From: Candidatus Stahliibacteriota bacterium
GTDB lineage: Bacteria > Hydrothermota > Tepidihabitantia > B3-TA06
Assembly: GCA_030592225.1 (NCBI GenBank)
Contig: JAUVJT010000001.1
Location: 1 to 39,115, forward strand
Direction: 5' to 3'
DNA: 39,115 bases
In this document: positions 1-39,115 of the stretch, piece by piece
How the letters are laid out: each line of letters opens with the position of its first letter
How positions within the stretch are numbered: position 1 is the first letter of the stretch
Notes under the pieces: generated by a model
The model's database searches: none
The model's input: only the letters and a program-made list of their open reading frames with translations
What the model was told of the DNA's origin: nothing
Position numbers and translations under genes: made by a program

Positions 1-2519
1 AGCTCGGTGTGGGCAGTGATGGTCTGGTGGTGGTAGTCGGTGAGTACGTTGTAGGTGGGGAATTCGACTAGGATGGTGAAGGGGTTGCCGGGTACGTTGC
101 CGCGCCAGTCGAGGAAGGTGATGTTCTGCAGGCTGTGCCACAGCTCCACGTTACTGGAGTCTAAGTCGCGAACCTCGCAGCGGACCTCGATGTCGTGCTC
201 GTCGTCGTAACCGAAGTTCTCAACCATGCAGCTCGGGGTGATGGTGCTACCCTCGTCGTACCAGTCAGGCTGCTCATCCGGCTCTTCCGGCCAGTACAGA
301 TCGATCACGCCCACGTCGTGGGACAGCAGGCAGGTTACGTTGCGGCGAACGGTATCGTTGTACGGGCAGTGATCGGACTCATCAGGTCCAACCTCGCCCA
401 GACGAACCAGGCCGATGAGCTCGTAGAACACGAACGGCTCGGTCTCGTGGCAAACGCCCTCGGGAAGCCAAGGGGTAATCGCCACGAACAGGGTGTCGGG
501 ATCATCGGTGGCGTCGCCCATCCAGCCGAGGTGGCTGATCAGGGTGGTGTCGGCGAAGATGGTGTCGTTCTCGACGCCGTTGATCTTGCCGTAGGTGTCG
601 ATGGCGAAGAACTTCACCGGGAAGAAGCCGCCGTCAGGCTCGGTCTGACGACCGATGTTGGCGATGGCGATTTCCGGAGTGATGGCTACATCGGCCTCGA
701 CCCAGTCTATGTTGGGCTCTTCCATACGGAAGGCGGTGAGGTCATGGGCTTCCTCGTAGTAGCAGGGAGGTGAAGGCATGGGTGAAAGCGGATAGTCGCC
801 GAAGCCAAGGTGCACGAACAACTCGTTTGTACCAGTATAGTAGCTTGAATAATAAGCGCCCCAGTAGAACGAGCCGTTCATCAACAATCCGCCGCGGCCG
901 GGGCCGCTGCCCAGGTAGCAGGGATGCGGACCAGGCCAAGTCAACATGGCCGCCTCCATGTGGTAACCGGAAGGAGTGGAGGCGGGAGTCCAGGCTGCCC
1001 AGATGTTGCCGGGAGTGCTTGAACTAGCCCACGCTCCGAAGCCGCCAAAGTAGGCGTAGTTCCAGCCGGCCTGGAAGGTTTCGCAGGTCGCCTGGATTAC
1101 TTCGCCGCTGAGGGTGGTTGCGCCGCAGCCGCCGGTGGCCTCGTAGACCTCCATCGCGGGATAGCCGGTGCCGTAGAGGCTGGTAAGCCAGGTACGGCCG
1201 CCGCTGATCAGAACGCCGCCGTCTACGCCGTAGAAGGTCAGCCAGTGATAGTCGCCGTAGTTGATGCCCCAACCCCACCAGTCGCCGAAGTTCCAGTCGT
1301 AGCGGAAGGTGTCGTCGCAGTGCACCATGCTCTGCACGATGTGGGTATCATTGTGCTTACAGTCGTCGCGCTCCAGAGAGGTGAACAGCACCTTGTCGTA
1401 CAGCTCATCTATCTCGCCGGGCTCCCAGCAAGGAGCAACAATGGTGTCGTTGAAGTCGGGAAGCAGATCGTAGGCGCCAAGCACGTTGTGATACACTTGC
1501 TCGCCAGCCTCGTCGTAGATGTCGAGGGTGACGGTAAAGTGCTCGGTTTCCTGGCCGATGTTGCGAACCACAAGCTGGGGCTCGATTGGGGTGTAGCGAA
1601 GCACCATGCCGCCGGGGGACAGGAACGCGTAGGCTTCCACGTCATGCTTAAAGATGCGCTTGTAGCCCATGCGGATGCAGCGTCCGTTCTCGAGACCGTC
1701 AGGTCCAACGTCGGTATCGTAGTAGACACCAAAATTGCCCTCGTAGTCCTCGATACCCACCGCGGGAGGCATGTGCAGGTTATCTGCATCCCAGCCGGCG
1801 CTGGTGGTGCTGTACAGGAAGTGGATGAAGTGGTAGCTGAAGACGATTCCGCAGGCGCCCTCGGTAATCAGCTTGTCCTGACCGCCCAGGGACAAGAGAG
1901 CCTCAAAGGTAAAGACGTTGCCGGAAGAGTGACCCTCAACCTGATACCACTCAATACCCAGCATCCGATTGGTCGGATCGTACTCGTAGTAAACGCGGTT
2001 GTTGTCCGAAGGGTCCGGATCACGGGTAGGATCCATATCCTGCCACAGCGGAGCGATCAGCGCGTTGGGGTTGGCATTCACCGGGAAGGGGGGATCATCA
2101 GCCGGGGGATCGGGATAACCCTCTTCCGAGGTGTTGTCAAAGCTGACCCAGCCGTCCGGGGAGATGAAAAGTTTGTCTCCCGGCTCGTACCACACACCGT
2201 AATACCAGAAAGAGTCAGGCATGGTGTACTGGTAAGGCTCGTCATTGTACGGCGCCATCTTGCTACCGGTACTATGAATGTCTTGGTAGCCAGGCAGACC
2301 GGGGAGTGTCATACCGGAAAACGGAGGTCCGGACGCATCGTTATCGTACATCCAGTACCAGCCGTTGGGAACAGCCTTGGGGGCAGAAAACCAGCTTACG
2401 CCGCCGTCTTCTGCTGCGGGGGCTGTCCAGCTCCTAGCCTCTTCGGTAACAATGTTGCCTGCAAAGGCAATTGCCACGAAGCTTAGCATGAGAGCTACAG
2501 CAATAAGCTTTTTGCTCAT
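1..2519 (-). CDS. Large secreted protein with repeated CARDB-like beta-sandwich modules. The 5' end is in the window and the 3' end runs off the left edge (at least 839 codons).
   Basis: ATG at 2519-2517 with GGAGG (2532-2528) 8 nt upstream. The N-terminus MSKKLIAVALMLSFVAIAFAGN is a classic signal peptide. The frame is open in the stretches I hand-translated (1-60, 720-1080, 2400-2519) and appears open down to position 1, which would explain why a complete-ORF track omits it. Three segments of the type HD(V/L)..x..P.LVVRNIGQETE.FTV resemble CARDB domains. The protein is W/Y/D/P-rich. Confidence 0.7.
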   Translation of the reverse strand, partial: MSKKLIAVALMLSFVAIAFAGNIVTEEARSWTAPAAEDGGVSWFSAPKAVPNGWYWMYDNDASGPPFSGMTLPGLPGYQDIHSTGSKMAPYNDEPYQYTMPDSFWYYGVWYEPGDKLFISPDGWVSFDNTSEEGYPDPPADDPPFPVNANPNALIAPLWQDMDPTRDPDPSDNNRVYYEYDPTNRMLGIEWYQVEGHSSGNVFTFEALLSLGGQDKLITEGACGIVFSYHFIHFLYSTTSAGWDADNLHMPPAVGIEDYEGNFGVYYDTDVGPDGLENGRCIRMGYKRIFKHDVEAYAFLSPGGMVLRYTPIEPQLVVRNIGQETEHFTVTLDIYDEAGEQVYHNVLGAYDLLPDFNDTIVAPCWEPGEIDELYDKVLFTSLERDDCKHNDTHIVQSMVHCDDTFRYDWNFGDWWGWGINYGDYHWLTFYGVDGGVLISGGRTWLTSLYGTGYPAMEVYEATGGCGATTLSGEVIQATCETFQAGWNYAYFGGFGAWASSSTPGNIWAAWTPASTPSGYHMEAAMLTWPGPHPCYLGSGPGRGGLLMNGSFYWGAYYSSYYTGTNELFVHLGFGDYPLSPMPSPPCYYEEAHDLTAFRMEEPNIDWVEADVAITPEIAIANIGRQTEPDGGFFPVKFFAIDTYGKINGVENDTIFADTTLISHLGWMGDATDDPDTLFVAITPWLPEGVCHETEPFVFYELIGLVRLGEVGPDESDHCPYNDTVRRNVTCLLSHDVGVIDLYWPEEPDEQPDWYDEGSTITPSCMVENFGYDDEHDIEVRCEVRDLDSSNVELWHSLQNITFLDWRGNVPGNPFTILVEFPTYNVLTDYHHQTITAHTE

Positions 2520-2637
2520 TATTGATTCCTCCTTGAAAGGTTTGTTTTTGCACAAGGGGTTTTTCTTAACTTTCGCCCTTTGTTTTTGTTTATTTATGTT
2601 TCACCTCCATTGTCACAGTTTAGACTCTTTGATTTGA

Positions 2638-2665
2638 AGTATAGGGTTTTTCCCGAACTTGTCAA
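2638..2665 (-). promoter_or_regulatory. sigma70-type promoter for the secreted-protein gene
   Basis: On the minus strand, TTGACA (2665-2660), 16 nt spacer, TATACT (2643-2638). This gives a leader of about 115 nt to the ATG at 2519. Confidence 0.5.
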
Positions 2666-2950
2666 GCCCCACAAACAGACGCTTAAGGCAAACTCGAAAA
2701 CATCCCTATCCAGATTGTTCAAAGAGCGCATTTTGCTTATCTAAAAACCTAGCAAGTTGCGTGCCAGGCGACCTCCCGCTGGCCAACCTGCGCAATTGCG
2801 ACGCTTGGTTTTGTGGGGCGATTTTTACGCCGCGCCCAAATGTCACTTTAGTGAATCTGAGTTATAGAAATCCTTAATTCCTGCTGCACCCCGGTTATGA
2901 TCCTTGCGTTCGCAAAAGAAATTAATCTGAGGCGAACAAAGGCTCCTGTC

Positions 2951-2979
2951 TTGACTTTCATGCCCGGATAAGGTAGACT
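2951..2979 (+). promoter_or_regulatory. sigma70-type promoter of the glycosylation operon (leaderless geometry)
   Basis: TTGACT (2951-2956), 17 nt spacer, TAGACT (2974-2979). The -10 ends 6 nt before the ATG at 2986 and no Shine-Dalgarno is present. Confidence 0.5.
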
Positions 2980-2985
2980 TAACGT

Positions 2986-3894
2986 ATGAAGAAGATTCAG
3001 GTTTCCGTTATCATACCGGCATGCAACGAGGAGGAGAATATTCCTCTTCTCCTCAAAGAGTTCACAAAGCTATCTGCGAAAGACTTCAGCTTCGAGGTCT
3101 TGCTTGTAGATGACGGCAGCAGTGACCGTACCTATGAAATAGCTAAGAAGCTTGAGAAAAAATACGGGTTCCTGAAGACACTAAGACACCGGGCAAACTT
3201 CGGCATCACCCGCGCGCTGCAAACGGGATTTGCAAACGCCGGAGGTGAGGTGTTGGTATTCTTCCCGGCTGACCTGCAGTTTCTGGTAGAAGATATTCCC
3301 GCATTGGTCAATCCGATTTTAGCTGGGGAGGCCGATTTAGTGACCGGGCGCAAGCGAGGTCGTTACACCAGGCGTTTCGTTTCCGGTATATACAACACCC
3401 TGTCGAGGATACTGTTCAAGACAAAGGTAAAAGACCTCAATTCCATAAAGGCGTTCCGGAACGAGGTGGTGAAGGATATGACCTTGCGTAAGGACTGGCA
3501 CCGCTACCTGGTGGTGCTGGCGGCAAATGACGGTTGGCGAGTCGAGGAGGTGGAGGTTGCCTTAAAGCCCAGGATTCACGGGCGCTCCAAGTTTGGTTTC
3601 TGGCGCATCCCTGTAGGGGTGCTTGACATGATCTCCGTTGCCTTCCTGCTGAGATACTCCCGCAAACCCATGCTGCTGTTCGGGACTCTGGGAGGTGCGA
3701 GTATCGGCCTGGGTATCGTGGCCGGACTCACGGCTATCGTGCTGCGCATCTTCGGCATCGGGTTCAGACCATTGCTCTACCTCGTGATTCTTCTGGTGCT
3801 TCTGGGCGTGCTTCTGGTGATAGCCGGTTTTATCGCCGAACAGGTGGCCCAGATACGCGCGGAGATTGAGACTCTCAAACGCAGACAGCCTTAA
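2986..3894 (+). CDS. GT2 family glycosyltransferase, polyprenyl-phosphate sugar synthase type (GtrB/CsbB/ArnC/DPM1-like) with two C-terminal TM helices
   Basis: N-terminal VSVIIPACNEEENI...VDDGSSDRT GT-A signature and a central DXD-like region. The C-terminal hydrophobic pair (MLLFGTLGGASIGLGIVAGL.. / LLYLVILLVLLGVLLVIAGF) is typical of bactoprenol-phosphate glycosyltransferases. Confidence 0.85.
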   Translation: MKKIQVSVIIPACNEEENIPLLLKEFTKLSAKDFSFEVLLVDDGSSDRTYEIAKKLEKKYGFLKTLRHRANFGITRALQTGFANAGGEVLVFFPADLQFLVEDIPALVNPILAGEADLVTGRKRGRYTRRFVSGIYNTLSRILFKTKVKDLNSIKAFRNEVVKDMTLRKDWHRYLVVLAANDGWRVEEVEVALKPRIHGRSKFGFWRIPVGVLDMISVAFLLRYSRKPMLLFGTLGGASIGLGIVAGLTAIVLRIFGIGFRPLLYLVILLVLLGVLLVIAGFIAEQVAQIRAEIETLKRRQP

Positions 3895-3898
3895 CCCC

Positions 3899-5065
3899 AT
3901 GCGGGTTTTATACCTGACCCATAACTATCCGAGATTTACGGGCGATCCATCCGGGGCGTTCATCGAAGAACTGGTTCGAGCGCTCCCCCAGGATGAAGTG
4001 AGCGCTTTCGTTCTCTGTCCTCATGCAAAAGGTCTGGGCGAGAAGGAATCCAGGAACGGTGCAGTTATATGCAGATTCAGGTATGCGCAGGAGGATAGTG
4101 AGACCTTGGCATACGAAGGCAAGATGCTTGACGCTTTGAAGCAAGGAGGAGCGGGGTTGCGGCTTCTTGCATCATTCATCCGATCCTTTGTCCACAAGAC
4201 ACAAAAGATTATAGAGGAGGAAAAGATAGACCTGGTTCACGCCCACTGGTTATTGCCTGCAGGGGTAGCCGCAAGGATTGCCCTGCGAGGTTCAAGACTG
4301 CCGCTTGTCCTTAGCTCGCACGGCACCGACGTAAGGATGCTGAATGGATTGCCGCTTGGGGATCAACTGGCGCGTTGGGTGTTGGGAAGGGTGCGGATAT
4401 TCCTGCCCGTATCCGGCTACCTGGGGACGCAACTTGAGCAACGCTCCGGCATGAGTCTGCCAAAAGAGATACTGCCCATGCCTGCATCGGGGATGTTCGT
4501 TGCGCCGCCGAGGAGAACGCTTGCACGCAGAGTAGTGGCGGTGGGCAACCTTACCCGACAGAAGCGATTTGACGTATTAATACGAGCCTTGGGTAAACTG
4601 AACGAACGAGGGATAACGCTTGAGCTTACCCTGGTGGGCGACGGCCCGGAGAGAAATCTACTGGAGGGCTTGGTTGAGAAGGAAGGAATAGCAGGGAGGG
4701 TGAAGTTCCTCGGACGCAGACCCCATCACGAACTGCCAGGGATATTAGAAGACGCGGGGGTGATGGTACTGCCTTCGGTGGCCGAGGGGTTCGGCATGGT
4801 TCTTGCCGAAGCCCAGCTTGCCGGACTTGCGGTGATTGGCGCCGACGCCGGAGGACAGCGAGAGATGATTGAACATGGAAGGACGGGTATACTCGCCGAG
4901 CCGGACGATCCACATGCCCTGGCCTGCGCGATTGAGAACCTTTATAATAATGAAAGAGAAACACTGAAGATGGCAAGGCAAGGTCAGGAAACAGCCAAGG
5001 CACGCTTCCTTGCCGCACCCACCGCGGCCAGACTCGCCCGGATTTACAAAAGGATTCTGGCGTGA
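3899..5065 (+). CDS. GT4 (family 1) glycosyltransferase
   Basis: MRVLYLTHNYPRF N-terminus. C-terminal EGFGMVLAEAQLAGLAVIGADAGGQREMIEHGRTGIL (E-x7-E motif). I prefer the ATG at 3899, 4 nt after the upstream stop, over the track start at 3866, which overlaps the GT2 gene. Confidence 0.85.
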   Translation: MRVLYLTHNYPRFTGDPSGAFIEELVRALPQDEVSAFVLCPHAKGLGEKESRNGAVICRFRYAQEDSETLAYEGKMLDALKQGGAGLRLLASFIRSFVHKTQKIIEEEKIDLVHAHWLLPAGVAARIALRGSRLPLVLSSHGTDVRMLNGLPLGDQLARWVLGRVRIFLPVSGYLGTQLEQRSGMSLPKEILPMPASGMFVAPPRRTLARRVVAVGNLTRQKRFDVLIRALGKLNERGITLELTLVGDGPERNLLEGLVEKEGIAGRVKFLGRRPHHELPGILEDAGVMVLPSVAEGFGMVLAEAQLAGLAVIGADAGGQREMIEHGRTGILAEPDDPHALACAIENLYNNERETLKMARQGQETAKARFLAAPTAARLARIYKRILA

Positions 5066-6057
5066 ACCAGCCGATTCCGAAGCCTGAACCGCAAAAGGCC
5101 TGGAAACGTGCGCTGCGCTGGGTCGTCCAGATTGCGGTGATCGGGGCCATAGGTTTCTTTCTGGTACGAACGGTAGTGCGCAACTGGCAGGAGGTAGCTA
5201 ATTTCTCCTGGCAGTTCAATCCCTGGCTGCTGGCCGCCTCTTTGATTTTACTGGCGGGAACCCTGTTCTACATGATTGTGCTGTGGCGCTGGCTGCTTGC
5301 CAGGCTCGGAAGCAGGATTCCTTTGAAGTCGGCTTTCAGGATATTCTCGCTATCTTCTCTGGGCCGCTACCTGCCCGGCAAGGTATGGCAGGTGGTGGGA
5401 ATGGTCTACCTTGGGAAGCGGGAAGGGGTAAGACCGGAGGCCGGGGTATGGGCTGCCCTGCTGGCTCAGATTCTCGCCGTGCTTTCAGGCATACTGATAG
5501 TCGTTTTCTCTTTCCTGATTGAGCAGGAGAGATTGTTGACACCCCTGCTCGAACGAATCGGCGTGTTACAACGGGTGTCGTTGTGGTGGTTGATTTTGCC
5601 TTTGGCGGCGATTCTTATCCTGCTGCACCCCAGGATACTGGCGTGGGCAACCAACCTGCTTTTGAAGATATTGAAGAGAGCACCGATTCGCTTTGAGCTT
5701 TCTTACTGGGGATTGCTGGGTTTCTTTCTTCTATATATAATAAGCTGGCTGCTCTACGGCACGGCCTTCTACCTTTTCCTCACGTCGGTGAATCCCTTAC
5801 CCATCACCGACTGGATACTGGTAACCGGCGGTTTTGCCGGTGCCTACATTGTGGGACTTCTTGCGATATTCGTCCCTGGAGGCCTTGGGGTGCGTGAGGG
5901 TCTGCTGGCAGTGTTCCTTGCCGGGCTGGTGGGATCGGGTGTGGCGGTGGCGCTTTCATTTGGACAGCGGCTGTGGTTCACGGCCGTTGAGTTGACTTTT
6001 GTGGCAATCTCGCTTATCTTCTTGCGGAGGAAAAATGGCAAAGAAACGAAAACATAA
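5062..6057 (+). CDS. Polytopic membrane protein, LPG_synthase_TM / MprF-flippase-like (UPF0104) family
   Basis: About 8 predicted TM helices. The KRALRWVVQIAVIGAIGFFL start and the FVPGGLGVREG motif are characteristic of this family. The GTG start overlaps the GT4 stop (GTGA). Confidence 0.7.
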   Translation: MNQPIPKPEPQKAWKRALRWVVQIAVIGAIGFFLVRTVVRNWQEVANFSWQFNPWLLAASLILLAGTLFYMIVLWRWLLARLGSRIPLKSAFRIFSLSSLGRYLPGKVWQVVGMVYLGKREGVRPEAGVWAALLAQILAVLSGILIVVFSFLIEQERLLTPLLERIGVLQRVSLWWLILPLAAILILLHPRILAWATNLLLKILKRAPIRFELSYWGLLGFFLLYIISWLLYGTAFYLFLTSVNPLPITDWILVTGGFAGAYIVGLLAIFVPGGLGVREGLLAVFLAGLVGSGVAVALSFGQRLWFTAVELTFVAISLIFLRRKNGKETKT

Positions 6058-8617
6058 ACCGGCTAAGCCGGCGCCTAGCAGAGAAATTCCCCACAAACCG
6101 GTTCAAATCGGCTGGGGCTGGATTCTTCTTGGACTGGCAGTGGTTGTTTTTATCCTTTTCATCAACACCCTGGCAAAAGGACACTTCATTCATGGGTCCG
6201 ATCAAATGATCTCCGGCTACATGTTCAAGACCTTTGCCCAGGAGAACTTGCGGGCAACCGGGGCTTTCCCGTTGTGGAACCCCTATATCTTCGGCGGCCT
6301 TCCCTACGTTGACGCCCTGCACGGCGATGTGTTCTACGTCACTGCCTTACTCAGACTCATCTTTCCGGTAGGCACGGTGATGGCGCTGGTGTTCGTACTG
6401 CAGATAATCGTGGCCGGAATCTTCACCTATGGATTTTTGAGAACCCTGAAACAGGACAAGCTGGTGGCCATTTTCGGTGCGGTTGCATACATGTTTACCT
6501 GCGTTATCGTATCGCTGGTAGACGCCGGGCACGACGGCAAGGTGATAGTGGCCTCGTTCCTGCCCGCAGGCATGTTTTTGATACAAAAGGCGTTCGACCC
6601 GGAGACCAGACGCAAATTGATGTACTTCGCGCTCCTGGCATTAGTGATAGGCCTGGCATTGCTGTCGCCGCACGTCCAGATGACCTACTACATGATGATG
6701 ATGATGGCCTTCTACATCATCTTTCTGTTCTTTGCGCTGGGAATCAAGGAAAAGAAATGGGGTTTTGCCACAAAGAGCCTGGGGCTGTCATTCGGGTCAT
6801 TAGCCTTGGGTTTTGCGATTTCCGCCATTCAATTCCTGCCCTCCATAAGTTATCTGGCCTTCTCCCCTCGCGGCGCGGGCGGACGAGGCTGGGTGTGGAA
6901 CACCTCGTGGTCATTACCTCGACTGGAATTGTTCGATTTGTTTAACCCCCGATTTTCAGGAATATTAGGAAACTATTGGGGAGCCAACGCCTTCAAGCAG
7001 CATTCCGAGTACTTCGGCATAATCATCCTGGCTTTGATGATAGTGGGCATAATAATGGCATGGAAACGCAGGGAAACCAAGTTTTTCTCTTTCTTTGCAT
7101 TGTTCGGCATACTGATGGCCCTGGGCGGCAATACACCGTTCTACCGCATTCCTTATACCATCTTCCCGCTTCTTAACGGCTTCCGCGCCCCGGCCATGAT
7201 ATTCTTCACCGTTAGTTTCTGTGCAGTGGTACTGGCTGCACTGGGATTGCAGGCCGCCCTTAACAGGCCGCTCAGGCTTCCCAAGCACAAGAAGAAACCC
7301 GATCCTGCAGTCATTGTATTTACGGTCGTGGCCGGGCTTTTGATGATCTTTGGATTATGGTCTTCTTTAGCCCCCGATGGTTTTGCCAATTTCATCTCCT
7401 CCATTGCCGCAGGCAACCTGGTAAAAATCCATGGGGATGCACGGGCAGGCGCCCTGCTTGCCAGGATGCGAACCAACGTGCCCAATGCCGAGGGCGGCTT
7501 CTGGCTGGGATTCTTGTTCACCGCTGCAGGACTGGCGACGGTTTTTCTGTGGAGGAAATTCCGCAAGCTCCAGTGGCTGTGGGGGCTTTCGCTTACCGCC
7601 CTGGTGTTTCTGGACCTGTGGCTGGTTGACAGGCATTTCGTGAACGTAGTAAGGGACGGGGCGGGCAACCCCGCCTCTGCCGAACAACTGTACGCGCCGG
7701 ACGAGGTTGTATCCTTCCTGGGGAAACAGCAGGGGCCCTACCGGGTCTTTGGTCTGCAGTTCCAGGGACAGGACATTTACCGCAATGACGATTACCTCAT
7801 GCTCTACCGCATCCAGTCGGTGGGCGGCTACCACGGCAACCAGCTGGGTCGCTACCAGGAATTCATAGACGTACCCGGCGAACCCCGCACCATCATGTTC
7901 CGTAATCCCCGCAACCTGCGCTATCCCGCGTTCCTTAAGATGCTGGATATTCAGTACCTCATCGCTCCACGGCTGCCCGACACCAGTCAACTTGCAGCCT
8001 ACTCCCCCCAGGACCGACAGATAATAATGGCGCTGACCCTGGAGCTGGCCCCATGGCTCGACTCAACCCACAGCGACTTCCGTCCGGTTTATGCAGGCCA
8101 GCGCTATGAGATATACCGGAATGAAGGCAGGCATGCTCGCGCCTGGTTGTGTTCGGAAGTTGAGGTAATTGAGCCGGACGATGCCATACTTGCACGAATG
8201 CGGCGCGCCGACTTCGACCCCCACCGCACCGTGATCTTTGAGGAACGGCCTGAAGGCTGGAAACCGTCTGTGGATACCTCTTCACCCGGCCAGATCAGGA
8301 TTACGAGATATGAACCCAACGTGATAGAGATAGCCGCGGACGTAAGGAAACAATCGGCCCTGGTGTTATCGGAGAACTGGTATCCTTATTATAGAGCCTG
8401 GGTGGACGGAGTTGAACAGAAGGTCTACCGGGCCGACTACACGTTGAGAGCGGTGACGCTTGAGCCGGGTTCCCACCAGGTGGTGTTCCGATTCAAATCC
8501 CCTTACGTGACCGCCGGTGTGTGGATTACGTTCCTCTCTCTGGGACTCGTTGGACTGGTGGTCGCGCTATCTTTGATTAAAACCAAGGGAAAGAAATCGA
8601 AGAAATTCGATGCTTGA
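6035..8617 (+). CDS. YfhO-family membrane protein (GT-C-like glycosyltransferase)
   Basis: ATG at 6035 follows GGAGG (6026-6030). There are many TM helices, the N-terminal region has FPLWNPYIFGGLPY, and the C-terminal soluble part has ENWYPYYRAWVDG...YRADYTLRAVTLEPGSHQVVFRF followed by a final TM helix. This layout is typical of YfhO. Confidence 0.75.
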   Translation: MAKKRKHKPAKPAPSREIPHKPVQIGWGWILLGLAVVVFILFINTLAKGHFIHGSDQMISGYMFKTFAQENLRATGAFPLWNPYIFGGLPYVDALHGDVFYVTALLRLIFPVGTVMALVFVLQIIVAGIFTYGFLRTLKQDKLVAIFGAVAYMFTCVIVSLVDAGHDGKVIVASFLPAGMFLIQKAFDPETRRKLMYFALLALVIGLALLSPHVQMTYYMMMMMAFYIIFLFFALGIKEKKWGFATKSLGLSFGSLALGFAISAIQFLPSISYLAFSPRGAGGRGWVWNTSWSLPRLELFDLFNPRFSGILGNYWGANAFKQHSEYFGIIILALMIVGIIMAWKRRETKFFSFFALFGILMALGGNTPFYRIPYTIFPLLNGFRAPAMIFFTVSFCAVVLAALGLQAALNRPLRLPKHKKKPDPAVIVFTVVAGLLMIFGLWSSLAPDGFANFISSIAAGNLVKIHGDARAGALLARMRTNVPNAEGGFWLGFLFTAAGLATVFLWRKFRKLQWLWGLSLTALVFLDLWLVDRHFVNVVRDGAGNPASAEQLYAPDEVVSFLGKQQGPYRVFGLQFQGQDIYRNDDYLMLYRIQSVGGYHGNQLGRYQEFIDVPGEPRTIMFRNPRNLRYPAFLKMLDIQYLIAPRLPDTSQLAAYSPQDRQIIMALTLELAPWLDSTHSDFRPVYAGQRYEIYRNEGRHARAWLCSEVEVIEPDDAILARMRRADFDPHRTVIFEERPEGWKPSVDTSSPGQIRITRYEPNVIEIAADVRKQSALVLSENWYPYYRAWVDGVEQKVYRADYTLRAVTLEPGSHQVVFRFKSPYVTAGVWITFLSLGLVGLVVALSLIKTKGKKSKKFDA

Positions 8618-8651
8618 TAGGGTGTCATCTCTCTAATTCTCTGTGGTAAAG

Positions 8652-8676
8652 AAAAAGCCCCCGCGGGGGATTTTTC
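8652..8676. terminator. Bidirectional intrinsic terminator between convergent genes
   Basis: AAAAAGCCCCCGCGGGGGATTTTT: a GC palindrome flanked by an A-run and a T-run, located between the YfhO stop (8617) and the lipoprotein stop (8693). Confidence 0.5.
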
Positions 8677-8692
8677 AAAGCTTTACTTTCGA

Positions 8693-9430
8693 TTAGAGTC
8701 CTGACCATACAAAGGGCTTAAAAGCGGTCGACTTGTTGGAGAGTTTGTCGCCGATCCCCTTGTTAGTGGTAACCTTTATCACATAGGCTTCTACGACCGC
8801 GGGAGCGGACAGTCCGAACGTATATGAACCTTCTGTGTCAGATGCATCAAGGGAAACATCAATCGGTCCCTCCACTGGATCAGTCAGAGCAAGTAGTAAC
8901 TCAAGGTCGGGATCGGTAAGGTCTATTTCTTCACCGTCGAAGATAGAGACTTTATAGTTCAGGTAATCTTCGTCCTCGTAGGTGAGCTTATCCCAGGTGA
9001 CTACAATCGAGGTTTCTCTCAGGGTATCCTGCGGCGCAGTTATCTCGAGTATAGGCAGCGTTTTCACCGTTATCTCATCGTACTCGGTCAGGTCGTTACC
9101 ATCCAGCAGCCACAGGGTGTAGTTGTAGGTGAAATTCGGTGTCAGGGTATCTACATCCAGATACATCGTACTTTGCACTTCAATCTCGACGGTGTCGCGT
9201 TTATCTGAACCATCCCGACCGAACACCGCCTGCTCGTCGGACACACCGGTGCCTGTGAACACGTACTCGATATCAACGAACGCGAACTCCTTGGAGCCGC
9301 CTATCGCCTGGACGGAGTTGATGCGGGAAGCGGATTTGGCCACACCCTTGGTTAGCGCATCTTTTATGAAATCACAACCCAGTACAGCCAGGGCAATTAA
9401 CAGGACAGGTAAAACCTTTTTTATGTTCAT
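8693..9430 (-). CDS. Lipoprotein of unknown function (Ig/Fn3-like repeats likely)
   Basis: MNIKKVLPVLLIALAVLGC carries a lipobox (LAVLG|C). RBS AGGAGG lies upstream. The protein is acidic and beta-rich, with TSIVVTWDKL..YKVSIF Fn3-like strands. Confidence 0.7.
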   Translation of the reverse strand: MNIKKVLPVLLIALAVLGCDFIKDALTKGVAKSASRINSVQAIGGSKEFAFVDIEYVFTGTGVSDEQAVFGRDGSDKRDTVEIEVQSTMYLDVDTLTPNFTYNYTLWLLDGNDLTEYDEITVKTLPILEITAPQDTLRETSIVVTWDKLTYEDEDYLNYKVSIFDGEEIDLTDPDLELLLALTDPVEGPIDVSLDASDTEGSYTFGLSAPAVVEAYVIKVTTNKGIGDKLSNKSTAFKPFVWSGL

Positions 9431-9495
9431 TCGACCTCCTTAGTCAAACACATCTTACCTGAGACGGAACGCGTGTCAACCCCTTGAGGGAAACT

Positions 9496-9523
9496 TTGAC
9501 AGCTTCCGAATTGTGGTTACAAT
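9496..9523 (+). promoter_or_regulatory. sigma70-type promoter of mfd (near-leaderless)
   Basis: TTGACA (9496-9501), 16 nt spacer, TACAAT (9518-9523). Only 9 nt (CCCTTCTCC, no SD) separate the -10 from the ATG at 9533. Confidence 0.5.
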
Positions 9524-9532
9524 CCCTTCTCC

Positions 9533-12454
9533 ATGAGCAAACATCTTACCAAGAGAGACCTCTACGAACGCTGGCTCCAGGCTGAGACTTTAAGGAAGTT
9601 TCTGGAAGCAGAACCGGCTCCTGTCTCCGTCTCAGGATTACCCGGTGCGGCGCGCGCCTTCTTTCTTGCGGCATTGAAGGAACACGGCAGGGAAATACTA
9701 TATCTTGCCAAAGACGATGACCAGGTGGAAACGCTGCTGCTGGATTTGCAAAACCTGGGCCGCGCCGGGGTGCTAGCCATCCGCAGAAGCCATGACCTCA
9801 ATGTACTGCGGCTCGACTCCAGCGTTCCCCGATTAATTATATGCTCGGTGACGTTAGCACAACAGGGCATGGCATGGAAGCAAAGCCGCCCCGCGCTTTA
9901 TTTTGAACCCTCAGGTGAGGTTGAGCTTGACGCTTCAGTGAGCTGGCTTGTCGACAATGGTTTCCAGCGCGAGACCCTGGTGACCGAACCTGCAGAGTTC
10001 GCCCAGAGAGGAGGGATTCTGGATGTATTCTCTCCGTTATGGCAGGAACCGGTAAGGATCGAGTTTGAGGGTGACCGGGTGCTGTCCATAAGACGATTCG
10101 ATCCCCTTACCCAGCGTTCCAGGGAAATCATTTCGTCTATTGACGTCATTTCCAACAAGCCGCCTGACGGCGAGGAGGGCGAGGACGGCGGTCCAACGAT
10201 TCGAGAATTCCTGGGTGATTCGCTGGTAATCTCGGCAATGCCTGAGGTTTCACCCGATATATTGATTACCGATCGTGCAGCGGCGTTCGATTTCGGCTTC
10301 GCGCCGGCAAAGAAGGTGCTGGGGCATTTCGACGGCCTACAGGAGCTTGAATCACAGGGACTTGAGCTTTTCTTTGCTACGGATCCGGAACACGGCCAAC
10401 ACTACCTTTCGCATCATTTGAAGAATTTCAATCTGGTGGATGCCGCGCTTTCCGCAGGCTGGGTGGATAGAATGGCTGGCTACGCCGTCTTCACCGACAA
10501 CGAGTTGTTCGGCATCCGGCACAAACGCAGAATACCCAGGCACTTCAAGGGAATACCCCGCGACGCCCTGCACGAGCTTCATAACGGCAACTACGTGGTT
10601 CACATAGATTACGGCATCGGAGTATTCCAGGGCCTGGAAAGATTAAAGATAGGCGAGCAGGAAAAGGAGTTTCTGAAGATTTCCTACGGGGGAACCGATG
10701 TGCTTTACCTGCCTGTTGAGAATCTGGGATTGCTTGATCGCTACATTGGAGCTGAGGGCAGAGCGCCGCGTGTCAATCGGCTGGGTTCACAGCGCTGGAA
10801 GCTTGTCCGCAAGCGCGCCCGCAAGGCGGCATACGATTACGCGCAGGAGCTTTTGGCCCTGTACGCCAGACGCTCGGTGCTCCGCGGTCATTCGTTTGGA
10901 CGTCATCCTGACGAGATGGAGTGGATTCAGTTGACCTTTCCCTACGAGGAAACAGCCGATCAGCTCAGCGCCATTAAGTCCATCGCGGCCGATATGGAAT
11001 CGGTAAATCCCATGGACCGCCTGGTTTGCGGCGAGGTGGGCTACGGCAAAACCGAGGTCGCTCTGCGCGCCGCGCTGAAGGCGGCCCTGGATTCAAAACA
11101 GGTGGCCATGATGGCGCCGACCACCATCCTGGCTCTGCAGCACTACCGCACCTTCAAGCAGCGACTCAAAGATCTCCCAATAAGAATCGGGATGCTCTCG
11201 CGATTCGTTTCTTCGACAGACCGGCGCAAGGTGCTGGCCGATCTCGATGCAGGCAAGATAGACGTACTCATAGGAACCCATGCCCTGATTGCGGATTCGG
11301 TCTCCTACAACGACCTGGGACTTTTGATAATAGACGACGAGCACCGCTTCGGGGTAAGACAAAAGGAGAAGATTCGCCGGAAGAAAGCCGAGGTGGATAC
11401 CCTGACGCTCACCGCCACCCCCATCCCCCGCACCCTTTACATGAGCCTGGTCGGGATAAGGGACGTGTCCCGCATAGAGACCCCGCCGGTGGGACGCAAG
11501 GACGTGCAGACCCAGGTATCTGGCTGGTCTGATGAACTGGTTGCCGAATGGGTGCTGCGCGAGCGTTCAAGGGGCGGGTTGACGCTCTTTGTTCATAACC
11601 GGATAGAAACCATTGATTCGGTGCGCCGCAGGCTGGAGAGACTGCTGCCCGGACTCCGGATGCAAGTAGCCCACGGCCAGATGCCGGAGCGCGAGCTTGC
11701 AAGCATCTACGATACCTTTCTGGAACACAAAACCGACGTGTTGATTGCCACCGCCATCCTGGAGGCGGGGATCGATATACCTGATTTGAATACCATCATC
11801 ATTGACAGGGCCGATTTGTTCGGGCTTGCCGATCTGCATCAACTGCGCGGCCGGGTGGGCAGAAGCCGGCGTCAGGGTTACGCCCTGTTCATAGTGCCCT
11901 CAAAAACCACTGACGAGGCAAAAAAACGCCTGGCCGCCATCCGCGCCTACGCCGAGCTGGGCGCCGGATACAGATTAGCCGTCAGGGACATGGAGATGCG
12001 CGGGGTGGGCAACCTGTTGGGTACGGAACAGCACGGCCACGTTAACTCTATAGGCTTCACCCTGTACACCAAACTGCTCGCCGAGGCGGTGGCCAGACTG
12101 AAGGGCGAGGAGTGGCTCGATGAGCCGCTGCTGGAGATTGAGCACGGAGCCTGGCTGCCGGAGAGTTATATTGATGATTCGGCGGAGCGCGTGTCGCTGT
12201 ACAAACGGCTGCTCTCGGTTGAGGATGAACGAAAGGTGGATGAGTTAAAGGCCGAGCTTGAAGACCGCTTCGGCAAAATGCCCGCCTCCGCTTTGAAGAT
12301 ATTGGACATCGCGCGCGTAAGGGCGCTTGCAAGAAAGAAGAAGGTAACCAAGGTCAATTTCCGTAACGACACCTGGTTCATATTAACCGCCGAGCGTACC
12401 ACAAGAGGAACCGGGAAGTTTGAGACGCTGCTGGATCAACTAAGGAGAATGTAG
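9533..12454 (+). CDS. mfd: Transcription-repair coupling factor Mfd
   Basis: RNAP-interacting region [17 protein letters not shown]. Superfamily-2 motifs [36 protein letters not shown] and [10 protein letters not shown]. The C-terminal TRCF domain is present. At 973 aa it is compact, with a shortened N-terminal module. Confidence 0.95.
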
Positions 12455-12491
12455 TGCGAACCTTTAGGTTCGCGCATGGAGAGGTACGGTA

Positions 12492-13244
12492 TTGAAGGCC
12501 GCACTTGTATCGAATCTGATAACCAATGATTTCCCAGCCAACCAGCGAAGGATTCTCAGGCTAGCTGAGGAAGCGGTGACTAAGGGCGCAGGATTCATCG
12601 TATTCCCCGAAGCGGCGGCAACTGGACTTGTCAATACCGGCGAGCCGGAGCATGACCTGAAGATTGCCGAGAAGATAGGAGGTCCGAGGAACAGCGAGTG
12701 GCAGGACTTCGCAAGGAAAAATGAGACCTACTTTGCGGCGGGTCTGCTGGAGAAAGAAGATGGCAGGATGTACGACTCGGGTGTGCTGTTCGACCCGCAG
12801 GGAGAGTTGATTCTTCACTACCGCCGCATTCATCCCGGGTGGCGCTGGCCTGATGATGACCCCCAGATATACTGCACAGGCAAGGACTTGCCTGTGGTCG
12901 AGACAGACATCGGTAAAGTCGGGATGCTTATCTGCGGCGATCTGTGGAACGATGACATCATTACACGATTCGCCGGACAAAAACCAGATTATCTCCTTTA
13001 CCCTTTTCTCCGCAGCCTGAAGAAAAACGTTGTTGTTAATGATGTATGGCCGCACGAGCTCCAATGCTACTGCCAGCGCTGGAAACAAACCAATGCTTTA
13101 ACCCTGGCGATGAATTTATATGGGGGACCCGAACCGGAACGCGCCATCGGCGGCGCTTGGTGTGTTGCAAGAGATGGTGGAATTATCAACTCTCTGCCTG
13201 TTCTGCGGGAAGGCATCCTGCTGGTTGACCTGCCCCTCGCTTGA
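12492..13244 (+). CDS. Carbon-nitrogen hydrolase (nitrilase superfamily) protein
   Basis: GFIVFPEAAATG (catalytic Glu context) and GMLICGDLW (catalytic Cys context). TTG start with GGAGAGG upstream. See the finding on the Lys position. Confidence 0.8.
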   Translation: MKAALVSNLITNDFPANQRRILRLAEEAVTKGAGFIVFPEAAATGLVNTGEPEHDLKIAEKIGGPRNSEWQDFARKNETYFAAGLLEKEDGRMYDSGVLFDPQGELILHYRRIHPGWRWPDDDPQIYCTGKDLPVVETDIGKVGMLICGDLWNDDIITRFAGQKPDYLLYPFLRSLKKNVVVNDVWPHELQCYCQRWKQTNALTLAMNLYGGPEPERAIGGAWCVARDGGIINSLPVLREGILLVDLPLA

Positions 13245-13269
13245 CACAACACCCTCTCGGAGTTAGACT
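13241..13269 (+). promoter_or_regulatory. sigma70-type promoter of argS
   Basis: TTGACA (13241-13246, overlapping the upstream stop), 17 nt spacer, TAGACT (13264-13269). RBS AGAGGAG then the TTG start at 13288. Confidence 0.45.
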
Positions 13270-13287
13270 TCCCAAAGAGGAGAAAGA

Positions 13288-15012
13288 TTGAACTACGTTC
13301 TGGATAGGATTTACCAACAGGTTGAGAAACTGGCAACAGATGAATTCGGGGAACCAACCCCTGAAGTTCGTCGCCCGCCCAAGGGATCGCAGGCGATATA
13401 TGCCGTACCATGCTTTCAGTATGCGAAAACGAAGGGCGTTAACCCCATGCAGTTGGCGGAACGAGTTGCAGCCAGGTGGAGCAAGGGGCTGACTGACGAA
13501 GGGTTAATCGAGCGGTTCGAAGCCGCCCGGGGCTACGTCAACGTCTTCGCCAACCAGCAGAAACTGCTTGCCGGGATACTGCAGGATGCAGAATCCGCAG
13601 GTGAATGCTACGGCACCCATGCCGACCGCGGCCAGACCGTGGTGGTGGACTACTGTTCCCCGAACATCGCCAAGCCGCTCTCTGTGGGTCATCTGCGTTC
13701 TACGATTATCGGCCAGGCGCTCATAAACATACTCAGGGCCAGGGGATACAAAGTGGTGGGCATCAACTTTTTATCGGATTGGGGCACCCAGTTCGGCAAG
13801 CTGTTGTACGCATTCGAACAGTGGGGGGAGGAGGAGAAGTTTACCGCAGATCCCATCGGGCATCTGTTAGATCTTTACGTACACTTCCACAAGGAGTTGA
13901 AGGAAAACCCCACACTGGAGGATAAAGGCAGGACGACGTTCAGAAAATTAGAGCAGGGGGAGGCCAAAGAGCGAGTGCTCTGGAAGCGATTCCGTGAGGA
14001 GAGTTTGAACTCCTTCGAGAAAACGGTGGGCAGACTGGGCGTTCATTTTGACCACAACTGGTACGAGAGCGAGTTTGAGAAAAAAGCGCACGATTTAATT
14101 GACAGTCTGTTGGAACAAGGGATAGCGGAGCATTCGGAAGGTGCGGTTATTATCAGGACATTTGAGGACGAGAATAAGCCGCCGCTGGTGGCCCGCAAGT
14201 CGGACGGCACCACGCTTTACGCATCAAGGGATCTGGCTTCGGCTTTGGAGAGGATTGAGAAGTTCTCGCCTGTCTCTAAATTGATATACGCGGTAGCCAC
14301 CGAACAGAATCTGCACTTCGCAAATCTGGCAAAGGCGCTGGAGAGGATAGGATTTCCTGATGTCCTCGAGCACGTCCGGTTCGGTATGGTTTCACTTCCG
14401 GAGGGAAAGATTTCTACAAGGGAAGGTCGGGTGGTCTATCTGGATGAGCTTCTGGACGAGGCAGAACGACGTGCCGCAGAGATTATAACGGAGAAAAATC
14501 CGGACATGGCAGCCGACACCAGAGCTGAGGTCGCAAGACGCGTGGGCATAGGCTCGGTGATATACGCGGACCTGTCACAGGATCGCATCAAGGACATAGT
14601 GTTTGATTGGAAAAGGATGCTGGCCTTCGAGGGCAACAGCGCCCCTTACCTGCAGTACGCCGCGGTGCGGTGCGCCAGGATACTACAGAAAGCGGGTTTG
14701 CCGACCGGCGAGTGGGTTCAAGGGACTGATAGCGCCAAGCTGGAGGAGCCGGAAAGCATCGAATTGGTGATGGCGCTGGGGCGTTTTCCTCAGGCGATTG
14801 CCGAGGCCGCCGAGCGTTATGCCCCGCACGTGCTGGCCGGGTATCTGTACGACGTGGCAGGCTCGCTGAGCCGCTTCTACACCCAGGTGTCGGTGCTGAA
14901 GGCTGCCGGCGAGGCCACCAGATTGACCCGTCTCGGCCTGGTTCAGGCAACCGAATCTGTACTCCGGAGAGGCCTGGCCCTGCTGGGTATCCAAACCCCC
15001 GAGGTGATGTAG
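13288..15012 (+). CDS. argS: Arginine--tRNA ligase
   Basis: Class I signature SPNIAKPLSVGHLRSTIIG (HIGH-type), ArgRS-typical body, and the C-terminal anticodon-binding DALR region ending LLGIQTPEVM. Confidence 0.95.
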   Translation: MNYVLDRIYQQVEKLATDEFGEPTPEVRRPPKGSQAIYAVPCFQYAKTKGVNPMQLAERVAARWSKGLTDEGLIERFEAARGYVNVFANQQKLLAGILQDAESAGECYGTHADRGQTVVVDYCSPNIAKPLSVGHLRSTIIGQALINILRARGYKVVGINFLSDWGTQFGKLLYAFEQWGEEEKFTADPIGHLLDLYVHFHKELKENPTLEDKGRTTFRKLEQGEAKERVLWKRFREESLNSFEKTVGRLGVHFDHNWYESEFEKKAHDLIDSLLEQGIAEHSEGAVIIRTFEDENKPPLVARKSDGTTLYASRDLASALERIEKFSPVSKLIYAVATEQNLHFANLAKALERIGFPDVLEHVRFGMVSLPEGKISTREGRVVYLDELLDEAERRAAEIITEKNPDMAADTRAEVARRVGIGSVIYADLSQDRIKDIVFDWKRMLAFEGNSAPYLQYAAVRCARILQKAGLPTGEWVQGTDSAKLEEPESIELVMALGRFPQAIAEAAERYAPHVLAGYLYDVAGSLSRFYTQVSVLKAAGEATRLTRLGLVQATESVLRRGLALLGIQTPEVM

Positions 15013-15133
15013 CCTGCACCCTTGCAATGCTGCTCCGGAGAATACGGTAATGCTAAGATGCGCGCCCTCTTTTCCCCCTGTCTTTCCGGCACGCAGACCC
15101 AAGCGCTTGACAATCAACAGGCGGCAGCGCCGT

Positions 15134-15161
15134 ATTGACAAATCGTCGGTTTCGCCTACAC
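15134..15161 (+). promoter_or_regulatory. sigma70-type promoter of the phosphorelay/EF-G operon
   Basis: TTGACA (15134-15139), 16 nt spacer, TACACT (15156-15161, overlapping a TATAAT at 15161-15166). Confidence 0.4.
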
Positions 15162-15206
15162 TATAATTCTAGTAATTTTGAATATCCAGCCATTCAAGGA
15201 GGTCTG

Positions 15207-16748
15207 GTGAACGCCAAAGATAAACGCATGCAGGAACTCATCGAAGCCGCCAATCTCAAGTCGCAGTTTCTTGCCAACATGAGTCATGAGCTGCGTACTC
15301 CCTTGAACTCCATTATCGGCTTCAGCGAACTCCTCATGGACGGCCTGGTGGGTGAACTCGCCGACAAGCAGGGTCATTACATGAAAATCATCCATTCCTC
15401 CGGCATAAACCTTCTGCGGCTGGTCAATGACATCCTGGACTTTTCGAAACTCGAGGCGGGCATGCTTGAGGTTTTTAATGAACCCACATATCTAGGGGAG
15501 GTGGTCAAAGACGTTTTGCGTGCCTACGACGTGGTCTCGGAACAAAAGGATCTCGAGATAAAGGTAGACATCCCTGCGGATATGCCGCCCATGATCACTG
15601 ACAGGCGCAAACTGGCACAGATAATTGACAACCTTTTGTCCAACGCCATAAAATTCACCGAACATGGCCGGGTGGAGATTGCGGCCAGACGTGAGGGCGA
15701 GCAGTTTATACTGAAGATTGCAGATACCGGCATAGGTATCGAGTCGCAGGATATGCCTCACATCTTTGATCCGTTCCAGCAGGTTGATTCATCAACCACG
15801 AGGCGTTACGAGGGAACCGGACTCGGCCTGGCCCTGGTTAAGAAATTGCTGGAGATTCAGAATGGAGCAATAGAAGCCGAAAGCACGCCCGGGCACGGGT
15901 CCATATTCACGTTCAAACTGCCGTTCGATGAGTTCAAACCGGAAGAGGTATCTTCAAAAGAGGAGTTGGTCCATAAGCTTCCCGAACCAGGTGATCGCCC
16001 CATACTGGTAGTGGAAGACAATCCTCTGGCGGCGAACCTGATGTCTGTGTGGCTTTCGGAAGCAGGCTACAAGGTTGAGGTGGCATCCACCGGAGAGGAA
16101 GCCCTGCAAAAGGCGGTGAGCATTGATCCGGCCGTCATCACCCTGGACATTCTGCTTCCCCAGATGGATGGCTGGCGGGTGCTGCATCGCCTCAAGGAGA
16201 TACCCAAAACCAAGAATACCCCAATCATTGTGGTTTCTATAGTTGAGGACCGGAGCTTCGGTCTCTCACTGGGGGCGGTGGATTACATGATCAAGCCTGT
16301 GTCTCGCACCAATCTCATCTCCAAGATAGAAAAACTCTCCAGAACCAGAGGCAGGCCGCACCGGATACTGGTGATTGACGACAATCCGGCGGACGTAAGT
16401 TTAATAGAGGAAATACTTCGCCTGGACGGCTACGAGGTACTCAAGGCTTCAGGAGGTGTGGAAGGCTTGAAAACGGCGCGCAGCGAGAAACCCGACCTGG
16501 TGATTCTCGACCTTATGATGCCCGACCTGGACGGTTTTGACGTAATGAGACTTCTTGCCTCGGATGAGACGACGAGAGAATTGCCGGTCATCCTCTTTAC
16601 TGCCAAGGACTTAACCGAAATAGATCGCGCCAATCTGGGTGAGAATATCCACGAAATCTTCGGCAAGGCACAGCTGAATAGAGACTCGCTTCGCGCCAAG
16701 ATCGCAGATCTTCTCGGTCAGGGGAAATTAAAAGAAGGCAACCGATGA
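15207..16748 (+). CDS. Hybrid sensor histidine kinase (coiled coil - HisKA - HATPase_c - REC - REC) with no recognisable sensor or TM domain
   Basis: H-box FLANMSHELRTPLNSI, N-box DNLLSNAIKFT, G-boxes DTGIGI / GTGLGLALV. Two receiver domains follow (ILVVEDNP..TLDILLPQMDG and ILVIDDNP..ILDLMMPDLDG). I prefer the GTG at 15207, 4 nt after AAGGAGG (15196-15202). The track start at 15135 and the ATG at 15228 are alternatives. Confidence 0.9.
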   Translation: MNAKDKRMQELIEAANLKSQFLANMSHELRTPLNSIIGFSELLMDGLVGELADKQGHYMKIIHSSGINLLRLVNDILDFSKLEAGMLEVFNEPTYLGEVVKDVLRAYDVVSEQKDLEIKVDIPADMPPMITDRRKLAQIIDNLLSNAIKFTEHGRVEIAARREGEQFILKIADTGIGIESQDMPHIFDPFQQVDSSTTRRYEGTGLGLALVKKLLEIQNGAIEAESTPGHGSIFTFKLPFDEFKPEEVSSKEELVHKLPEPGDRPILVVEDNPLAANLMSVWLSEAGYKVEVASTGEEALQKAVSIDPAVITLDILLPQMDGWRVLHRLKEIPKTKNTPIIVVSIVEDRSFGLSLGAVDYMIKPVSRTNLISKIEKLSRTRGRPHRILVIDDNPADVSLIEEILRLDGYEVLKASGGVEGLKTARSEKPDLVILDLMMPDLDGFDVMRLLASDETTRELPVILFTAKDLTEIDRANLGENIHEIFGKAQLNRDSLRAKIADLLGQGKLKEGNR

Positions 16749-17125
16749 GCCGGATACTGGTGATTGAAGACAACGAAGGAAATCTGGAGCTTATAAAGGT
16801 AGTTCTGGAAATGGCGGGGCACGAAGTGATAGGTGCGGCGAGCGCTGACGTTGGATTGTTAGCGGCCAGAAAAGCCCGTCCCGATCTTATACTTATGGAT
16901 ATGCATCTGCCCGGAATGGACGGCTACGAGGCGACGCGAATAATAAAGAGAGACGAGACCTTAAAGGATATTCCGGTAATCGCGGTCACCGCTATCATCG
17001 ATCACAAGGATGAAGAAGAGGTTCGCAATTGCGGCTGCAATGGATTCATCGCCAAACCCATAGATACCCGCAAGCTGCCTGATCAGATAGCCGGTTTCAT
17101 CGAAGAAAGGACGCAGGGAGCATGA
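16745..17125 (+). CDS. Single-domain response regulator (CheY-like receiver)
   Basis: ILVIEDNEGN...LILMDMHLPGMDG...AVTA...KP receiver signature. The ATGA start overlaps the kinase stop. Confidence 0.9.
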   Translation: MSRILVIEDNEGNLELIKVVLEMAGHEVIGAASADVGLLAARKARPDLILMDMHLPGMDGYEATRIIKRDETLKDIPVIAVTAIIDHKDEEEVRNCGCNGFIAKPIDTRKLPDQIAGFIEERTQGA

Positions 17126-18738
17126 ACGAGCAAAAACCCATCCCCCTCATACTGGTAGTTGATGATGATCCGCATCTTTTGAACCTTCTGGATCTGCGCC
17201 TTGCCGAACAGAAATTCAACGTAATGCTGGCTTCCTCCGCCCGGGAAGCGCTAAAGAAAGTAGAAGACAGGCAGCCGGACATAGTTATCGCCGACATCAT
17301 GATGCCCGGTATGGACGGCTATGAGTTGTGTAAACACGTCCGGGCAAACGAAAAACTGCACAACACCCCCTTTATATTCCTGTCCGCCCTGGCCGACACC
17401 CAGGATAAGGTCAAGGGTCTGCGGCTGGGTGCGGACGATTACCTTACAAAACCGTTCGAGTTCCACGAGCTTCTGGCACGAATAGAGATTCTTCTTGACC
17501 GCTACTCGCGCTACCAGGAGACCTTTGAAACCGATACCGAGATTGCCACCCAGGGGAAGATTGAGGATCTGGGGGTGATTGATCTTTTGCAGATGCTTTC
17601 CTTCGGACAAAAAACGGGCGAGGTGCATCTTGAGTCGGATGAGGAGAAAGGCTTTCTTTACCTGATGACCGGTAAGCTCATAGCTGCAACCTACGGGAAC
17701 AAACACGGAAAAGCCGCTCTGCCCAGCCTTCTTTCATGGACCCACGGCAAATTCAGCGTCAGGCTTACCGAGAGTCTCTCCGTGATCCCCACCATCGAGC
17801 ACCAGACCGACGAGGCCATCTTTGAAGCCTTAAGGGAACTGGACGAGGTCGAACGCATCAAGCAGGAACTCGATGAAAAATCGATACCGGTGTTTTCTAC
17901 AAAACCCGCTCCCGACACAAACCTTCACAAAATTCTGCTTCAGCTCGTAGACGGCGATCGCAATCTCGGCGAAGTCTTGCTGGCAAGCCCGTTCTCCGGC
18001 TTTGAGACCGCCAAGGGAATAAAGAAGTTGATGGCCGAAGGGCATATCAGTTTGGGCTCCGTGGGAACTCCGCCTCTACCCGGGGAGGCCCCGGAAACTC
18101 CTGCTGAGACTTCGGAGCCGACCCTGTCTGAAGCGGCCCGGGAATGGGAGCCTTTGATGCCCGGGGAAGTAAAAGCGGGCGATGAGGCTGCTATAGAGAA
18201 AACCGAGGTAAGGAAAGATGAAGCCCCGAAGGAAGAGCCTTGCGCTCCAACGGAAATCGAGACCCCTGGGCCGCAACCAAAGCCTCAAGAGTTCAACCTG
18301 ATCGTTATCGGTACGGACCGCGATTCCCGCAATACCTTTATCCATGCGCTCTCCGGAGAAGAGGAAGCGGAAGATAAAAGGGAGAAGGTGCTGAATTTCG
18401 GAAGAATTATCGTTGCCGGCCACCAGCTTAATCTGTACGGACTGCCCGGAGCAAAGCGCTTCGCCCCGCTCTGGCAGACCTTTATCCACAGGGTGCACGG
18501 AATGATACTTCTGGCTGACGCCGACATTGACGAAGAGGTGGAAAACCTGCGATTTGCGTCCTCCCTCCTGGGGCCGCGTATCAGCGGACCTAAGATTGTA
18601 ATAAACACCAATCCCACCCGGCCGGATATGGATTTCGATTCCGAAACGCATGGGGTTGAGATTATTACCTGCCTGCCTGCCGATCGGCCCAAAGCGAAAG
18701 AAATCACCAACCGGCTGCTTTCACAACTTCTCCGTTAA
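17122..18738 (+). CDS. Response-regulator fusion: REC + DUF4388/PATAN-like domain + Pro/Glu-rich linker + MglA/COG2229-like small-GTPase domain with degenerate nucleotide-binding motifs
   Basis: REC: [32 protein letters not shown]4388-like: [59 protein letters not shown]-terminal: [44 protein letters not shown], which is collinear with COG2229 GTPases. The ATGA start overlaps the upstream stop. Confidence 0.75.
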
Positions 18739-18745
18739 TTGCAAA

Positions 18746-20803
18746 ATGGATCTTGCGAAATTACGTAATATAGGTGTAGCCGCACACATAGACGCGGGCA
18801 AGACCACCACCACCGAGAGGGTACTTTACTACGCCAAGCGCATACATCGTATGGGAGATGTTGACGACGGGTCGGCCACCATGGACTGGATGCAGCAGGA
18901 ACGGGAGCGCGGAATTACCATAACCTCGGCGGCGACCATTGTGGGGTGGAAGAATTACCGGATAAATATAATCGACACGCCCGGGCACGTGGATTTCACC
19001 ATCGAGGTGGAGCGTGCGCTCAAGGTGCTGGACGGCGCGGTGGTGGTGTTTTGTGCAGTGGGCGGGGTGGAGCCGCAGTCCGAGACGGTATGGCGCCAGG
19101 CGAACCGGTATCATATCCCGCGCATCGCGTTCGTGAATAAGATGGACCGGGCGGGCGCGGATTTCGAGCGGGTGGTAGACATGATGGGAGCGCGTTTTCC
19201 CCAGACCCCCATCCCCATACAGATACCCTGGGGCGCGGAACAGGATTTCGCCGGGGTGATTGACCTTGTGGGATGGCGCGCCATCCGCTGGAAGGACGAG
19301 ACGTTGGGAGCCGAGTTCGTGGCGGAGGAGATACCTGTGGAGTTAGCGCGGGAGGCACAGCGCTGGAGGGAAATTCTGGTAAACAAGGCAGGCGAGGAAA
19401 ACGACAGGATAGTGGAAGATTTCATGGCGGGAAAGCAGACAGAGGAGACGGTGCTCAGGGAGGCTCTGCGCAAGCTAACCCTTAAGAACGAGATAATTCC
19501 GGTGCTGTGCGGCTCGGCCCTCAAGAACAAGGGGGTGCAGCCGCTTCTGGATGCGGTTATAGATTACCTGCCGTCGCCGCTCGACGTACCGTCCATACAA
19601 GGGCACGATCCTGCCGACGAGGCAAAGACCATATGCAGACGTGCCGATCCCGAAGAGCCTTTCTCAGCCCTGGTCTTCAAACTGACCCATTCCCCGCACA
19701 TGGGACCCCTGGCGTTCACCCGGGTCTACTCCGGTGTGCTGGAAAGGGGAACGACCGTCAAAACTTTTCCGGGCGACAACCGCTCGCGCGCCACCAAGCT
19801 GCTCCTGGCCCACTCCAATCACTTCGAGGAAGTACCCAGGCTCCAGGCCGGGGAGATAGGGTTGATCGCCGGGCTGCGGCACGTGACCACCGGAACCACC
19901 CTGTGCGATCAGAAGCATCCTATCGTATACGAACTCATGCGCTTTCCTGAACCGGTCATCCACCAGTCAGTCGAACCGCGCACCACGGCTGATGAGGCAA
20001 AGCTGGGCAAGACTCTGGAAATTCTTCAGTTGGAAGACCCCACCTTTACGGTACGAACCGACCCGGAAACCGGTCAACTACTCATAAGCGGTATGGGTGA
20101 GCTGCACCTGGAGATTTTGGTTGACCGCTTGAAGCGCGAGTTCAGAGTACCGGTAAGGACAGGTAAACCGCAAGTTTCGTATCGAGAGACAGTTACCCGG
20201 AAAACGGAACACTCCTTTACCTTCTCCCGCTTAATTGGCCAGAAGACCCATTACGCCGGCGTAACGTTGAAGATGGAACACCACGAAGGGGGCAAAGACG
20301 TAAGGATAAAACTTACCCTCCCCATCCCCAGAGAATTCCTGGATGCCATGCGTCAGAGCCTTACCGATTCGTTCAGCGCCGGCCCCATGCTGGGCTACCC
20401 TATAACCAACGTGCGAGTGACGGTTACCGACGTTGACTACCGGGAGGAGGATGCCTCGGACATCGCGTTCAAGGCGGCGGCGTCCCATGCGTTTACCGAA
20501 GCGTATCAGAACGCCTCGCCGGCCCTGCTTGAGCCTGTAATGGACGTGGAGGTCATCACCTCCGATGAGTACATGGGAGACGTGATTGCAGACCTGGGTA
20601 CGCGCCGGGGCAAGGTAGAGCTGGTTGAGAACATACAGGAACACAAGCTCATAAAGGCCTTTGTGCCGCTTGCGGCAAGCTTCGGGTATGCCACCACTTT
20701 AAGATCGTTGACCCAGGGACGCGCCAGCTTTGCCATGCACTTTTCCCACTACGCCGTACTGCCCGAAGAGCTGCGCAAAAAGCTGTTCGATTACATGGTG
20801 TGA
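18746..20803 (+). CDS. fusA: Elongation factor G family GTPase (divergent paralogue, not in a str-operon context)
   Basis: G1 [18 protein letters not shown]2 [10 protein letters not shown]3 DTPGHVDF, G4 NKMDR, G5 GSALKNKGV. All five EF-G domains are collinear. The ATG at 18746 lies 8 nt after the upstream stop; the track start at 18650 overlaps the previous gene. Confidence 0.9.
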
Positions 20804-20813
20804 TTAATATCAG

Positions 20814-21089
20814 CTAGGTTAAACTCTCTCCCCAATCAAACCGCAGTTCAATGCCCTGGGCATTCAGTTTTTCCTTAAGGTCTTTGTACCGCTTAAAGAA
20901 TTCACACGTCTTGGAAATCTTCCACTCGCAATAAGGGGTGCATTTTGATACGTCCTTATAGCCAACGTGGCAGTGCTTTTCGAAAAGAAAGTCACGCAGT
21001 GCATTAACCGCATCGTCAAACTGCTTCTTGGCCGGAGCGAACTTGACGATTTCCTGAATTAAACTTTCTACTCTTTCATCACCTGACAT
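20814..21089 (-). CDS. Small Cys-rich hypothetical protein (91 aa)
   Basis: ATG 7 nt after the tmk stop, with GGAG embedded (TGAGGAGTAAATG). C-H-x9-C-x3-C-x7-C spacing (KHCHVGYKDVSKCTPYCEWKISKTCEF). The region is AT-richer. I recognise no family. Confidence 0.5.
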   Translation of the reverse strand: MSGDERVESLIQEIVKFAPAKKQFDDAVNALRDFLFEKHCHVGYKDVSKCTPYCEWKISKTCEFFKRYKDLKEKLNAQGIELRFDWGESLT

Positions 21090-21096
21090 TTACTCC

Positions 21097-21726
21097 TCAC
21101 TTTACTCTGGAATTGACAAGCTGAATAACCATATTAAGTATATGCCCAAAAACAATCTCAATGGACCGAGTGCCATCTATAGCCTCAACGCTGGGAACTT
21201 TTAAACCAAGGAAGGCCTCTCTTACCATCTCAAGGTATCTTTCATTCTCAAAAAGTGTCGTTTGATTGTCGCGCCCGTTTTTTATTCTCCAAAGCCCTAT
21301 CCTGGGTGGCAAATCAAGGATAATAGTAATATCCGGTTCAGGCGCGAATTTCCTGTTCTGGTGAAGTATCTCATCCACCGTCTTACCTATTCCTCGCAAT
21401 ACTCCCTGGTATGCGGCTGTAGAGTAAAAATACCTGTCCATGATAACTATGGATTTTTCCTTCAGAAGAGGCTTTATTTTGTTGGTAACGTGATCCCTGC
21501 GATCTTTGACGAAAAGTTCTAACTCATCAGGAGGACTCAAGTTTCTGTGCTCATGCACAAGCTTCTTAATCTGCTTTCCATACTTTCTATTGGTCGGTTC
21601 CTTCAAGATTACTACTGGGTAATTCTTGGTTTCAAGAACCGCTTTTAGGAGAGCCGCTTGAGTGGTTTTGCCAGCCCCATCGATTCCTTCAAGAGCGAGC
21701 AATATTCCCTTCTTAAGTGTTTTCAT
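21097..21726 (-). CDS. tmk: dTMP (thymidylate) kinase
   Basis: P-loop LALEGIDGAGKTTQ, followed by EPT...G and a DRY-type motif (MDRYFYSTAAYQG) and the LID region. Confidence 0.9.
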   Translation of the reverse strand: MKTLKKGILLALEGIDGAGKTTQAALLKAVLETKNYPVVILKEPTNRKYGKQIKKLVHEHRNLSPPDELELFVKDRRDHVTNKIKPLLKEKSIVIMDRYFYSTAAYQGVLRGIGKTVDEILHQNRKFAPEPDITIILDLPPRIGLWRIKNGRDNQTTLFENERYLEMVREAFLGLKVPSVEAIDGTRSIEIVFGHILNMVIQLVNSRVK

Positions 21727-21807
21727 CCCTCTATACTCCCTGGGAACAGGCGACCTTGACAGATATTCTCCTCCTTGCTATATATTCTCGGAATTGAGAT
21801 ACGCCAA

Positions 21808-21835
21808 ATAATACACGACGGGGGAAGGTTGTCAA
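21808..21835 (-). promoter_or_regulatory. sigma70-type promoter of tmk
   Basis: On the minus strand, TTGACA (21835-21830), 16 nt spacer, TATTAT (21813-21808). Confidence 0.45.
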
Positions 21836-21870
21836 GGTTATACATCTTTAATTGGGTTTATTGGGAAAAG

Positions 21871-21902
21871 AAAGCGGACGCTCTAAAAGCAACATCCGCT
21901 TT
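21871..21902 (-). terminator. Putative intrinsic terminator of the TonB-dependent receptor gene
   Basis: The minus strand reads AAAGCGGA-(16 nt loop)-TCCGCTTT followed by CTTTTCCC, immediately after the stop at 21918. Confidence 0.4.
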
Positions 21903-21917
21903 CACAATCTTTGGGTT

Positions 21918-23918
21918 TTAGTAAGTAACGCTCAGCCCGCCATAGAATCGTCTTGGCGCGGTGGGATAGTCGAAGGTGCTGTAACCGCCGAAGTGTGCCG
22001 GGGTCTGGTCGTTGAGGATGTTACGGACGCCGGCTTCGATGGTGAGAATACTAAACAGCTTCTGGGATAGGGATGCGTCGAGCTTGAGGGACGGGTCAAT
22101 GGTCTTCTCCAGAACCCCGATATCGGGTGCGGTTGACCAGTCGGCGTAGTAGTTGACGCGCTCGCCTGTCCAGGCAAGGTTGGCGGCTATTTTGCCGCCC
22201 TTCCAGGCACGCACGGCAATATTGCCCTTGATGCTGAGCGACGGGATGAACGCGGCCTGACGGGTGACCTCTGCGGTTCGCGTCTGTCCTGTCATCCAGT
22301 CGGAATAGGTAACTATGGTGCGGGTTTCCGCTGCGTCGTTGTAGGCGACGCCCAGCGATCCGCTGAACAGGCCGTCGGCAATCCGCCAGTTTGTTGAAAA
22401 CTCCGCGCCCAGGACGCTAACCTGATCCACGTTTGACGGTCTCCAGAATCCTGCCGAATCGGACGACCACGAAATCATGTCCTTGATATCTTTCCATGAC
22501 CCAACCAGGGAGAACTTGAGAAAATCCAGAGGTCTTACGCCCACAGAAAGCGCTGCACTCTGTCCCTTCTCCGCAACCAGGGTTGAGTCGCCTCCTGAGA
22601 AGAAATCCGCGGGCCAGTAAAGGTCGTTGAACGAAGGCGCACGGAACGCCTGACCGTAGGCCGCTGAAACGTAGAGCATCCGTGGAACAACCTCGACGCT
22701 CAGACCGGCTTCAGGTGAAATGAAGGTTCCGTACTGAGCGGAGTTATCGAGTCTTACCGCCGCGCTCGGGGTAAAGATGCCCGCCTCAACCAATGCCTCA
22801 ACCCAGGCGCCTATCTGCATATCGGAGGCTTCCCAGGTGGTGTCCTTGAGGGTTACGTCAGTGGCGCTGTCTGCGGCAACCTGCGCGCCTTCAAACGTCT
22901 CCTGGACAATGGACGCTCCACCGGCAAGGGTGAGGAATTCGGCAATCGTTCCGGTTATCTGGAGATCGCCGCCCAGACGGGTGTCGCTGTAGTTATTGGT
23001 CGCAAGCGCGGTGTAGGTCATGAAGTCGGGATTGAAACCCTGGTATTTACAGTTGTAGGTGAAATCCTGCTGTACCGCGTAGAGAGCCAGCGAGGTGGTG
23101 AGGTTCTGTAATGGAGAGAAGGACGTTTTGAGGCTTGCAGTGAGCAGATTGTCGACCTGATTGTCGTAGAGCGATGTAACCAGCGAGTCGCCGAACGTTG
23201 GCATAACGAAGGCGGTGTCCGAAGCGTCAGGCGCAGGTCCGGGTACGCCCAGTTCGCGGGAGGTATAGCCTGCATCAACTTCGAGATGGAGCGCCTCGAT
23301 GGGGTCAACCCACAAGGCTGCATTGCCGTTGTAGCGCGATACGTCGTCGTTGTGACGGAACCCGGGGTTGGTAAGATAGGAACCGCTGGCACGCGCACCG
23401 AATATCCCGAAGCTGCGTGCGGCGCGAGCGCCCACGTTCATGCCCATTTGATCGGTGGCTCCGAAAGTTGCTGATAACCCATCTTTCTTCGATGGGATAA
23501 CGTTGAGTACCCCTCCGATGGCCGATGAGCCGTAAAGCGCGGATAGAGGTCCCTTTACGACCTCGACCCGGTCGCCCGGCATCATGGGGATAAGAGAGAG
23601 GTCTATCACCCCGTCGCGCCGGGTATTCATTGGGATACCATTTGAGAGGACGAGTACGCGGGATGCGGCAACCCCTCCCAGGAACGAGAAGGCCATGTGC
23701 CCTTCATAACCGTATGAACGCACGTCAGATGCAACGCTGCGCCCCAGGACGTCGGCCAGGTCGGTGACCTCTTCAGATTCCAGCACCTCGACCGGCCACG
23801 GGGATTTCTCGGCCGGAAGCGAGAGTCTTGTTGCGGTAATCACAACCGGCGGCAGCTCAAACACCGTATCGAGCGTCACTTGAGAAAAAAGCATGGATAT
23901 AAGCACGAGCTTTATCAC
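21918..23918 (-). CDS. btuB: TonB-dependent outer-membrane receptor, probable cobalamin/corrinoid transporter
   Basis: Signal peptide, plug region (VVITATRLSLPAEKSPWPVEVL...), GGVLNVI, a long beta-barrel and a C-terminal aromatic residue (..GGLSVTY). GTG start at 23918 with GGAG 7 nt upstream. A cobalamin riboswitch lies directly upstream. Confidence 0.85.
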   Translation of the reverse strand: MIKLVLISMLFSQVTLDTVFELPPVVITATRLSLPAEKSPWPVEVLESEEVTDLADVLGRSVASDVRSYGYEGHMAFSFLGGVAASRVLVLSNGIPMNTRRDGVIDLSLIPMMPGDRVEVVKGPLSALYGSSAIGGVLNVIPSKKDGLSATFGATDQMGMNVGARAARSFGIFGARASGSYLTNPGFRHNDDVSRYNGNAALWVDPIEALHLEVDAGYTSRELGVPGPAPDASDTAFVMPTFGDSLVTSLYDNQVDNLLTASLKTSFSPLQNLTTSLALYAVQQDFTYNCKYQGFNPDFMTYTALATNNYSDTRLGGDLQITGTIAEFLTLAGGASIVQETFEGAQVAADSATDVTLKDTTWEASDMQIGAWVEALVEAGIFTPSAAVRLDNSAQYGTFISPEAGLSVEVVPRMLYVSAAYGQAFRAPSFNDLYWPADFFSGGDSTLVAEKGQSAALSVGVRPLDFLKFSLVGSWKDIKDMISWSSDSAGFWRPSNVDQVSVLGAEFSTNWRIADGLFSGSLGVAYNDAAETRTIVTYSDWMTGQTRTAEVTRQAAFIPSLSIKGNIAVRAWKGGKIAANLAWTGERVNYYADWSTAPDIGVLEKTIDPSLKLDASLSQKLFSILTIEAGVRNILNDQTPAHFGGYSTFDYPTAPRRFYGGLSVTY

Positions 23919-23984
23919 GTAAATCTCCAGGTTGTGGGCGTAGTAGATACCCGCACCTGCCCTGCCCCGGAGCAGACACGGTAA

Positions 23985-24190
23985 GGTAGTACGACGAACA
24001 GGTTTCCTGGCTTACGGATCATCCTGTTTTCCCAACCTTCCCACCTGCTTCGCAGGTAGTGGTTTAGGACTCGCTTATGCGAGTCGAACGCGTCTTTGCT
24101 GCTCGCAAATCCGCGGGAAAAACAGTCCCCGATTACAGTGGCGGGACCGCGGCCGATTCTCACGGCCTTCCCTGACTTCCGCCGTCCAAA
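23985..24190 (-). promoter_or_regulatory. Cobalamin (B12) riboswitch
   Basis: The minus-strand RNA reads GGAAGUCAGGGAAGGCCGUGAGAAUCGGCCGCGGUCCCGCCACUGUAAUCGGGGAC ... GAUGAUCCGUAAGCCAGGAAACCUG. It contains the AGGGAA / GUGAGAAUC / GCGGUCCCGCCACUGU (B12 box) core and the 3' GCCAGGAAACCUG segment. Downstream CUCCGGG can pair with the SD region CCUGGAG. Boundaries are approximate. Confidence 0.8.
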
Positions 24191-24200
24191 TTGTTATACA

Positions 24201-24229
24201 ATAATAAGGGCGAGGGCAGGTGTTGTCAA
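24201..24229 (-). promoter_or_regulatory. sigma70-type promoter driving the riboswitch and receptor
   Basis: On the minus strand, TTGACA (24229-24224), 17 nt spacer, TATTAT (24206-24201). Confidence 0.55.
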
Positions 24230-24263
24230 GTAAAATGGGCAGACTTTGACAGGGATGCGCCCC

Positions 24264-24291
24264 TTGACATTACTTATTCCTGGACTATACT
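24264..24291 (+). promoter_or_regulatory. sigma70-type promoter of the Fic gene
   Basis: TTGACA (24264-24269), 16 nt spacer, TATACT (24286-24291). The leader to the ATG at 24404 is about 105 nt. Confidence 0.5.
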
Positions 24292-24403
24292 TAGGACACA
24301 AGGTTGGACATAACTTGAGACATCTTTAAGTATAATTTTATCGTAACTCACGGTACATCGTAGATTTATCGAGATACATTCTTGGACATTCAGGAGGACA
24401 TTT

Positions 24404-25573
24404 ATGCGGACGTATGAGCGGACACACCCGTGGCTGACATTCACTCTTGATCTGCGTAAGGCTGACCATCGGTTATGGTTGGCTCTTGGGGAAGCTCAGG
24501 CCAAATGCGAATATATCGCAGGGGTGCCTTTGAGACCTGCAACAGCCACAAACCTTCACATGATTTATTTAGCCAAAGGGGCGCTGGCAACCACAGCAAT
24601 TGAGGGTAATACCCTTTCTGAAGAAGAAGCTCTCAAGCTTGTGCAGGGGCGTTCGGATCTTCCTCCCTCGAAGAAGTATCTTGCTCAGGAAGTGGAAAAC
24701 ATAGTTAAGGCCTACACTCAGATATTCAACAATCTCTTTGTTAAGGAAGAATCCCATGCTTTTCATCTGGAAAAGATAAAAGAGTTTAACCGCCTCGCCC
24801 TGAAGAACCTAGAGTTGCCGGAAGAAGTTAAGCCTGGGGAAATAAGAAATTACTCTGTCGGGATTGCCCAATACAGGGGAGCACCGCCCGAGGATTGCGA
24901 GTATCTTTTGAAGCGTTTGTGCGATTGGTTAAACAAAGAGAAAAATAGAGTTCCTAAGGGTCAGGAAATCGCTTTCGGCCTGATTCGAGCGATCATCGCC
25001 CATCTTTATCTGGCCTGGATACACCCCTTTGGCGACGGAAATGGTAGAACCGCCAGGTTGATGGAGTTCCAAATTCTTCTGGCTGCTGGCGCTCCGACAT
25101 TAGCCGTCCATTTACTTAGCAATCACTATAATCTCACCCGGCAGGAATACTACAGGCAACTGGATCGTGCCTCAAAATCAGGTGGGGATATTTTTCCATT
25201 CCTCCAATATGCTCTGCAAGGTTTTTTAGACGGTCTGGATGAACAGATGCAGGTGATTCAAATACAAGTTCTAAATGTATCCTGGAAAGACTACATCTAC
25301 GAAGCTTTTAAGGATCAACACAGTGAATCGGCTAGAAGAAGACGTAACCTGGCACTGGATTTGTCTTACAGGGCTGAACCAGTGCCGATATCGGGAATCA
25401 GACATATCAGCCCCGGTATAGCCGAGGCCTATGCAGGAAAGACGCACAAGACAATTACGCGTGATCTTAATTCGCTTGCAGAAATGGGTCTGGTAGAGCA
25501 GACACCGGAAGGGATTCGTGCTAAACGTGAAAAGATGCTGGCTTTTTTACCCAAACGAAGAGCAGACATCTAA
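24404..25573 (+). CDS. Fic family protein (class II, internally autoinhibited) with a C-terminal winged-helix domain
   Basis: Fic motif IHPFGDGNGRTARL (HxFx[DE]GNGRxxR). N-terminal inhibitory motif TTAIEG ([ST]xxxE[GN]). The C-terminal KTITRDLNSLAEMGLVEQ is wHTH-like. RBS AGGAGG at 24392-24397. Confidence 0.9.
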   Translation: MRTYERTHPWLTFTLDLRKADHRLWLALGEAQAKCEYIAGVPLRPATATNLHMIYLAKGALATTAIEGNTLSEEEALKLVQGRSDLPPSKKYLAQEVENIVKAYTQIFNNLFVKEESHAFHLEKIKEFNRLALKNLELPEEVKPGEIRNYSVGIAQYRGAPPEDCEYLLKRLCDWLNKEKNRVPKGQEIAFGLIRAIIAHLYLAWIHPFGDGNGRTARLMEFQILLAAGAPTLAVHLLSNHYNLTRQEYYRQLDRASKSGGDIFPFLQYALQGFLDGLDEQMQVIQIQVLNVSWKDYIYEAFKDQHSESARRRRNLALDLSYRAEPVPISGIRHISPGIAEAYAGKTHKTITRDLNSLAEMGLVEQTPEGIRAKREKMLAFLPKRRADI

Positions 25574-25639
25574 GCGAAAAATAGACGCCTGTTTTATCGA
25601 AATCATCTCGCGTGTAGCTGGATATACACCACGTAGCAG

Positions 25640-26260
25640 TTACTCCCAGGTTACTTCCCAGTAGCAGCCGTCGCCGCCTTCTTTCCAGCGGCAGGATTTT
25701 TCCTTAACCTTAACTTTAACTCCGCTTAACAGTTCGCATATCTTTTCCAACCACGAGCGGATCACGTAGCAGTGCAGCTTGCCTCCCTCGTAATCGAAAA
25801 GCACAAGCACCGCGTGTTTTGCCTTCTCGTCAACGGAAAGAACCTTGAATTCTCCACAATCCTTGAATCTTGACCACAGATGGGGTATCCTTGCCGCCAC
25901 CCTGGGCATGGGCAGTAAAGCAAGGCGAGTCTTGGGAGCCCCTCCCACGTCTGCATTGGCAAGAGCCGCCCCCAGGTCTTCAAGAACCTTGCCGTTCCCG
26001 CCGCCCAGATGTTCCGCAATGCTCTCGTAAACCTCGGTTAGATACTCCAGGGGATACCACGACCACCCTTCTCCCTGTGAAAGCACCCGCGCCACCGGAG
26101 GGCGCATCTGGGAGATAAACCGCTTATAACCATCTTCCAATTGTTCATCAAGCCATTGATTGATGGTGATAAATGAGTTGCCGCGAACATTTGCCAAGAA
26201 CTCTCCTACTCCTGCTCCATACCTTAATTTTCCGGACCAATCCGTACCAAGTATAAGCAT
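25640..26260 (-). CDS. Hypothetical protein, possibly a V4R / DUF2378-like ligand-binding fold
   Basis: Soluble 206-aa protein. The C-terminal ..EKSCRWKEGGDGCYWEVTWE resembles the C-x-G-x-x-C-x-F/W ending of V4R-type domains. The functional call is weak. Confidence 0.4.
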   Translation of the reverse strand: MLILGTDWSGKLRYGAGVGEFLANVRGNSFITINQWLDEQLEDGYKRFISQMRPPVARVLSQGEGWSWYPLEYLTEVYESIAEHLGGGNGKVLEDLGAALANADVGGAPKTRLALLPMPRVAARIPHLWSRFKDCGEFKVLSVDEKAKHAVLVLFDYEGGKLHCYVIRSWLEKICELLSGVKVKVKEKSCRWKEGGDGCYWEVTWE

Positions 26261-26395
26261 AGCAACATCCTGCGTATTGTCAAGTCCGTAAACTGCAATA
26301 ACCCGGTTTTAGTTTTCTGAATGTCATCGCTCTTGCGAGCGGCTTGCTGCATTACTACCCCTTTACCCGGGAGAATCTTCGGGTATAATCCCCCT

Positions 26396-26761
26396 ATGAG
26401 TTTACCGGAACGCCGAAGAGCGCTGCCGCGCTTGAGTCTGTTATCCAGACCCGTCATCATGTCCCTGGTTGTGCTTGCCGGGCTTATCTTCAGCCTTTAC
26501 CTCTTGCGCAAACAGCAGGCGGCTCTCGATGCAACGGACACGCTCCAGGTAAGCATGCAAGGACTCAAGCTGAACGGTAAAAAGATTTCTCTGCAGCAAG
26601 TGGAGAGGAAATACTCAACTGGCGCGGCGGCGCGGCGGCTGCACGTGGTTTTTGATTCCAATATGCCGTGGGGCCAAACCTGGGGCATCCGCGACACCCT
26701 GATGGCGCTGGCAAAAAACCAGGAGAACCTGACCATAACAGGGCTTGACGAGATAAGGTAG
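26396..26761 (+). CDS. Single-pass membrane protein of unknown function (weak ExbD/TolR-like C-terminal resemblance)
   Basis: MSLPERRRALPRLSLLSRPVIMSLVVLAGLIFSLYLL is a basic N-terminus plus one TM helix. I prefer the ATG at 26396 because TATAAT (26384-26389) ends 6 nt upstream, giving leaderless geometry. The track start at 26321 has no RBS. Confidence 0.5.
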   Translation: MSLPERRRALPRLSLLSRPVIMSLVVLAGLIFSLYLLRKQQAALDATDTLQVSMQGLKLNGKKISLQQVERKYSTGAAARRLHVVFDSNMPWGQTWGIRDTLMALAKNQENLTITGLDEIR

Positions 26762-26803
26762 CCGTGTTCAAAACGCTGAAAGACAAAAATCAGCGCCCAA
26801 AAT

Positions 26804-26860
26804 AAGGTGGTCAAAAGCTGGTCAGAAGGTGGTCAAAAGCTACCCAAAAGGTGGTCAAAA
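26804..26860. repeat. Three direct repeats of AAGGTGGTCAAAA(GCT) with an exact 22-bp period
   Basis: Copies at 26804-26819, 26826-26841 (16/16 identical) and 26848-26860 (13 nt identical). The region is non-coding: the period is not a multiple of 3 and no ORF is present. Confidence 0.85.
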
Positions 26861-26970
26861 TCCGTGCTCCCGCACGTGAAATGACGACTATTCTGTAAAC
26901 AGAATTACGCTTGCGGAGTAAAGCCGCGCCTGTGTATTTGTGGGGTGAAAAAAGTCAGTCGCTGAGTTCC

Positions 26971-27053
26971 GTCATTGCGAGCAAGTCAAAGACTTGCAAA
27001 GCAATCTTGGCCAGTATGAGATTGCTTCGCGATCACAGATCGCTCGCAATGAC
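26971..27053. repeat. Composite palindromic element (two inverted copies of GTCATTGCGAGC-[private hairpin]-AAGCAATCT)
   Basis: The left arm 26971-27007 and right arm 27019-27053 are reverse complements at both ends. Each arm encloses its own small hairpin (GCAAGTC-AAA-GACTTGC; GCGATC-ACA-GATCGC). The central loop is 11 nt. Confidence 0.8.
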
Positions 27054-27144
27054 AAAAGGTGATTTTTCAGAATAATGCTCAGGAACACCAGGCTTCTAAG
27101 AAGATAGTGATGCTCAAGTAAACAGGAAAAGAAAACCGTTATCA

Positions 27145-27170
27145 GAGGGGGAGAGTTAACTCTCCCCCTC
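27145..27170. repeat. Perfect 26-bp palindrome GAGGGGGAGAGTTAACTCTCCCCCTC
   Basis: Verified base by base: 27145-27157 is the reverse complement of 27158-27170. It sits 4 nt upstream of the -35 of the T9SS cargo gene promoter. Confidence 0.9.
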
Positions 27171-27174
27171 CCCA

Positions 27175-27202
27175 TTGACAACGCTGAAAAAAACCTTATG
27201 CT
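27175..27202 (+). promoter_or_regulatory. sigma70-type promoter of the T9SS cargo gene
   Basis: TTGACA (27175-27180), 16 nt spacer containing an A7 run (27187-27193), TATGCT (27197-27202). RBS AAGGAGG (27215-27221), then GTG at 27227. Confidence 0.5.
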
Positions 27203-27226
27203 AATGGGTATTTAAAGGAGGAAACA

Positions 27227-28477
27227 GTGGAAAAACTAGGCATCTTGATATTCTTGCCGGTGTTTCTGTGGGCGCTTGAAACGGTAAACCTACTCAAGGA
27301 TCACAGTTTCGAGAAAGACAGCGAGGTGTGGGTTACTTCAGCTGGTAGTAAGTGGGCAGGTATAGGAGAGGATTCAGCAATCGTAAATAGACATGATTCC
27401 CAAAGTTCATATGATGGATCGTTTTCCGCTTCCGGAGATACGAGAATAACCCCAGCTTGGGTTGGAATGGGAGGATTCGATTCTGCAATGGTCGTTCAGA
27501 GTTTTGCGAATAAGAAGATAGAGGATTTGGATAGTCTGATTTGGAGTCAGAAAGTGGTGTGGAAAAATGATAGTCGTGCGCTTACAGGATTATTCGTGAT
27601 TGGTCTTTTTCTGGATGCTTCTTCTGAAAATTGGTTCCAGTGGGGATATTCATTTGAAAGCCCTGATTTTGATTTTGGCATCATAGATCGATGGCAGAGG
27701 GTGTCTTCCGATATGCCTGATGATACGTTGTGGAAGGAATACGCTCGTGACCTTCAAAAAGATCTGGCTGCTAGTCACGATTTTCAGATCCCCGTCGATT
27801 CCTTTTTGTTGCTTAATTGGGGATTCTGGGGATCTGCCACTTTCTGGTATGGCCAGAAGGTTTACTGGGATGATATACGCTTGATGGGTTATGCGGATTA
27901 CGACGTAGGGGTGAAGGAAATACTTTCCGGTGACTCGCTGGAGGCTGGCACGCCTTACCAGCCTGTGGCACGTATTAAGAACTTCGGTAGTGAGAACGCG
28001 GACAGCTTTTTGGTCATTGCCGAGATTAAGGACGGAGCATCTCTCATCTACGTAGACACCCTGCCGTGGTCTCTTGACTCCGACACCGAGGATACCGTCA
28101 CCTTCGCCGACTTCGACCCGCCCTTCACCGGGCCGTACAACCTGACTGTTAGAACCTTTGCCGAACCCGACGAGTGCGACGAAGACGACGAACTATCAAA
28201 GGAAATCGGGCACTCGTCTGTATCTGAAGTCACTCTACCCGACGGCCTCTCGCTTGAGGTGCGCTCCATTGCGTCACCCTTACAGGTCTCCTACTCCCTG
28301 CCCTACGGCGAATCCGGCACTCTGACCCTCTATGATGCCACGGGCCGCCGCGTGGAGCGGATGGAGGTCAGTCATTCCGGTAACACGGAGTTTGTCGATT
28401 TAGCATCAGGCACGTACTTCATCAAACTTGAGGCTGACGGTATATCCGTTGTAGAGAAAGCGGTTGTACTGCGGTAA
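27227..28477 (+). CDS. Secreted T9SS cargo protein: CBM4_9-like jelly-roll + CARDB-like domain + T9SS type A C-terminal sorting domain
   Basis: Signal peptide MEKLGILIFLPVFLWA. NLLKDHSFEKDSEVW...VYWDDIRL brackets a CBM4/9-like module. YDVGVKEI..PVARIKNFGSENADSF is CARDB-like. The C-terminal ..TLTLYDATGRRVERMEV..LASGTYFIKLEADGISVVEKAVVLR is a textbook Por/T9SS CTD. Confidence 0.85.
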   Translation: MEKLGILIFLPVFLWALETVNLLKDHSFEKDSEVWVTSAGSKWAGIGEDSAIVNRHDSQSSYDGSFSASGDTRITPAWVGMGGFDSAMVVQSFANKKIEDLDSLIWSQKVVWKNDSRALTGLFVIGLFLDASSENWFQWGYSFESPDFDFGIIDRWQRVSSDMPDDTLWKEYARDLQKDLAASHDFQIPVDSFLLLNWGFWGSATFWYGQKVYWDDIRLMGYADYDVGVKEILSGDSLEAGTPYQPVARIKNFGSENADSFLVIAEIKDGASLIYVDTLPWSLDSDTEDTVTFADFDPPFTGPYNLTVRTFAEPDECDEDDELSKEIGHSSVSEVTLPDGLSLEVRSIASPLQVSYSLPYGESGTLTLYDATGRRVERMEVSHSGNTEFVDLASGTYFIKLEADGISVVEKAVVLR

Positions 28478-28525
28478 TTCCCCCTCCCCCTACCCCCTCC
28501 CACCAGGGGAGGGGATGGTAAATAG

Positions 28526-28645
28526 ATGATCGTCACTTGCCCGGGCAGCGTGGAGTTTGGCTCTGCCCTGGCATCAGGTATCTATTTCGTGAGGTTGGAG
28601 ACTCCCCGTCTCTCGATCACAAGGAAAGCGGTGGTAGTGCGATAG
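28526..28645 (+). pseudogene. Orphan fragment of a T9SS C-terminal sorting domain (39 codons)
   Basis: Translates to MIVTCPGSVEFGSALASGIYFVRLETPRLSITRKAVVVR*, i.e. only the last two strands of a T9SS CTD. An in-frame TAG lies immediately upstream (28523-28525) and no domain body is present. Confidence 0.5.
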
Positions 28646-28650
28646 TGTAG

Positions 28651-28752
28651 AACAGACTCTCCAGTCTGTTTATAATTAGCACAATTATTGAACAGGTTCA
28701 GAACCTGTTCCACACGAAACTGTATTTTGGAGCGCAACAACCATGTTGTTGC
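28651..28752 (+). other. Three consecutive perfect stem-loops; the first may act as a terminator
   Basis: AACAGACT-CTCC-AGTCTGTT (28651-28670, followed by TATAATT). GAACAGGTT-CAG-AACCTGTTC (28690-28710). GCAACAAC-CAT-GTTGTTGC (28734-28752). Confidence 0.6.
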
Positions 28753-28796
28753 AGAAAAGTACCGGTTGCCCGCCCAGAGGACGGCTGCCCTCAACC

Positions 28797-28824
28797 TTGA
28801 CAATACCCGTCCCACTCCTATAAT
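28797..28824 (+). promoter_or_regulatory. Consensus sigma70 promoter of the LolA-like/LVIVD operon
   Basis: TTGACA (28797-28802), 16 nt spacer, TATAAT (28819-28824). A second TATAAT lies at 28829-28834. Confidence 0.6.
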
Positions 28825-28923
28825 TCTCTATAATCGTCGTTTAGTTGGGTTATTACTTTAGCAAACTCCGTACGGGAGGATAGTGCTCCGTACCGAAGAA
28901 CAGTTATCCGTTTAGGAGGATAA

Positions 28924-29691
28924 ATGAGAGTAAGATTACCAAAAGGGGTGTGGGTTGTGGGATTATTTTTTGCAATAGCCGTCCCCGCAATGGCGGCAAG
29001 CGAGTATCCTGACGAATTGGGCTTCCTGGCCGACATCCCCACCCCCAAGTACCTTTCTGCAACCGCAACCCTTGCGTCTTTCGACTCCACAGGCAAAATG
29101 CTGGTTGAGCTGCCGGTTCAGTTTTACTGGGACGGAAAATCTCAAAAATACGCGATGGATATCCGGGGACCTGCCGGTGGGGCGAACATGTTCATGCTCG
29201 GAGTGGCCGATACCGTCTGGATGTATAACTTTATGCACGGCGTAATGCTCACCGCTTTCCGTAATCAAAGCTTCAGTTGGGCAACTAAACTGCCCTTTAC
29301 GGCTGAACATTTTCTGGCGCTGTTCAGCATTTTCCCCGATGGCTTCATCCGTATAGACTCCTTCCACATAGAAGATTCCCTGATCACAATCAAAAGCGAC
29401 AGAACTCTTTACTCTTTCGACCGCGAGAGCAAACAGCTGCAGAGTATACGGATTGGCAATACCGAAATGACATTCCGCGACTTTACAAAAACCAAAAAAA
29501 GGCTCTGGCCCAGGAAAATGATACTCAACCAGCCTCTCTTTACCCAGGGTACGGGAAGCGCCCGGATAAACATAGTTTCATTAAGCTTCAAACGTCAGCG
29601 GAAGGATAATTTGTTCGACGTCGAGCTTCCCCCCAATATGAAACGCGCATTCGATCTGCGCAACGTACCCCAGCCGCCCGACTCCGAATAA
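28924..29691 (+). CDS. Exported protein, possibly LolA/LolB-like (DUF4292-type) fold
   Basis: RBS AGGAGG. Signal peptide MRVRLPKGVWVVGLFFAIAVPAMA|A. The all-beta-looking body (..VELPVQFYWDGKSQKYAMDIRGPAG..SLITIKSDRTLYSFDRESKQLQSIRIGN..) is reminiscent of lipoprotein-carrier folds. The functional call is weak. Confidence 0.5.
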   Translation: MRVRLPKGVWVVGLFFAIAVPAMAASEYPDELGFLADIPTPKYLSATATLASFDSTGKMLVELPVQFYWDGKSQKYAMDIRGPAGGANMFMLGVADTVWMYNFMHGVMLTAFRNQSFSWATKLPFTAEHFLALFSIFPDGFIRIDSFHIEDSLITIKSDRTLYSFDRESKQLQSIRIGNTEMTFRDFTKTKKRLWPRKMILNQPLFTQGTGSARINIVSLSFKRQRKDNLFDVELPPNMKRAFDLRNVPQPPDSE

Positions 29692-29711
29692 CTCAGAGCT
29701 GGAACGTCGCA

Positions 29712-31490
29712 ATGGCTTTCTTATTTCTGCTACTGCTTCAATCAAGCTTTGCACCCTGCTCGTCACTCTTGCTCGGCGGCGACTACCGGGCCGGGGCAGC
29801 CGATGACTCACTGCTCTACGTCGCAGACGGCAGGGGCATAAGCGCATTTGAGCAAAGGGCATTCAAACGCCGCGGCGACATTCTGCTGTCGGGCAAAACC
29901 TCTCATGCCGCCCTGTATGGTTCAAGCATCTTCGTAGGTGGAACCCGGGGACTGGCAAGGTTCGATGTCGGCATCCTGTCGCAGCCCGGGCACGTATATC
30001 AGCAGAACACCGAGGTGGAATGGCTGCACCGGGAGCCTGTCACTGCCCTGGAGGTATCCGGGAACAGGCTGTGGTTTGTAGACGCTTCCGGCCGGGTGTA
30101 CGGCATGAACCTGAGAGAAGGCGAAGACGCCTCTCCTTTAGAATTCGCCAGGCTTCCCGTTCCCGCGGTAAGAATCGTGCAGGCTGAGGCGCTCCTCTAC
30201 CTTGCTGCGGACACCGCAGGGGTTTTCGTGCTGGACCTCGATGCCGGGGAATCGCAGGCCAGGAAGCTGACCGTCGAGGATAATCCTCCGGTTGTGGATA
30301 TCCTGGTAGCAGGCGATAAGCTGTACCTGGCGTGCGCCGAGGAAGGATTATGGGCAACTCAGCCCAAACGCAACTCGCTTAAGGTTATCTCGCGCGTTGA
30401 TGCGGCCGGCGAGGTGATGAGCCTGGAGCTTTTCGGCGACAGAATCGCCGCAGCCTCGGGAAGCAAAGATTTCAGTCTCTTTTCAACAGATAGCCCGGAG
30501 GGCCTCGCCCAAATACAGGTGGAGCGCCTGCCCGGAACCGGGCTTGAACTCATAAAGGCTGGAACGAATTGTTTCGTGCTCACGGAAACAGGCATAGGGC
30601 GCATGGATATCTCCACCGCTCCCCTGGCAGGGCACGGGGTGTTCTTCAGGGGGAACGGTTCTGGCCACGATATCCTGACCCGCGGTGAAATCGCCGTTCT
30701 CGCGGCAGGCAAAGCCGGCGTGCAAATCATAGATTTGCAGGATACCCTTAGCTTGCTCGGCACCTACTCTGATGCAGCAGACTGCTGGAAGGCCTATCTT
30801 TTCGGGTCCCAGGTTTATGCCATGACTAAGGCCAACATAATGCAGGTTTCGGAGATAAAAAATCCCGCCAGGCCCGAGAAACGCACCTTTCTGAAGTTCT
30901 CCTCGGTGACTTCAGGGGTGGATACCGAGGGCGAAATGCTCCTTGCCGCCGAGCATGAGCAAGGCGTGGGGGTGTGGTGGCGCTGTCCTTGCGGCCCGTT
31001 CAAAGAACAGGGACGCTGGAGTCCCGGCGGCGAGGCGCTCGACGTTAAAATCAGAGAACAACTGGCTTTCGTCTCGACCGATATGGCAGCCCTGCACGTG
31101 ATTGACTGGTCGGACAGCGCCAACCCTGAAGAGCTTACCAGTCTGGCGCTGAACCGGGACTATGAGAGATTGTATCTGGACGAGGATCTTCTCTTCGGCC
31201 TGGATTCCTCAGGGGCGTTGGTATTGATTGACGTATCCCGCCCTACACGACCCAGAGAAGTGGCCGTGCTGGAACTCCCGGGCGCTCCCGCAGCGCTCGC
31301 ACGTCACCAGGACCGCTTGTTTATTGCCGCTCGGGACGAAGGGGTGCACGTAGTTGACATTTCCAAGCCCTCCTCGCCCGAATTGGTAGAGACCATCGAC
31401 GTGGAACCGGCCATGGGGGTGGCTATTTCCGGCAACAGACTGCTGGTCTGCACCCCCTATTCGGTAGAAGAGTATAAAATTCAACCTTAA
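29712..31490 (+). CDS. LVIVD-repeat beta-propeller protein (paralogue 1)
   Basis: About 13-14 repeats of roughly 40 aa with the LVIVD signature, e.g. GVFVLDLDAGE, AGVQIIDLQD, ALHVIDWSDSANPEEL, GALVLIDVSRPTRPREV, EGVHVVDISKPSSPELV. The N-terminus is hydrophobic (probable signal peptide, no basic n-region). Confidence 0.8.
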   Translation: MAFLFLLLLQSSFAPCSSLLLGGDYRAGAADDSLLYVADGRGISAFEQRAFKRRGDILLSGKTSHAALYGSSIFVGGTRGLARFDVGILSQPGHVYQQNTEVEWLHREPVTALEVSGNRLWFVDASGRVYGMNLREGEDASPLEFARLPVPAVRIVQAEALLYLAADTAGVFVLDLDAGESQARKLTVEDNPPVVDILVAGDKLYLACAEEGLWATQPKRNSLKVISRVDAAGEVMSLELFGDRIAAASGSKDFSLFSTDSPEGLAQIQVERLPGTGLELIKAGTNCFVLTETGIGRMDISTAPLAGHGVFFRGNGSGHDILTRGEIAVLAAGKAGVQIIDLQDTLSLLGTYSDAADCWKAYLFGSQVYAMTKANIMQVSEIKNPARPEKRTFLKFSSVTSGVDTEGEMLLAAEHEQGVGVWWRCPCGPFKEQGRWSPGGEALDVKIREQLAFVSTDMAALHVIDWSDSANPEELTSLALNRDYERLYLDEDLLFGLDSSGALVLIDVSRPTRPREVAVLELPGAPAALARHQDRLFIAARDEGVHVVDISKPSSPELVETIDVEPAMGVAISGNRLLVCTPYSVEEYKIQP

Positions 31491-31503
31491 AGGAGAGTGA
31501 AGG

Positions 31504-33267
31504 ATGCTTACAGGATTGCTCCTAACCTTGATGGCGGCGGCGCCGGAGGTGATGTTTGGGGATGCGGGGAATTACTTCGTAGCAGGAGATTTCGCAGATA
31601 TCGTGGAGGTTGATGGGACCATCTACGCGGCAAGCGGTTTTGGGTTGACGACAGTTCCCGCAGACCTCAGCTCGCAGGAGCATTTTCCCACGCCATACTA
31701 CTCGCGGAAGATTGCATCGGCTGACAAACGGTTATACCTCGGTGAAGGCACGAGGATTACCGCATTCAAGGTATCTGGCAAAGCCGTACAGATGCTGGCC
31801 TCTTACCCGGTACAAGGCAGAATAACCGCACTGGCAGCCGGCAAGGATTTCGTGGCCGCGGGTACGGATTCGGCAAAAGTGGAGATATTCTCACAAGACT
31901 CCAGGCTGAAACCGATTGCCGTCATCGATATGCCCGAAACTGTGAAGGATATCGTCTTTTACAAGGGATTCCTCTACGCGGCCTGCGGCAGGGAAGGAGT
32001 TGTTATCATAAGACTGGGAGATGCTCCGGCTAAAGTGGGAGAACTTTCCCTATCCGGCGCCCGGGCTTTGGAGGTTGGTGAAAATACTCTGTTTGTGGCC
32101 ATCGCTTCTACGGAGATTTATGGTTTCTCCCTGGCCGACCCCGCCTCACCTCAAGAGAAGATCAAGTTCTCAAGTTCCTCGCCTGCGGTCTCGCTTGCAT
32201 ATTACGACAAGCATCTGTACGCCGCACAGAGATACCAGGGCTACTCCATCTTCAACCTGCGCGGCGAACGAGTTGAACTGGCCGAGCCGTTCCGCCAGGG
32301 CGACGTGGTGGACATTCTGCCCACCGATGAGGGCGTGTTTCTGGCGCTGCGGGAGGCGGGAGTTGTGCGTCTGGAAGATGAAACCCTCGCCGAGCTAACC
32401 CTCACCGCTCGTCTTGAGCAAAACTCCCCGTCAATTCACACCACCCAAAGCGGTTCGTTCTGGGCGGTGGCTCGCGGCGAGGATGGTGCAAGTATCGTAA
32501 GGCTGTTTGAAGGCGAGACCTTTGTGACCCTGGGCCATGCCGAGCCTCCGCCTTCAAATGCGGCAGGCGTTTTTCTCTCCGGAACCTATCTGTACGTGGC
32601 CGACGTCAAACACGGCGCTTCCATATACAACATGAAAACCTTCCCTGTGGCCGAACGCAGCTTTGACCTGCACCAGCCGGGCGAGCCGCAGCGCATCAAC
32701 CTGACCAATGATTTGATACCCCTTGCCGCAGGTGAATGGGGACTAAGGGTACTGTGGATATGCCCTTGCGGCCCGCTCAAACAGCGCTCAGCCCTGGGAG
32801 GCTTCACCGCTGTAGACGTCGCGGCCCGGGATTCAATCATATACGTGGCCGATCCCGACTCAGGCCTGCGAATCATGGAGGTGAGCGAGGAAGGGGTCAA
32901 ACTCACCCAGCTTTCCGTATACCCAGGGGTAATAAGCCCCCGGGCGCTATTGCGTGACGGAGATGTTCTGTACGTGGCGGACAGCATCGGCGCAATCGCG
33001 GCGCTGGACGTATCCGACCCCGCCAACCCCGAACAGCTTTCCTTCACCTTTATAGACACCCGACCTTACGGACTGGATATTGAGAATTCAACCCTGTACG
33101 TGGCCTGCGGCGAGAGCGGAGTGTTAGAGATAGATGTGAGTGATCCCTCGGCGCCGAAGCCCGGCGAGTTCATCGAAACACCGGGCAAGGCCCTTGCGGT
33201 TGCCGCATCGAAGCGCCATCTGGGTGTGGCCGACTACACATCCTGGATACTCCTGCCTCTGGAGTAA
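31504..33267 (+). CDS. LVIVD-repeat beta-propeller protein (paralogue 2)
   Basis: RBS AAGGAGAG. Repeats such as GVVIIRLGD, SGLRIMEVSEEG, GAIAALDVSDPANPEQL, SGVLEIDVSDPSAPKP. Collinear with paralogue 1, including the CPCGP motif. The N-terminus is hydrophobic. Confidence 0.8.
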   Translation: MLTGLLLTLMAAAPEVMFGDAGNYFVAGDFADIVEVDGTIYAASGFGLTTVPADLSSQEHFPTPYYSRKIASADKRLYLGEGTRITAFKVSGKAVQMLASYPVQGRITALAAGKDFVAAGTDSAKVEIFSQDSRLKPIAVIDMPETVKDIVFYKGFLYAACGREGVVIIRLGDAPAKVGELSLSGARALEVGENTLFVAIASTEIYGFSLADPASPQEKIKFSSSSPAVSLAYYDKHLYAAQRYQGYSIFNLRGERVELAEPFRQGDVVDILPTDEGVFLALREAGVVRLEDETLAELTLTARLEQNSPSIHTTQSGSFWAVARGEDGASIVRLFEGETFVTLGHAEPPPSNAAGVFLSGTYLYVADVKHGASIYNMKTFPVAERSFDLHQPGEPQRINLTNDLIPLAAGEWGLRVLWICPCGPLKQRSALGGFTAVDVAARDSIIYVADPDSGLRIMEVSEEGVKLTQLSVYPGVISPRALLRDGDVLYVADSIGAIAALDVSDPANPEQLSFTFIDTRPYGLDIENSTLYVACGESGVLEIDVSDPSAPKPGEFIETPGKALAVAASKRHLGVADYTSWILLPLE

Positions 33268-33370
33268 TCCAGACCTCTCTCTTGCGGATTAACAGTAAGG
33301 GGTTGATATTTCAAGGCTTACAGAACAAGAGTTGCGGATAGTGCCGTAAGACACGGCAATCCAAATCCGC

Positions 33371-33398
33371 TTGACAAGTTAAATCCGTAGAGTATACT
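33371..33398 (+). promoter_or_regulatory. sigma70-type promoter of the radical SAM pair
   Basis: TTGACA (33371-33376), 16 nt spacer, TATACT (33393-33398). The leader to the ATG at 33551 is about 145 nt. Confidence 0.55.
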
Positions 33399-33550
33399 TT
33401 ATAAAACGTGGGGTATCACCTCGCGGGGTCCAGGATGGTCTTGAACGCGGCAATGCCCCCTTCCCCCGAGTCTGCAAATGAGGGTACGAGAGAGCTAACT
33501 ATAAGAGCAGGGTGAAGATACACAGGTAACGAAGGAGAATAACGAATAAG

Positions 33551-34915
33551 ATGGCTGCCAGATTGAATTCGAACCCCAAGATTCTCTTAACCACCGCCTA
33601 CCGGCATTCGGCAAACGACTACTACGATGCCAGTGGAGTGAACTTCGTACGCAAGCCTCACTTTGCATTGCCCCGCACCGTCTCCACGTCCCTGCGGTTC
33701 CTTAAGCAGAACATCCCCGAGATCGAGATAATGGAGTTTCCCCGCTGGCACGAGTACGTAGCAAAGCTCCGCGAAGGCTGGGATGCGGTAGGATTCACCT
33801 TCTTCCACCACGATCTGGCCGAGATACTCCAGATGGTCGAGGAGGCCAGACGTCAGGGCATCCGCGAGATATGGGCCGGCGGCTACGGCGGTCTCTCTCT
33901 GGAGGCTGAGGAGTTTGCCGACCGCATCTTCTACGGCTACGCGGAGAAGCAGTTCAACGAGGAGATCTTCGGACGCAAGCTGGAGCGCGTCCAGCATCCG
34001 CCGGTGGCTATGACGGTTAACGTGAACCTCCCGCCCACCGTACCCTTCAAGAAGGTGGGGTATCTGTTTACCCAACGCGGCTGTCCATACCGCTGCACAT
34101 TTTGTCAGACCCCAATCCACTCGCCGCGCCCGGCCCGGGTCCCGCTCGAGAGCATCGAGGAGGTGCTGCGCTACTACCGCTCGGTCGGAATCAACGAGGT
34201 GTGGATTCTCGATGAGACTTTCTACACCTTCCCCTCCCACTCCGAGGCGGTCATAGATTTGCTTACCCGCTATAACTTCTACTGGTGGGTGCAGTCGCGC
34301 GCGGATTTGACCCTGAAGCATCTTGACGACTGGGCCGATCGCGGGATGGTGGTGGTTGGGTTCGGGTTGGAAAGCGTTAACAACGAAATCCTGGCCAAGA
34401 TCGGGAAGAGAACCAACCTGGAGGTTATGCGGGAATTCAGACGGCGAACCGCCGAACGTATGGTGTACGCGATGGCCTACTACATGATAGGTTACGAGGA
34501 AGATACTGTTTCCTCGGTTCTGCGCGACTACGTTACCCTGCGCAAGATGGGGTTTGATATGCATCAGCTAACCGTACTCACCCCCTTTCCCAAAACCCCA
34601 CAGTGGTTTGACTTCAGGGAACGCTACGGTATCTTCGAGCCCGACTACCACCGCTACGACGCACGTCACCTTGTGTGGAATCATCCCCAAATCACGCCCT
34701 CCCAGATGCAGATGCTTTTGCGCGTCGGTCTGGCAAACCTCAACGTTCCCATGGATAACTATGGCAAGGCGATCATTCGTCTGATTCAACGCCGCCTGTA
34801 CGACAAAGGCATCCCGCGGTTAATCTGGGAGGAGTTGATAAAACCCCCAATTCATGCTCTCGGTTTCCGCGAACGCAAGCAGGTCTTTATCCCCGCAAAT
34901 GGAGCGAGAGGATAA
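33551..34915 (+). CDS. B12-binding-domain-type (class B-like) radical SAM protein, paralogue 1
   Basis: CX3CX2C cluster motif RGCPYRCTFCQ. N-terminal Rossmann-like module (KILLTTAY...PRTVSTSLRFLKQNIPEIEIMEF...WDAVGFTFF) arranged as in cobalamin-binding rSAM enzymes. No C-terminal SPASM Cys cluster and no signal peptide. Confidence 0.9.
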   Translation: MAARLNSNPKILLTTAYRHSANDYYDASGVNFVRKPHFALPRTVSTSLRFLKQNIPEIEIMEFPRWHEYVAKLREGWDAVGFTFFHHDLAEILQMVEEARRQGIREIWAGGYGGLSLEAEEFADRIFYGYAEKQFNEEIFGRKLERVQHPPVAMTVNVNLPPTVPFKKVGYLFTQRGCPYRCTFCQTPIHSPRPARVPLESIEEVLRYYRSVGINEVWILDETFYTFPSHSEAVIDLLTRYNFYWWVQSRADLTLKHLDDWADRGMVVVGFGLESVNNEILAKIGKRTNLEVMREFRRRTAERMVYAMAYYMIGYEEDTVSSVLRDYVTLRKMGFDMHQLTVLTPFPKTPQWFDFRERYGIFEPDYHRYDARHLVWNHPQITPSQMQMLLRVGLANLNVPMDNYGKAIIRLIQRRLYDKGIPRLIWEELIKPPIHALGFRERKQVFIPANGARG

Positions 34916-34916
34916 G

Positions 34917-36278
34917 ATGCCCAGACCGACCACAAATCCCAAGATACTTCTAACCACCGCATACCGACACTCAAAGAACGATTATTACGACGCGATAGGG
35001 GCGAACTTCGTGCGCACCCCTCGCTTTGCCATCCCCCGTACCGTAGCCTCGGGACTGCGATTCATCAAGCAGAACGTTCCGGATATCGAGATAATGGAGT
35101 ATCCCCTGTGGCACGAGTTCACAGCAAAGCTTGCCGAAGGCTGGGACGTTGTGGGATTTTCGTTCTTCCAGCACGACATCGGAGAGGTGCTGGAGATGGC
35201 TGCGGAGGCGCGGCGTCAGGGGGTCAAGGAAATATGGGCAGGTGGCTATGGTGCACTCGATTCGATTGCCGAGGAGTTTGCCGACCGTGTCTTCTACGGC
35301 TACTCAGAGGAACAGCTCCTTGCTGAGCTTTTTGGCCGCAAGCTGGACAGGCTGCGCCACCCTCCCCTGGTATGGCCTTTAAACATCAATCTCCCACCGG
35401 CAATTCCATACAAGAAACTGGGTATCGTCAACACCCAGCGCGGCTGTCCCTACCGCTGCACATTCTGCCAGACTCCAGTACATGCGCCACACCCTTCACG
35501 TATTCCGCTTGAAAGCATCGAGGAAATAATTCGTTACTACCGATCCGTGGGTATCAATGAGGTATGGATAATCGACGAAACCTTCTACACCTTTCCTTCC
35601 CACTCGAAAGCGGTTATCGACATGTTGGCCAGATACGATATGCACTGGAAACCGATGACGCGCGCCGATTTATGCCTTGAGCATCTCGACAGCTGGGTTG
35701 ACCGGGGCATGGTGATGGTCTCGGTGGGGGTGGAAAGCGTCAACAACGAGATACTGGCCAAGATCGGCAAGAGAACGAACATAGAACTCATGCAGGAGTT
35801 CAGGCGTCGCACCATAGAGAAGAAGGTCTTCGTTCTCGCCTATTACATGTTAGGCTACGAGGAGAATACATATGAGTCTATACTTCGGGATATCGAGGTC
35901 ATACGCAAGAACCTCTGGTTCGATCTCTTCCAGCTCACCGTGATGACACCTTACCCCCGAACCCCGCTATGGTACGATTTGGAGTCGCGCTACGGCATCT
36001 TTGAACGTGACTATCATAAGTTCGACGCACGCCACCTGGTTTGGAATCACCCCAACATCAGTCCTCGCCAGATGGATAAGCTTCTGCGGATGGCCATGGC
36101 CCACCTTAATATCCCGATGCGTAACTACATTAAAGGACTTATAGGGTTAGGCCAGCGTCGCATACACCAGAAGGGTTTTGGCTTTCTGTGGGATGACGTG
36201 GCCCGGCCGTTTCTGCATTCGCTGAGATATAACGAACGCAAACAGGTGTCCTTGCCCCGGCTGGAGAAAAAACCCTGA
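34917..36278 (+). CDS. B12-binding-domain-type (class B-like) radical SAM protein, paralogue 2
   Basis: Identical RGCPYRCTFCQ motif. Collinear with paralogue 1 without indels, with well over half the residues identical by eye. The ATG at 34917 lies 1 nt after the upstream TAA with GAGAGGA upstream; the track start at 34854 overlaps gene 1. Confidence 0.9.
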   Translation: MPRPTTNPKILLTTAYRHSKNDYYDAIGANFVRTPRFAIPRTVASGLRFIKQNVPDIEIMEYPLWHEFTAKLAEGWDVVGFSFFQHDIGEVLEMAAEARRQGVKEIWAGGYGALDSIAEEFADRVFYGYSEEQLLAELFGRKLDRLRHPPLVWPLNINLPPAIPYKKLGIVNTQRGCPYRCTFCQTPVHAPHPSRIPLESIEEIIRYYRSVGINEVWIIDETFYTFPSHSKAVIDMLARYDMHWKPMTRADLCLEHLDSWVDRGMVMVSVGVESVNNEILAKIGKRTNIELMQEFRRRTIEKKVFVLAYYMLGYEENTYESILRDIEVIRKNLWFDLFQLTVMTPYPRTPLWYDLESRYGIFERDYHKFDARHLVWNHPNISPRQMDKLLRMAMAHLNIPMRNYIKGLIGLGQRRIHQKGFGFLWDDVARPFLHSLRYNERKQVSLPRLEKKP

Positions 36279-36387
36279 GACGAGGAAAACCCCGCCGGCG
36301 CCGAGATAGTCCCTCCCGCTTAGTCGACTCCACTACCAGACTACCCTTAGGTAACTTACGTACCAGTGATATGAGGACGAAGGAAAC

Positions 36388-37554
36388 CTACTGTGGTGAC
36401 TCCTGTGGAGCAAGCAGCCGCTGGATTGTCCGGCGGGCCGACGAGTGGGCAGGATTAAACCGCAGGGCGGTCTCCAACACCATAATCGCCGCTGAAATCT
36501 GACCTCTTTGAGCGTAAAGATATGACAGGTTATCGTAGGAATCCATAAACGTGGGATCGGCGCGAATCGCCTGCTTGAATGAGAGAACCGCCTTGTCGAA
36601 ATACCCCTCTGCATTATAGACAAACCCCAGGTTGTTGAGGATCATTGCATACATTCTGCTGGATTCCGGAAGCATCCACTCCGCCATACGAGCGCCTGTC
36701 TTCAGTATTTCTTCAGCTTCCTTCAACCGTCCCTGACGATAAAAAAGACTCCCCAGCTTGACGTATGCACTTATATTCTCCTGATTCTCACGCTGCGCCC
36801 GGCGGTAATATTCTTCCGCGCGCGCGTAATCCTTTTGGCTCTCAGCAATACCGCCGAGAAGAGAAGAAGTTTCGCTCCGCTCGTATCCCAGCTCGTAAGC
36901 CTTGGTCATCATTTCCGCCGCCTGTACCTGATTTCTAGTCATCCGATAGTAGATACCCAGTTGGTAATAGCAGTATCCCGGTTTGAAATTATACTCAAGC
37001 GCTTCCCTAAAAGCCCGCTCACCTATCTCGTAGTGCCTGGACTTCATCGCCGTGAGGGCGTAGTCAACGTGAGTCGCCTTCAGGGGAAACTCCTCGGGAC
37101 GCTGCCTCATGCGTGAAAATATCTCGAAAGCCGTCTGATCCTGACCCAGAAGAGCATGGCAGCGCGCGCGCTGGTAAGTCACCCAGGGAACGTCAAGCCC
37201 GGCACGCTCCGCCTTCTGGTAAAAAGCAAGTGCCTGATTGTAATCCCTGCGCGTGTAGTATACCTCGGCTTGCAGAAAATCGGCAAGAACGGCAAATTCC
37301 TGCTCCTGCCGGGGAGAAGTCTTCATGGGCTGAAAGAACCCCGCTATCGGAAGGGCAAGAACGACAAACAGACCTGAAAGAACAAGAAGCCATCTGGATT
37401 TGAAGAATACGGCCAGAACCAGAACAACGGCCAGAGGCGGTGCAATAAACCACAAGGCAGACATGGCAAGAAGTAACGGGGGCAGAAGAGCAATCAAAAC
37501 AGCGCCCACCACTACGGCAATAACGTGGGCGGTCGAGACTCCGACGCTCCTCAT
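36388..37554 (-). CDS. Membrane-anchored TPR-repeat protein
   Basis: Three N-terminal hydrophobic helices, then about 7 TPR-like units (..YNQALAFYQKAERAG.., ..YARAEEYYRRAQRE.., ..GRLKEAEEILKTGARM.., FDKAVLSFKQAIRADP..). The start overlaps the upstream gene stop (ATGA). Confidence 0.85.
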   Translation of the reverse strand: MRSVGVSTAHVIAVVVGAVLIALLPPLLLAMSALWFIAPPLAVVLVLAVFFKSRWLLVLSGLFVVLALPIAGFFQPMKTSPRQEQEFAVLADFLQAEVYYTRRDYNQALAFYQKAERAGLDVPWVTYQRARCHALLGQDQTAFEIFSRMRQRPEEFPLKATHVDYALTAMKSRHYEIGERAFREALEYNFKPGYCYYQLGIYYRMTRNQVQAAEMMTKAYELGYERSETSSLLGGIAESQKDYARAEEYYRRAQRENQENISAYVKLGSLFYRQGRLKEAEEILKTGARMAEWMLPESSRMYAMILNNLGFVYNAEGYFDKAVLSFKQAIRADPTFMDSYDNLSYLYAQRGQISAAIMVLETALRFNPAHSSARRTIQRLLAPQESPQ

Positions 37555-38912
37555 TTCTCAACTTCCTTCGGGGATTGCTTGGCCCGCCGCAGGATGATCT
37601 CGCGTCCCAGAAACACCACTGCAAGCGAAGCAAAAATCACCAGCGCCAGTTGCCACGGGAAGATAAGCGCTGCTCGCTCGGCACCGAACAGCGAATATCC
37701 GCAAAACACCAGCAGGAAAACCGCAAGCGTGTTCAAAAGCACAGATGGTACGAAGTATCGTTGGAGTCGCAGAGGAGGCATTGTCAGAACAAGCGCCACG
37801 ACAAGAAAACAAACGTAGACAAACAAGGTTGGGTACCCCAGGCACCACGCAAAGGCTGTGGCCAGAACGAACATCCCGCCTGCAGCCCTGCGGAATGTCT
37901 TTCTGTCCGCTTCACTGCGCTCCGAATCGTAGCCGCGGCTCAGGAACAGGTGTACTGCAGCTGAGGCGGCTCCCAGAATAAACAGGGCAATCAGAGCCAG
38001 GTAGTCAAACGGGTTGCGCGGAACGCCTACCAGGAGATCGCGCAGGCCGAGCCATGCAAACAGGAAGCCCGCGCCTGCAGCAAACGCCGATATTATCATT
38101 ATAACGGGATCAAGAGAACGAATTAAAAGGCGCGTTTTCTCCTTGCTGTACAAAAACAGCCCGAGCCACAGCATTGGGGTAAACGGGAAAAGAAGAACCA
38201 ATGCGTACTTACGGGTGGAGGAGTTGATGAGTCCACCCAAAAAGTAAAGCGACTGGGTTGACGAAGGGTCGCCCGGCAAAAGACCCATGATCTGCTGCGT
38301 ACCGCCGGTGACTACAGCGGCTACTGCCATAATAATCGGGGTAAGCAGAATCGAGATTATCTTCCGCCGGGTAGTACGGGCTCGAAGACCACTGTATATC
38401 GCAACCAACAAAACAGCTAGATATATCTCTACCAGCATCCCGGGAGAAGTGCCGTAAGGAACCACTGCCTCCCCCCACGAGGAGAAAATAAGCCAGGGCT
38501 GCAAGATAGCCTTGATTCCGTTGATGACCATTGCGGGATCGCCGGGGTAGGCAAGATTAAAACCGCCGGAACGAAACAGGGGATCGACCAACGGCGGAAT
38601 CATGATGATAAACGAATAAACTAAAAGCACCCGAATTGTCTTGCGGAAATCTATCCCGGCGACGAGACGCATCAATAGCGCTATTGCGAGATACATCACG
38701 AAGTAGAAGAGGGAATAATGCAGAAACAGCATCTCGATGGTCAGGATAGTGGTTACAGTATTCCCTGTCCCTGATGTCTCCATCACGCCTTCCGTTATAT
38801 TGCGCACGACCGTGTAGCCATAAGCTATCAGGATAAACGTCCCGAGAGACATCGTCGATTTCTCCACCGGTTTGATGAAGGTGTTGTCTAACCAGTTAAA
38901 AAACTTTTTCAT
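37551..38912 (-). CDS. Polytopic integral membrane protein of unknown function (about 12 TM helices)
   Basis: RBS GGAAGGAGAG upstream of the ATG at 38912. Hydrophobic helices are spread across the 453 aa. The C-terminal third has a weak UbiA-like flavour (..TMPPLRLQRYFVPSVLLN..), but I could not recognise intact Asp-rich motifs. Confidence 0.7.
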   Translation of the reverse strand: MKKFFNWLDNTFIKPVEKSTMSLGTFILIAYGYTVVRNITEGVMETSGTGNTVTTILTIEMLFLHYSLFYFVMYLAIALLMRLVAGIDFRKTIRVLLVYSFIIMIPPLVDPLFRSGGFNLAYPGDPAMVINGIKAILQPWLIFSSWGEAVVPYGTSPGMLVEIYLAVLLVAIYSGLRARTTRRKIISILLTPIIMAVAAVVTGGTQQIMGLLPGDPSSTQSLYFLGGLINSSTRKYALVLLFPFTPMLWLGLFLYSKEKTRLLIRSLDPVIMIISAFAAGAGFLFAWLGLRDLLVGVPRNPFDYLALIALFILGAASAAVHLFLSRGYDSERSEADRKTFRRAAGGMFVLATAFAWCLGYPTLFVYVCFLVVALVLTMPPLRLQRYFVPSVLLNTLAVFLLVFCGYSLFGAERAALIFPWQLALVIFASLAVVFLGREIILRRAKQSPKEVEK

Positions 38913-38957
38913 TAACTCTCTCCTTCCAGTTAGATTGAATGATACTAATCAGAAAGA

Positions 38958-38985
38958 ATTATAGGAAGGCACACTCGACTGTCAA
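38958..38985 (-). promoter_or_regulatory. Consensus sigma70 promoter of the membrane-protein/TPR operon
   Basis: On the minus strand, TTGACA (38985-38980), 16 nt spacer, TATAAT (38963-38958). Confidence 0.55.
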
Positions 38986-39115
38986 CCCAACAGCGAAACT
39001 TCCTGATTCAAGTAAACAATGCGTGCCCGATCGTAATCTCCGTTTAAACCTCTGGATTCCACCTTCCTGCAACAAATCAATCAGCGCTTCTCTTCGGTCT
39101 CTTCATCCCTGTCTC

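Follow-up and report, generated by a model that had tools for sequence, protein, structure and literature searches.

A conserved WOR-3 gene cluster that suggests a link between phospho-signalling and a specialised EF-G

The DNA analysed is a 39,115-nt stretch from Candidatus Stahliibacteriota bacterium (GCA_030592225.1, contig JAUVJT010000001.1, positions 1-39,115), called the window hereafter. A four-gene cluster occupies 15207-20803 of its + strand and encodes a hybrid kinase, a single receiver (REC), a multidomain regulator that we call gene 3, and a five-domain EF-G. The genes and the signals around them are as follows.

15135 to 15162, + strand: sigma-70-like match TTGACA-16-TACACT (10/12 consensus positions), a candidate promoter only
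15196 to 15202, + strand: ribosome-binding site AAGGAGG, read directly, 4 nt 5′ of the kinase GTG
15207 to 16748, + strand: cytoplasmic hybrid histidine kinase, HisKA (H-box SHELRTPLN), HATPase_c, REC, REC; orthologues have the same domains
16745 to 17125, + strand: single-domain CheY-like receiver, in ATGA overlap with the kinase stop
17122 to 18738, + strand: gene 3, 538 aa, REC-PATAN/DUF4388-helical module-linker-Arf-like pseudoGTPase, in ATGA overlap with the preceding gene
18739 to 18745, + strand: 7-nt spacer TTGCAAA from the gene 3 stop to the EF-G ATG, no Shine-Dalgarno sequence
18746 to 20803, + strand: EF-G-family GTPase, 685 aa, five domains, intact G1-G4 motifs, member of the two-component-linked clade
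20850 to 20864, + strand: terminator-like hairpin AATGCC-CTG-GGCATT followed by a T-rich run, a consensus match only

Pfam gave all four genes the domain content that a sequence-only reading of this DNA had assigned to them, and the ATGA overlaps at 16745-16748 and 17122-17125 can be read directly in the sequence. The gap before the EF-G ATG at 18746, put at 8 nt in that reading, is actually 7 nt long and does lack a Shine-Dalgarno sequence. Also, a single upstream promoter had been proposed. A consensus match is indeed present in the 194-nt intergenic region between argS and the kinase, but 7 promoter-like sites were found in the region against 4.2 ± 2.5 expected from shuffles, and because such sites are no commoner than in shuffles the match is kept as a candidate. 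It may be noted that the consensus used for scoring was that of sigma-70 and that the type used by WOR-3 may differ. No terminator-like site was found on the + strand within 15207-20803, as had been stated, and the hairpin listed above lies 47 nt past the EF-G stop, within a convergent 91-aa ORF. The whole 39-kb window was confirmed to carry no ribosomal-protein gene; the missing rpsL-rpsG-fusA-tuf context is nevertheless a weak argument, because the canonical WOR-3 EF-G genes that we inspected also lie outside it.

The kinase has HisKA at aa 18-85, HATPase_c at aa 132-241 and two Response_reg stretches (Pfam). Its start is most likely the GTG at 15207 and not the open-frame start at 15135, as the orthologues are 512-517 aa long and AAGGAGG precedes this GTG. 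Just 17 residues then stand before HisKA, therefore the kinase has no input domain. The label sensor-less holds in this way for the main clade of related loci but not for a distant clade, where the cluster contains an inserted gene for an extra GAF-HisKA-HATPase kinase. Gene 2 consists of one REC (Pfam) and is 66-83% identical across related loci. As Pfam found no HPt domain in any of the four proteins, the cluster is not the classical phosphorelay it had been taken for; it comprises a kinase and several receivers and not a His-Asp-His-Asp relay. Gene 3 is divided as follows.

17149 to 17487, + strand: receiver, aa 10-122 (Pfam PF00072, E = 1e-30)
17551 to 17850, + strand: PATAN/DUF4388, aa 144-243 (Pfam PF14332, E = 8e-17, 61.8 bits against a cut-off of 25)
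17884 to 18057, + strand: small strand-plus-three-helix module, aa 255-312 (AF2 secondary structure, pLDDT 84-91)
18061 to 18273, + strand: Pro/Glu/Ala-rich low-complexity linker, aa 314-384 (pLDDT < 50, disordered)
18283 to 18735, + strand: Arf/Arl-like Ras-superfamily pseudoGTPase domain, aa 388-538 (profile, fold and motifs)

In an alignment of 20 orthologues D15, D16, D58, S88 and K110 of the receiver are invariant, so that the phospho-acceptor Asp58 and Lys110 are kept in all of them. The helical module is possibly winged-helix-like, a tentative reading of the predicted structure; Pfam winged-helix matches are only below threshold, and Pfam found no DNA-binding domain in gene 3. The linker is almost absent in some orthologues and reaches about 150 residues in others. 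The C-terminal domain is a pseudoGTPase with a Ras-like fold, and profile, fold and motif evidence agree on the label that it had been given. There is a weak Pfam Arf match at aa 389-471 (Arf matches occur in 13 of 15 members of the domain), a profile search against PDB retrieved Arl8 (E = 1.5e-8), and the AF2 model (pLDDT 87.6) aligns by Foldseek to Arl8b, Rab1 and RhebL1 with TM 0.65-0.74. The P-loop Lys and Ser/Thr, the catalytic Gln and NKxD are all lost: GxxxxGK[ST] reads GTDRDSRN, xPGQ reads LPGA and NKxD reads NTNP. The nearest active relatives are GTPases of about 160-190 aa that match PF03029, Arf and Ras and keep all motifs. The pseudoGTPase domain family itself is restricted to proteins of the gene 3 type; among 1.84 billion proteins it has about 8-10 representatives.

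The order kinase, REC, REC-PATAN-pseudoGTPase and EF-G was found in loci L001-L005, in 10/10 GTDB species-representative loci matched by a gene-3-specific profile (all WOR-3/'Stahlbacteria' MAGs, L010 among those confirmed) and in 9/9 JGI metagenome contigs that reach past gene 3. Among the examined loci reaching past gene 3 the sole exception was one 4-kb contig. In L026, the most divergent relative, no EF-G start is visible: gene 3 gives way to non-coding sequence of 129 nt or more that contains a hairpin, and the link may thus not hold everywhere. In 15 related loci 5-7 nt separate the gene 3 stop from the EF-G ATG; in the distant clade the two genes overlap (-1 and -20 nt). The linkage spans identities down to 32-42% for gene 3 and 55-58% for EF-G. 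Upstream flanks vary, with argS in the window and a GAF/PAS kinase, TrmO or desulfoferrodoxin elsewhere; downstream, synteny with a TonB receptor is partly kept among closer relatives, which makes the argument from different flanks slightly weaker. The four-gene arrangement is far beyond chance, and these results support the four genes being a conserved, tightly coupled unit. Co-occurrence in relatives, which the sequence-only reading had left to be checked, is thus kept across deep divergence, and the possibility that no relative shares the two-component-EF-G linkage falls away.

The linked EF-G has the Pfam domains GTP_EFTU, EF-G_D2, EFG_III, EFG_IV and EFG_C and scores 868 bits against TIGR00484 (EF-G; cut-off 659). 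Its G1-G4 motifs are invariant across the linked clade. Domain IV is the most diverged, with 38% identity to canonical EF-Gs as against 62-63% for domains I and III, and the two loops at its tip are rewritten (E. coli numbering).

20231 to 20260, + strand: domain IV loop I, canonical Q(S/T)GGRGQYG; Q507 to L, G510 to Q, G512 to T
20429 to 20461, + strand: domain IV loop II, canonical DGSYHEVDSSE; H583 to R, S587 to A

Both loops are rewritten in every member of the linked clade (Q507 to L/I/M, G510 to Q/T, H583 to R/K, the K belonging to the distant clade), and the clade signature positions of loop II are H566R and S570A. By comparison, at least 90% of 121 EF-G sequences grouped as canonical carry H583, and loop I is the canonical GG-x-G throughout the canonical EF-Gs compared. 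Asp586 and Ser588 of loop II are kept in the linked EF-Gs, so some tip function may persist. Q507 and H583 of the E. coli protein touch the anticodon loop, and both H583R and Q507H turned up as dominant-lethal changes. Translocation is about 2-fold slower with H583R, and -1 frameshifting rises 3.7-7.2-fold in those tip mutants, H583R among them, that were tested and are translationally active (PMC7749637). H583K is toxic, and recycling also needs loop II (PMC4666400). With GTPase motifs intact and both tip loops changed clade-wide, the linked EF-G looks specialised, in agreement with what had been claimed. Judged from its residues, it would keep what ribosome binding and GTP hydrolysis need, with the tip residues that hold the codon-anticodon duplex as translocation proceeds replaced. 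Its codon-usage bias was uninformative.

Identity among the linked EF-Gs is 72-100% and then drops to 56% or less (53-56% to canonical EF-Gs). In a neighbour-joining tree they are monophyletic, the distant-clade EF-G included, within the WOR-3 EF-G radiation, a position that would also be compatible with a vertically inherited EF-G of one WOR-3 sublineage. Other tip-altered WOR-3 EF-G variants are stand-alone genes. The linked EF-G is most likely a paralogue beside a separate canonical EF-G in the genome; this we infer, because look-ups of the cluster-bearing genomes tied no second, canonical EF-G to any system-bearing assembly.

Bacteroides EF-G2 serves as an alternative EF-G beside the main factor, and the linked EF-G would likewise be of an alternative type. 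PMC3150367 describes EFG II/EF-G2 as alternative EF-Gs beside the main factor, with altered loop I charge or GTPase properties; unlike these, the linked EF-G has intact GTPase motifs. Using Thermus thermophilus EF-G-2 (PDB 1WDT) and Bacteroides EF-G2 (NCBIfam NF058620) as comparators, membership in EFG II/EF-G2 was rejected: the linked EF-G scores 305 bits with 1WDT but about 720 with canonical EF-G, and it falls short of the cut-offs of NF009377 (386, cut-off 890) and NF058620 (424, cut-off 1000). A closer likeness in sequence type, canonical EFG I-like, is to extra EFG I-type paralogues such as Pseudomonas aeruginosa EF-G1A/EF-G1B (PMC3832671; subfamily framework PMC3150367). The linked EF-G also lies away from ribosomal genes, and a functional division between copies is plausible, but it differs from that pair in having both tip loops rewritten and in being the last cistron of a two-component operon, an arrangement that we did not find in the accessible part of PMC3150367 or in the literature searched. 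The positions changed are those of the E. coli tip mutants (Q507H/D/L, H583R/K, S587, S588; PMC7749637, PMC4666400), here in a natural protein. Whereas the laboratory mutants are dominant-lethal or toxic, the present changes are fixed and conserved in the whole clade with Asp586 and Ser588 kept, and this implies that selection has favoured a different activity, not that the protein is defective.

The signalling half has its own parallels. Gene 3 resembles cyanobacterial PatA/PixG in combining PATAN (PF14332) and a receiver without a DNA-binding domain, which suggests output through protein contacts. In PatA the PATAN domain is N-terminal (the Pfam entry is named PatA_N), whereas in gene 3 the order is reversed with the receiver N-terminal; gene 3 also adds the helical module and the pseudoGTPase, and its partner gene is an EF-G and not a pilus or divisome gene. 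MglA/MglB/RomR and the Streptomyces conservons CvnA-D are bacterial Ras-like GTPase signalling modules that similarly combine an xPGQ-type Ras-superfamily domain with kinase and receiver proteins. Unlike in MglA-type modules, the gene 3 domain is motif-less and fused to a regulator, and no Roadblock/MglB partner was found in the cluster in the window or related loci. Control of a translocase by a kinase is known for eEF2, the target of eEF2 kinase, and for EF-G of Bacillus subtilis, which PrkC phosphorylates; the concept of a signalling pathway aimed at the translocase is the same. But those cases involve Ser/Thr phosphorylation of a housekeeping factor itself. In the present cluster a His-Asp system has a genetic link, by way of the adaptor-like gene 3, to an EF-G that is altered and dedicated, and phosphorylation of EF-G itself is not implied.

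The signalling proteins all lack output domains for DNA binding or enzymatic activity, and EF-G is the only non-signalling gene in the cluster. Our preferred reading, held tentatively at a probability of roughly 0.45, is that of a conserved WOR-3 operon that joins a cytoplasmic phospho-signalling module to a specialised EF-G as its dedicated partner. The literature searched held no description of such a signalling-EF-G module.

It is unlikely that the EF-G paralogue is merely co-expressed, as part of the same stress or growth-state regulon, and works on ribosomes independently while gene 3, like cyanobacterial PATAN regulators, targets for example a motility or polarity machine. Polarity control, as by MglA/MglB/RomR, is the best-known role of bacterial Ras-like GTPase modules, and REC-PATAN proteins occur elsewhere without an EF-G neighbour (a Nitrospira one has only its N-terminal half in common with gene 3, and EF-G is not adjacent). 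The targets reported for PATAN regulators, the type IV pilus motor in Synechocystis (bioRxiv 10.1101/2021.06.11.447907) and, for PatA, the divisome in Anabaena (PMC7380572), would also fit. Yet related loci share no motility or polarity gene within the cluster, the pseudoGTPase-bearing gene 3 is found essentially only beside the linked EF-G clade, and the 5-7-nt or overlapping junction suggests translational coupling with matched output of gene 3 and EF-G.

We consider it still more doubtful that the EF-G is the sole housekeeping copy, with fusA placed downstream of a two-component cluster by chance and the arrangement kept by descent, so that at most the operon promoter sets bulk EF-G supply. 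The outcome of the second-copy look-ups is in line with this, as are the general position of WOR-3 fusA outside the str operon, the branching of the linked clade like a major WOR-3 lineage, the TIGR00484 score above cut-off and the intact GTPase motifs. Against it stand the replacement of Q507 and H583 in all clade members, when the equivalent E. coli mutants are dominant-lethal or toxic, and the persistence of the linkage through upstream flank changes, the extra kinase insertion and deep divergence. A start without Shine-Dalgarno sequence 5-7 nt past a signalling gene would also be odd for a highly abundant protein. Furthermore, conservation of the EF-G does not exceed that of Tmk or the outer-membrane receptor: identities between the window and L011 are 79.6% for EF-G, 79% for Tmk and 81% for the TonB receptor, and with L008 the receptor (87%) exceeds EF-G (81%), which is atypical for a sole housekeeping EF-G.

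Reversed flow, whereby the EF-G paralogue and the pseudoGTPase protein report ribosome or GTP status to the sensor-less kinase and the output leaves by the single-domain receiver to targets outside the cluster, would suit a main-clade kinase that needs protein input for want of an input domain, a free-standing CheY-like receiver as typical diffusible output and an EF-G whose GTPase centre, apparently active, would respond to ribosome state, but we judge it improbable: a small-molecule input of the conventional kind is suggested by the in-cluster GAF sensor kinase of the distant clade, input to the kinase could come from the two receivers that it carries, and a translational GTPase acting as kinase ligand is without precedent to our knowledge.

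Under the preferred reading of a signalling module with a dedicated EF-G partner, the hybrid kinase would autophosphorylate and then hand the phosphate on to three kinds of acceptor: the receivers within the kinase itself, the single-domain receiver, acting as a sink or connector, and the receiver of gene 3. In gene 3, phosphorylation would change the contacts that the PATAN and pseudoGTPase domains make with a partner; this may be the EF-G whose gene starts 7 nt further on, or that EF-G in complex with the ribosome. An action of phosphorylation on EF-G, or on where EF-G is located, we infer from gene association and conserved adjacency. The cell could so turn on or off, or relocate, an alternative EF-G that would act on ribosomes unlike the housekeeping translocase, whether as a slow or frameshift-prone translocase, as a brake competing for the GTPase centre or as a splitting/recycling factor. 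In this way the cluster hints at an as yet undescribed path by which phospho-signalling could reach the ribosome.

The four genes of the cluster, identified from the translation of the window and from domain searches, lie on the same strand:

15207-16748, plus strand: gene 1, hybrid histidine kinase with HisKA, HATPase_c and two receiver domains
16745-17125, plus strand: gene 2, single receiver
17122-18738, plus strand: gene 3, 538 aa, with receiver, PATAN/DUF4388 and pseudoGTPase domains
18746-20803, plus strand: gene 4, five-domain EF-G, 685 aa

Gene 1 most likely starts at GTG 15207, 4 nt past an AAGGAGG; the frame is open from 15135, and the later start is favoured because the orthologues are 512-517 aa long. 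With this start only 17 residues stand ahead of HisKA, and gene 1 is therefore without a sensor domain, as a sequence-only reading of this DNA had described it; Pfam and the H-box SHELRTPLN identify it as a HisKA/HATPase kinase with the conserved His. That reading was also right about two ATGA overlaps at the gene junctions and about the lack of internal terminators (no terminator-like plus-strand site lies inside the cluster, and one lies past the EF-G stop), but it had counted 8 nt ahead of the EF-G ATG where there are 7. For the single promoter that it had named, a TTGACA-16-TACACT match is present at 15135-15162, but such matches do not exceed those in shuffled sequence of the region, which leaves it a candidate only. 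Rfam and tRNA scans gave no match inside the operon. The cluster is flanked upstream by mfd, a CN-hydrolase gene and argS, and downstream, on the opposite strand, by a 91-aa ORF, tmk and a TonB-dependent receptor gene. By effective number of codons the EF-G (46.7) does not stand out from its neighbours (45-57). The contig is placed in the candidate phylum WOR-3 by how its homologues are labelled and by a T9SS sorting domain found at another place in the window.

Some other features of the window may be recorded here. A full-length cobalamin riboswitch (RF00174, 72 bits) at 23980-24209 on the minus strand is directly upstream of the TonB-dependent receptor gene (21918-23918, minus), whose product is for that reason probably a BtuB-like uptake protein made under B12 control; several related loci also carry this receptor gene, in synteny, downstream of the EF-G. 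Low G+C was seen for tmk (21097-21726, minus; 0.42) and for a Fic-domain gene (24404-25573, plus; 0.47), against 0.52-0.58 for the neighbours. Among them, the stretches 27227-28477, 29712-33267 and 33551-36278 carry genes for a protein that ends in a T9SS sorting domain, for a tandem pair of LVIVD-repeat proteins and for a tandem pair of radical-SAM proteins, and several ORFs near them have no Pfam match.

The four-gene linkage, which had been read from this one locus, is strongly conserved. Full-length homologues of gene 3 are few (only about twenty clusters at 90% identity), and three of these clusters, at 53-56% identity, show the identical four-gene order behind differing upstream neighbours (a GAF/PAS kinase, TrmO, and desulfoferrodoxin/ferritin genes). 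A profile of gene 3 from PATAN to the C-terminus was used to scan one genome each of 185,579 species and returned 10 loci, all in WOR-3 or 'Candidatus Stahlbacteria' MAGs. The order kinase, single receiver, gene 3, EF-G was present in 10 of 10, as far as each contig reaches (the contig of locus L010 stops 70 nt into the EF-G). In JGI metagenomes the scan found 10 further loci, with the EF-G next in all 9 that reach past gene 3. In 15 loci 5-7 nt separate the gene 3 stop from the EF-G ATG; the most distant clade (L016, L017 and L036), with gene 3 32-42% and the EF-G 55-58% identical, has the two genes overlapping (-1 and -20 nt). This clade carries an additional GAF-HisKA-HATPase kinase between the single receiver and gene 3. 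Extra sensor kinases of the GAF (or GAF/PAS)-HisKA-HATPase kind were located at 8103-9608 of L016, 441-1937 of L036 and 610-2586 of L026, so that the cluster of the distant clade has an explicit input domain, which the main clade does not.

The most divergent relative, L026 (a 4-kb Logan contig from SRR20069395), shows no EF-G start in at least 129 nt after gene 3; this stretch (4016-4144) is non-coding sequence with a hairpin, gaggtc-ttcg-gacctc, 3′ of gene 3. The EF-G link may thus be absent or looser in L026, the contig being short. A Nitrospira REC-PATAN protein that matches only the N-terminal half of gene 3 has no EF-G neighbour, and on this ground the link appears to be a property of the gene 3 form that bears the C-terminal domain. 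An apparent disruption of the EF-G in L008 (11991-12090 of MAG095, JAYELY01), where the gene seems broken in two and its annotation is that of a partial GTP-binding protein, was rejected as an argument for dispensability since the break is a 100-N scaffold gap and not a deletion. It may be noted that one EF-G of the linked clade, that is, of the EF-Gs encoded beside two-component genes (TKJ42752.1, in the P0123 cluster, from a 99.6-kb contig), was deposited as 'candidate division TA06 bacterium B3_TA06', which means either that the system extends past WOR-3-labelled organisms or that the MAG is labelled differently in NCBI.

Gene 3, which joins this EF-G to the signalling genes, is built as follows:

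aa 10-122: receiver (PF00072, 106.6 bits)
aa 144-243: PATAN/DUF4388 (PF14332, 61.8 bits, cut-off 25)
aa 255-312: small module of a strand plus three helices
aa 314-384: disordered Pro/Glu-rich linker
aa 388-538: C-terminal domain with a weak Arf match

Residues D15, D16, D58, S88 and K110 of its receiver are invariant in 20 orthologues, and the receivers of the kinase and of the single-receiver protein were seen to keep their acceptor sites on inspection of the window translation. PATAN and receiver stand in one protein, as in the PatA type, but PatA and PixG have PATAN N-terminal and the receiver C-terminal, whereas in gene 3 the receiver (aa 10-122) is ahead of PATAN (aa 144-243). For the helical module we do not claim a winged-helix, its Pfam matches being sub-threshold only. 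As receiver matches swamped the fold search with the full-length model, the C-terminal domain was used alone. A profile of 15 orthologues matched Arl8 in the PDB (E = 1.5e-8), and Pfam Arf was found in 13 of the 15. The AF2 model of the domain (pLDDT 87.6) gave Foldseek TM values of 0.65-0.74 to Arl8b, Rab1, RhebL1 and an Asgard Arf, so that by profile and model it is predicted to be a Ras-like alpha/beta fold.

The nucleotide-binding motifs of this fold are lost. In the HMMER alignment GTDRDSRN stands opposite GLQYSGKT of Arl8 in place of the P-loop GxxxxGK[ST], the Lys being replaced by Arg (invariant across orthologues) and the Mg-binding Thr by Asn (nearly invariant). In switch II, YGLPGAKRF stands opposite DIGGQPRF of Arl8 with the catalytic Gln changed to Ala, and INT(N/D)PT replaces NKxD. 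The P-loop expression is absent from the gene 3 domain and present in the nearest relatives; of the closest active ones, P0386 has GAPGQKRF and most others NKQD. A profile search of 1.84 billion representatives found the domain in about 8-10 proteins, all of them members or fragments of the gene 3 family. Below these come, for the most part, GTPases of roughly 160-190 aa that match PF03029, Arf and Ras; nearly all those inspected keep GxxxxGK[ST] and most NKQD, with an xPGQ-type switch II in P0386 and P0393. The name pseudoGTPase, which had been given to the domain before any search, is thus well founded at the level of sequence and predicted fold, with a Ras-like fold from which the P-loop Lys/Thr, the switch II Gln and NKxD have all gone.

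The product of gene 4 has the EF-G architecture G-II-III-IV-V (Pfam GTP_EFTU, EF-G_D2, EFG_III, EFG_IV, EFG_C), can be aligned over its whole length with the EF-Gs of E. coli and T. thermophilus (about 720 bits to their solved structures) and passes the EF-G equivalog model TIGR00484 (868.4 bits, cut-off 659.4). It does not group with EFG II/EF-G2, the structure 1WDT scoring 305 bits against about 720 for EFG I structures and the EF-G2 models NF009377 and NF058620 falling far below their cut-offs. Nor is it a Tet ribosomal protection protein (NF012153 354.5 bits, cut-off 775; other Tet models lower), and it does not appear to be closely related to the recycling-specialised EF-G2 of mitochondria, as the RRF2mt structure 7L20 (509 bits) scores below canonical EF-G. 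Motifs G1-G4, including NKMD, are intact and invariant in the linked clade, and the catalytic His of DTPGH is retained. The homologues fall into tiers: the linked clade at 72-100% identity, its members all from clusters wherever the context was seen, and then, after a sharp fall, the canonical EF-Gs of WOR-3 and many other phyla at 56% or less. In a neighbour-joining tree the linked EF-Gs, including P0134 of the distant clade, form one long-stemmed clade within the WOR-3 EF-G radiation.

What sets this clade apart is the tip of domain IV, where neither loop has kept its canonical form in any of the 13 clade members or in the distant clade. The canonical tip (E. coli numbering) reads Q507-x-G-G-x-G-Q-Y in loop I, more fully Q(S/T)GG(R/K)G(Q/H)(Y/F)G, and H583-x-x-D-S-S in loop II, within DG(S/A)(Y/F)HEVDSS; neither loop of the EF-G in the window conforms, and its loop II contains YREEDAS. 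In loop I Q507 is changed to L/I/M, G510 to Q/T/N and G512 to T/A; in loop II the replacements are R for H583, or K in the distant clade, and A for S587, with Asp586 and Ser588 retained. Of 121 sequences grouped as canonical at least 90% have His583, and all the canonical ones listed in the alignment have a loop I of the GG-x-G form. Domain IV has also diverged more than any other domain: its identity to canonical EF-Gs is 38%, where domains I and III have 62-63%, and within the clade it is 68%. As the tRNA translocates, its anticodon loop is bound by Q507, H583 and D586 of canonical EF-G (PMC7749637). In E. coli, Q507H and H583R act as dominant-lethal mutations; translocation-linked rates fall by half with H583R, and -1 frameshifting rises 3.7-7.2-fold in the translationally active tip mutants tested, H583R included (PMC7749637). 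With H583K, which is toxic, the mRNA no longer moves, and ribosome recycling too requires loop II (PMC4666400). Intact GTPase motifs beside a tip rewritten at such positions suggest that the linked EF-G should retain GTP hydrolysis and docking at the ribosome's GTPase centre, and should handle the codon-anticodon duplex unlike the housekeeping factor. Other WOR-3 EF-Gs with altered tips were also seen (P0336/P0337/P0339 at L021-L023, P0326 at L024, and P0329/P0331, e.g. IIDNKLHQAEI / DGAYNKENPSDF), and repeated remodelling of the tip seems to be a theme in this phylum. For P0336 and P0326, the two groups whose context was fetched, a link to two-component genes was rejected, the genes standing alone with no signalling neighbours.

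The sequence-only reading had taken the EF-G for a paralogue since it lies outside the rpsL-rpsG-fusA-tuf (str) context. The observation holds, as no ribosomal-protein gene was found in the 39 kb window, but it is not diagnostic in WOR-3 because no ribosomal gene adjoins any of the canonical-type EF-Gs of this phylum whose context was fetched (L006/L007, L018, L019, L020); these have gyrB as a neighbour, lie in the vicinity of mfd or stand alone. The EF-G may instead be the only one of its sublineage, with a housekeeping role, which would be remarkable in its own way. A second EF-G in a cluster-bearing genome was not found among the canonical-type WOR-3 EF-Gs looked up (P0140, P0241, P0144, P0320 and further sequence clusters), none of which could be tied to a system-bearing assembly; the accessions of cluster members match no such assembly, their ranges differing from those of MBN2379452 (JAFGSK01) and MBD3285825 (WJJO01), and the supplements of the WOR-3 genome paper hold no EF-G or KO data. 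Against a sole EF-G stand three points: canonical sequences keep the very tip residues replaced here (His583 and the GG-x-G of loop I), the gene is the last cistron of a signalling operon and has no Shine-Dalgarno sequence, and it is no better conserved than Tmk or an outer-membrane receptor, which is unlike a sole EF-G. Between the window and L011 the EF-G is 79.6% identical, Tmk 79% and the TonB receptor 81%; for L008 the receptor is 87% and the EF-G 81% identical. On these grounds we regard the EF-G as probably a paralogue.

As to the signalling logic, the phosphorelay of the sequence-only reading did not hold: no HPt match was found in any of the four proteins (Pfam, E <= 0.01) or among the called genes of the related loci. 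Pfam also gave no DNA-binding or enzymatic output domain in the cluster, whose sole non-signalling gene is the altered EF-G. In the mechanism we propose, the kinase would phosphorylate its own receivers, the single receiver and gene 3; phosphorylated gene 3 would then bind, release or position the EF-G, or EF-G-bound ribosomes, through its PATAN and pseudoGTPase domains, the outcome being a gated alternative activity on the ribosome. By analogy with the E. coli tip mutants, which are dominant-negative, an unregulated EF-G of this kind could be harmful, and this would rationalise its tight stoichiometric coupling to a regulator and to signalling control. The extra GAF kinase of the distant clade suggests a small-molecule cue as the input. 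A rival account is that the EF-G and the signalling genes are co-expressed only; the close gene spacing and the near-exclusive occurrence of the pseudoGTPase-bearing gene 3 beside this EF-G clade speak against it. The flow of information may also be reversed, running from the EF-G to the signalling proteins. Direct gating of a dedicated, tip-altered EF-G on the ribosome by a His-Asp pathway, through a receiver-PATAN-pseudoGTPase adaptor and as a new two-component output, is put forward tentatively, with a probability of about 0.3.

Each part is of a known kind: the EF-G is an EFG I-like paralogue, the kinase is of the hybrid type, and gene 3 is a PATAN regulator with a Ras-like fold at its C-terminus. 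Their combination had not been recognised as a described system, and we likewise found none in the literature on PATAN/DUF4388, on EF-G paralogues with response regulators, or on WOR-3/Stahlbacteria. In searches of the open-access literature of PubMed Central and bioRxiv we met no two-component cassette with a translational GTPase as dedicated partner, an absence that is no proof, and neither the tip-rewritten EF-G clade nor a regulator-fused pseudoGTPase unique to it was found described there. Known outputs of two-component systems are transcription factors, second-messenger enzymes and motor or polarity proteins, and no system is known to us in which that place is taken by a translational GTPase. 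Paralogues of EF-G occur widely, their purpose and switching being mostly obscure. Here, a natural EF-G with an intact GTPase engine has its decoding-site tip rewritten at positions where mutations in E. coli slow translocation and loosen the frame, and it is tied to a signalling cassette and a unique pseudoGTPase adaptor. As all the parts are soluble proteins, work with heterologous ribosomes could test them in spite of the uncultured hosts. Should the link prove direct, the cluster would offer a path, open to experiment, by which an environmental or metabolic signal reaches translocation, recycling or the upkeep of the frame, and a natural system for probing the role of the domain IV tip; phosphorylation would then switch the mode of translocation, the availability of ribosomes or the fidelity of the reading frame.

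Follow-up and report, generated by a model that had tools for sequence, protein, structure and literature searches.

We have found an undescribed family of bacterial response regulators in which a receiver domain and a PATAN domain share one chain with a Ras-like domain whose nucleotide-binding motifs have all been replaced. The family is defined by a 538-aa protein encoded in the window (the whole 39,115-nt stretch of DNA that was analysed), is confined to the candidate phylum WOR-3/Stahlbacteria, and is annotated in all sources simply as 'response regulator'; a literature search found no description of a protein of REC-PATAN-G-like composition. We think it rather probable that this protein is a phospho-switched regulator in which the dead G domain serves as a nucleotide-independent adaptor. 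The first-pass annotation of this DNA had called the arrangement unusual; instead, it belongs to a family that is conserved, limited to one phylum and tied to a fixed operon.

Domain architecture of the regulator

The protein consists of five parts (Table 1): a receiver (REC) domain, a PATAN/DUF4388 domain, a small winged-helix-like module, a Pro/Glu linker and a 150-aa C-terminal domain. The receiver is matched by PF00072 over residues 10-122 (E 1e-30; 106.6 bits versus a cutoff of 30.2, so that the curated threshold is passed) and carries the complete phospho-acceptor set, D14/D15, D58, S88 and K110; among 22 orthologues D15, D58, S88 and K110 are invariant and D14 is at least 90% conserved. 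The PATAN domain is matched by PF14332 over residues 144-243 (E 8e-17; 61.8 bits versus a cutoff of 25), with 121 of the 122 profile positions spanned and an E-value of 1.3e-17 when the domain is scanned alone; its identity among close orthologues is 0.80. Together with the fold searches described below, these matches bear out the earlier proposal of a single chain with REC, a PATAN-like DUF4388 and a GTPase-like tail.

Residues 255-312 have no match in a Pfam scan and an orthologue identity of 0.39; the predicted module may be called winged-helix-like on the grounds of its secondary structure only. The adjoining tether, anticipated in the first-pass annotation as a Pro/Glu-rich low-complexity linker, indeed has a pLDDT of about 30 over residues 315-384 (29-36 in the full-length AF2 model) and an identity of 0.07 (7%) among orthologues, and it accounts for most of the spread in their total lengths (471-587 aa). 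The full-length AF2 model has a pTM of 0.39 and zero confident inter-domain contacts, and therefore, as far as the model goes, neither docking of the domains in cis nor binding in trans has structural support.

Table 1. Features of the regulator gene and its operon (window coordinates)
Feature	Coordinates	Strand	Remarks
Sigma-70-like promoter candidate for the four-gene unit	15135..15162	+	TTGACA-16-TACACT, 10/12 matches; consensus match only
Hybrid histidine kinase (HisKA, HATPase_c, REC, REC)	15207..16748	+	Pfam HisKA 5e-23, HATPase_c 9e-30, two REC stretches 6e-43
Single-domain receiver protein, 126 aa	16745..17125	+	Pfam REC 7e-25
REC-PATAN-winged-helix-like-linker-pseudo-GTPase gene	17122..18738	+	538 aa, ATG start
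Receiver domain, residues 9-134	17146..17523	+	Pfam PF00072; fold in AF2 full-length model
PATAN/DUF4388 domain, residues 143-250	17548..17871	+	PF14332
Small beta - three-helix - beta module, residues 255-312	17884..18057	+	AF2 full-length model, pLDDT 80-89
Disordered Pro/Glu-rich tether, residues 313-388	18058..18285	+	Low pLDDT; variable length
Pseudo-GTPase domain, residues 389-538	18286..18735	+	Ras-like fold without helix α4
Former P-loop (G1)	18310..18339	+	G397 TDR400 DS R403 N404 TF406 instead of GxxxxGK[ST]
Former switch II / G3	18430..18474	+	N437-451 instead of LFGTPGQxRFxxMW
Former G4	18604..18615	+	N495-T-N-P498 instead of NKxD
Elongation factor G, canonical type	18746..20803	+	TIGR00484 869.5 bits (cutoff 659.4)
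Terminator-like hairpin 3′ of EF-G	20850..20864	+	Consensus match only; site count not above shuffled expectation

The C-terminal domain has a Ras-like fold

Similarity of the C-terminal domain to small GTPases is well above chance: run exhaustively over 1.84 billion proteins, a profile search yields intact small GTPases at E-values of 1e-6 to 1e-4, with their motifs collinear with those of the query. Searched by itself, the domain has a Pfam Arf match (E 1.4e-5; 25.1 bits versus a cutoff of 22.3), and phmmer against PDB chains recovers Arl8, Arl2, Arl3 and Sar1 at E-values from 2e-5 to 1e-3 (2e-5 for Arl8); the family profile reaches Arl8 in the PDB at E 4.6e-7. An AF2 model of the domain (pLDDT 82.9 and pTM 0.80; pLDDT 83-88 over the AF2 models) has the topology β1-α1-β2-β3-α2-β4-α3-β5-β6-α5, with helix α4 absent. 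Foldseek against the PDB gives more than 1200 matches at E≤1e-3, and small GTPases make up all of the top 50; probability is 1.0 and TM scores are 0.65-0.73 against Arl8b, an Asgard Arf, Rab and Rheb. A Ras-like fold had been set beforehand as the check on the GTPase reading, and the reading survives, with small GTPases returned by Pfam, phmmer, the family profile and Foldseek alike.

Known families are matched with modest E-values (1e-5 to 1e-7) and solved GTPases with an identity of 12-19%, figures that would suit a coincidental resemblance of some other three-layer α/β fold, flavodoxin- or receiver-like. We regard such a coincidence as most improbable: Pfam, the PDB phmmer and profile searches, the exhaustive metagenome search and Foldseek agree independently, the motifs align collinearly all the way from G1 to G5, Ras-like domains typically have this order of strands and this β2-β3 hairpin, and none of the 50 top fold matches is a non-GTPase.

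Two kinds of hits were rejected. Protein A, the top match of the PDB profile search, is an artefact of summed short repeats, and a group of giant proteins (P0005 and others, with E-values down to 1e-32) carry a chance motif, their fibronectin-III repeat arrays matching 'YKFNLYGVSGSKR' repeatedly. A word-indexed protein search with domain-only queries returned two short proteins only; the family was recovered solely via the exhaustive profile search and the full-length query.

Loss of the nucleotide-binding motifs

Motif positions were taken from HMMER and MAFFT alignments of the C-terminal domain. At the former P-loop, aligned to GLQYSGKTTF of Arl8 and GPxxAGKTTF of the intact relatives, the protein reads GTDRDSRN, with Gly replaced by Ser, Lys by Arg and Thr by Asn. 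The replacement is conserved as [DN]RxxR[ND] across the family: R403 and F406 are invariant and R400 and N404 at least 90% conserved in 22 orthologues. Where a Gly would precede the Walker Lys, Ser, Ala, Glu, Leu or Phe is found, and the leading Gly of the loop varies (G/S/A). At G2, EKVLNFG stands opposite TTVAMDFG of the intact relatives and the G2 Thr is absent; switch I is ∼10 residues shorter than in those relatives. G3 has become G440-L-P-G443-A444 (YGLPGAKRF), in which only Gly and Pro persist and both Thr/Asp and the catalytic Gln have disappeared. This motif lies within N437-W451, where conservation in the domain is highest and N437, G440, P442, G443, F447, A448 and W451 are invariant. 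At G4, NTNP/NTDP (INTNP in this protein) stands opposite NKQD of the intact relatives, P498 being invariant and T496 nearly so.

The alignments thus confirm what the first-pass annotation had read by eye, a P-loop lacking GxxxxGK(S/T), a switch II without D/T-x-x-G-Q (GLPGA is found there) and the absence of an NKxD specificity motif (NTNP in its place). An intact P-loop under a different alignment would have counted against this picture; none was recovered, and the same degenerate motif occurs in all orthologues. The domain combines a G fold with lost G motifs, one of the two marks of class i pseudo-GTPases in the scheme of Stiegler and Boggon, the other being that nucleotide is neither bound nor hydrolysed. 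Of the earlier description 'nucleotide-dead pseudo-GTPase', the fold and the loss of all motifs stand as observed, and deadness itself is read from the motifs; we infer a class-i-type pseudo-GTPase that would not bind nucleotide.

It is fairly unlikely, in our judgement, that a pocket remodelled around R400, R403 and the conserved N404 binds a nucleotide or another anionic ligand (phosphate, a phosphorylated partner and a cyclic dinucleotide are examples), which would make the domain a sensor and not a passive adaptor. Exactly at the former phosphate-binding loop lie the invariant R403 and the at least 90% conserved R400, the former a conservative substitute for the Walker lysine; a Walker A in which Lys has become Arg, and which has a pair of conserved arginines, could hold an anionic ligand, and this weighs against the dead-domain model. 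Moreover, some members of a Nitrospira-type sister family have an intact GxxxxGK[ST], and therefore nucleotide binding may have been lost late and perhaps incompletely. Against a ligand pocket, nothing is left of the G2 Thr, of Asp/Thr and Gln in G3, of NKxD in G4 or of helix α4, the Gly ahead of the Walker Lys is substituted and even the first P-loop Gly varies (G/S/A), and Pfam and NCBIfam scans recognise zero known ligand-binding motifs in the domain.

Conservation of the pseudo-G domain

As judged from conservation among orthologues, the pseudo-G domain is under purifying selection and not in decay: about 24 orthologue clusters share the replacement motifs, and in nine close orthologues the identity of the domain is 0.59 versus 0.07 for the linker. 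Conservation in the same nine orthologues peaks at R400/R403/F406 and at N437-W451. A standalone protein of 161 aa (P0002) bears the same replacement motifs, and its existence argues that the pseudo-G domain folds and is used by itself.

Every catalytic motif is lost, and REC-PATAN proteins of about 315 aa without a pseudo-G domain are known (P0108, P0133), as might be expected if a GTPase fusion, active in the past, had left the domain behind as a decaying remnant without function. Such decay is hardly credible, given the contrast in identity between the domain and the adjoining linker, the many invariant columns across proteins sharing only 25-35% overall identity, the presence of the replacement motifs in the standalone copy as well, and the confident AF2 fold of the domain.

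Origin of the domain and the Nitrospira-type sister family

The nearest intact relatives found in the exhaustive search carry GxxxxGKTTF, TTVAMDFG, GTPGQxRF and NKQD, collinear with the pseudo-G domain. GTPGQ together with Thr-Thr at G2 is the signature of MglA groups 2-5 (Wuichet and Sogaard-Andersen, PMC4316618). The earlier designation 'MglA/COG2229-like' is therefore supported by the GTPGQxRF and the Thr-Thr G2 of the nearest intact relatives, whereas the closest solved structures by sequence are Arf-like (Arl8) and not MglA itself.

A Nitrospira-type sister family is homologous to the WOR-3 family (hhalign probability 97.3%, E 2e-11) and is at an intermediate stage of decay, Walker A being kept in P0155, P0114, P0163 and P0172 and lost in P0144. 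Another protein, P0030, was considered as an intact PATAN-GTPase fusion and rejected: its N terminus is PATAN-like by eye only, Pfam DUF4388 is absent and hhalign against the family PATAN profile gives a probability of 0.3.

A conserved operon with elongation factor G

The regulator gene is the third of a four-gene unit comprising a hybrid histidine kinase, a single-domain receiver, the regulator and EF-G. Downstream of the candidate promoter, a GGAGG box (15198-15202) is followed by GTG at 15207; the TTG at 15135, listed as the start of the kinase ORF, is probably the −35 box rather than the real start. The kinase has no sensor domain and the operon no Hpt protein. ATGA overlaps join the kinase stop to the receiver start and the receiver stop to the regulator start. 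EF-G was correctly placed next to the regulator gene in the first-pass annotation: its ATG at 18746 lies 7 nt past the regulator stop, with no intervening terminator. This EF-G scores 724 bits to T. thermophilus EF-G versus 305 to EF-G2; its G motifs, NKMD included, are intact, and it has no extra domain or indel.

The kinase-REC-regulator-EF-G block is invariant in every WOR-3 locus examined, and the genes outside it differ between loci. Adjacency of the regulator gene and EF-G holds in every WOR-3 locus with visible downstream sequence, in two clades that share only 55% identity in EF-G; the junctions are 1-nt overlaps or gaps of 6-12 nt, free of terminators and of any obvious Shine-Dalgarno sequence. 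Directly upstream, a histidine kinase is encoded in all lineages (WOR-3, the L008 and L009 loci and the Nitrospira type). In L009, GroES/GroEL and not EF-G follows the family gene; the Nitrospira-type sister gene has ClpX upstream and PilA downstream and EF-G is absent, and in L020 its neighbours are PilS/PilR-like genes on one side and a pilA pilin gene on the other. Standalone P0002 is not adjacent to EF-G.

This tight adjacency, kept in two clades with differing outer genes, is what one would expect if the regulator acted on or with the downstream EF-G, so that the two-component system tunes elongation or EF-G expression and the pseudo-G domain contacts EF-G or the ribosome. Such a role is unlikely, we believe: the EF-G is canonical, distant relatives and the standalone copy occur away from EF-G, and the adjacency could be synteny inherited inside one phylum. 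We know of no precedent for a Ras-like domain binding EF-G.

Relation to known systems

With MglA groups 2-5 (the GTPGQ type, including CvnD of actinobacterial conservons and COG2229) the pseudo-G domain shares fold and collinear sequence, as well as a setting in bacterial signalling beside kinases and, in some lineages, beside PATAN proteins. In contrast to these GTPases, its G1, G2, G3 Thr and Gln, and G4 are replaced, switch I is short and α4 is deleted; as its motifs predict, it cannot be a GTP/GDP switch of the kind that defines the MglA family. It is also fused to REC-PATAN in a single chain, and no MglB/Roadblock gene lies in the window or the WOR-3 flanks examined.

The PatA-type regulators (PatA, PixG, PixE, LsiR, TaxP1) likewise combine a receiver with PATAN as a protein-binding output, and their link to type IV pilus genes recurs in the Nitrospira-type sister family. 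Their order is PATAN then REC, whereas here REC precedes PATAN; the present protein adds the helical module, the long tether and the pseudo-GTPase, comes from another phylum and is not chemotaxis-like. RomR of Myxococcus xanthus, too, has a receiver followed by a proline-rich linker, with an acidic tail, and works in the MglA polarity module, but it lacks PATAN and G-like domains and binds MglA-GTP via RomX; we claim homology for the receiver only.

As in eukaryotic class i pseudo-GTPases (CENP-M, the AAGAB psGD, p190RhoGAP pG1/pG2), the G fold is kept without G motifs; in that class such folds serve protein-protein interaction (PMC12490416, PMC5593906). Unlike those proteins, the present one is prokaryotic, of independent origin, probably in the MglA lineage, and part of a two-component response regulator, and is known here from sequence and model.

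Proposed function

In the adaptor model, the protein would be the response regulator through which a dedicated two-component operon gives its output, with a phosphorylatable receiver and the neighbouring kinase as the putative phosphate source. As regards the route of phosphotransfer, the lack of an Hpt protein in the operon weighs against the model. Its tail, probably descended from MglA group 2-5 (GTPGQ) small GTPases and carried on a long flexible acidic/proline tether, would have lost all nucleotide-binding determinants and been retained by selection as a nucleotide-independent protein-binding module, with the former P-loop and switch II/helix α2 as the conserved binding surface. The switch would be aspartate phosphorylation instead of GTP/GDP exchange: phosphorylation may alter the contacts that the PATAN module and the tethered pseudo-G domain make with one another or with a partner.

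The partner may be one that in relatives is tied to type IV pilus and cell-polarity machinery. The PATAN domain in Synechocystis is an output domain that binds PilB1 and PilC (bioRxiv 10.1101/2021.06.11.447907), PATAN genes occur beside mglA/mglB genes (PMC4316618), and the WOR-3 strain in culture bears pili (PMC12285271). The window ORFs and the WOR-3 flanks (±10 kb) contain no MglA, MglB/Roadblock, second PATAN gene or other intact small-GTPase domain, and there are no pilus genes in the window or the WOR-3 locus flanks examined; the polarity/pilus link therefore rests on other lineages. The Roadblock/MglA neighbourhood invoked in the first-pass annotation thus holds for PATAN genes elsewhere and not for this window.

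The invariant coupling to EF-G has no explanation in the adaptor model. A bolder possibility, to which we give little weight, is that a polarity-type small-GTPase module has been turned into a phospho-switched device, in which the G domain, frozen as a permanent adaptor, shares one chain with its PATAN partner and with a receiver; the device would be translationally coupled to the cell's EF-G, its signal wired directly to elongation or to stoichiometric co-production of EF-G. If true, it would be a previously unknown link in the WOR-3 phylum from environmental sensing to the ribosome via a dead Ras-like domain.

Significance

Pseudo-GTPases, an emerging group among the pseudoenzymes, have been described nearly exclusively from eukaryotes. 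The WOR-3 protein is, by fold and motif loss, a clear bacterial case with a traceable origin, probably an MglA group 2-5 G domain, and with the Walker A-bearing Nitrospira-type proteins it makes a graded decay series. The location of the pseudo-G domain inside a response regulator makes its usage testable with standard two-component tools, and a WOR-3 strain has by now been brought into culture. To the response-regulator catalogue the family contributes an output domain that lacks annotation. It also offers an idea of how PATAN and MglA-type proteins, so far seen only as neighbouring genes, may cooperate physically.

Domain organization and predicted fold of the regulator

The first-pass annotation had described a REC-DUF4388 protein fused to an MglA/COG2229-like GTPase domain devoid of P-loop and switch II residues. 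The ORF is present as described and encodes 538 residues. Beyond the receiver and PATAN/DUF4388 domains, the only Pfam signal in the full-length protein is a borderline Arf match. When the last 153 residues were searched alone, the Arf match (E 1.4e-5) exceeded the curated cutoff; among PDB chains, Arl8A/B, Arl2, Arl3 and Sar1 were matched (E 2e-5 to 1e-3), and the Arl8 E-value improved to 4.6e-7 with a profile built from eight family members.

In the AlphaFold2 model of the C-terminal domain (pLDDT 82.9, pTM 0.80), the secondary structure follows the Ras order b1-a1-b2-b3-a2-b4-a3-b5-b6-a5 and lacks helix a4. A Foldseek search bore out the Ras-like fold: more than 1200 PDB matches were found at E<=1e-3, the top 50 all being small GTPases, among them Arl8b, Asgard Arf, Rab, Rho and Rheb (TM 0.65-0.73, probability 1.0). 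A chance resemblance is contradicted by these matches in sequence and structure. Five segments can be told apart in the full-length model, for which 22 orthologues were used; no confident packing between them is seen (pTM 0.39).

Coordinates of the features (residues of the regulator, or nucleotides of the window or of homologous loci)
Feature	Location	Position	Remark
Receiver domain, Pfam	regulator	10-122	E 1e-30
PATAN/DUF4388, Pfam	regulator	144-243	E 8e-17
Borderline Arf match, Pfam	regulator	389-471	
REC, full-length model	regulator	9-134	
PATAN, full-length model	regulator	143-250	
Small beta/three-helix/beta module, full-length model	regulator	255-312	
Disordered stretch, full-length model	regulator	315-384	pLDDT about 30
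G-like domain, full-length model	regulator	389-537	pLDDT about 88
Regulator gene	window	17122-18738	+ strand
Start region of kinase ORF	window	15135-15209	
Early part of listed EF-G ORF	window	18650-18745	
Regulator/EF-G junction	window	18736-18748	also L003, L004-L007, L010-L016, L021-L028
Unrelated neighbour: Fic-domain protein	window	24404-25573	
Unrelated neighbour: protein matching a T9SS C-terminal sorting domain	window	27227-28477	weak, sub-threshold
Unrelated neighbours: two LVIVD-repeat proteins	window	29712-33267	
Unrelated neighbours: two adjacent radical-SAM enzymes	window	33551-36278	
ORFs with no Pfam match	window	195-773, 1245-2486, 25640-26260, 26321-26761, 28924-29691	
Standalone G-like copy (P0002)	L001	1007-1492	161 aa
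Frame break	L002	1-120	797-bp metagenome contig
Second REC-PATAN cluster	L003 (WOR-3 MAG)	1-7359	opposite strand
GroES-GroEL after homologue	L009	1720-2430	
ClpX directly beside homologue	L018, L020	6650-7945	Nitrospira-type
PilA-type pilin gene	L020	9350-9850	directly after homologue

Loss of the nucleotide-binding motifs

A profile search run exhaustively over 1.84 billion representative proteins yielded 63 matches, which include, besides orthologues and chance repeat matches, small G domains that are intact and form fusions with BLUF, TIR-HEAT, nSTAND or KaiC-like modules. The aligned intact relatives carry GPxxAGKTTF at G1 (the P-loop), TTVAMDFG at G2, LFGTPGQxRF at G3 (switch II) and NKQD or T[RH]QD at G4. 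In the regulator, the G1 column reads G397-TDR-DS-R403-N404-TF, the Gly ahead of Lys being replaced by Ser, Lys by Arg and Thr by Asn; switch I, aligned with the intact relatives, is about ten residues shorter and has no threonine; the ten-residue G3 column has lost Thr and Gln; and the G4 column reads I-N495-T-N-P498. No alternative alignment restores the P-loop.

The assignment to MglA/COG2229 is reasonable, since the intact relatives show the signature of MglA groups 2-5, GTPGQ together with a threonine replacing the G2 arginine finger (Wuichet and Sogaard-Andersen, PMC4316618); however, the solved structures nearest to the regulator and to the intact relatives alike belong to Arf-like proteins, not to MglA. 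Under the criteria applied to eukaryotic proteins (PMC12490416), the G-like domain would be a pseudo-GTPase of class i.

GTPGQ-type small G domains are the C-terminal modules of P0057, P0031, P0042, P0022, P0043 and P0055 (BLUF, TIR-HEAT, nSTAND1-TIR and KaiC-like proteins). The Walker lysine was lost independently in P0043 (GPFRSGITTF) and P0022 (GRPQSGSTTF, FSIPSKSRF), which makes these two further candidate bacterial pseudo-GTPases.

Conservation of the G-like domain

The replacement motifs recur in all relatives (P0001, P0002, P0004, P0007, P0008, P0012 and P0015) and in about 17 further clusters from the full-length search. Residues R403, F406, N437, G440, P442, G443, F447, A448, W451, F454 and P498 are invariant in the 22 orthologues, at least 90% of which keep R400 and N404. 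On a less likely reading, the remodelled pocket would still bind an anionic ligand by way of R400 and R403. Mean pairwise identity among nine close orthologues is 0.78 for REC, 0.80 for PATAN, 0.39 for the helical module, 0.07 for the linker and 0.59 for the G-like domain, whose conservation peaks at the former P-loop and switch II/a2. Regulators and effectors engage normal small GTPases on this face. Reading the G-like domain as a functionless relic is contradicted by its identity relative to that of the linker and by the kept replacement motifs; judged from the alignments, the domain is selected and not decaying.

The neighbours of P0002, which is 46% identical and has the same degenerate motifs, are NYN-like and DNA methyltransferase fragments with no relation to the WOR-3 operon; the standalone existence of P0002 shows that the G-like domain can act as an independent unit. 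At L002, the PATAN/helical part ends at TAG, and the linker and pseudo-G domain resume in another frame; the break stems either from an indel in the assembly or from a gene that is split in nature.

Distribution and sister family

When one genome was scanned for each of 185,579 species, eight loci of the regulator type turned up, six of them in candidate division WOR-3 or Candidatus Stahlbacteria; metagenomes added nine more. Source annotations call these proteins no more than 'response regulator', 'CheY-like' or 'OmpR family'; the only domains that precomputed Pfam assigns to them are REC and PATAN. The full-length search also returned REC-PATAN proteins of 438-462 aa with a C-terminal domain of their own, one from Candidatus Nitrospira bockiana. 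By hhalign (probability 97.3%, E 1.9e-11, 142 columns), it is a homologue of the domain found in WOR-3, and the REC-PATAN-G-like architecture therefore predates WOR-3. Several Nitrospira-type members have an intact Walker A (GTAGAGKS, GIARSGKS, GVLGSGKT), others have no Walker lysine (GVSQSGAS), and in all of them G3 is degenerate (AVRAEKRF) and NKxD absent. In the two families together, motif loss is seen at successive stages. REC-PATAN proteins of about 315 aa without any such C-terminal domain exist too.

The operon and its coupling to EF-G

The window carries a hybrid kinase (HisKA-HATPase_c-REC-REC), a 126-aa receiver, the regulator and EF-G in this order; ATGA overlaps join the first three genes, and 7 nt separate the regulator from EF-G. 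A good sigma-70-like promoter candidate and a GGAGG-GTG start precede the kinase, a hairpin follows EF-G, and no terminator was found between regulator and EF-G. TTG 15135, the mechanical ORF start of the kinase, falls on a TTGACA -35 box; translation more likely begins at GTG 15207, which has GGAGG ahead of it, or at ATG 15228. The listed 717-aa EF-G ORF starts 96 nt too early, within the regulator gene; orthologues place the true start at ATG 18746 (MDLAKL...). EF-G is of canonical type (TIGR00484, 869 bits vs cutoff 659; 724 bits to Thermus EF-G vs 305 to EF-G2).

Every WOR-3 locus with visible sequence has the kinase-receiver-regulator-EF-G block, with different flanking genes, EF-Gs 55-80% identical and, in one clade, an inserted GAF kinase. 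In all WOR-3 loci seen, regulator and EF-G overlap by 1 nt or lie 6-12 nt apart, and the gap contains nothing that resembles a Shine-Dalgarno sequence; this implies that a housekeeping-type factor is translationally coupled to a signalling operon. Only this remarkably rigid coupling in WOR-3 speaks for a functional tie between regulator and EF-G, and the lack of such coupling outside WOR-3, where the homologue is still preceded by a kinase and other neighbours differ, counts against it. The Nitrospira-type order is sigma-54 regulator, dCache kinase, ClpX, homologue; in L020 the first two form a PilR/PilS-like arrangement. The immediate neighbours in three lineages (EF-G, GroES/GroEL, ClpX) are proteostasis or translation genes, maybe by coincidence.

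Searches of the window and of the flanks of the loci examined found neither MglA, MglB/Roadblock nor an intact G domain, and the window has no second PATAN gene. In L003, genes for a second REC-PATAN protein, for a multi-PAS/GAF kinase of 1744 aa and for a sigma-54 response regulator lie ~3 kb upstream of the operon on the opposite strand; the window yielded no equivalent of this cluster.

Proposed function

The identity of the protein is secure: it is a response regulator that has a full phospho-acceptor site and a PATAN output domain, with a G domain, probably of MglA lineage, tethered to them; this G domain retains none of its nucleotide-binding determinants and yet is under purifying selection. 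Most likely, aspartate phosphorylation would have replaced GTP/GDP exchange as the switch. The frozen G domain would act through its old switch face as a nucleotide-independent adaptor that contacts either the PATAN/helical module in cis or a partner in trans. The adaptor reading is supported by the binding of PilB1 and PilC through PATAN as output domain in Synechocystis (bioRxiv 10.1101/2021.06.11.447907), by the neighbourhood of PATAN genes with mglA/mglB (PMC4316618), by the placement of the Nitrospira-type homologue among pilS/pilR/pilA-like genes and by the piliation of a cultured WOR-3 strain (PMC12285271). The hypothetical link of the WOR-3 regulator to pili or polarity draws its genomic evidence from other lineages.

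The components are individually known; neither the REC-PATAN-pseudo-GTPase combination nor any bacterial pseudo-GTPase within a response regulator was found in the literature searched or in the source annotations. The family is relevant to bacterial small GTPases, polarity and pseudoenzymes, its conserved coupling to EF-G being an oddity of its own.

What the first reader, a model, noticed from the sequence alone, without database searches (positions are those of the whole stretch)
18746..20803. EF-G paralogue with intact G-domain but divergent domain IV tip loops
G1-G5 are canonical. The two domain IV loops that contact the decoding centre in canonical EF-G read ..KQSGGRGQYGHVVI.. and ..GSYHDVDSSE.. 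in E. coli. In this protein they are ..[15 protein letters not shown].. and ..[12 protein letters not shown].., so the GG, the conserved His and the HDVDS signature are missing. Divergent EF-G paralogue families are known from comparative genomics, and some specialise in recycling or have unknown roles. This one is also operon-linked to signalling proteins.
Basis: partly seen in the sequence, partly recalled or inferred. Interest (0 to 1): 0.65.

Follow-up and report, generated by a model that had tools for sequence, protein, structure and literature searches.

The report
Signal-linked EF-G paralogue, rebuilt tip
This gene encodes a complete, GTPase-competent relative of the ribosomal translocase EF-G whose decoding-centre-contacting tip has been rebuilt, and it is always the last gene of a four-gene signalling cassette, which suggests a translation factor under direct control of a phosphorelay.

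Summary
Window 18746-20803 (+) encodes a 685-aa five-domain EF-G-family protein with canonical G1-G5. In domain IV, loop I reads [13 protein letters not shown] where canonical EF-G has QSGGRGQYGHV. Loop II reads [10 protein letters not shown] where canonical EF-G has DGSYHDVDSS. The changes are not noise: about 20 relatives (72-82% identical; WOR-3/TA06/Stahlbacteria MAGs) share them and dN/dS is about 0.1. They are concentrated in domain IV, which keeps 49% of canonical invariant sites, against 94% in the G domain and 100% in domain V. The clade falls inside the WOR-3 EF-G radiation and does not group with the tip-divergent Treponema/Deltaproteobacteria EF-Gs that I read as spdEFG2-like. In every locus with upstream DNA (at least 9 lineages, differing flanks) the gene directly follows a hybrid histidine kinase, a CheY-like receiver and a REC-PATAN protein with a degenerate Ras-like domain. 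My best reading is a translocation-impaired, ribosome-binding GTPase, probably for ribosome splitting or translation throttling, partnered with or gated by the REC-PATAN protein. I could not show a canonical EF-G in the same genome, so "paralogue" remains inferred. I found no paper describing this association. I rate it a new variant of a known kind.

The parts
15135..16748 (+). Hybrid histidine kinase with HisKA, HATPase_c and two receiver domains. It has no recognisable sensor or transmembrane segment. The true start is probably 20-30 codons downstream of the listed TTG.
   Evidence: Pfam hits for HisKA, HATPase_c and Response_reg x2. The H-box SHELRTP and the N/G boxes are read. Orthologues at 70-75% identity sit at the same position in all related loci.
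16745..17125 (+). Stand-alone CheY-like receiver protein (126 aa). Its start overlaps the kinase stop by 4 nt.
   Evidence: Pfam Response_reg. Orthologues at 66-83% identity occupy the same position.
17122..18738 (+). REC-PATAN(DUF4388) protein. After PATAN come a small helical domain, a disordered Pro/Glu-rich linker and a C-terminal Ras-like domain whose P-loop is degenerate (a pseudo-GTPase). Its start overlaps the previous stop by 4 nt.
   Evidence: Pfam Response_reg and DUF4388/PatA_N, plus Arf at 23.3 bits on the C-terminal 149 aa. The AF2 model (pLDDT 80) shows beta-alpha-beta small-GTPase topology over residues 389-537. The alignment shows IGTDRDSRN where relatives outside the EF-G-linked group have GxxxxGKS. 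The phospho-acceptor D58 and K110 are invariant.
18746..20803 (+). EF-G family protein (called EF-G' here), 685 aa, five domains. It starts 7 nt after the stop of the REC-PATAN gene.
   Evidence: AF2 model with pLDDT 83.9 whose best Foldseek matches are EF-G structures. dN/dS is 0.06-0.14.
18746..19585 (+). G domain with G' insert (residues 1-280). G1-G5 and the catalytic His81 are intact. Residues 30-31 are A-K instead of the canonical T-G.
   Evidence: Motifs read. 94% of canonical invariant sites are kept. The T34A/G35K change is 100% against 100%.
20168..20524 (+). Domain IV (residues 475-593), the part of the protein that has diverged.
   Evidence: Only 49% of canonical invariant sites are kept. 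Identity to WOR-3 canonical EF-G is 38-43% here against 56-58% for the rest of the protein. The best match in 1.84 billion representatives is only 41-44% identical.
20225..20263 (+). Domain IV loop [14 protein letters not shown] (residues 494-506). The second universal Gly, Q507, G512, Q513 and G515 are replaced.
20432..20461 (+). Domain IV loop [12 protein letters not shown] (residues 563-572). H583 is replaced by R, and G580, S581, V585 and S587 are also replaced. Y582, the acidic residues at 584, 586 and 589, and S588 are kept.

Best explanation
EF-G' is a lineage-specific duplicate of the WOR-3 EF-G. It still docks on the ribosome's GTPase centre and hydrolyses GTP, but its domain IV tip has been rebuilt, so it is no longer a fast, frame-keeping translocase. 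It is made together with a phosphorelay (hybrid kinase, then CheY-like receiver, then REC-PATAN-pseudoGTPase), and it most likely works with it. I propose that the phosphorylation state of the REC-PATAN protein, whose PATAN domain is a protein-docking output module, decides whether EF-G' can engage ribosomes. Once engaged, EF-G' would use GTP to split or recycle post-termination, idle or stalled ribosomes. Alternatively it would slow elongation by competing with the canonical factor. Shown here: the five-domain architecture, the intact G motifs, the tip changes, purifying selection, the phylogenetic position and the invariant gene linkage. Inferred: ribosome binding, loss of efficient translocation, physical interaction with the REC-PATAN protein, the splitting or throttling output, and the presence of a second, canonical EF-G in the same cell.
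For: (1) The ribosome- and GTP-handling parts are intact. TIGR00484 scores 868 bits. G1-G5 are present. Canonical invariant sites are kept at 94% in G and 100% in domain V. The fold is that of EF-G.
(2) The tip is specifically rebuilt and then conserved: 17 of 29 discordant sites lie in domain IV, the new motifs are shared by 20 clade members, and dN/dS in domain IV is 0.08-0.2.
(3) The very residues changed here are known to matter. H583R, Q507 mutants, D586V and S587 mutants in E. coli slow translocation, raise -1 frameshifting 3-7 fold and are dominant-lethal (PMC7749637). Loop I is dispensable for RRF-dependent splitting, and most loop II point mutants still split ribosomes (PMC4666400). 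The recycling-only factors EF-G2mt and Borrelia EF-G2 each carry a substitution of one of the two loop I glycines (PMC8203779). EF-G' replaces the second glycine, and the L100 relative replaces the first.
(4) The HK-REC-REC/PATAN-EF-G' cassette is present in every related locus with upstream DNA, in at least 9 lineages with at least 5 different flank arrangements. The gap between the REC-PATAN stop and the EF-G' start ranges from a 20-nt overlap to 7 nt.
(5) The link extends to a distant sister group at 56-58% identity (P0014, L100).
(6) PATAN is documented as the output domain that docks onto an NTPase motor, PilB1 (bioRxiv 10.1101/2021.06.11.447907).
(7) The Ras-like domain has lost its P-loop only in the EF-G'-linked branch of the REC-PATAN-GTPase family. 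A Nitrospira relative with an intact P-loop is not next to an EF-G.
(8) The clade sits within the WOR-3 EF-G radiation, which also contains many canonical-loop EF-Gs.
Against: No genome was shown to hold both EF-G' and a canonical EF-G. For two annotated MAGs that carry EF-G' (TA06 B3_TA06 and JAFGSK01), no canonical EF-G from the same organism appeared in the two top-120 lists. The NJ tree puts the EF-G' group as sister to all other WOR-3 EF-Gs, which an orthologue in a basal lineage would also produce. H583R costs only 2-10 fold in translocation rate in E. coli, so the factor may still translocate. Loop II is needed for recycling in E. coli and is heavily substituted here. Gene adjacency is not proof of physical interaction. 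No frr gene lies nearby. No experiment exists for any member.
Confidence: 0.45

Rival explanations
1. EF-G' is a constitutive recycling-specialised EF-G2, a functional analogue of spdEFG2/EF-G2mt. It works with RRF while a canonical EF-G translocates. The two-component genes only set its transcription, or are merely neighbours, and no protein-level control exists.
For: The loop I glycine substitution matches that in EF-G2mt and Borrelia EF-G2. Loop I is dispensable for splitting. The G domain is intact. EFG I-type duplicates with split roles exist in P. aeruginosa (PMC3832671). Several other tip-divergent lineages in WOR-3 point to recurrent subfunctionalisation.
Against: The REC-PATAN regulator has no DNA-binding domain, so the cassette is not an ordinary transcriptional two-component system. 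The tight, invariant coupling of EF-G' to the REC-PATAN gene across 56-82% identity goes beyond what co-regulation alone usually preserves. A housekeeping recycling factor would be expected across all WOR-3, yet this clade has only about 20 clusters against more than 100 canonical ones.
Confidence: 0.2
2. EF-G' is the only EF-G of these organisms: an orthologue in a basal WOR-3/TA06 lineage whose tip co-evolved with its ribosome. It still performs both translocation and recycling, and the signalling neighbours are lineage-specific gene order.
For: No co-resident canonical EF-G was found. The group is sister to the other WOR-3 EF-Gs. Canonical WOR-3 EF-G genes are also outside the str operon. 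H583R retains 10-50% of the translocation rate in E. coli. There is strong purifying selection.
Against: Every changed position is 90-100% conserved in 105 canonical EF-Gs from many phyla, including fast-evolving WOR-3 ones. In the Margus 2011 survey a single EF-G in a genome was always canonical EFG I. Tip divergence arose at least four times within WOR-3 EF-Gs, which is easy under duplication and hard for a sole essential factor. EF-G' is 53% identical to the canonical EF-G of an organism whose Mfd is 51% identical to the window's Mfd, whereas EF-G orthologues normally stay far more conserved than Mfd (my own knowledge). The divergence is confined to one domain.
Confidence: 0.17
3. EF-G' is a ribosome-protection protein in the manner of Tet(M)/Tet(O). 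Its rebuilt tip loops would dislodge an A-site or decoding-centre antibiotic, and the kinase cassette would sense the drug or the stalled state.
For: Tet proteins are EF-G derivatives whose domain IV tip loops are differentially conserved and do the dislodging (PMC4342817). EF-G' also changes exactly those loops.
Against: NCBIfam tet_protect scores 354 bits against a cut-off of 775, and all specific Tet models score far below threshold. Overall the protein is much closer to EF-G. The kinase has no sensor domain. There is no mobile-element context, and the gene is vertically inherited within one phylum.
Confidence: 0.05
4. EF-G' has left translation and serves as the GTPase of a PATAN-based polarity or motility-type switch, replacing the dead Ras-like domain of its partner.
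For: Related REC-PATAN proteins carry an intact small GTPase, and the P-loop is lost exactly where EF-G' is linked. PATAN proteins are known from pilus and polarity control.
Against: Ribosome-contacting parts are the best conserved: 100% of canonical invariant sites in domain V and 94% in the G domain. All five domains remain under purifying selection. No pilus or motility genes are in the neighbourhoods.
Confidence: 0.06

Closest known systems
spdEFG2 / mitochondrial EF-G2mt (recycling-only EF-G paralogues; Borrelia EF-G2)
   Same: It is a full five-domain EF-G with a working G domain. The domain IV tip departs from the universal consensus, including substitution of a loop I glycine. The Treponema and Deltaproteobacteria sequences I read as spdEFG2-like also lack GGxGQY and YHxVDS yet pass TIGR00484.
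   Different: The origin is independent. EF-G' groups with WOR-3 EF-Gs (89-100%) and not with the Treponema/Deltaproteobacteria group (0-1%). Its loop II carries R/K at position 583 rather than S/N/D. Its recycling activity is untested. It is embedded in a signalling cassette, which is not reported for spdEFG2 or EF-G2mt.
EFG I-subfamily duplicates with divided labour (P. aeruginosa EF-G1A/EF-G1B; gcEFG2)
   Same: Like these, it is a within-EF-G duplication that family HMMs cannot separate from EF-G.
   Different: The Pseudomonas pair is 84% identical. EF-G' is 53-56% identical to its nearest canonical relatives, with loss concentrated in domain IV.
Tet(M)/Tet(O) ribosomal protection proteins
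   Same: They are EF-G-derived GTPases whose function changed through differential conservation of the domain IV tip loops.
   Different: EF-G' scores far below every Tet model threshold. It shows no resistance or mobile context, and it keeps the G' insert and an EF-G-like domain V.
EFG II (Thermus EF-G-2, mycobacterial EF-G2) and Bacteroides EF-G2
   Same: They are accessory EF-G paralogues thought to act under particular conditions.
   Different: EFG II has a divergent G domain and an altered RGITI motif, whereas EF-G' has canonical G motifs. The scores are 386 bits against a cut-off of 890 for NF009377 and 424 against 1000 for NF058620.
PatA-type PATAN response regulators (PixG/PixE/PilG) acting on the PilB1 motor ATPase
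   Same: A receiver domain is coupled to a PATAN output domain that acts by docking on an NTPase machine rather than on DNA.
   Different: The domain order is REC-PATAN, not PATAN-REC. There is an extra degenerate Ras-like domain. The kinase is a HisKA-type hybrid kinase rather than CheA. The presumed target is a translational GTPase.

Membership tests
Canonical EF-G (EFG I / TIGR00484) | Five-domain architecture (G with G', II, III, IV, V) and a family HMM score above the curated cut-off | tested here: met
   All Pfam domains are present. TIGR00484 scores 868 bits against 659. The AF2 model plus Foldseek matches EF-G structures.
Canonical EF-G (EFG I / TIGR00484) | G1-G5 motifs and the catalytic His of DTPGH | tested here: met
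   [22 protein letters not shown] and SALKNKG are read.
Canonical EF-G (EFG I / TIGR00484) | Domain IV loop I with two universal glycines and Q507 (QxGGxGQYG) | tested here: not met
   The sequence is [11 protein letters not shown]. The second Gly, Q507, G512, Q513 and G515 are replaced. The universality of the glycines is stated in PMC8203779.
Canonical EF-G (EFG I / TIGR00484) | Domain IV loop II with H583 and the (D/E)VDS signature | tested here: not met
   The sequence is [10 protein letters not shown], with H583R and S587A.
Canonical EF-G (EFG I / TIGR00484) | Location in the str operon (rpsL-rpsG-fusA-tuf) | tested here: not met
   The gene lies in the HK-REC-REC/PATAN cassette. Canonical-loop WOR-3 EF-Gs are also outside the str operon, so this feature is weak in this phylum.
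Canonical EF-G (EFG I / TIGR00484) | Catalyses fast, frame-keeping translocation | not testable with these tools
   This needs biochemistry. Mutant data for the same positions predict impairment.
spdEFG2 / EF-G2mt | Phylogenetic grouping with spdEFG2/mtEFG2 | tested here: not met
   In NJ bootstrap, support for grouping with the Treponema/Deltaproteobacteria tip-divergent EF-Gs is 0-1%. Support for grouping with WOR-3 EF-Gs is 89-100%. That the Treponema/Deltaproteobacteria sequences are spdEFG2 is my inference from their taxa and from Margus 2011.
spdEFG2 / EF-G2mt | Substitution of a universal loop I glycine | tested here: met
   The second Gly is replaced by Q/T/N in the clade, and the first Gly by Ala in L100, as compared.
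spdEFG2 / EF-G2mt | Co-occurrence with a translocation-specialised partner EF-G in the same genome | tested here: inconclusive
   Three look-ups of candidate partners landed in other assemblies, and the GTDB scan was swamped.
spdEFG2 / EF-G2mt | RRF-dependent ribosome splitting without translocation activity | not testable with these tools
   This needs biochemistry.
Tet(M)/Tet(O) ribosomal protection proteins | Family HMM score above cut-off | tested here: not met
   NF012153 scores 354 bits against 775, and the specific Tet models score 187-256 bits against 900-1425.
EFG II / EF-G2 (NF009377) and Bacteroides EF-G2 (NF058620) | Family HMM score above cut-off and a divergent G domain with altered RGITI | tested here: not met
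   The scores are 386 against 890 and 424 against 1000. RGITI is intact. The G-domain criterion comes from PMC3150367.
PatA-type PATAN response regulators (for the upstream partner, 17122-18738) | PATAN (DUF4388/PF14332) domain plus a receiver domain with a phospho-acceptor Asp | tested here: met
   Pfam hits. D58 and K110 are invariant.
PatA-type PATAN response regulators (for the upstream partner, 17122-18738) | PATAN-REC domain order and a chemotaxis-type (CheA) system context | tested here: not met
   The order is REC-PATAN with a Ras-like C-terminal domain. The neighbouring kinase is a HisKA hybrid kinase.

The most novel reading that the evidence does not exclude
A bacterial phosphorelay acts directly on the ribosome through a dedicated EF-G-like GTPase. 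The phosphorylated REC-PATAN-pseudoGTPase adaptor loads or releases a tip-remodelled EF-G, which competes with the canonical translocase. This would switch the cell between normal elongation and a slowed, frameshift-prone or ribosome-splitting regime. Such post-translational, signal-gated control of translation elongation by a two-component system has no described precedent that I could find.
Probability: 0.25. Interest if true: 0.85.

Novelty: new variant of a known kind. Interest (0 to 1): 0.6.

Why it matters
EF-G paralogues with altered tips are known, such as the recycling-only EF-G2 of mitochondria and spirochaetes and the Tet proteins. In those cases the paralogue is either constitutive or a resistance gene. 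Here an independently evolved tip-remodelled EF-G is locked into a cassette with a kinase, two receivers and a PATAN docking module that has no DNA-binding output. The simplest reading is therefore signal control of a translational GTPase at the protein level. If that is true, it gives a directly testable example of a two-component system whose output is the ribosome. It also shows that automated annotation and 50%-identity clustering hide such factors. The protein is named 'elongation factor G' and passes the equivalog threshold. It also appears to be folded into a canonical EF-G's 50% cluster, since its domain IV found no close representative. Finally, WOR-3 contains at least four independent tip-divergent EF-G lineages, which makes the phylum a natural experiment in how the translocase can be repurposed.

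Tried and rejected
(1) The longer ORF from 18650 was rejected. It overlaps the upstream gene, and all homologues start at the 18746 ATG.

(2) A pseudogene or a relaxed copy was rejected. dN/dS is 0.06-0.14 for the whole gene and 0.08-0.2 in domain IV.

(3) Membership of spdEFG2, EFG II, Bacteroides EF-G2 or the Tet families was rejected on HMM thresholds and trees.

(4) The single GTDB genome scan was wasted.

(5) The exhaustive representative search with domain IV did not recover the clade itself. No hit reached E 1e-30 and the best was 41-44% identical, presumably because the clade sits in a canonical EF-G's 50% cluster. It did show how common tip-divergent EF-Gs are.

(6) Same-genome co-occurrence was tried through accession numbers and through three contig look-ups of candidate canonical partners (P0203, P0022, P0024). 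All came from other assemblies, and the look-ups are now exhausted.

(7) The Foldseek search of the REC-PATAN model returned only receiver-domain hits. The Ras-like assignment of its C-terminus therefore rests on the Pfam Arf hit, the predicted topology and the P-loop in relatives.

(8) The promoter and terminator scans gave nothing above background.

(9) I considered whether domain IV had been swapped in from another family. Its best matches are a mix of canonical and divergent sequences at about 40% identity, and the tree is the same with or without domain IV, so there is no support for a swap.
Full report
THE GENE AND THE OBSERVATION

The window has an ORF from 18650 to 20803 (+). The biologically sensible start is the ATG at 18746, 7 nt after the stop of the upstream gene. 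This gives a 685-aa protein that begins [10 protein letters not shown], as all its relatives do. It has every EF-G Pfam domain: GTP_EFTU, EF-G_D2, EFG_III, EFG_IV and EFG_C. It scores 868 bits on the NCBIfam EF-G equivalog TIGR00484, whose cut-off is 659, so pipelines name it 'elongation factor G' (names). G1 AHIDAGKT, G2 RGITI, G3 DTPGH, G4 NKMD and G5 SALKNKG are all present.

Loop I of domain IV reads [13 protein letters not shown] opposite KQSGGRGQYGHV. Loop II reads [10 protein letters not shown] opposite GSYHDVDSS. There are no insertions or deletions. In E. coli mature numbering the changes include Q507L, G510Q (the second universal glycine), G512T, Q513H, G515A, G580V, S581D, H583R, V585E and S587A.

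THE CHANGES ARE NOT NOISE

A search of 5.8 billion proteins found a tight clade: 13 clusters at 72-82% identity plus cluster members. They are named candidate division WOR-3, TA06 bacterium B3_TA06 or Candidatus Stahlbacteria. Identity then drops sharply to 56% and below.

All clade members share the new motifs, [RK]xIGxxxHYAGV and [YF][RK]E[DE]xAS. I found 29 sites that are at least 90% conserved in canonical EF-G and replaced in the clade, and 17 of them lie in domain IV.

Retention of canonical invariant sites by domain:

| Domain | Canonical invariant sites kept |
|---|---|
| G | 94% |
| II | 76% |
| III | 84% |
| IV | 49% |
| V | 100% |

Where dS is not saturated, dN/dS is 0.06-0.14 for the gene and 0.08-0.2 for domain IV. 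The AlphaFold2 model is confident (pLDDT 83.9, with domain IV blocks around 90) and matches EF-G structures. The protein is therefore a functional EF-G-fold GTPase whose tip was rebuilt and then held fixed.

PHYLOGENETIC POSITION

Neighbour-joining trees with bootstrap put the clade, together with a more distant sister pair, inside one group with all WOR-3-type EF-Gs. The sister pair is P0014 and the L100 gene, at 56-58% identity, with loops RQI[GA]GxxxYAK and DAEY[RK]ENES. Support for the WOR-3 grouping was 89% and 97% in a first set and 100% in a larger set. The two EF-G' sub-clades group together at 95% with all sites and 64% without domain IV.

A domain IV query against 1.84 billion representatives showed that many EF-G-family proteins lack canonical loops. 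These include Treponema and Deltaproteobacteria 'EF-G' sequences that also pass TIGR00484. From their taxa and from Margus 2011 I take these to be spdEFG2-like. EF-G' does not group with them (0-1% bootstrap).

HMM thresholds exclude the EFG II, Bacteroides EF-G2 and Tet families. The tip divergence is therefore an independent event within WOR-3. The WOR-3 radiation also contains at least three further tip-divergent lineages among many canonical-loop ones.

GENE CONTEXT

Immediately upstream, with 4-nt overlaps and then a 7-nt gap, lie three genes.
- The first is a soluble hybrid histidine kinase with HisKA, HATPase and two receivers, and no sensor domain (15135-16748).
- The second is a single-domain receiver (16745-17125).
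- The third is a 538-aa REC-PATAN protein (17122-18738).

The same order, kinase, receiver, REC-PATAN, EF-G', is found in every related locus with upstream DNA:
- loci from NCBI MAGs, Logan assemblies and JGI metagenomes;
- ten JGI contigs retrieved with a loop-specific profile;
- the distant sister group, which adds a GAF kinase.

The flanks differ: argS/tmk, TrmO/valS, MFS, SLBB-Wzz/ExbD-TonB-Fic, superoxide reductase-ferritin, and transglutaminase-GrpE-DnaK. The conserved unit is therefore the cassette itself. Matching contig lengths in the two homologue tables suggest four more co-located pairs.

THE REC-PATAN PARTNER

The REC-PATAN protein has an intact phospho-acceptor site (D58 and K110 are invariant) and no DNA-binding domain. 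It has a disordered acidic/proline linker and a C-terminal domain with small-GTPase topology (AF2) that hits Pfam Arf.

Relatives outside the EF-G'-linked branch, for example in Nitrospira, keep a GxxxxGKS P-loop and are not next to an EF-G. The EF-G'-linked ones have lost the P-loop (IGTDRDSRN). [quoted passage not shown]

WHAT THE TIP CHANGES IMPLY

All of the following comes from published work.
- The two loop I glycines are described as universal and needed for insertion into the decoding centre. EF-G2mt replaces the second glycine and Borrelia EF-G2 the first, and both are recycling-only (PMC8203779).
- In E. coli, loop I can be deleted without loss of RRF-dependent splitting.
- Loop II deletions or S588P abolish splitting, but most loop II point mutants do not.
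- H583K, S588P and E589A block translocation and are toxic (PMC4666400).
- H583R, Q507H/D, D586V and S587Y/P are dominant-lethal, slow translocation and raise -1 frameshifting 3-7 fold (PMC7749637).

EF-G' naturally carries H583R/K, a hydrophobic residue at position 507, S587A and the loss of the second glycine. It keeps loop length, Y582, the acidic residues at 584, 586 and 589, and S588. The expected phenotype is a factor that still reaches the A-site and bridge B2a region, is a poor and error-prone translocase, and could still split ribosomes.

BEST EXPLANATION AND RIVALS

I commit to the following, at about 0.45. EF-G' is a duplicate of the WOR-3 EF-G specialised away from frame-keeping translocation. 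It acts on the ribosome as a GTPase, most likely in splitting or recycling, or as a brake on elongation. It is partnered with or gated by the phosphorylation state of the REC-PATAN-pseudoGTPase protein. Ribosome binding, the interaction with the partner and the output are inferences.

The rivals are:
- a constitutive recycling EF-G2 without protein-level control (0.2);
- the sole EF-G of a basal lineage (0.17);
- a Tet-like protection protein (0.05);
- a non-ribosomal GTPase of a PATAN switch (0.06).

THE MAIN WEAKNESS

I could not show a canonical EF-G in the same genome.
- The window has none.
- Accession look-ups and three contig look-ups pointed to other assemblies.

The indirect arguments for paralogy are as follows.
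- The changed residues are universal in canonical EF-G.
- Divergence is confined to one domain.
- Tip divergence arose repeatedly within one phylum.
- In the 2011 survey, genomes with a single EF-G always had the canonical type.
- EF-G' is about as diverged from a canonical WOR-3 EF-G (53%) as the far less constrained Mfd is between the same two organisms (51%).

KNOWN OR NEW

Full-text searches found no paper that mentions both DUF4388 and elongation factor G in a relevant way, none that combines WOR-3 with EF-G, and none on EF-G paralogues in two-component operons. The kind of object, a tip-divergent EF-G paralogue, is known. The independent origin, the particular tip and the obligatory signalling cassette are new. 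I rate it a new variant of a known kind, with interest 0.6.

Noticed in passing
Related proteins P0217, P0224, P0230-P0233, P0218, P0219, P0227, P0220, P0225 and P0169 (not in the window): The WOR-3 EF-G radiation contains at least three further lineages with non-canonical domain IV tips. Examples are IE[DE]xxxYAEV/YDPKNS, IIDNKLHxAEI/Y[NS]KENPS and KTADKGHFAVV/EFSEEESS. They are phylogenetically separate from the REC-PATAN-linked one. Their gene contexts were not examined.
   Followed up: partly
Loci L090 5935-8013, L097 6001-8079, L102 6001-8061: EF-G genes of WOR-3 that keep the universal loop I glycines and H583 are stand-alone genes, not in an rpsL-rpsG-fusA-tuf operon. The str-operon criterion for the 'main' EF-G therefore does not apply in this phylum.
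   Followed up: partly
Window 18833-18838 (EF-G' residues 30-31): The T-G dipeptide just after the P-loop helix is 100% conserved in 105 canonical EF-Gs. It is A-K in 100% of the 20 clade members, while the sister group keeps T-G. This is the only sharply discordant site in the G domain and it is unexplained.
   Followed up: no
Locus L101 8001-9323 (Candidatus Nitrospira bockiana); proteins P0303-P0364: A wider family of REC-PATAN proteins of about 440-460 aa has a C-terminal small-GTPase domain, many with an intact GxxxxGKS P-loop. It occurs in other phyla. The Nitrospira copy sits next to clpX, not next to an EF-G. This architecture appears to be unannotated beyond 'response regulator'.
   Followed up: partly
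Proteins P0372-P0521 (representative library): About half of the 150 representatives most similar to this domain IV lack GGxGQY and/or YHxVDS. Full-length examples from Treponema and Deltaproteobacteria still pass the TIGR00484 'equivalog' threshold. The EF-G equivalog model therefore does not separate tip-divergent paralogues from canonical EF-G.
   Followed up: partly
Window 21918-23918 (-) and 24404-25573 (+): A TonB-dependent receptor and a Fic-domain protein downstream of the cassette are syntenic with loci L085, L086 and L094 (60-77% identity). In the window, tmk and a 91-aa ORF with no Pfam hit (20814-21089) are inserted between them and EF-G'.
   Followed up: partly
Window 29712-33267 and 33551-36278: Two tandem LVIVD-repeat proteins are followed by two tandem, slightly overlapping radical-SAM genes. 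The function is unknown.
   Followed up: no
Window 1245-2486, 27227-28477, 37551-38912 (-): Three ORFs of more than 400 aa have no Pfam match at E 1e-5.
   Followed up: no
Locus L100 4628-11433: In the sister sub-clade the cassette has five genes (hybrid HK, REC, GAF-HK, REC-PATAN, EF-G'), with a 20-nt overlap between the last two. It lies close to grpE-dnaK-dnaJ, separated from it by a transglutaminase-like gene.
   Followed up: partly

Follow-up and report, generated by a model that had tools for sequence, protein, structure and literature searches.

A conserved gene cluster of uncultured bacteria with LVIVD propellers, radical SAM enzymes and a UbiA-derived membrane protein

The locus studied here raises the question of whether seven neighbouring genes for envelope-type proteins and radical SAM (rSAM) enzymes belong to one conserved system, and what that system might do. 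It lies in a 39,115-nucleotide stretch of DNA, referred to below as the window. A sequence-only reading had proposed seven genes in three units, each with a near-consensus promoter. An ORF check recovered 7/7 genes (g1–g7), including the paralogue pairs g2/g3 and g4/g5, and Pfam supported the family names LVIVD (g2, g3), Radical_SAM (g4, g5) and TPR (g6). The three promoters were also found, with hexamers exactly at 28797 (+), 33371 (+) and 38985 (−). The features are as follows:

28797..28824, + strand: promoter of unit (i), sigma-70-type, TTGACA-16-TATAAT, 12/12 consensus match
28924..29691, + strand: g1, predicted secreted LolA/LolB-fold protein, 255 aa (AF2 model and Foldseek)
29712..31490, + strand: g2, LVIVD beta-propeller paralogue A, 592 aa (PF08309, 47.6 bits)
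31504..33267, + strand: g3, LVIVD beta-propeller paralogue B, 587 aa (PF08309, 37.3 bits)
33371..33398, + strand: promoter-like site of unit (ii), TTGACA-16-TATACT, 11/12 match
33551..34915, + strand: g4, class-B-like radical SAM enzyme, 454 aa (PF04055, 69 bits)
34917..36278, + strand: g5, tandem paralogue of g4, 453 aa (Pfam Radical_SAM, 68 bits)
36388..37554, − strand: g6, three N-terminal TM helices and TPR repeats, 388 aa (Pfam TPR matches)
37551..38912, − strand: g7, polytopic membrane protein, ~12 TM, 453 aa (UbiA homology of the C-terminal part)
38958..38985, − strand: promoter of unit (iii), TTGACA-16-TATAAT, 12/12 match

The longest ORF for g5 begins at 34854; alignment with g4 favours the ATG at 34917. 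Promoter-like sites number 16 in the region, compared with 8.3 ± 2.8 in shuffles.

The same gene set recurs on about ten independent contigs of WOR-3, Stahlbacteria and related uncultured bacteria (loci L001/L006, L002, L003+L032, L004, L016, L024, L079/L080 and L081/L082). Gene order and orientation are shuffled among lineages, where orthologues are only 30–60% identical. The arrangements comprise that of the window and L004/L081, those of L016, L024 and L079, and a split type (L003 and L032) in which an rSAM gene adjoins both halves. Recurrence on this many independent contigs with rearranged order indicates that the region is a genuine conserved gene cluster of an uncultured bacterial lineage. 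No paper was found that connects LVIVD with radical SAM, or UbiA and TPR with radical SAM, so that the combination proved to be both conserved and undescribed, as had been suggested. A putative function is inferred below. In a distant lineage (L086) a triad of fused pseudo-UbiA-TPR protein, LolA-like lipoprotein and LVIVD propeller occurs without any rSAM, and therefore defines the core. Two small conserved neighbours, neither with a Pfam match, may be accessory parts of the cluster:

25640–26260, − strand: c9, 206 aa, recurring in L001, L024, L025 and L079
26321–26761, + strand: c13, 146 aa with one TM helix, recurring in L001, L004 and L079

Together with Fic and a B12-riboswitch TonB receptor gene, c9 and c13 are lineage-synteny genes that travel with the cluster.

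The membrane protein g7, previously described as a 12-TM protein of unknown family, could be placed in the UbiA superfamily. No Pfam or NCBIfam match was found for g7, but residues 246–438 aligned with genuine UbiA proteins in hhalign (97%, E 4e-11), and a purpose-built UbiA-domain HMM matched with E 7e-18. The g7 model, whose N-terminal half is of low confidence (pLDDT about 50–70), gave a weak Foldseek match to AfUbiA (4tq4). g7 consists of a conserved N-terminal domain of ~240 aa (conserved residues E17, R37, E41, E45, H65, D110, Y122, E162 and Y173), for which no relative of known structure was found, followed by a truncated UbiA fold. In the alignment this fold lacks both Asp-rich motifs, NDxxDxxxD and KDxKDxxGD, and g7 is thus a degenerate UbiA-superfamily member that has lost its catalytic motifs. 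Among its 549 distant relatives, many combine the N-domain with a PF01040 UbiA domain (89–103 bits) and TPR repeats, and NDxxDxxxD is kept in at least 85 of 146 wider-family representatives. The description of g6 as a membrane-anchored TPR protein was confirmed by its Pfam TPR matches and three N-terminal TM helices. Residues 3–380 of g6 are colinear with residues 442–839 of a fused 847-aa relative, P0151 (E 2e-22), and the two genes overlap at the stop of g7 and the start of g6 (ATGA). Judged from these alignments, g7 and g6 are the split form of single-chain N-domain-UbiA-TPR proteins.

Comparison was made with UbiA-superfamily intramembrane prenyltransferases (PF01040; AfUbiA 4tq4, UBIAD1, DGGGP synthase, and DPPR synthase/membrane PRTase 8j8j). 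Homology to their fold covers the C-terminal half of g7 and continues through the three g6 TM helices, and their conserved YxxPPxRLKR-type segment is present in g7 as PPLRLQR. Members of the wider family score above the Pfam threshold and have both Asp-rich motifs intact. The WOR-3 clade, in contrast, lacks NDxxDxxxD and the second Asp motif, has a deletion of ~12 residues in the substrate loop, is split into two genes at the position of the second Asp motif, and carries the additional N-terminal (~240 aa) and TPR domains. With the catalytic motifs of g7 lost, no chemistry can be read directly from the UbiA link.

The label LolA-like that had been given to g1 holds at the level of fold, not of sequence. 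Searches of Pfam (LolA and LolB families included) and NCBIfam gave no match. The AF2 model, which is of low confidence (pLDDT only 64), matched the LolA superfamily, LolB and LolA3 in Foldseek with E 2e-8 to 1e-6 and TM 0.5–0.6; these matches were the LolA-superfamily protein 3buu (E 2e-8), P. gingivalis LolB and LolA3, and E. coli LolB. The signal peptide is SPI-type, ends AMA↓A, and has no lipobox Cys. g1 is probably a soluble protein of the periplasm. Among 5.8 billion proteins it has only 6 clusters of homologues. Orthologues were found in L001–L004, L016, L024 and L079, and the L086 lipoprotein encoded beside the fused UbiA-TPR gene is a distant homologue (hhalign 94%, E 1.6e-7). Flexirubin loci of Bacteroidota hold pathway-dedicated LolA2/LolB2 genes (PMC11885536). 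g1 resembles these proteins and P. gingivalis LolA3 and LolB in its LolA/LolB fold and in having its gene within a specialised cluster, not with LolCDE; its SPI signal peptide is shared with LolA. Unlike them, g1 has no detectable sequence similarity to Pfam LolA/LolB, its partners are propellers and a pseudo-UbiA protein, with no RND or MMPL exporter, and there are no nearby pigment genes of the polyketide or fatty-acid type.

Both propellers exceed the Pfam LVIVD cut-off of 20.2 bits. They are ~23% identical to each other (E 1e-22), and orthologues of each occur in every cluster copy. About 24 columns are conserved across the two paralogue families, among them the invariant motif W-x-C-[PS]-C-G-P, which holds the sole conserved cysteines:

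30978..30998, + strand: invariant W-R-C-P-C-G-P motif in g2 (column conservation across paralogue families)
32755..32775, + strand: invariant W-I-C-P-C-G-P motif in g3 (same basis)

The short hydrophobic N-terminus of g2 is probably a signal peptide. Export of the propellers is suggested by such N-termini, which have no charged n-region.

The enzymes g4 and g5 are 65% identical over their full length and form one group in the NJ tree, which fits a duplication within the lineage. As had been proposed, they are class-B-like in architecture: in g4 a Rossmann-like N-terminal domain precedes the rSAM core, with a single CxxxCxxC. The absence of SPASM was confirmed, since C178, C182 and C185 are the only cysteines conserved across 22 diverse family members. 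The claim that there is no precursor peptide also stood; no conserved small ORF was found, and in orthologous loci the rSAM gene lies only 10–70 bp behind the second propeller gene. The earlier label B12-type is putative: no match to the Pfam B12-binding domain was obtained in g4 or g5, and Radical_SAM was the sole precomputed Pfam domain in 120 listed homologues. No curated NCBIfam cut-off was reached (36–70 bits vs 360–650, for HpnJ, BchE, PhpK, AprD4, HpnR and TIGR04072), placing the enzymes in no characterised clade. The best PDB match for g4 was AprD4 (6fd2), and the family profile had no PDB match to Tes/GDGT-MAS at E<=1.

The class B (B12-binding-domain) rSAMs compared (AprD4 (6fd2), TokK (7kdx), CysS (9n1b), HpnJ/HpnR, BchE and PhpK, and the lipid-modifying Grs, Gmm and Ted) share the domain order, the CxxxCxxC and the lack of SPASM with the g4/g5 family and are its best profile matches. 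However, these matches cover essentially the rSAM core only, and the g4/g5 family is compact (~450 aa), its genes frequently stand in tandem arrays, and none of its members has been characterised. Tes/GDGT-MAS and Mss are radical SAM enzymes common to archaea and anaerobic FCB-type bacteria, with typically free-standing genes (PMC8941075; PMC13159169); the g4/g5 family has no auxiliary-cluster cysteines. By these criteria g4 and g5 belong to a large uncharacterised class-B-like family.

How tightly are the rSAMs tied to the core? The family is broad, with 208 genome matches ranging over Acidobacteria, Zixibacteria, Methanothrix, Thermoplasmata and Hadarchaea (several archaeal orders). Outside this lineage, in Acidobacteria, Zixibacteria and the archaeal orders, none of the cluster neighbours and no conserved neighbourhood was found. 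Cluster neighbours are missing at 68 of 79 rSAM loci, including every archaeal and acidobacterial member, and also at L005, a sister sequence 62% identical to g4. Of two observations earlier held to speak against a joint system, occurrence of the family elsewhere without these neighbours was thus made, while membership in a known clade was not. rSAM genes are nevertheless carried by most g7-homologue contigs long enough to judge, as seen directly in the window, L004, L006, L016, L024, L032 and L081 and deduced for four more from contigs of identical length. The number of adjacent rSAMs per cluster is 0, 1, 2, at least 3, or 5, whereas propellers are always two, and the idea of 2+2 cognate pairs had to be given up.

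It is possible, though we consider it doubtful, that the rSAMs stand outside the system. The unit would then be the pseudo-UbiA/TPR protein, LolA-like protein and propellers, serving envelope biogenesis, anchoring or structure, and the rSAM arrays would adjoin it through synteny kept in the lineage, their own substrate being widespread and unrelated. Such a module would be loosely analogous to Tol/Bam-type assemblies: BamB/BamD and TolB/CpoB pair a propeller with a TPR protein in the envelope, and here too the genes for a putatively periplasmic beta-propeller and for a TPR protein share a locus. No sequence relationship to BamB/BamD or TolB/CpoB was found, and, unlike in those assemblies, the TPR domain is carried by a polytopic protein of the inner membrane, and the propellers are of the LVIVD type and bear a CxC motif. 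The core has no rSAM next to it in L079 and L086, and in L093 and L094 the TM/TPR pair stands by itself, so that the coupling may be loose and could even be no more than inherited synteny. The free-standing occurrence of the family in most lineages, the separate promoters of the propeller and rSAM units in the window, and the company of c9, c13, Fic and the TonB receptor gene fit this reading. Against it, rSAM adjacency outlasts several independent rearrangements and is kept by each half of the split cluster, and the adjacent rSAMs come from at least four subclades, including a very distant one in L016. In L001–L004 the g4 orthologues lie directly behind the propellers, and in L002, L003 and L004 the gap of 10–68 bp is too short for a separate promoter, making the genes operonic there. 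Finally, a separate link joins rSAMs with UbiA: three other lineages (L009, L012 and L016) have operons in which an rSAM pair of another subclade is joined by a canonical UbiA prenyltransferase (PF01040, 99 bits), with a polyprenyl-phosphate sugar transferase next in L016.

A weaker alternative, which we regard as unlikely, is that the rSAMs are maturases that alter both propellers in the cytoplasm, at or near W-x-C-[PS]-C-G-P, for instance by forming a thioether or cross-link, by C-methylation or by oxidising Cys, with g7/g6 and g1 aiding export or assembly. The motif is present in 20/20 cluster propellers and nowhere else in the ~1.3 Mb of fetched loci. It is missing from the LVIVD protein of L086, where a core cluster lacks rSAM genes altogether and which is the only such case seen; the shared operon in L002–L004 also fits, and proteins are known substrates of some class-B-type rSAMs (the NCBIfam MCR glutamine C-methyltransferase family is listed, with a weak match). 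However, in L079 the propellers retain the motif although no rSAM adjoins them, the constant two propellers do not follow the 0–5 rSAMs, and archaeal and acidobacterial rSAM loci hold neither an LVIVD gene nor the CxC motif within ±10 kb. The enzymes also have no SPASM/twitch cysteines and no recognisable peptide-recognition domain, and a folded 590-aa propeller would be an unusual substrate.

A periplasmic thiol-redox or metal-handling system, in which the CxC propellers serve as soft-metal binders or as carriers of electrons or disulfides, with the membrane protein as partner, is very improbable: CPC-type motifs are redox-active or metal-binding sites in other proteins, and CxC is the sole conserved cysteine feature of two otherwise divergent propellers, but the cluster has no thioredoxin-fold, cytochrome or metal-transporter genes, and the LolA fold, UbiA-derived partner and rSAMs would be left unexplained.

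We tentatively prefer, at somewhat less than an even chance, a core envelope module for a hydrophobic, probably polyprenyl-type cargo, to which cargo-modifying rSAMs are a lineage-specific add-on. In catalytically active UbiA proteins the groove accommodates polyprenyl chains. The two UbiA links give indirect support to the earlier proposal that the rSAMs modify lipids, and isoprenoid lipids are substrates of many class B rSAMs, such as Grs, Gmm and the GDGT methylases and desaturase (PMC11214058, bioRxiv 10.1101/2025.10.20.683597); no lipid-biosynthetic genes were found within the window. The core would consist of one inner-membrane protein encoded in two parts, g7 and g6 (N-domain, UbiA fold without catalytic Asp, and a probably periplasmic TPR domain), periplasmic g1, and the two exported propellers with their CxC motif. 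A hydrophobic molecule embedded in the membrane, most plausibly a polyprenyl or isoprenoid lipid, would sit in the UbiA-derived groove of g7/g6, and the TPR domain would dock periplasmic partners. g1 would shield the hydrophobic moiety across the periplasm, and at the outer envelope it would be taken over or used by the propellers. The cytoplasmic g4 and g5, accessory in this scheme, would act on unactivated carbons of the cargo, or of a precursor of it, by methylation or C-C chemistry before hand-over, and different rSAM paralogues may carry out different or successive modifications.

All seven genes that the sequence-only reading had placed in the cluster at 28797-38985 were found by ORF calling, and its three promoter-like sites were recovered, matching the consensus at 12 of 12 positions at 28797 (+) and 38985 (−) and at 11 of 12 at 33371 (+). 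The genes are as follows.

Genes of the cluster (coordinates, strand, product, length)
28924-29691, +, g1, predicted LolA-fold protein, 255 aa
29712-31490, +, g2, LVIVD propeller, 592 aa
31504-33267, +, g3, LVIVD propeller, 587 aa
33551-34915, +, g4, radical SAM enzyme (rSAM), 454 aa
34917-36278, +, g5, rSAM, 453 aa
36388-37554, −, g6, TPR protein, 388 aa
37551-38912, −, g7, polytopic membrane protein (TM12), 453 aa

The longest ORF for g5 begins at 34854 and shares 62 nt with the 3' end of g4 (34854-34916); its start was set at the ATG at 34917, because homology with g4 begins there. This ATG lies two bases past the g4 stop codon, so that g4 and g5 are probably tightly coupled. The two rSAMs are 65% identical, while the propellers are distant paralogues (~23% identical, E 1e-22). 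Product names in the public records are all "hypothetical", "radical SAM" or "TPR", and the nearest homologues are annotated as candidate division WOR-3. Pfam identified TPR repeats in g6. Neither g1 nor g7 had a Pfam or NCBIfam match at E ≤ 0.01, including PF01040 for g7, and fold and profile methods were needed for both.

Conservation of the cluster was examined in 78 loci obtained by scanning genome collections with an alignment of the rSAM family; ORFs were called throughout and compared with the window proteins. Homologues of g1, both propellers, g6 and g7 lie beside rSAM genes in L001/L006, L002, L003 (together with L032), L004, L016 and L024, and look-ups of g7 homologues added L079/L080 and L081/L082. 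In the window, L004 and L081 the order is LolA-like, propeller, propeller, rSAM array, then the convergent TPR and TM12 genes. In L016, L024 and L079, TM12-TPR is instead convergent with propeller-propeller-LolA-like, and in one genome the cluster is split into L003 (LolA-like, two propellers, rSAM) and L032 (TPR, TM12, rSAM). Orthologues share only about 30-60% identity. The genes have thus stayed together through rearrangement, which is better explained by a functional link than by recent shared ancestry, and the g1-g7 set is a conserved cluster. Its accessory (non-rSAM) proteins are extremely restricted in distribution, with 6 homologue clusters for g1 and 23 for g7 among 5.8 billion proteins. 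Literature searches on LVIVD with radical SAM, and on UbiA with radical SAM and TPR, found no paper, in agreement with the earlier suggestion that the combination is undescribed.

Several other genes accompany the cluster. Two small proteins lacking a family assignment travel with it or with rSAM genes: c9 (206 aa, 25640-26260, −; also in L001, L024, L025 and L079), which has a C-terminal CxW…GGxxCxWE motif, and c13 (146 aa, 26321-26761, +; also in L001, L004 and L079), which has one TM helix. In the window (24404-25573, +) and in L079 (18675-19850) a Fic-domain protein separates the cluster from a TonB receptor, and L024 has an rSAM at the matching position. Just upstream of the cluster (27227-28477, +) a protein of 416 aa carries a T9SS C-terminal sorting domain; it is missing from the orthologous clusters, and the intergenic short peptide that follows (28478-28600, +; …GIYFVRLETPRLSITRKAVVVR) resembles the end of a T9SS sorting domain and is probably a gene remnant. 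A duplicated small-gene set stands downstream of a single rSAM in L002 (6250-10546) and L003 (11620-15958). Judged by reading the sequences only, it includes an ECF-type sigma-factor-like protein (c39), Spy/CpxP-like periplasmic proteins (c40, c41) and a putative anti-sigma factor whose N-terminus is zinc-finger-like (c43); together these genes may form a regulatory unit for envelope stress adjoining the cluster. No known anti-phage defence system was recognised, PADLOC giving only a weak generic rSAM match to the candidate model PDC-M51A (30-35 bits).

The earlier assignment of g1 as LolA-like was upheld at the level of fold but not of sequence family, there being no Pfam or NCBIfam LolA or LolB match at E ≤ 0.01. 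The AF2 model (pLDDT 64) consists of helices and an antiparallel sheet, and nearly all of its top 38 Foldseek matches in the PDB were LolA, LolB or other LolA-superfamily proteins (E 2e-8 to 8e-5, TM up to 0.61). This modelled structure places g1, at the fold level only, in the LolA/LolB superfamily, which is defined by an unclosed antiparallel beta-barrel with a helical plug. The signal peptide of g1 ends AMA|A and is not followed by a lipobox cysteine, so that g1 resembles a soluble periplasmic carrier.

The propellers g2 and g3 matched the PF08309 LVIVD repeats with 47.6 and 37.3 bits (cut-off 20.2), and both are probably exported, given their short hydrophobic N-termini. No homologue of the g3 propeller was found in the PDB. 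Only some 24 columns are conserved among 15 propellers from the two paralogue families; they include a W-x-C-[PS]-C-G-P motif, which contains the sole conserved cysteines. In a six-frame search of all fetched loci this motif occurred 20 times, once per cluster propeller and nowhere else.

The sequence-only reading had left g7 as a 12-TM protein of unknown family, and this no longer holds, since profile-profile comparison, a dedicated HMM and the PF01040 domains of its relatives all identify it as UbiA-derived. The AF2 model of g7 (pLDDT 71, higher for the C-terminal half) had only weak Foldseek matches (E 0.2), to the UbiA homologues 4tq4, UBIAD1 and a membrane PRTase. When the g7 family was compared by hhalign with the UbiA proteins of cluster c15, which are encoded beside rSAM pairs, residues 246-438 of g7 were matched (97.2%, E 4.3e-11). 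A profile search run exhaustively over 1.84 billion representatives recovered 549 relatives of g7, many of 500-950 aa, in which Pfam resolves a g7-like N-domain, a UbiA domain (PF01040 89-103 bits; cut-off 34.2) and a C-terminal TPR region. An HMM of the UbiA domain built from these relatives matched g7 with E 7.2e-18. In P0151, a fused UbiA-TPR protein of 847 aa, residues 5-427 are matched by the g7 family profile and residues 442-839 are colinear with the whole length of g6. The stop codon of g7 and the start codon of g6 overlap (ATGA). The colinearity and this overlap indicate that g7 and g6 correspond to two halves of a single-chain protein, either ancestral or alternative, and we infer that the last UbiA helices are represented by the three TM helices at the N-terminus of g6. 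By fold homology, g7 and g6 together belong to the UbiA superfamily.

The Asp-rich motifs of UbiA enzymes are lost in this pair. In g7, LSRGYDSERSEA stands in place of the first, NDxxDxxxD; this replacement varies within the WOR-3 clade, and the neighbouring loop is shorter by ~12 residues (alignment A6). The second (KDxKDxxGD / DxxxD) is absent, as g7 stops (…FLGREI…) at the point where KDLKD occurs in its relatives, nor is the motif provided by the N-terminus of g6. Degeneration extends to the nearest fused relatives, P0151 and P0152, while at least 85 of 146 members of the wider family keep NDxxDxxxD. Because these motifs are lost, g7/g6 is not a canonical Mg2+/diphosphate prenyltransferase. 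Conserved family-wide are E17, R37, E41, E45, H65, D110, Y122, G158, E162 and Y173 of the N-domain and a PPLRLxR segment; the N-domain profile found no relative of known structure in the PDB. The pattern of lost and kept residues suggests that g7/g6 may use the UbiA fold as a lipid-binding platform, or may have its active site in the N-domain. Neither the N-domain–UbiA–TPR family (549 representatives) nor its split WOR-3 form, which lacks the motifs, has been described before. Members of the wider family (P0150-P0295; loci L083 and L086-L092) are often encoded beside secreted proteins with T9SS-type C-terminal domains, and their neighbours include a Kelch propeller with FlgD_ig, an arylsulfotransferase with FlgD_ig, and S8 proteases.

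Loci without an adjacent rSAM gene define the core of the system. Propeller-fold neighbours accompany the fused UbiA-TPR gene in L083, L086 and L087, and none do in L090, L091 and L092. In L086, P0151 is adjacent to an LVIVD propeller of 570 aa without the CxC motif and to a 256-aa lipoprotein homologous to g1 (hhalign 94%, E 1.6e-7), with no rSAM within 10 kb. L079 has the whole WOR-3-type core, its propellers bearing the motif, and no adjacent rSAM. L093 and L094 contain the TM12/TPR pair by itself; an rSAM identity for the gene upstream of TM12 in L093 was rejected. The contents of these loci identify the conserved core as UbiA-like/TPR, LolA-like and LVIVD proteins.

The rSAMs g4 and g5 matched PF04055 with 69 and 68 bits (cut-off 29.5), and their single CxxxCxxC motif (C178, C182, C185) is invariant in 22 diverse members of the family. 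The reported absence of SPASM domains was borne out, with no SPASM Pfam match and no conserved cysteine outside the SAM cluster. Lacking C-terminal auxiliary Fe-S cysteine motifs, the enzymes were rejected as SPASM/twitch rSAMs (sactisynthases, anSME, Gms). A conserved N-terminal domain of ~165 aa resembles the Rossmann-like domain of class-B enzymes in its strand pattern (…PRILLTT…, …EILEYP…, …WDVVGFSFF…). Neither protein matched a Pfam B12-binding domain, Radical_SAM being the sole precomputed Pfam domain among 120 listed homologues, and the N-terminal region has only weak similarity to TIGR04013 (33-41 bits) and 4q37 (E 0.05). The window also has, at 21918-24209 (−) and ~5 kb from the cluster, a TonB-dependent receptor gene (Plug domain) preceded by a cobalamin riboswitch (72 bits). 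The same pair directly follows an rSAM in L024 (11514-13768) and stands beside the rSAM-less cluster of L079 (20061-21344); it could supply B12 to the rSAMs, or could reflect lineage synteny only.

The rSAMs fall in no curated clade, their best NCBIfam scores being 36-70 bits against cut-offs of 360-650. Scores below trusted cut-offs excluded HpnJ, HpnR, BchE, PhpK, AprD4, the TIGR04072 lipid rSAM and the MCR Gln methyltransferase. The closest solved structures, from a search of the PDB with the family profile at E ≤ 1, were AprD4, the uncharacterised 9ccb, TokK and CysS, with HydE and others also matched; Tes/GDGT-MAS was absent from these matches and was rejected. As judged against these curated profiles and solved structures, the family has no characterised member. 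It comprises 532 proteins at E ≤ 1e-5 among the scored candidates, and 208 genome stretches were matched; it ranges over bacteria (WOR-3, Zixibacteria, Stahlbacteria, Coatesbacteria, Aminicenantes and many Terriglobia/Acidobacteriaceae MAGs) and archaea (Methanothrix, Thermoplasmata, Methanomassiliicoccales, Hadarchaea). Tandem duplication is frequent. In Methanothrix (L057, L062, L073 and L046, Methanothrix / Methanosarcinales) the family rSAM is followed by a very divergent paralogue of ~480 aa on its own deep branch, and the two may form a conserved heteromeric pair in archaea.

The rSAMs linked to the cluster belong to at least four subclades of an NJ tree. Their number beside the other genes is 0 (L079), 1 (L002, L003, L024), 2 (window, L016), at least 3 (L001/L006) or 5 (L004, L081), which refutes the idea that two propellers and two rSAMs form cognate pairs. 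In L004 (9989-17472) and L081 (9794-17109) five tandem paralogues stand between the propellers and TPR/TM12; these are of different subclades, which suggests functional diversification. In L002, L003 and L004 the first rSAM begins 10-68 bp past the second propeller and is therefore operonic with it there. Operons of the form rSAM–rSAM–UbiA were found in three other lineages (L009 9992-14447, L012 3-4304, L016 6827-11076). Their UbiA, the small polytopic c15 protein, is a canonical prenyltransferase with a PF01040 match of 99 bits and both Asp-rich motifs (NDxFDxExD, KDxRDIxGD), and reached no curated subfamily cut-off. The L009 operon goes on with a third rSAM, and that of L016 has a Bac_transf polyprenyl-phosphate sugar transferase after UbiA.

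Taken as a whole, we lean, tentatively and at somewhat less than even odds, towards a cargo-handling core whose cargo is modified by rSAMs. At the inner membrane the core would handle a hydrophobic cargo, probably of polyprenyl type, the LolA-fold protein would carry this cargo across the periplasm to the propellers, and the rSAMs would modify it in the WOR-3 lineage. There are precedents for both parts: LolA2/LolB2 are dedicated to flexirubin loci (PMC11885536), and B12-type rSAMs are prominent in isoprenoid-lipid tailoring (PMC11214058; bioRxiv 10.1101/2025.10.20.683597). Type II PKS or FAS-like biosynthetic genes of the flexirubin/aryl-polyene type were found neither in the window nor in the orthologous loci. 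The sequence-only reading had proposed that the rSAMs modify either lipids or the two propellers, and the cluster comparison and fold searches partly support and refine that interpretation.

It is rather unlikely, though a serious rival, that the rSAMs simply sit in synteny with a propeller/TPR/LolA envelope module without being part of it. The rSAM-less core of L079 would fit such an arrangement. In L005, labelled Myxococcota, a sister rSAM 62% identical to g4 has no cluster genes nearby. Outside WOR-3-type loci, ORF clustering of the 78 loci and a Pfam scan of 146 flanking proteins found no recurrent rSAM neighbour, the best recurrent type being generic SAM methyltransferases (4 of 146). Set against this are the operonic rSAM-propeller spacing and the rSAM–rSAM–UbiA operons.

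Modification of the propellers by the rSAMs at the CxC motif is unlikely. The invariance of the motif in the cluster propellers speaks for it, and its presence in L079, beside no rSAM, speaks against it. The earlier observation that no precursor peptide is encoded also stood, as the intergenic search found no conserved small ORF and the rSAM abuts the propeller gene in L002-L004. No RRE or PqqD domain was matched in Pfam, and a RiPP or peptide-maturation system, having neither an adjacent short precursor nor an RRE domain, was rejected. A thiol or metal system, to which only the conserved CxC would point, is very improbable.

A broader proposal, and a long shot in our estimation, is that the ~450-aa rSAMs are a new class that modifies lipid tails, by methylation or C-C coupling of polyprenyl, isoprenoid or alkyl chains, in WOR-3, Zixibacteria, peat/soil Acidobacteria, Methanothrix, Thermoplasmata and Hadarchaea, and that the WOR-3 module of pseudo-UbiA/TPR, LolA-fold and CxC-propeller proteins is a hitherto unknown dedicated route, which would draw the modified lipid out of the inner membrane and hand it to the outer envelope. 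If true, it nominates candidates for the missing enzymes of acidobacterial branched membrane-spanning lipids; no Mss was found in Acidobacteria (Sci Adv 2022; PMC13159169).

Every component of the cluster comes from a known superfamily and no new mechanism is demonstrated; its kin are LolA-assisted envelope pathways, UbiA-fold membrane proteins and class-B-like rSAMs. The host organisms are uncultured, and any practical pay-off hinges on heterologous expression. If the cargo-handling model holds, the rSAM family would gain its first contextual clues, in the form of UbiA-fold partners. As its members number in the hundreds, among Acidobacteria of peat and soil and among archaea that include methanogens, this would bear on the search for the enzymes behind unusual membrane lipids that serve as palaeoclimate biomarkers. 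The model would also widen the idea that LolA-like proteins ferry hydrophobic cargo other than lipoproteins, and it would mean that a UbiA fold has been turned into a non-catalytic, split TPR membrane scaffold with a dedicated LolA-fold carrier and CxC propellers.

What the first reader, a model, noticed from the sequence alone, without database searches (positions are those of the whole stretch)
30984..32775. Invariant W-x-CPCGP-(F/L)-K motif at the same repeat position of both LVIVD paralogues, conserved even at the nucleotide level
Paralogue 1 has GVGVWWRCPCGPFKEQ (codons at 30984-30998). Paralogue 2 has GLRVLWICPCGPLKQR (32761-32775). The DNA reads TGTCCTTGCGGCCCGTTCAAA versus TGCCCTTGCGGCCCGCTCAAA, which is 19/21 identical, whereas the rest of the two genes is far more diverged. 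The motif replaces the usual D-V-S-D-P-x-x-P turn of an LVIVD blade, at about the 10th repeat. A vicinal Cys pair in a Pro/Gly turn could be a metal site, a redox disulfide or a modification site. The nearby radical SAM pair makes the last option worth testing.
Basis: seen in the sequence. Interest (0 to 1): 0.6.

Follow-up and report, generated by a model that had tools for sequence, protein, structure and literature searches.

The report
Invariant cysteine-pair hairpin in twin propellers
Two neighbouring, very diverged beta-propeller proteins of an uncultured WOR-3/TA06 bacterial lineage both keep a Cys-x-Cys-Gly-Pro turn that never changes. It is most likely a metal-binding or other thiol-based functional site, and nothing links it to the nearby radical SAM enzymes.

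Summary
Both about 590-aa LVIVD proteins (29712-31490 and 31504-33267, 23% identical) carry W-x-CPCGP-(F/L)-K at the stated codons.

- **Conservation.** In 37 sequences of both paralogues from three families of one order, some only about 21-25% identical, six columns are invariant. Four of them are C, C, G and P of this motif.
- **Specificity.** The motif is absent from 146 other LVIVD proteins (302,587 residues).
- **Structure.** An AlphaFold model (pLDDT 89) shows a tandem 7+7-blade propeller. CPCGP is the 5-residue C-D turn of blade 10, where neighbouring blades have the canonical 7-residue loop.
- **Nucleotide level.** The 19/21 identity is a protein-level effect. Synonymous sites vary freely among orthologues.
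- **Radical SAM link: not supported.**
  - The enzymes form a separate promoter unit, vary from 0 to 5 adjacent copies, and are absent from one motif-bearing genome.
  - They occur in genomes without the motif proteins.
  - They have no auxiliary-cluster cysteines and sit next to UbiA prenyltransferases.
- **Disulfide.** DsbB and VKOR are absent from the whole family, which argues against a catalysed disulfide.

Best guess (about 0.35): reduced thiolates that bind a metal, possibly shared 2+2 between the co-expressed paralogues. The function is untested.

The parts
28797..28824 (+). Consensus sigma-70-like promoter (TTGACA-16-TATAAT) ahead of the three-gene unit LolA-like + LVIVD1 + LVIVD2
   Evidence: 12 of 12 matches. 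This is a pattern match only.
28924..29691 (+). Exported 255-aa protein with a LolA/LolB fold; first gene of the conserved trio
   Evidence: Classic Sec signal peptide MRVRLPKGVWVVGLFFAIAVPAMA/AS. AF2 pLDDT 81, with Foldseek top hits P. gingivalis LolA3 and LolB and other LolA/LolB structures (E 5e-9). Present directly upstream of LVIVD1 in every locus examined. No Pfam or NCBIfam hit.
29712..31490 (+). LVIVD paralogue 1 (592 aa), a tandem 7+7-blade beta-propeller
   Evidence: PF08309 at 47.6 bits. AF2 pLDDT 89.4 and pTM 0.88, 14 four-stranded blades. Foldseek hits are tandem WD propellers. Twenty orthologues at 41-94% identity.
30978..31004 (+). W-R-C-P-C-G-P-F-K hairpin of paralogue 1 (residues 423-431); C-D turn of blade 10
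   Evidence: WRCPCGP is invariant in 20 orthologues. C425, C427, G428 and P429 are invariant in all 37 family members.
31504..33267 (+). LVIVD paralogue 2 (587 aa), 13 nt after paralogue 1
   Evidence: PF08309 at 37.3 bits. 23% identical to paralogue 1 over nearly the full length. Twelve orthologues at 47-68% identity.
32755..32781 (+). W-I-C-P-C-G-P-L-K hairpin of paralogue 2 (residues 418-426), aligned with that of paralogue 1
   Evidence: C420, C422, G423 and P424 are invariant. The middle P is S in 2 of the 13 aligned sequences.
33371..33398 (+). Separate near-consensus promoter (TTGACA-16-TATACT) ahead of the radical SAM pair
   Evidence: 11 of 12 matches. A 283-nt spacer follows LVIVD2.
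33551..34915 (+). Radical SAM enzyme a (454 aa). A neighbour of the motif proteins, not shown to be their partner.
   Evidence: PF04055. Only weak hits to the core of class-B rSAM families such as HpnJ, PhpK, BchE and AprD4, far under their cut-offs. Its only cysteines are C178, C182 and C185.
34917..36278 (+). Radical SAM enzyme b, a tandem paralogue. The ORF is open from 34854 and homology starts at about 34923.
   Evidence: (65% identical to a).
36388..37554 (-). TPR protein with N-terminal membrane helices, convergent with the module and syntenic with it
   Evidence: Syntenic in L001, L002, L004, L006, L061 and L111.
37551..38912 (-). 453-aa polytopic membrane protein with no family assignment, syntenic with the TPR gene
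   Evidence: Orthologues in L061 (33% identity) and L111 (57%).

Best explanation
C-x-C-G-P is the defining functional site of a lineage-specific family of paired double-propeller proteins, and it is selected purely at the protein level. Each paralogue displays two cysteines on the tight C-D hairpin of blade 10, flanked by a conserved Trp, a hydrophobic residue and usually a Lys. The two genes are always adjacent and tightly spaced or overlapping, behind a LolA/LolB-like exported protein, so they are probably made together and work as a pair. I infer, but have not shown, that the cysteines act as reduced thiolates that bind a metal ion. The most economical arrangement is a 2+2 tetrathiolate 'clasp' shared between the two paralogues, like the Zn clasp of CD4/Lck or the Rad50 zinc hook. 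The neighbouring radical SAM enzymes are an optional, separately transcribed add-on that more likely acts on a prenyl or lipid substrate than on this motif. Shown: conservation, specificity, structural position, and independence from the rSAMs. Inferred: thiolate state, metal binding, heterodimer.
For: Conservation and specificity:
- Only 6 of about 590 columns are invariant across 37 sequences of both paralogues from three families. Four are C425, C427, G428 and P429, and the best 7-residue window is 423-429.
- The motif survives at 21-25% identity in G104 (YWVCPCGPIEK and FWKCPCGPIKM) and in G106 (LWICPCGPLK and ACTCGPF).
- No other cysteine is conserved in either family.
- No C-x-C-G-P occurs in 146 other LVIVD proteins, nor elsewhere in 272 genomes of the phylum apart from out-of-frame noise.

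Structure:
- The motif is an exposed-type C-D turn of blade 10 in a confident model. pLDDT is 84 for residues 421-430, against 91-95 in the flanking blocks.

Co-expression of the paralogues:
- The genes are 13 nt apart here, overlap by 4 nt in G104 and by 22 nt in G106, and follow one consensus promoter.

Reduced thiolates rather than a disulfide:
- DsbB and VKOR are absent from all 11 genomes of the family, with positive controls.

Precedents that CPC/CxC binds metals:
- P1B-ATPase CPC (PMC10246665) and the CD4/CD8 CxC(P)-Lck zinc clasp (PMC12198760).
- The only local PDB resemblance is FWNCPCVPMRER of the ferredoxin:thioredoxin reductase catalytic chain (1dj7_A 69-82). To my own knowledge both of its cysteines ligate a [4Fe-4S] cluster.

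Independence from the rSAMs:
-.
Against: - There is no direct evidence for any metal, for a heterodimer, or for proximity of the two hairpins. The tools gave a monomer model without coordinates, so solvent exposure and Cys-Cys geometry were not measured.
- The compartment is uncertain. The N-termini are 9-11 hydrophobic residues with no Lys or Arg in 35 of 37 sequences. Paralogue 2 often has an AQA-type cleavage site, whereas paralogue 1 has no obvious one.
- The FTR resemblance is statistically insignificant (E 0.5-2.5).
- Two cysteines alone are few ligands for a site within one monomer.
- G106 paralogue 1 has lost the Trp and the middle Pro, so only C-x-C-G-P is strictly required.
- Gene adjacency does not prove a complex.
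Confidence: 0.35

Rival explanations
1. Each hairpin is an independent site. The two thiolates of one protein bind their own ligand, for example linear two-coordinate Cu(I) or a substrate or cofactor, or act as a nucleophile pair. Nothing is shared between the paralogues.
For: Both paralogues keep the full hairpin with similar flanks, W-x-CPCGP-hydrophobic-K. This fits two equivalent autonomous sites as well as it fits a shared one. CxC and CPC motifs bind Cu(I) or Zn within single chains (P1B-ATPases, PMC10246665).
Against: No third or fourth conserved ligand lies nearby in the sequence other than the generic LVIVD Asp residues. The strict retention of two paralogues, both with the site, in every genome is more naturally explained by a joint function.
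Confidence: 0.2
2. The two cysteines form a C-x-C disulfide. It is either a structural staple of the tight turn or a redox-active centre like the CPC of Mia40.
For: CPC is the catalytic redox motif of Mia40 (PMC4951193). The first gene of the operon is clearly exported, and the propellers have signal-like hydrophobic N-termini, so an extracytoplasmic location is plausible.
Against: DsbB and VKOR are absent from all 11 genomes of the family, with positive controls. The sources named in the records (a subsurface metagenome, TA06/WOR-3 bins) suggest an anoxic habitat, which is my inference. The fold is a beta-propeller, unrelated to the CHCH fold of Mia40. A purely structural staple would not need invariant G-P and a conserved Trp in two paralogues at 21% identity.
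Confidence: 0.15
3. The cysteines are a post-translational modification site for the neighbouring radical SAM enzymes, by thioether formation, methylation or similar.
For: rSAM genes are adjacent in many loci: 2 copies here, 5 in L002 and L004, 1 in L003 and L006, and 2 in G104. Ten of 11 genomes of the family have the rSAM family.
Against: - The motif is retained with no adjacent rSAM in G095/L001 (where only a relic remains), G096 and G106. G096 has no rSAM of this family at all.
- rSAMs are present without the motif proteins in G105, G108 and G109.
- The rSAM pair has its own promoter.
- The enzymes contain only the three CX3CX2C cysteines, whereas known Cys-modifying rSAMs (sactisynthases, ranthipeptide synthases, anSME) carry SPASM/twitch clusters by established knowledge.
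- The rSAMs sit beside UbiA prenyltransferases in G104 and G108, which suggests a lipid or prenyl substrate.
- Copy number varies from 0 to 5 adjacent copies while the motif never changes.
Confidence: 0.07
4. The motif is only a structural turn with no chemistry, or the DNA identity reflects a nucleotide-level element or gene conversion between the paralogues.
For: G-P is a classic turn former. The 19/21 nucleotide identity in this genome is mildly unusual (P about 0.03-0.04).
Against: Cysteine is rare in LVIVD proteins (0.58% of residues). Two invariant cysteines in both paralogues, down to about 21-25% identity, cannot be explained by turn geometry. Synonymous sites vary freely in other genomes and the flanking DNA is not identical, which excludes a DNA-level element or a recent conversion tract.
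Confidence: 0.05

Closest known systems
LVIVD-repeat beta-propeller proteins (Pfam PF08309; Adindla et al. 2004, PMC2447325)
   Same: Both proteins pass the Pfam threshold. They have four-stranded blades with the D-[VI]-S-x-P-x-x-P C-D loop in blades 9 and 11-13, and probably a cell-envelope context.
   Different: They are a compact tandem 7+7-blade architecture that always occurs as two adjacent paralogues. Blade 10 carries an invariant C-x-C-G-P turn found in none of 146 other LVIVD proteins examined. No family model or annotation exists for this subgroup; all records say 'hypothetical protein'.
Zinc clasp (CD4/CD8alpha C-x-C-P plus Lck C-x-x-C) and Rad50 zinc hook
   Same: Two polypeptides each contribute a very short two-Cys motif. 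The proposed role is an inter-chain tetrathiolate metal site that holds a hetero- or homodimer together (PMC12198760).
   Different: Those motifs sit in unstructured tails or coiled-coil apices of eukaryotic or SMC-like proteins. Here they sit on a beta-hairpin of a propeller blade. Metal binding and dimerisation are untested.
Ferredoxin:thioredoxin reductase catalytic subunit, Cys74-Pro-Cys76 (PDB 1DJ7, 2PU9 and others)
   Same: The local sequence FWNCPCVPMRER resembles WWRCPCGPFKEQ. In FTR both cysteines of this CPC ligate one [4Fe-4S] cluster (my own knowledge of Dai et al. 2000 and 2007).
   Different: The similarity is not significant (E 0.5-2.5). FTR is a small helical subunit with two CPC motifs plus a CHC motif. 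An Fe-S cluster would need a cytoplasmic or Tat-exported protein, and no twin-arginine signal is present.
Mia40/CHCHD4 catalytic CPC
   Same: An identical Cys-Pro-Cys tripeptide (PMC4951193).
   Different: The fold is different (CHCH helices versus beta-propeller). No partner oxidase is present: DsbB and VKOR are absent from the lineage.
P1B-type ATPase transmembrane CPC metal site
   Same: A CPC tripeptide used as soft-metal ligands (PMC10246665).
   Different: That site lies inside a transmembrane helix of a pump. This one is on a soluble propeller hairpin.

Membership tests
LVIVD repeat family (PF08309) | Score above the Pfam gathering threshold | tested here: met
   47.6 and 37.3 bits against a cut-off of 20.2.
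LVIVD repeat family (PF08309) | Repeats of about 42 residues that form four-stranded blades of a beta-propeller | tested here: met
   The AF2 model (pLDDT 89.4) has 14 blades, and Foldseek matches tandem 7-blade propellers.
LVIVD repeat family (PF08309) | Canonical D-[VI]-S-x-P-x-x-P loop after the third strand of each repeat | tested here: inconclusive
   The loop is present in blades 9, 11, 12 and 13. It is replaced by CPCGP in blade 10 and is degenerate in blades 1-8.
Radical SAM-modified protein or RiPP-like substrate (sactipeptide, ranthipeptide or anSME type) | Substrate and maturase co-occur obligatorily | tested here: not met
   The motif occurs without an adjacent rSAM, or without any rSAM, in G095, G096 and G106. 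The rSAM occurs without the motif in G105, G108 and G109.
Radical SAM-modified protein or RiPP-like substrate (sactipeptide, ranthipeptide or anSME type) | Maturase carries SPASM/twitch auxiliary Fe-S cysteines | tested here: not met
   Only the CX3CX2C cysteines are present, plus one non-conserved Cys in copy b.
Radical SAM-modified protein or RiPP-like substrate (sactipeptide, ranthipeptide or anSME type) | Covalent modification of the Cys residues | not testable with these tools
   This needs mass spectrometry.
Mia40-type redox-active CPC | CPC tripeptide | tested here: met
Mia40-type redox-active CPC | CHCH helical fold with a hydrophobic substrate cleft | tested here: not met
   The fold is an all-beta tandem propeller.
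Mia40-type redox-active CPC | A disulfide-generating partner system in the same compartment | tested here: not met
   DsbB (PF02600) and VKOR (PF07884) are absent from 11 of 11 genomes, with positive controls. Erv-type oxidases were not searched.
Inter-chain Cys4 metal clasp (zinc clasp or zinc hook type) | Two chains that each donate a short two-Cys motif | tested here: met
   Both co-encoded paralogues carry an invariant C-x-C and no other conserved Cys.
Inter-chain Cys4 metal clasp (zinc clasp or zinc hook type) | Physical dimer with one shared metal ion | not testable with these tools
   No multimer prediction or coordinates were available. This needs co-purification and metal analysis.
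Ferredoxin:thioredoxin reductase catalytic subunit | Significant sequence or fold similarity, and the CPC...CPC...CHC arrangement | tested here: not met
   Only a 14-residue local resemblance at E 0.5-2.5, one CPC per chain, and a different fold.

The most novel reading that the evidence does not exclude
The two C-x-C-G-P hairpins together form an inter-subunit tetrathiolate centre (Zn, Cu or an Fe-S cluster). This centre clasps a heterodimer of double propellers into the core of a previously undescribed envelope machine: a LolA/LolB-like carrier, twin propellers, and a TPR plus polytopic membrane pair. The machine would handle a lipid or prenyl product tailored by the variable radical SAM/UbiA genes. 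The metal centre would act as the assembly switch or the redox/metal sensor of that machine.
Probability: 0.15. Interest if true: 0.7.

Novelty: new variant of a known kind. Interest (0 to 1): 0.42.

Why it matters
The motif is a clean sequence signature for an uncharacterised gene module, C-x-C-G-P on blade 10 of both paralogues. The module is conserved and lineage-restricted: it is in all 11 genomes of one family and in relatives of two further families of one order within a 272-genome phylum sample. The motif also marks the one site in two 590-residue proteins where mutagenesis is most likely to be informative. If the cysteines bridge the paralogues through a metal, this would be a new way of building a propeller heterodimer, and a handle on an unknown envelope system of the FCB-related candidate phyla. 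The work also removes a tempting but unsupported story, that radical SAM enzymes modify the cysteines, and it shows that the DNA-level identity has no meaning of its own.

Tried and rejected
1. **Nucleotide-level element or gene conversion.** Rejected. Synonymous sites differ among orthologues and the flanks are not identical.
2. **Small precursor-peptide ORF between LVIVD2 and the rSAMs.** Nothing credible lies in 33268-33550. The 44-aa ORF upstream of the rSAM in L006 and the 60-aa ORF in L001 were checked. The L001 ORF is a relic of a deleted rSAM gene, matching residues 273-303 and 441-453.
3. **Natural knock-out test in G095 (TA06 B3).** Not clean, because two rSAM homologues sit elsewhere in that genome. 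G096 is a better case, but it is only 91% complete.
4. **Other W-x-CPCGP hits in the phylum.** Nine scattered hits, several reading W-P-C-P-C-G-P, looked like a second family. All are out-of-frame, GC-rich noise.
5. **Search with the G104 protein at E<=1e-8 in six genomes.** It returned nothing even for G106, where the gene exists, so the result is uninformative. It was replaced by a pattern scan.
6. **Exhaustive representative search.** It was swamped by giant multi-repeat LVIVD proteins. It showed only that paralogue 1 has 4 clusters at 50% identity plus one fragment.
7. **PDB by sequence.** No relative beyond marginal hits to the tandem-propeller sensor domains of Bacteroides hybrid two-component systems.
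8. **In-frame TGA in some rSAM paralogues as possible selenocysteine.** I looked briefly at G095:C13 and found no TGA in the N-terminal region. Not pursued further.
9. **P0210 as a UbiA-like enzyme.** Only a weak tblastn hit obtained without a composition filter, with no Pfam support. Dropped.
10. **Literature support for FTR Cys ligation.** Searches found nothing usable, so the point rests on my own knowledge.
11. **Surface exposure and Cys-Cys distance.** These could not be computed, because model coordinates are not exposed to the Python box.


Full report
**1. Observation**

The two ORFs 29712-31490 (P0001, 592 aa) and 31504-33267 (P0002, 587 aa) lie 13 nt apart on the + strand. Their translations contain GVGVWWRCPCGPFKEQ and GLRVLWICPCGPLKQR. 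CPCGP is encoded exactly at 30984-30998 and 32761-32775.

- Both proteins pass the Pfam LVIVD threshold.
- They are 23% identical over almost their whole length, and the two motifs align with each other.
- The 21-nt stretches are 19/21 identical, whereas the aligned genes are 38% identical at the nucleotide level.

**2. Is it more than chance?**

*Paralogue 1.* I collected 20 orthologues (41-94% identical; metagenomes and bins labelled candidate division TA06 or WOR-3). WRCPCGP is an invariant 7-mer in all of them and is the longest invariant block.

*Paralogue 2.* In the 13 aligned sequences (this window's protein plus 12 orthologues at 47-68% identity), I-C-x-C-G-P-L is invariant. The middle Pro is Ser in two of them.

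*Phylum scan.* A DNA-pattern scan for W-x-C-P-C-G-P over 272 genomes of the phylum gave real hits in three places:
- all 11 genomes of the window's own family (f1);
- G104 (family f2);
- G106 (family f3).

All other hits were out-of-frame, GC-rich noise.

*Distant relatives.* The G104 and G106 proteins are only about 21-29% identical to the window's proteins. They still read YWVCPCGPIEK and FWKCPCGPIKM in G104, and ACTCGPF and LWICPCGPLK in G106.

*Combined alignment.* In a 37-sequence alignment of both paralogues from the three families, only six columns are invariant: G42, G418, C425, C427, G428 and P429. The most conserved 7-residue window of the whole protein is 423-429. No other cysteine is conserved.

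*Background.* In 146 other LVIVD proteins (302,587 residues, 0.58% Cys) there is no C-x-C-G-P and there are only two CPC tripeptides. The 26 more distant hits of the two word-based searches also lack the motif. The motif is therefore a true, strongly selected signature of this pair of paralogues.

**3. The nucleotide-level claim**

Where the two genes have identical aligned amino acids, the codon is also identical in 37-39% of cases. Five of six identical codons in the motif therefore has P of about 0.03-0.04.

In five other genomes the synonymous positions of these codons differ freely, both between paralogues and between orthologues. The flanking DNA in the window is not identical. There is no DNA-level constraint and no conversion tract. 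The identity is amino-acid constraint plus coincidence.

**4. Structure**

AlphaFold2 on the 20-sequence alignment gave a confident model (pLDDT 89.4, pTM 0.88). It has 14 four-stranded blades. The closest solved folds are tandem 7+7 WD propellers such as Utp12/13/21-type proteins, axonemal microtubule inner proteins and AIP1.

CPCGP is the 5-residue turn between strands 418-424 and 430-436, which is the C-D connection of blade 10. Blades 9, 11, 12 and 13 carry the canonical 7-residue LVIVD loops IKNPARP, WSDSANP, VSRPTRP and ISKPSSP.

C-D loops lie on the rim of one propeller face, and the local pLDDT dips to 84, as expected for an exposed loop.

**5. Genomic context**

The conserved core is a three-gene unit behind a perfect consensus promoter at 28797:
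- an exported 255-aa protein with a classic signal peptide, which is a lipoprotein in G104;
- LVIVD paralogue 1;
- LVIVD paralogue 2.

The 255-aa protein folds as LolA/LolB. Its AF2 pLDDT is 81, and the Foldseek top hits are P. gingivalis LolA3 and LolB (E 5e-9). The three genes are tightly spaced everywhere and overlap by 4 nt in G104.

A convergent TPR protein and a polytopic membrane protein of about 450 aa are usually nearby.

**6. The radical SAM enzymes**

*Position and copy number.* The rSAMs lie between the trio and the TPR/membrane pair, under their own near-consensus promoter at 33371. The number of adjacent copies varies:

| Locus or genome | Adjacent rSAM copies |
|---|---|
| G095/L001 | 0 (a 60-aa relic of a deleted rSAM remains) |
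| G096 | 0 |
| L003 | 1 |
| L006 | 1 (rearranged locus) |
| This window | 2 |
| G104 | 2 |
| L002, L004 | 5 |

*Genome-wide distribution.*
- G096 (91% complete) has no rSAM of this family at all, yet keeps CPCGPF and CSCGPL.
- G095 has two rSAM copies elsewhere in its genome.
- G106 has its rSAMs on another contig.
- Conversely, G105, G108 and G109 have the rSAM family but no C-x-C-G-P LVIVD protein.

*Enzyme features.*
- The enzymes contain only the CX3CX2C cysteines. They therefore lack the SPASM/twitch clusters of all known Cys-modifying rSAMs (established knowledge).
- They match only the core of class-B families such as HpnJ, PhpK, BchE and AprD4, far below the cut-offs.
- In G104 and G108 they sit next to UbiA prenyltransferases.

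The motif is not common in LVIVD proteins, but it is also not tied to rSAM neighbours. An earlier follow-up in this scan on a sister genome reached the same view, that the rSAM array is an optional add-on.

**7. What the cysteines do**

*Shown:*
- absolute conservation of the two Cys plus Gly-Pro in both paralogues;
- a conserved Trp two residues upstream, then a hydrophobic residue, then usually Lys;
- position on a hairpin of the same blade in both paralogues;
- co-encoding of the two proteins.

*Inferred:*
- The thiols are probably reduced. DsbB and VKOR are absent from all 11 genomes of the family, with positive controls.
- The compartment is uncertain. The N-termini are 9-11 hydrophobic residues without Lys or Arg in 35 of 37 sequences. 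Paralogue 2 often has an AQA-type cleavage site. The T9SS cargo protein encoded upstream also has a short, weakly charged signal. I judge export probable (about 65%), but it is not shown.

*Precedents.* Short CPC/CxC motifs are well-known soft-metal ligands:
- the P1B-ATPase CPC (PMC10246665);
- the CD4/CD8 C-x-C-P motif that pairs with Lck C-x-x-C around one Zn2+ (PMC12198760);
- the ferredoxin:thioredoxin reductase segment FWNCPCVPMRER (1dj7_A 69-82), which is the only local resemblance in the PDB to WWRCPCGPFKEQ. The match is not significant (E 0.5-2.5). To my knowledge both of its cysteines ligate a [4Fe-4S] cluster.

*Preferred mechanism.* Exactly four invariant cysteines exist in the two co-expressed proteins, two on each, on equivalent hairpins. 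I therefore favour a 2+2 tetrathiolate metal site that clasps a pseudo-symmetric heterodimer (confidence about 0.35).

*Rivals.* These are independent per-chain sites (0.20), a C-x-C disulfide (0.15), an rSAM-dependent modification (0.07), and a purely structural or DNA-level feature (0.05). The remaining probability is unassigned.

**8. Comparison with known families, and novelty**

The proteins are members of the LVIVD family (threshold and fold tests met). They form an unannotated subgroup: every record says 'hypothetical protein', there is no NCBIfam hit, there is no literature, and there is no solved relative.

They work, at most, like zinc-clasp or zinc-hook systems or like FTR-type CPC ligation. 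They are not members of any of these families, and they are not Mia40-like (fold and partner-oxidase tests failed). I rate the finding a new variant of a known kind.

**9. Verdict**

The motif is real and highly specific, and it marks the likely functional centre of a lineage-restricted envelope module. The radical SAM hypothesis and the nucleotide-level claim are not supported. The chemical role of the cysteines remains to be tested.

Noticed in passing
L001:13699-13881 (TA06 B3_TA06 genome, between LVIVD2 and the TPR gene): A 60-aa ORF is a collapsed relic of a radical SAM gene. It matches residues 273-303 and about 441-453 of the window's rSAMs, so the adjacent rSAM was recently deleted in this genome. 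Two diverged copies (42-45% identity) survive elsewhere as solitary genes.
   Followed up: yes
window 33551-36278; L002, L004, L061, L062, L063: The rSAM family forms tandem arrays of very variable size: 0 to 5 copies next to the module, and up to 6 matches per genome. It sits next to UbiA prenyltransferases in G104 (L061:9552-10394) and G108 (L063:1770-2702). This hints at a prenyl or lipid substrate.
   Followed up: partly
table (G094, G095, G097, G101, G102, G103, G109): Several rSAM paralogues in related genomes contain one in-frame stop (TGA, TAA or TAG). These could be decaying copies, assembly errors or, for TGA, recoding. A brief look at G095:C13 found no TGA in the N-terminal region.
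   Followed up: partly
window 29712-29750 and 31504-31545, and all 37 family members: Both propellers start with 9-11 hydrophobic residues directly after the Met. There is no Lys or Arg in the first 12 residues in 35 of 37 sequences. This is unlike the classic signal peptide of the LolA-like protein encoded just upstream, so export and cleavage are uncertain.
   Followed up: partly
whole genomes G000 and G094-G103: No DsbB and no VKOR homologue is detectable in any of the 11 genomes of this family, with positive controls. The lineage apparently lacks the usual periplasmic disulfide-forming machinery.
   Followed up: yes
L094:9546-11210 (G106, family f3): The most divergent paralogue 1 reads N-D-A-C-T-C-G-P-F. 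The Trp and the middle Pro are lost while C-x-C-G-P is kept. This defines the minimal invariant core of the motif.
   Followed up: yes
L003:11753-11770: In this WOR-3 locus the two propeller genes are in the same reading frame, separated only by one stop codon and four codons. A single stop-codon change would fuse them into a polypeptide of about 1190 aa. I did not look for natural fusions.
   Followed up: no
L003:15218-17407: In one locus the single rSAM is followed by an anti-sigma zf-HC2 protein, two Metal_resist/LTXXQ (CpxP/Spy-like) proteins and an ECF sigma factor. This envelope or metal-stress module was not seen in the other loci.
   Followed up: no
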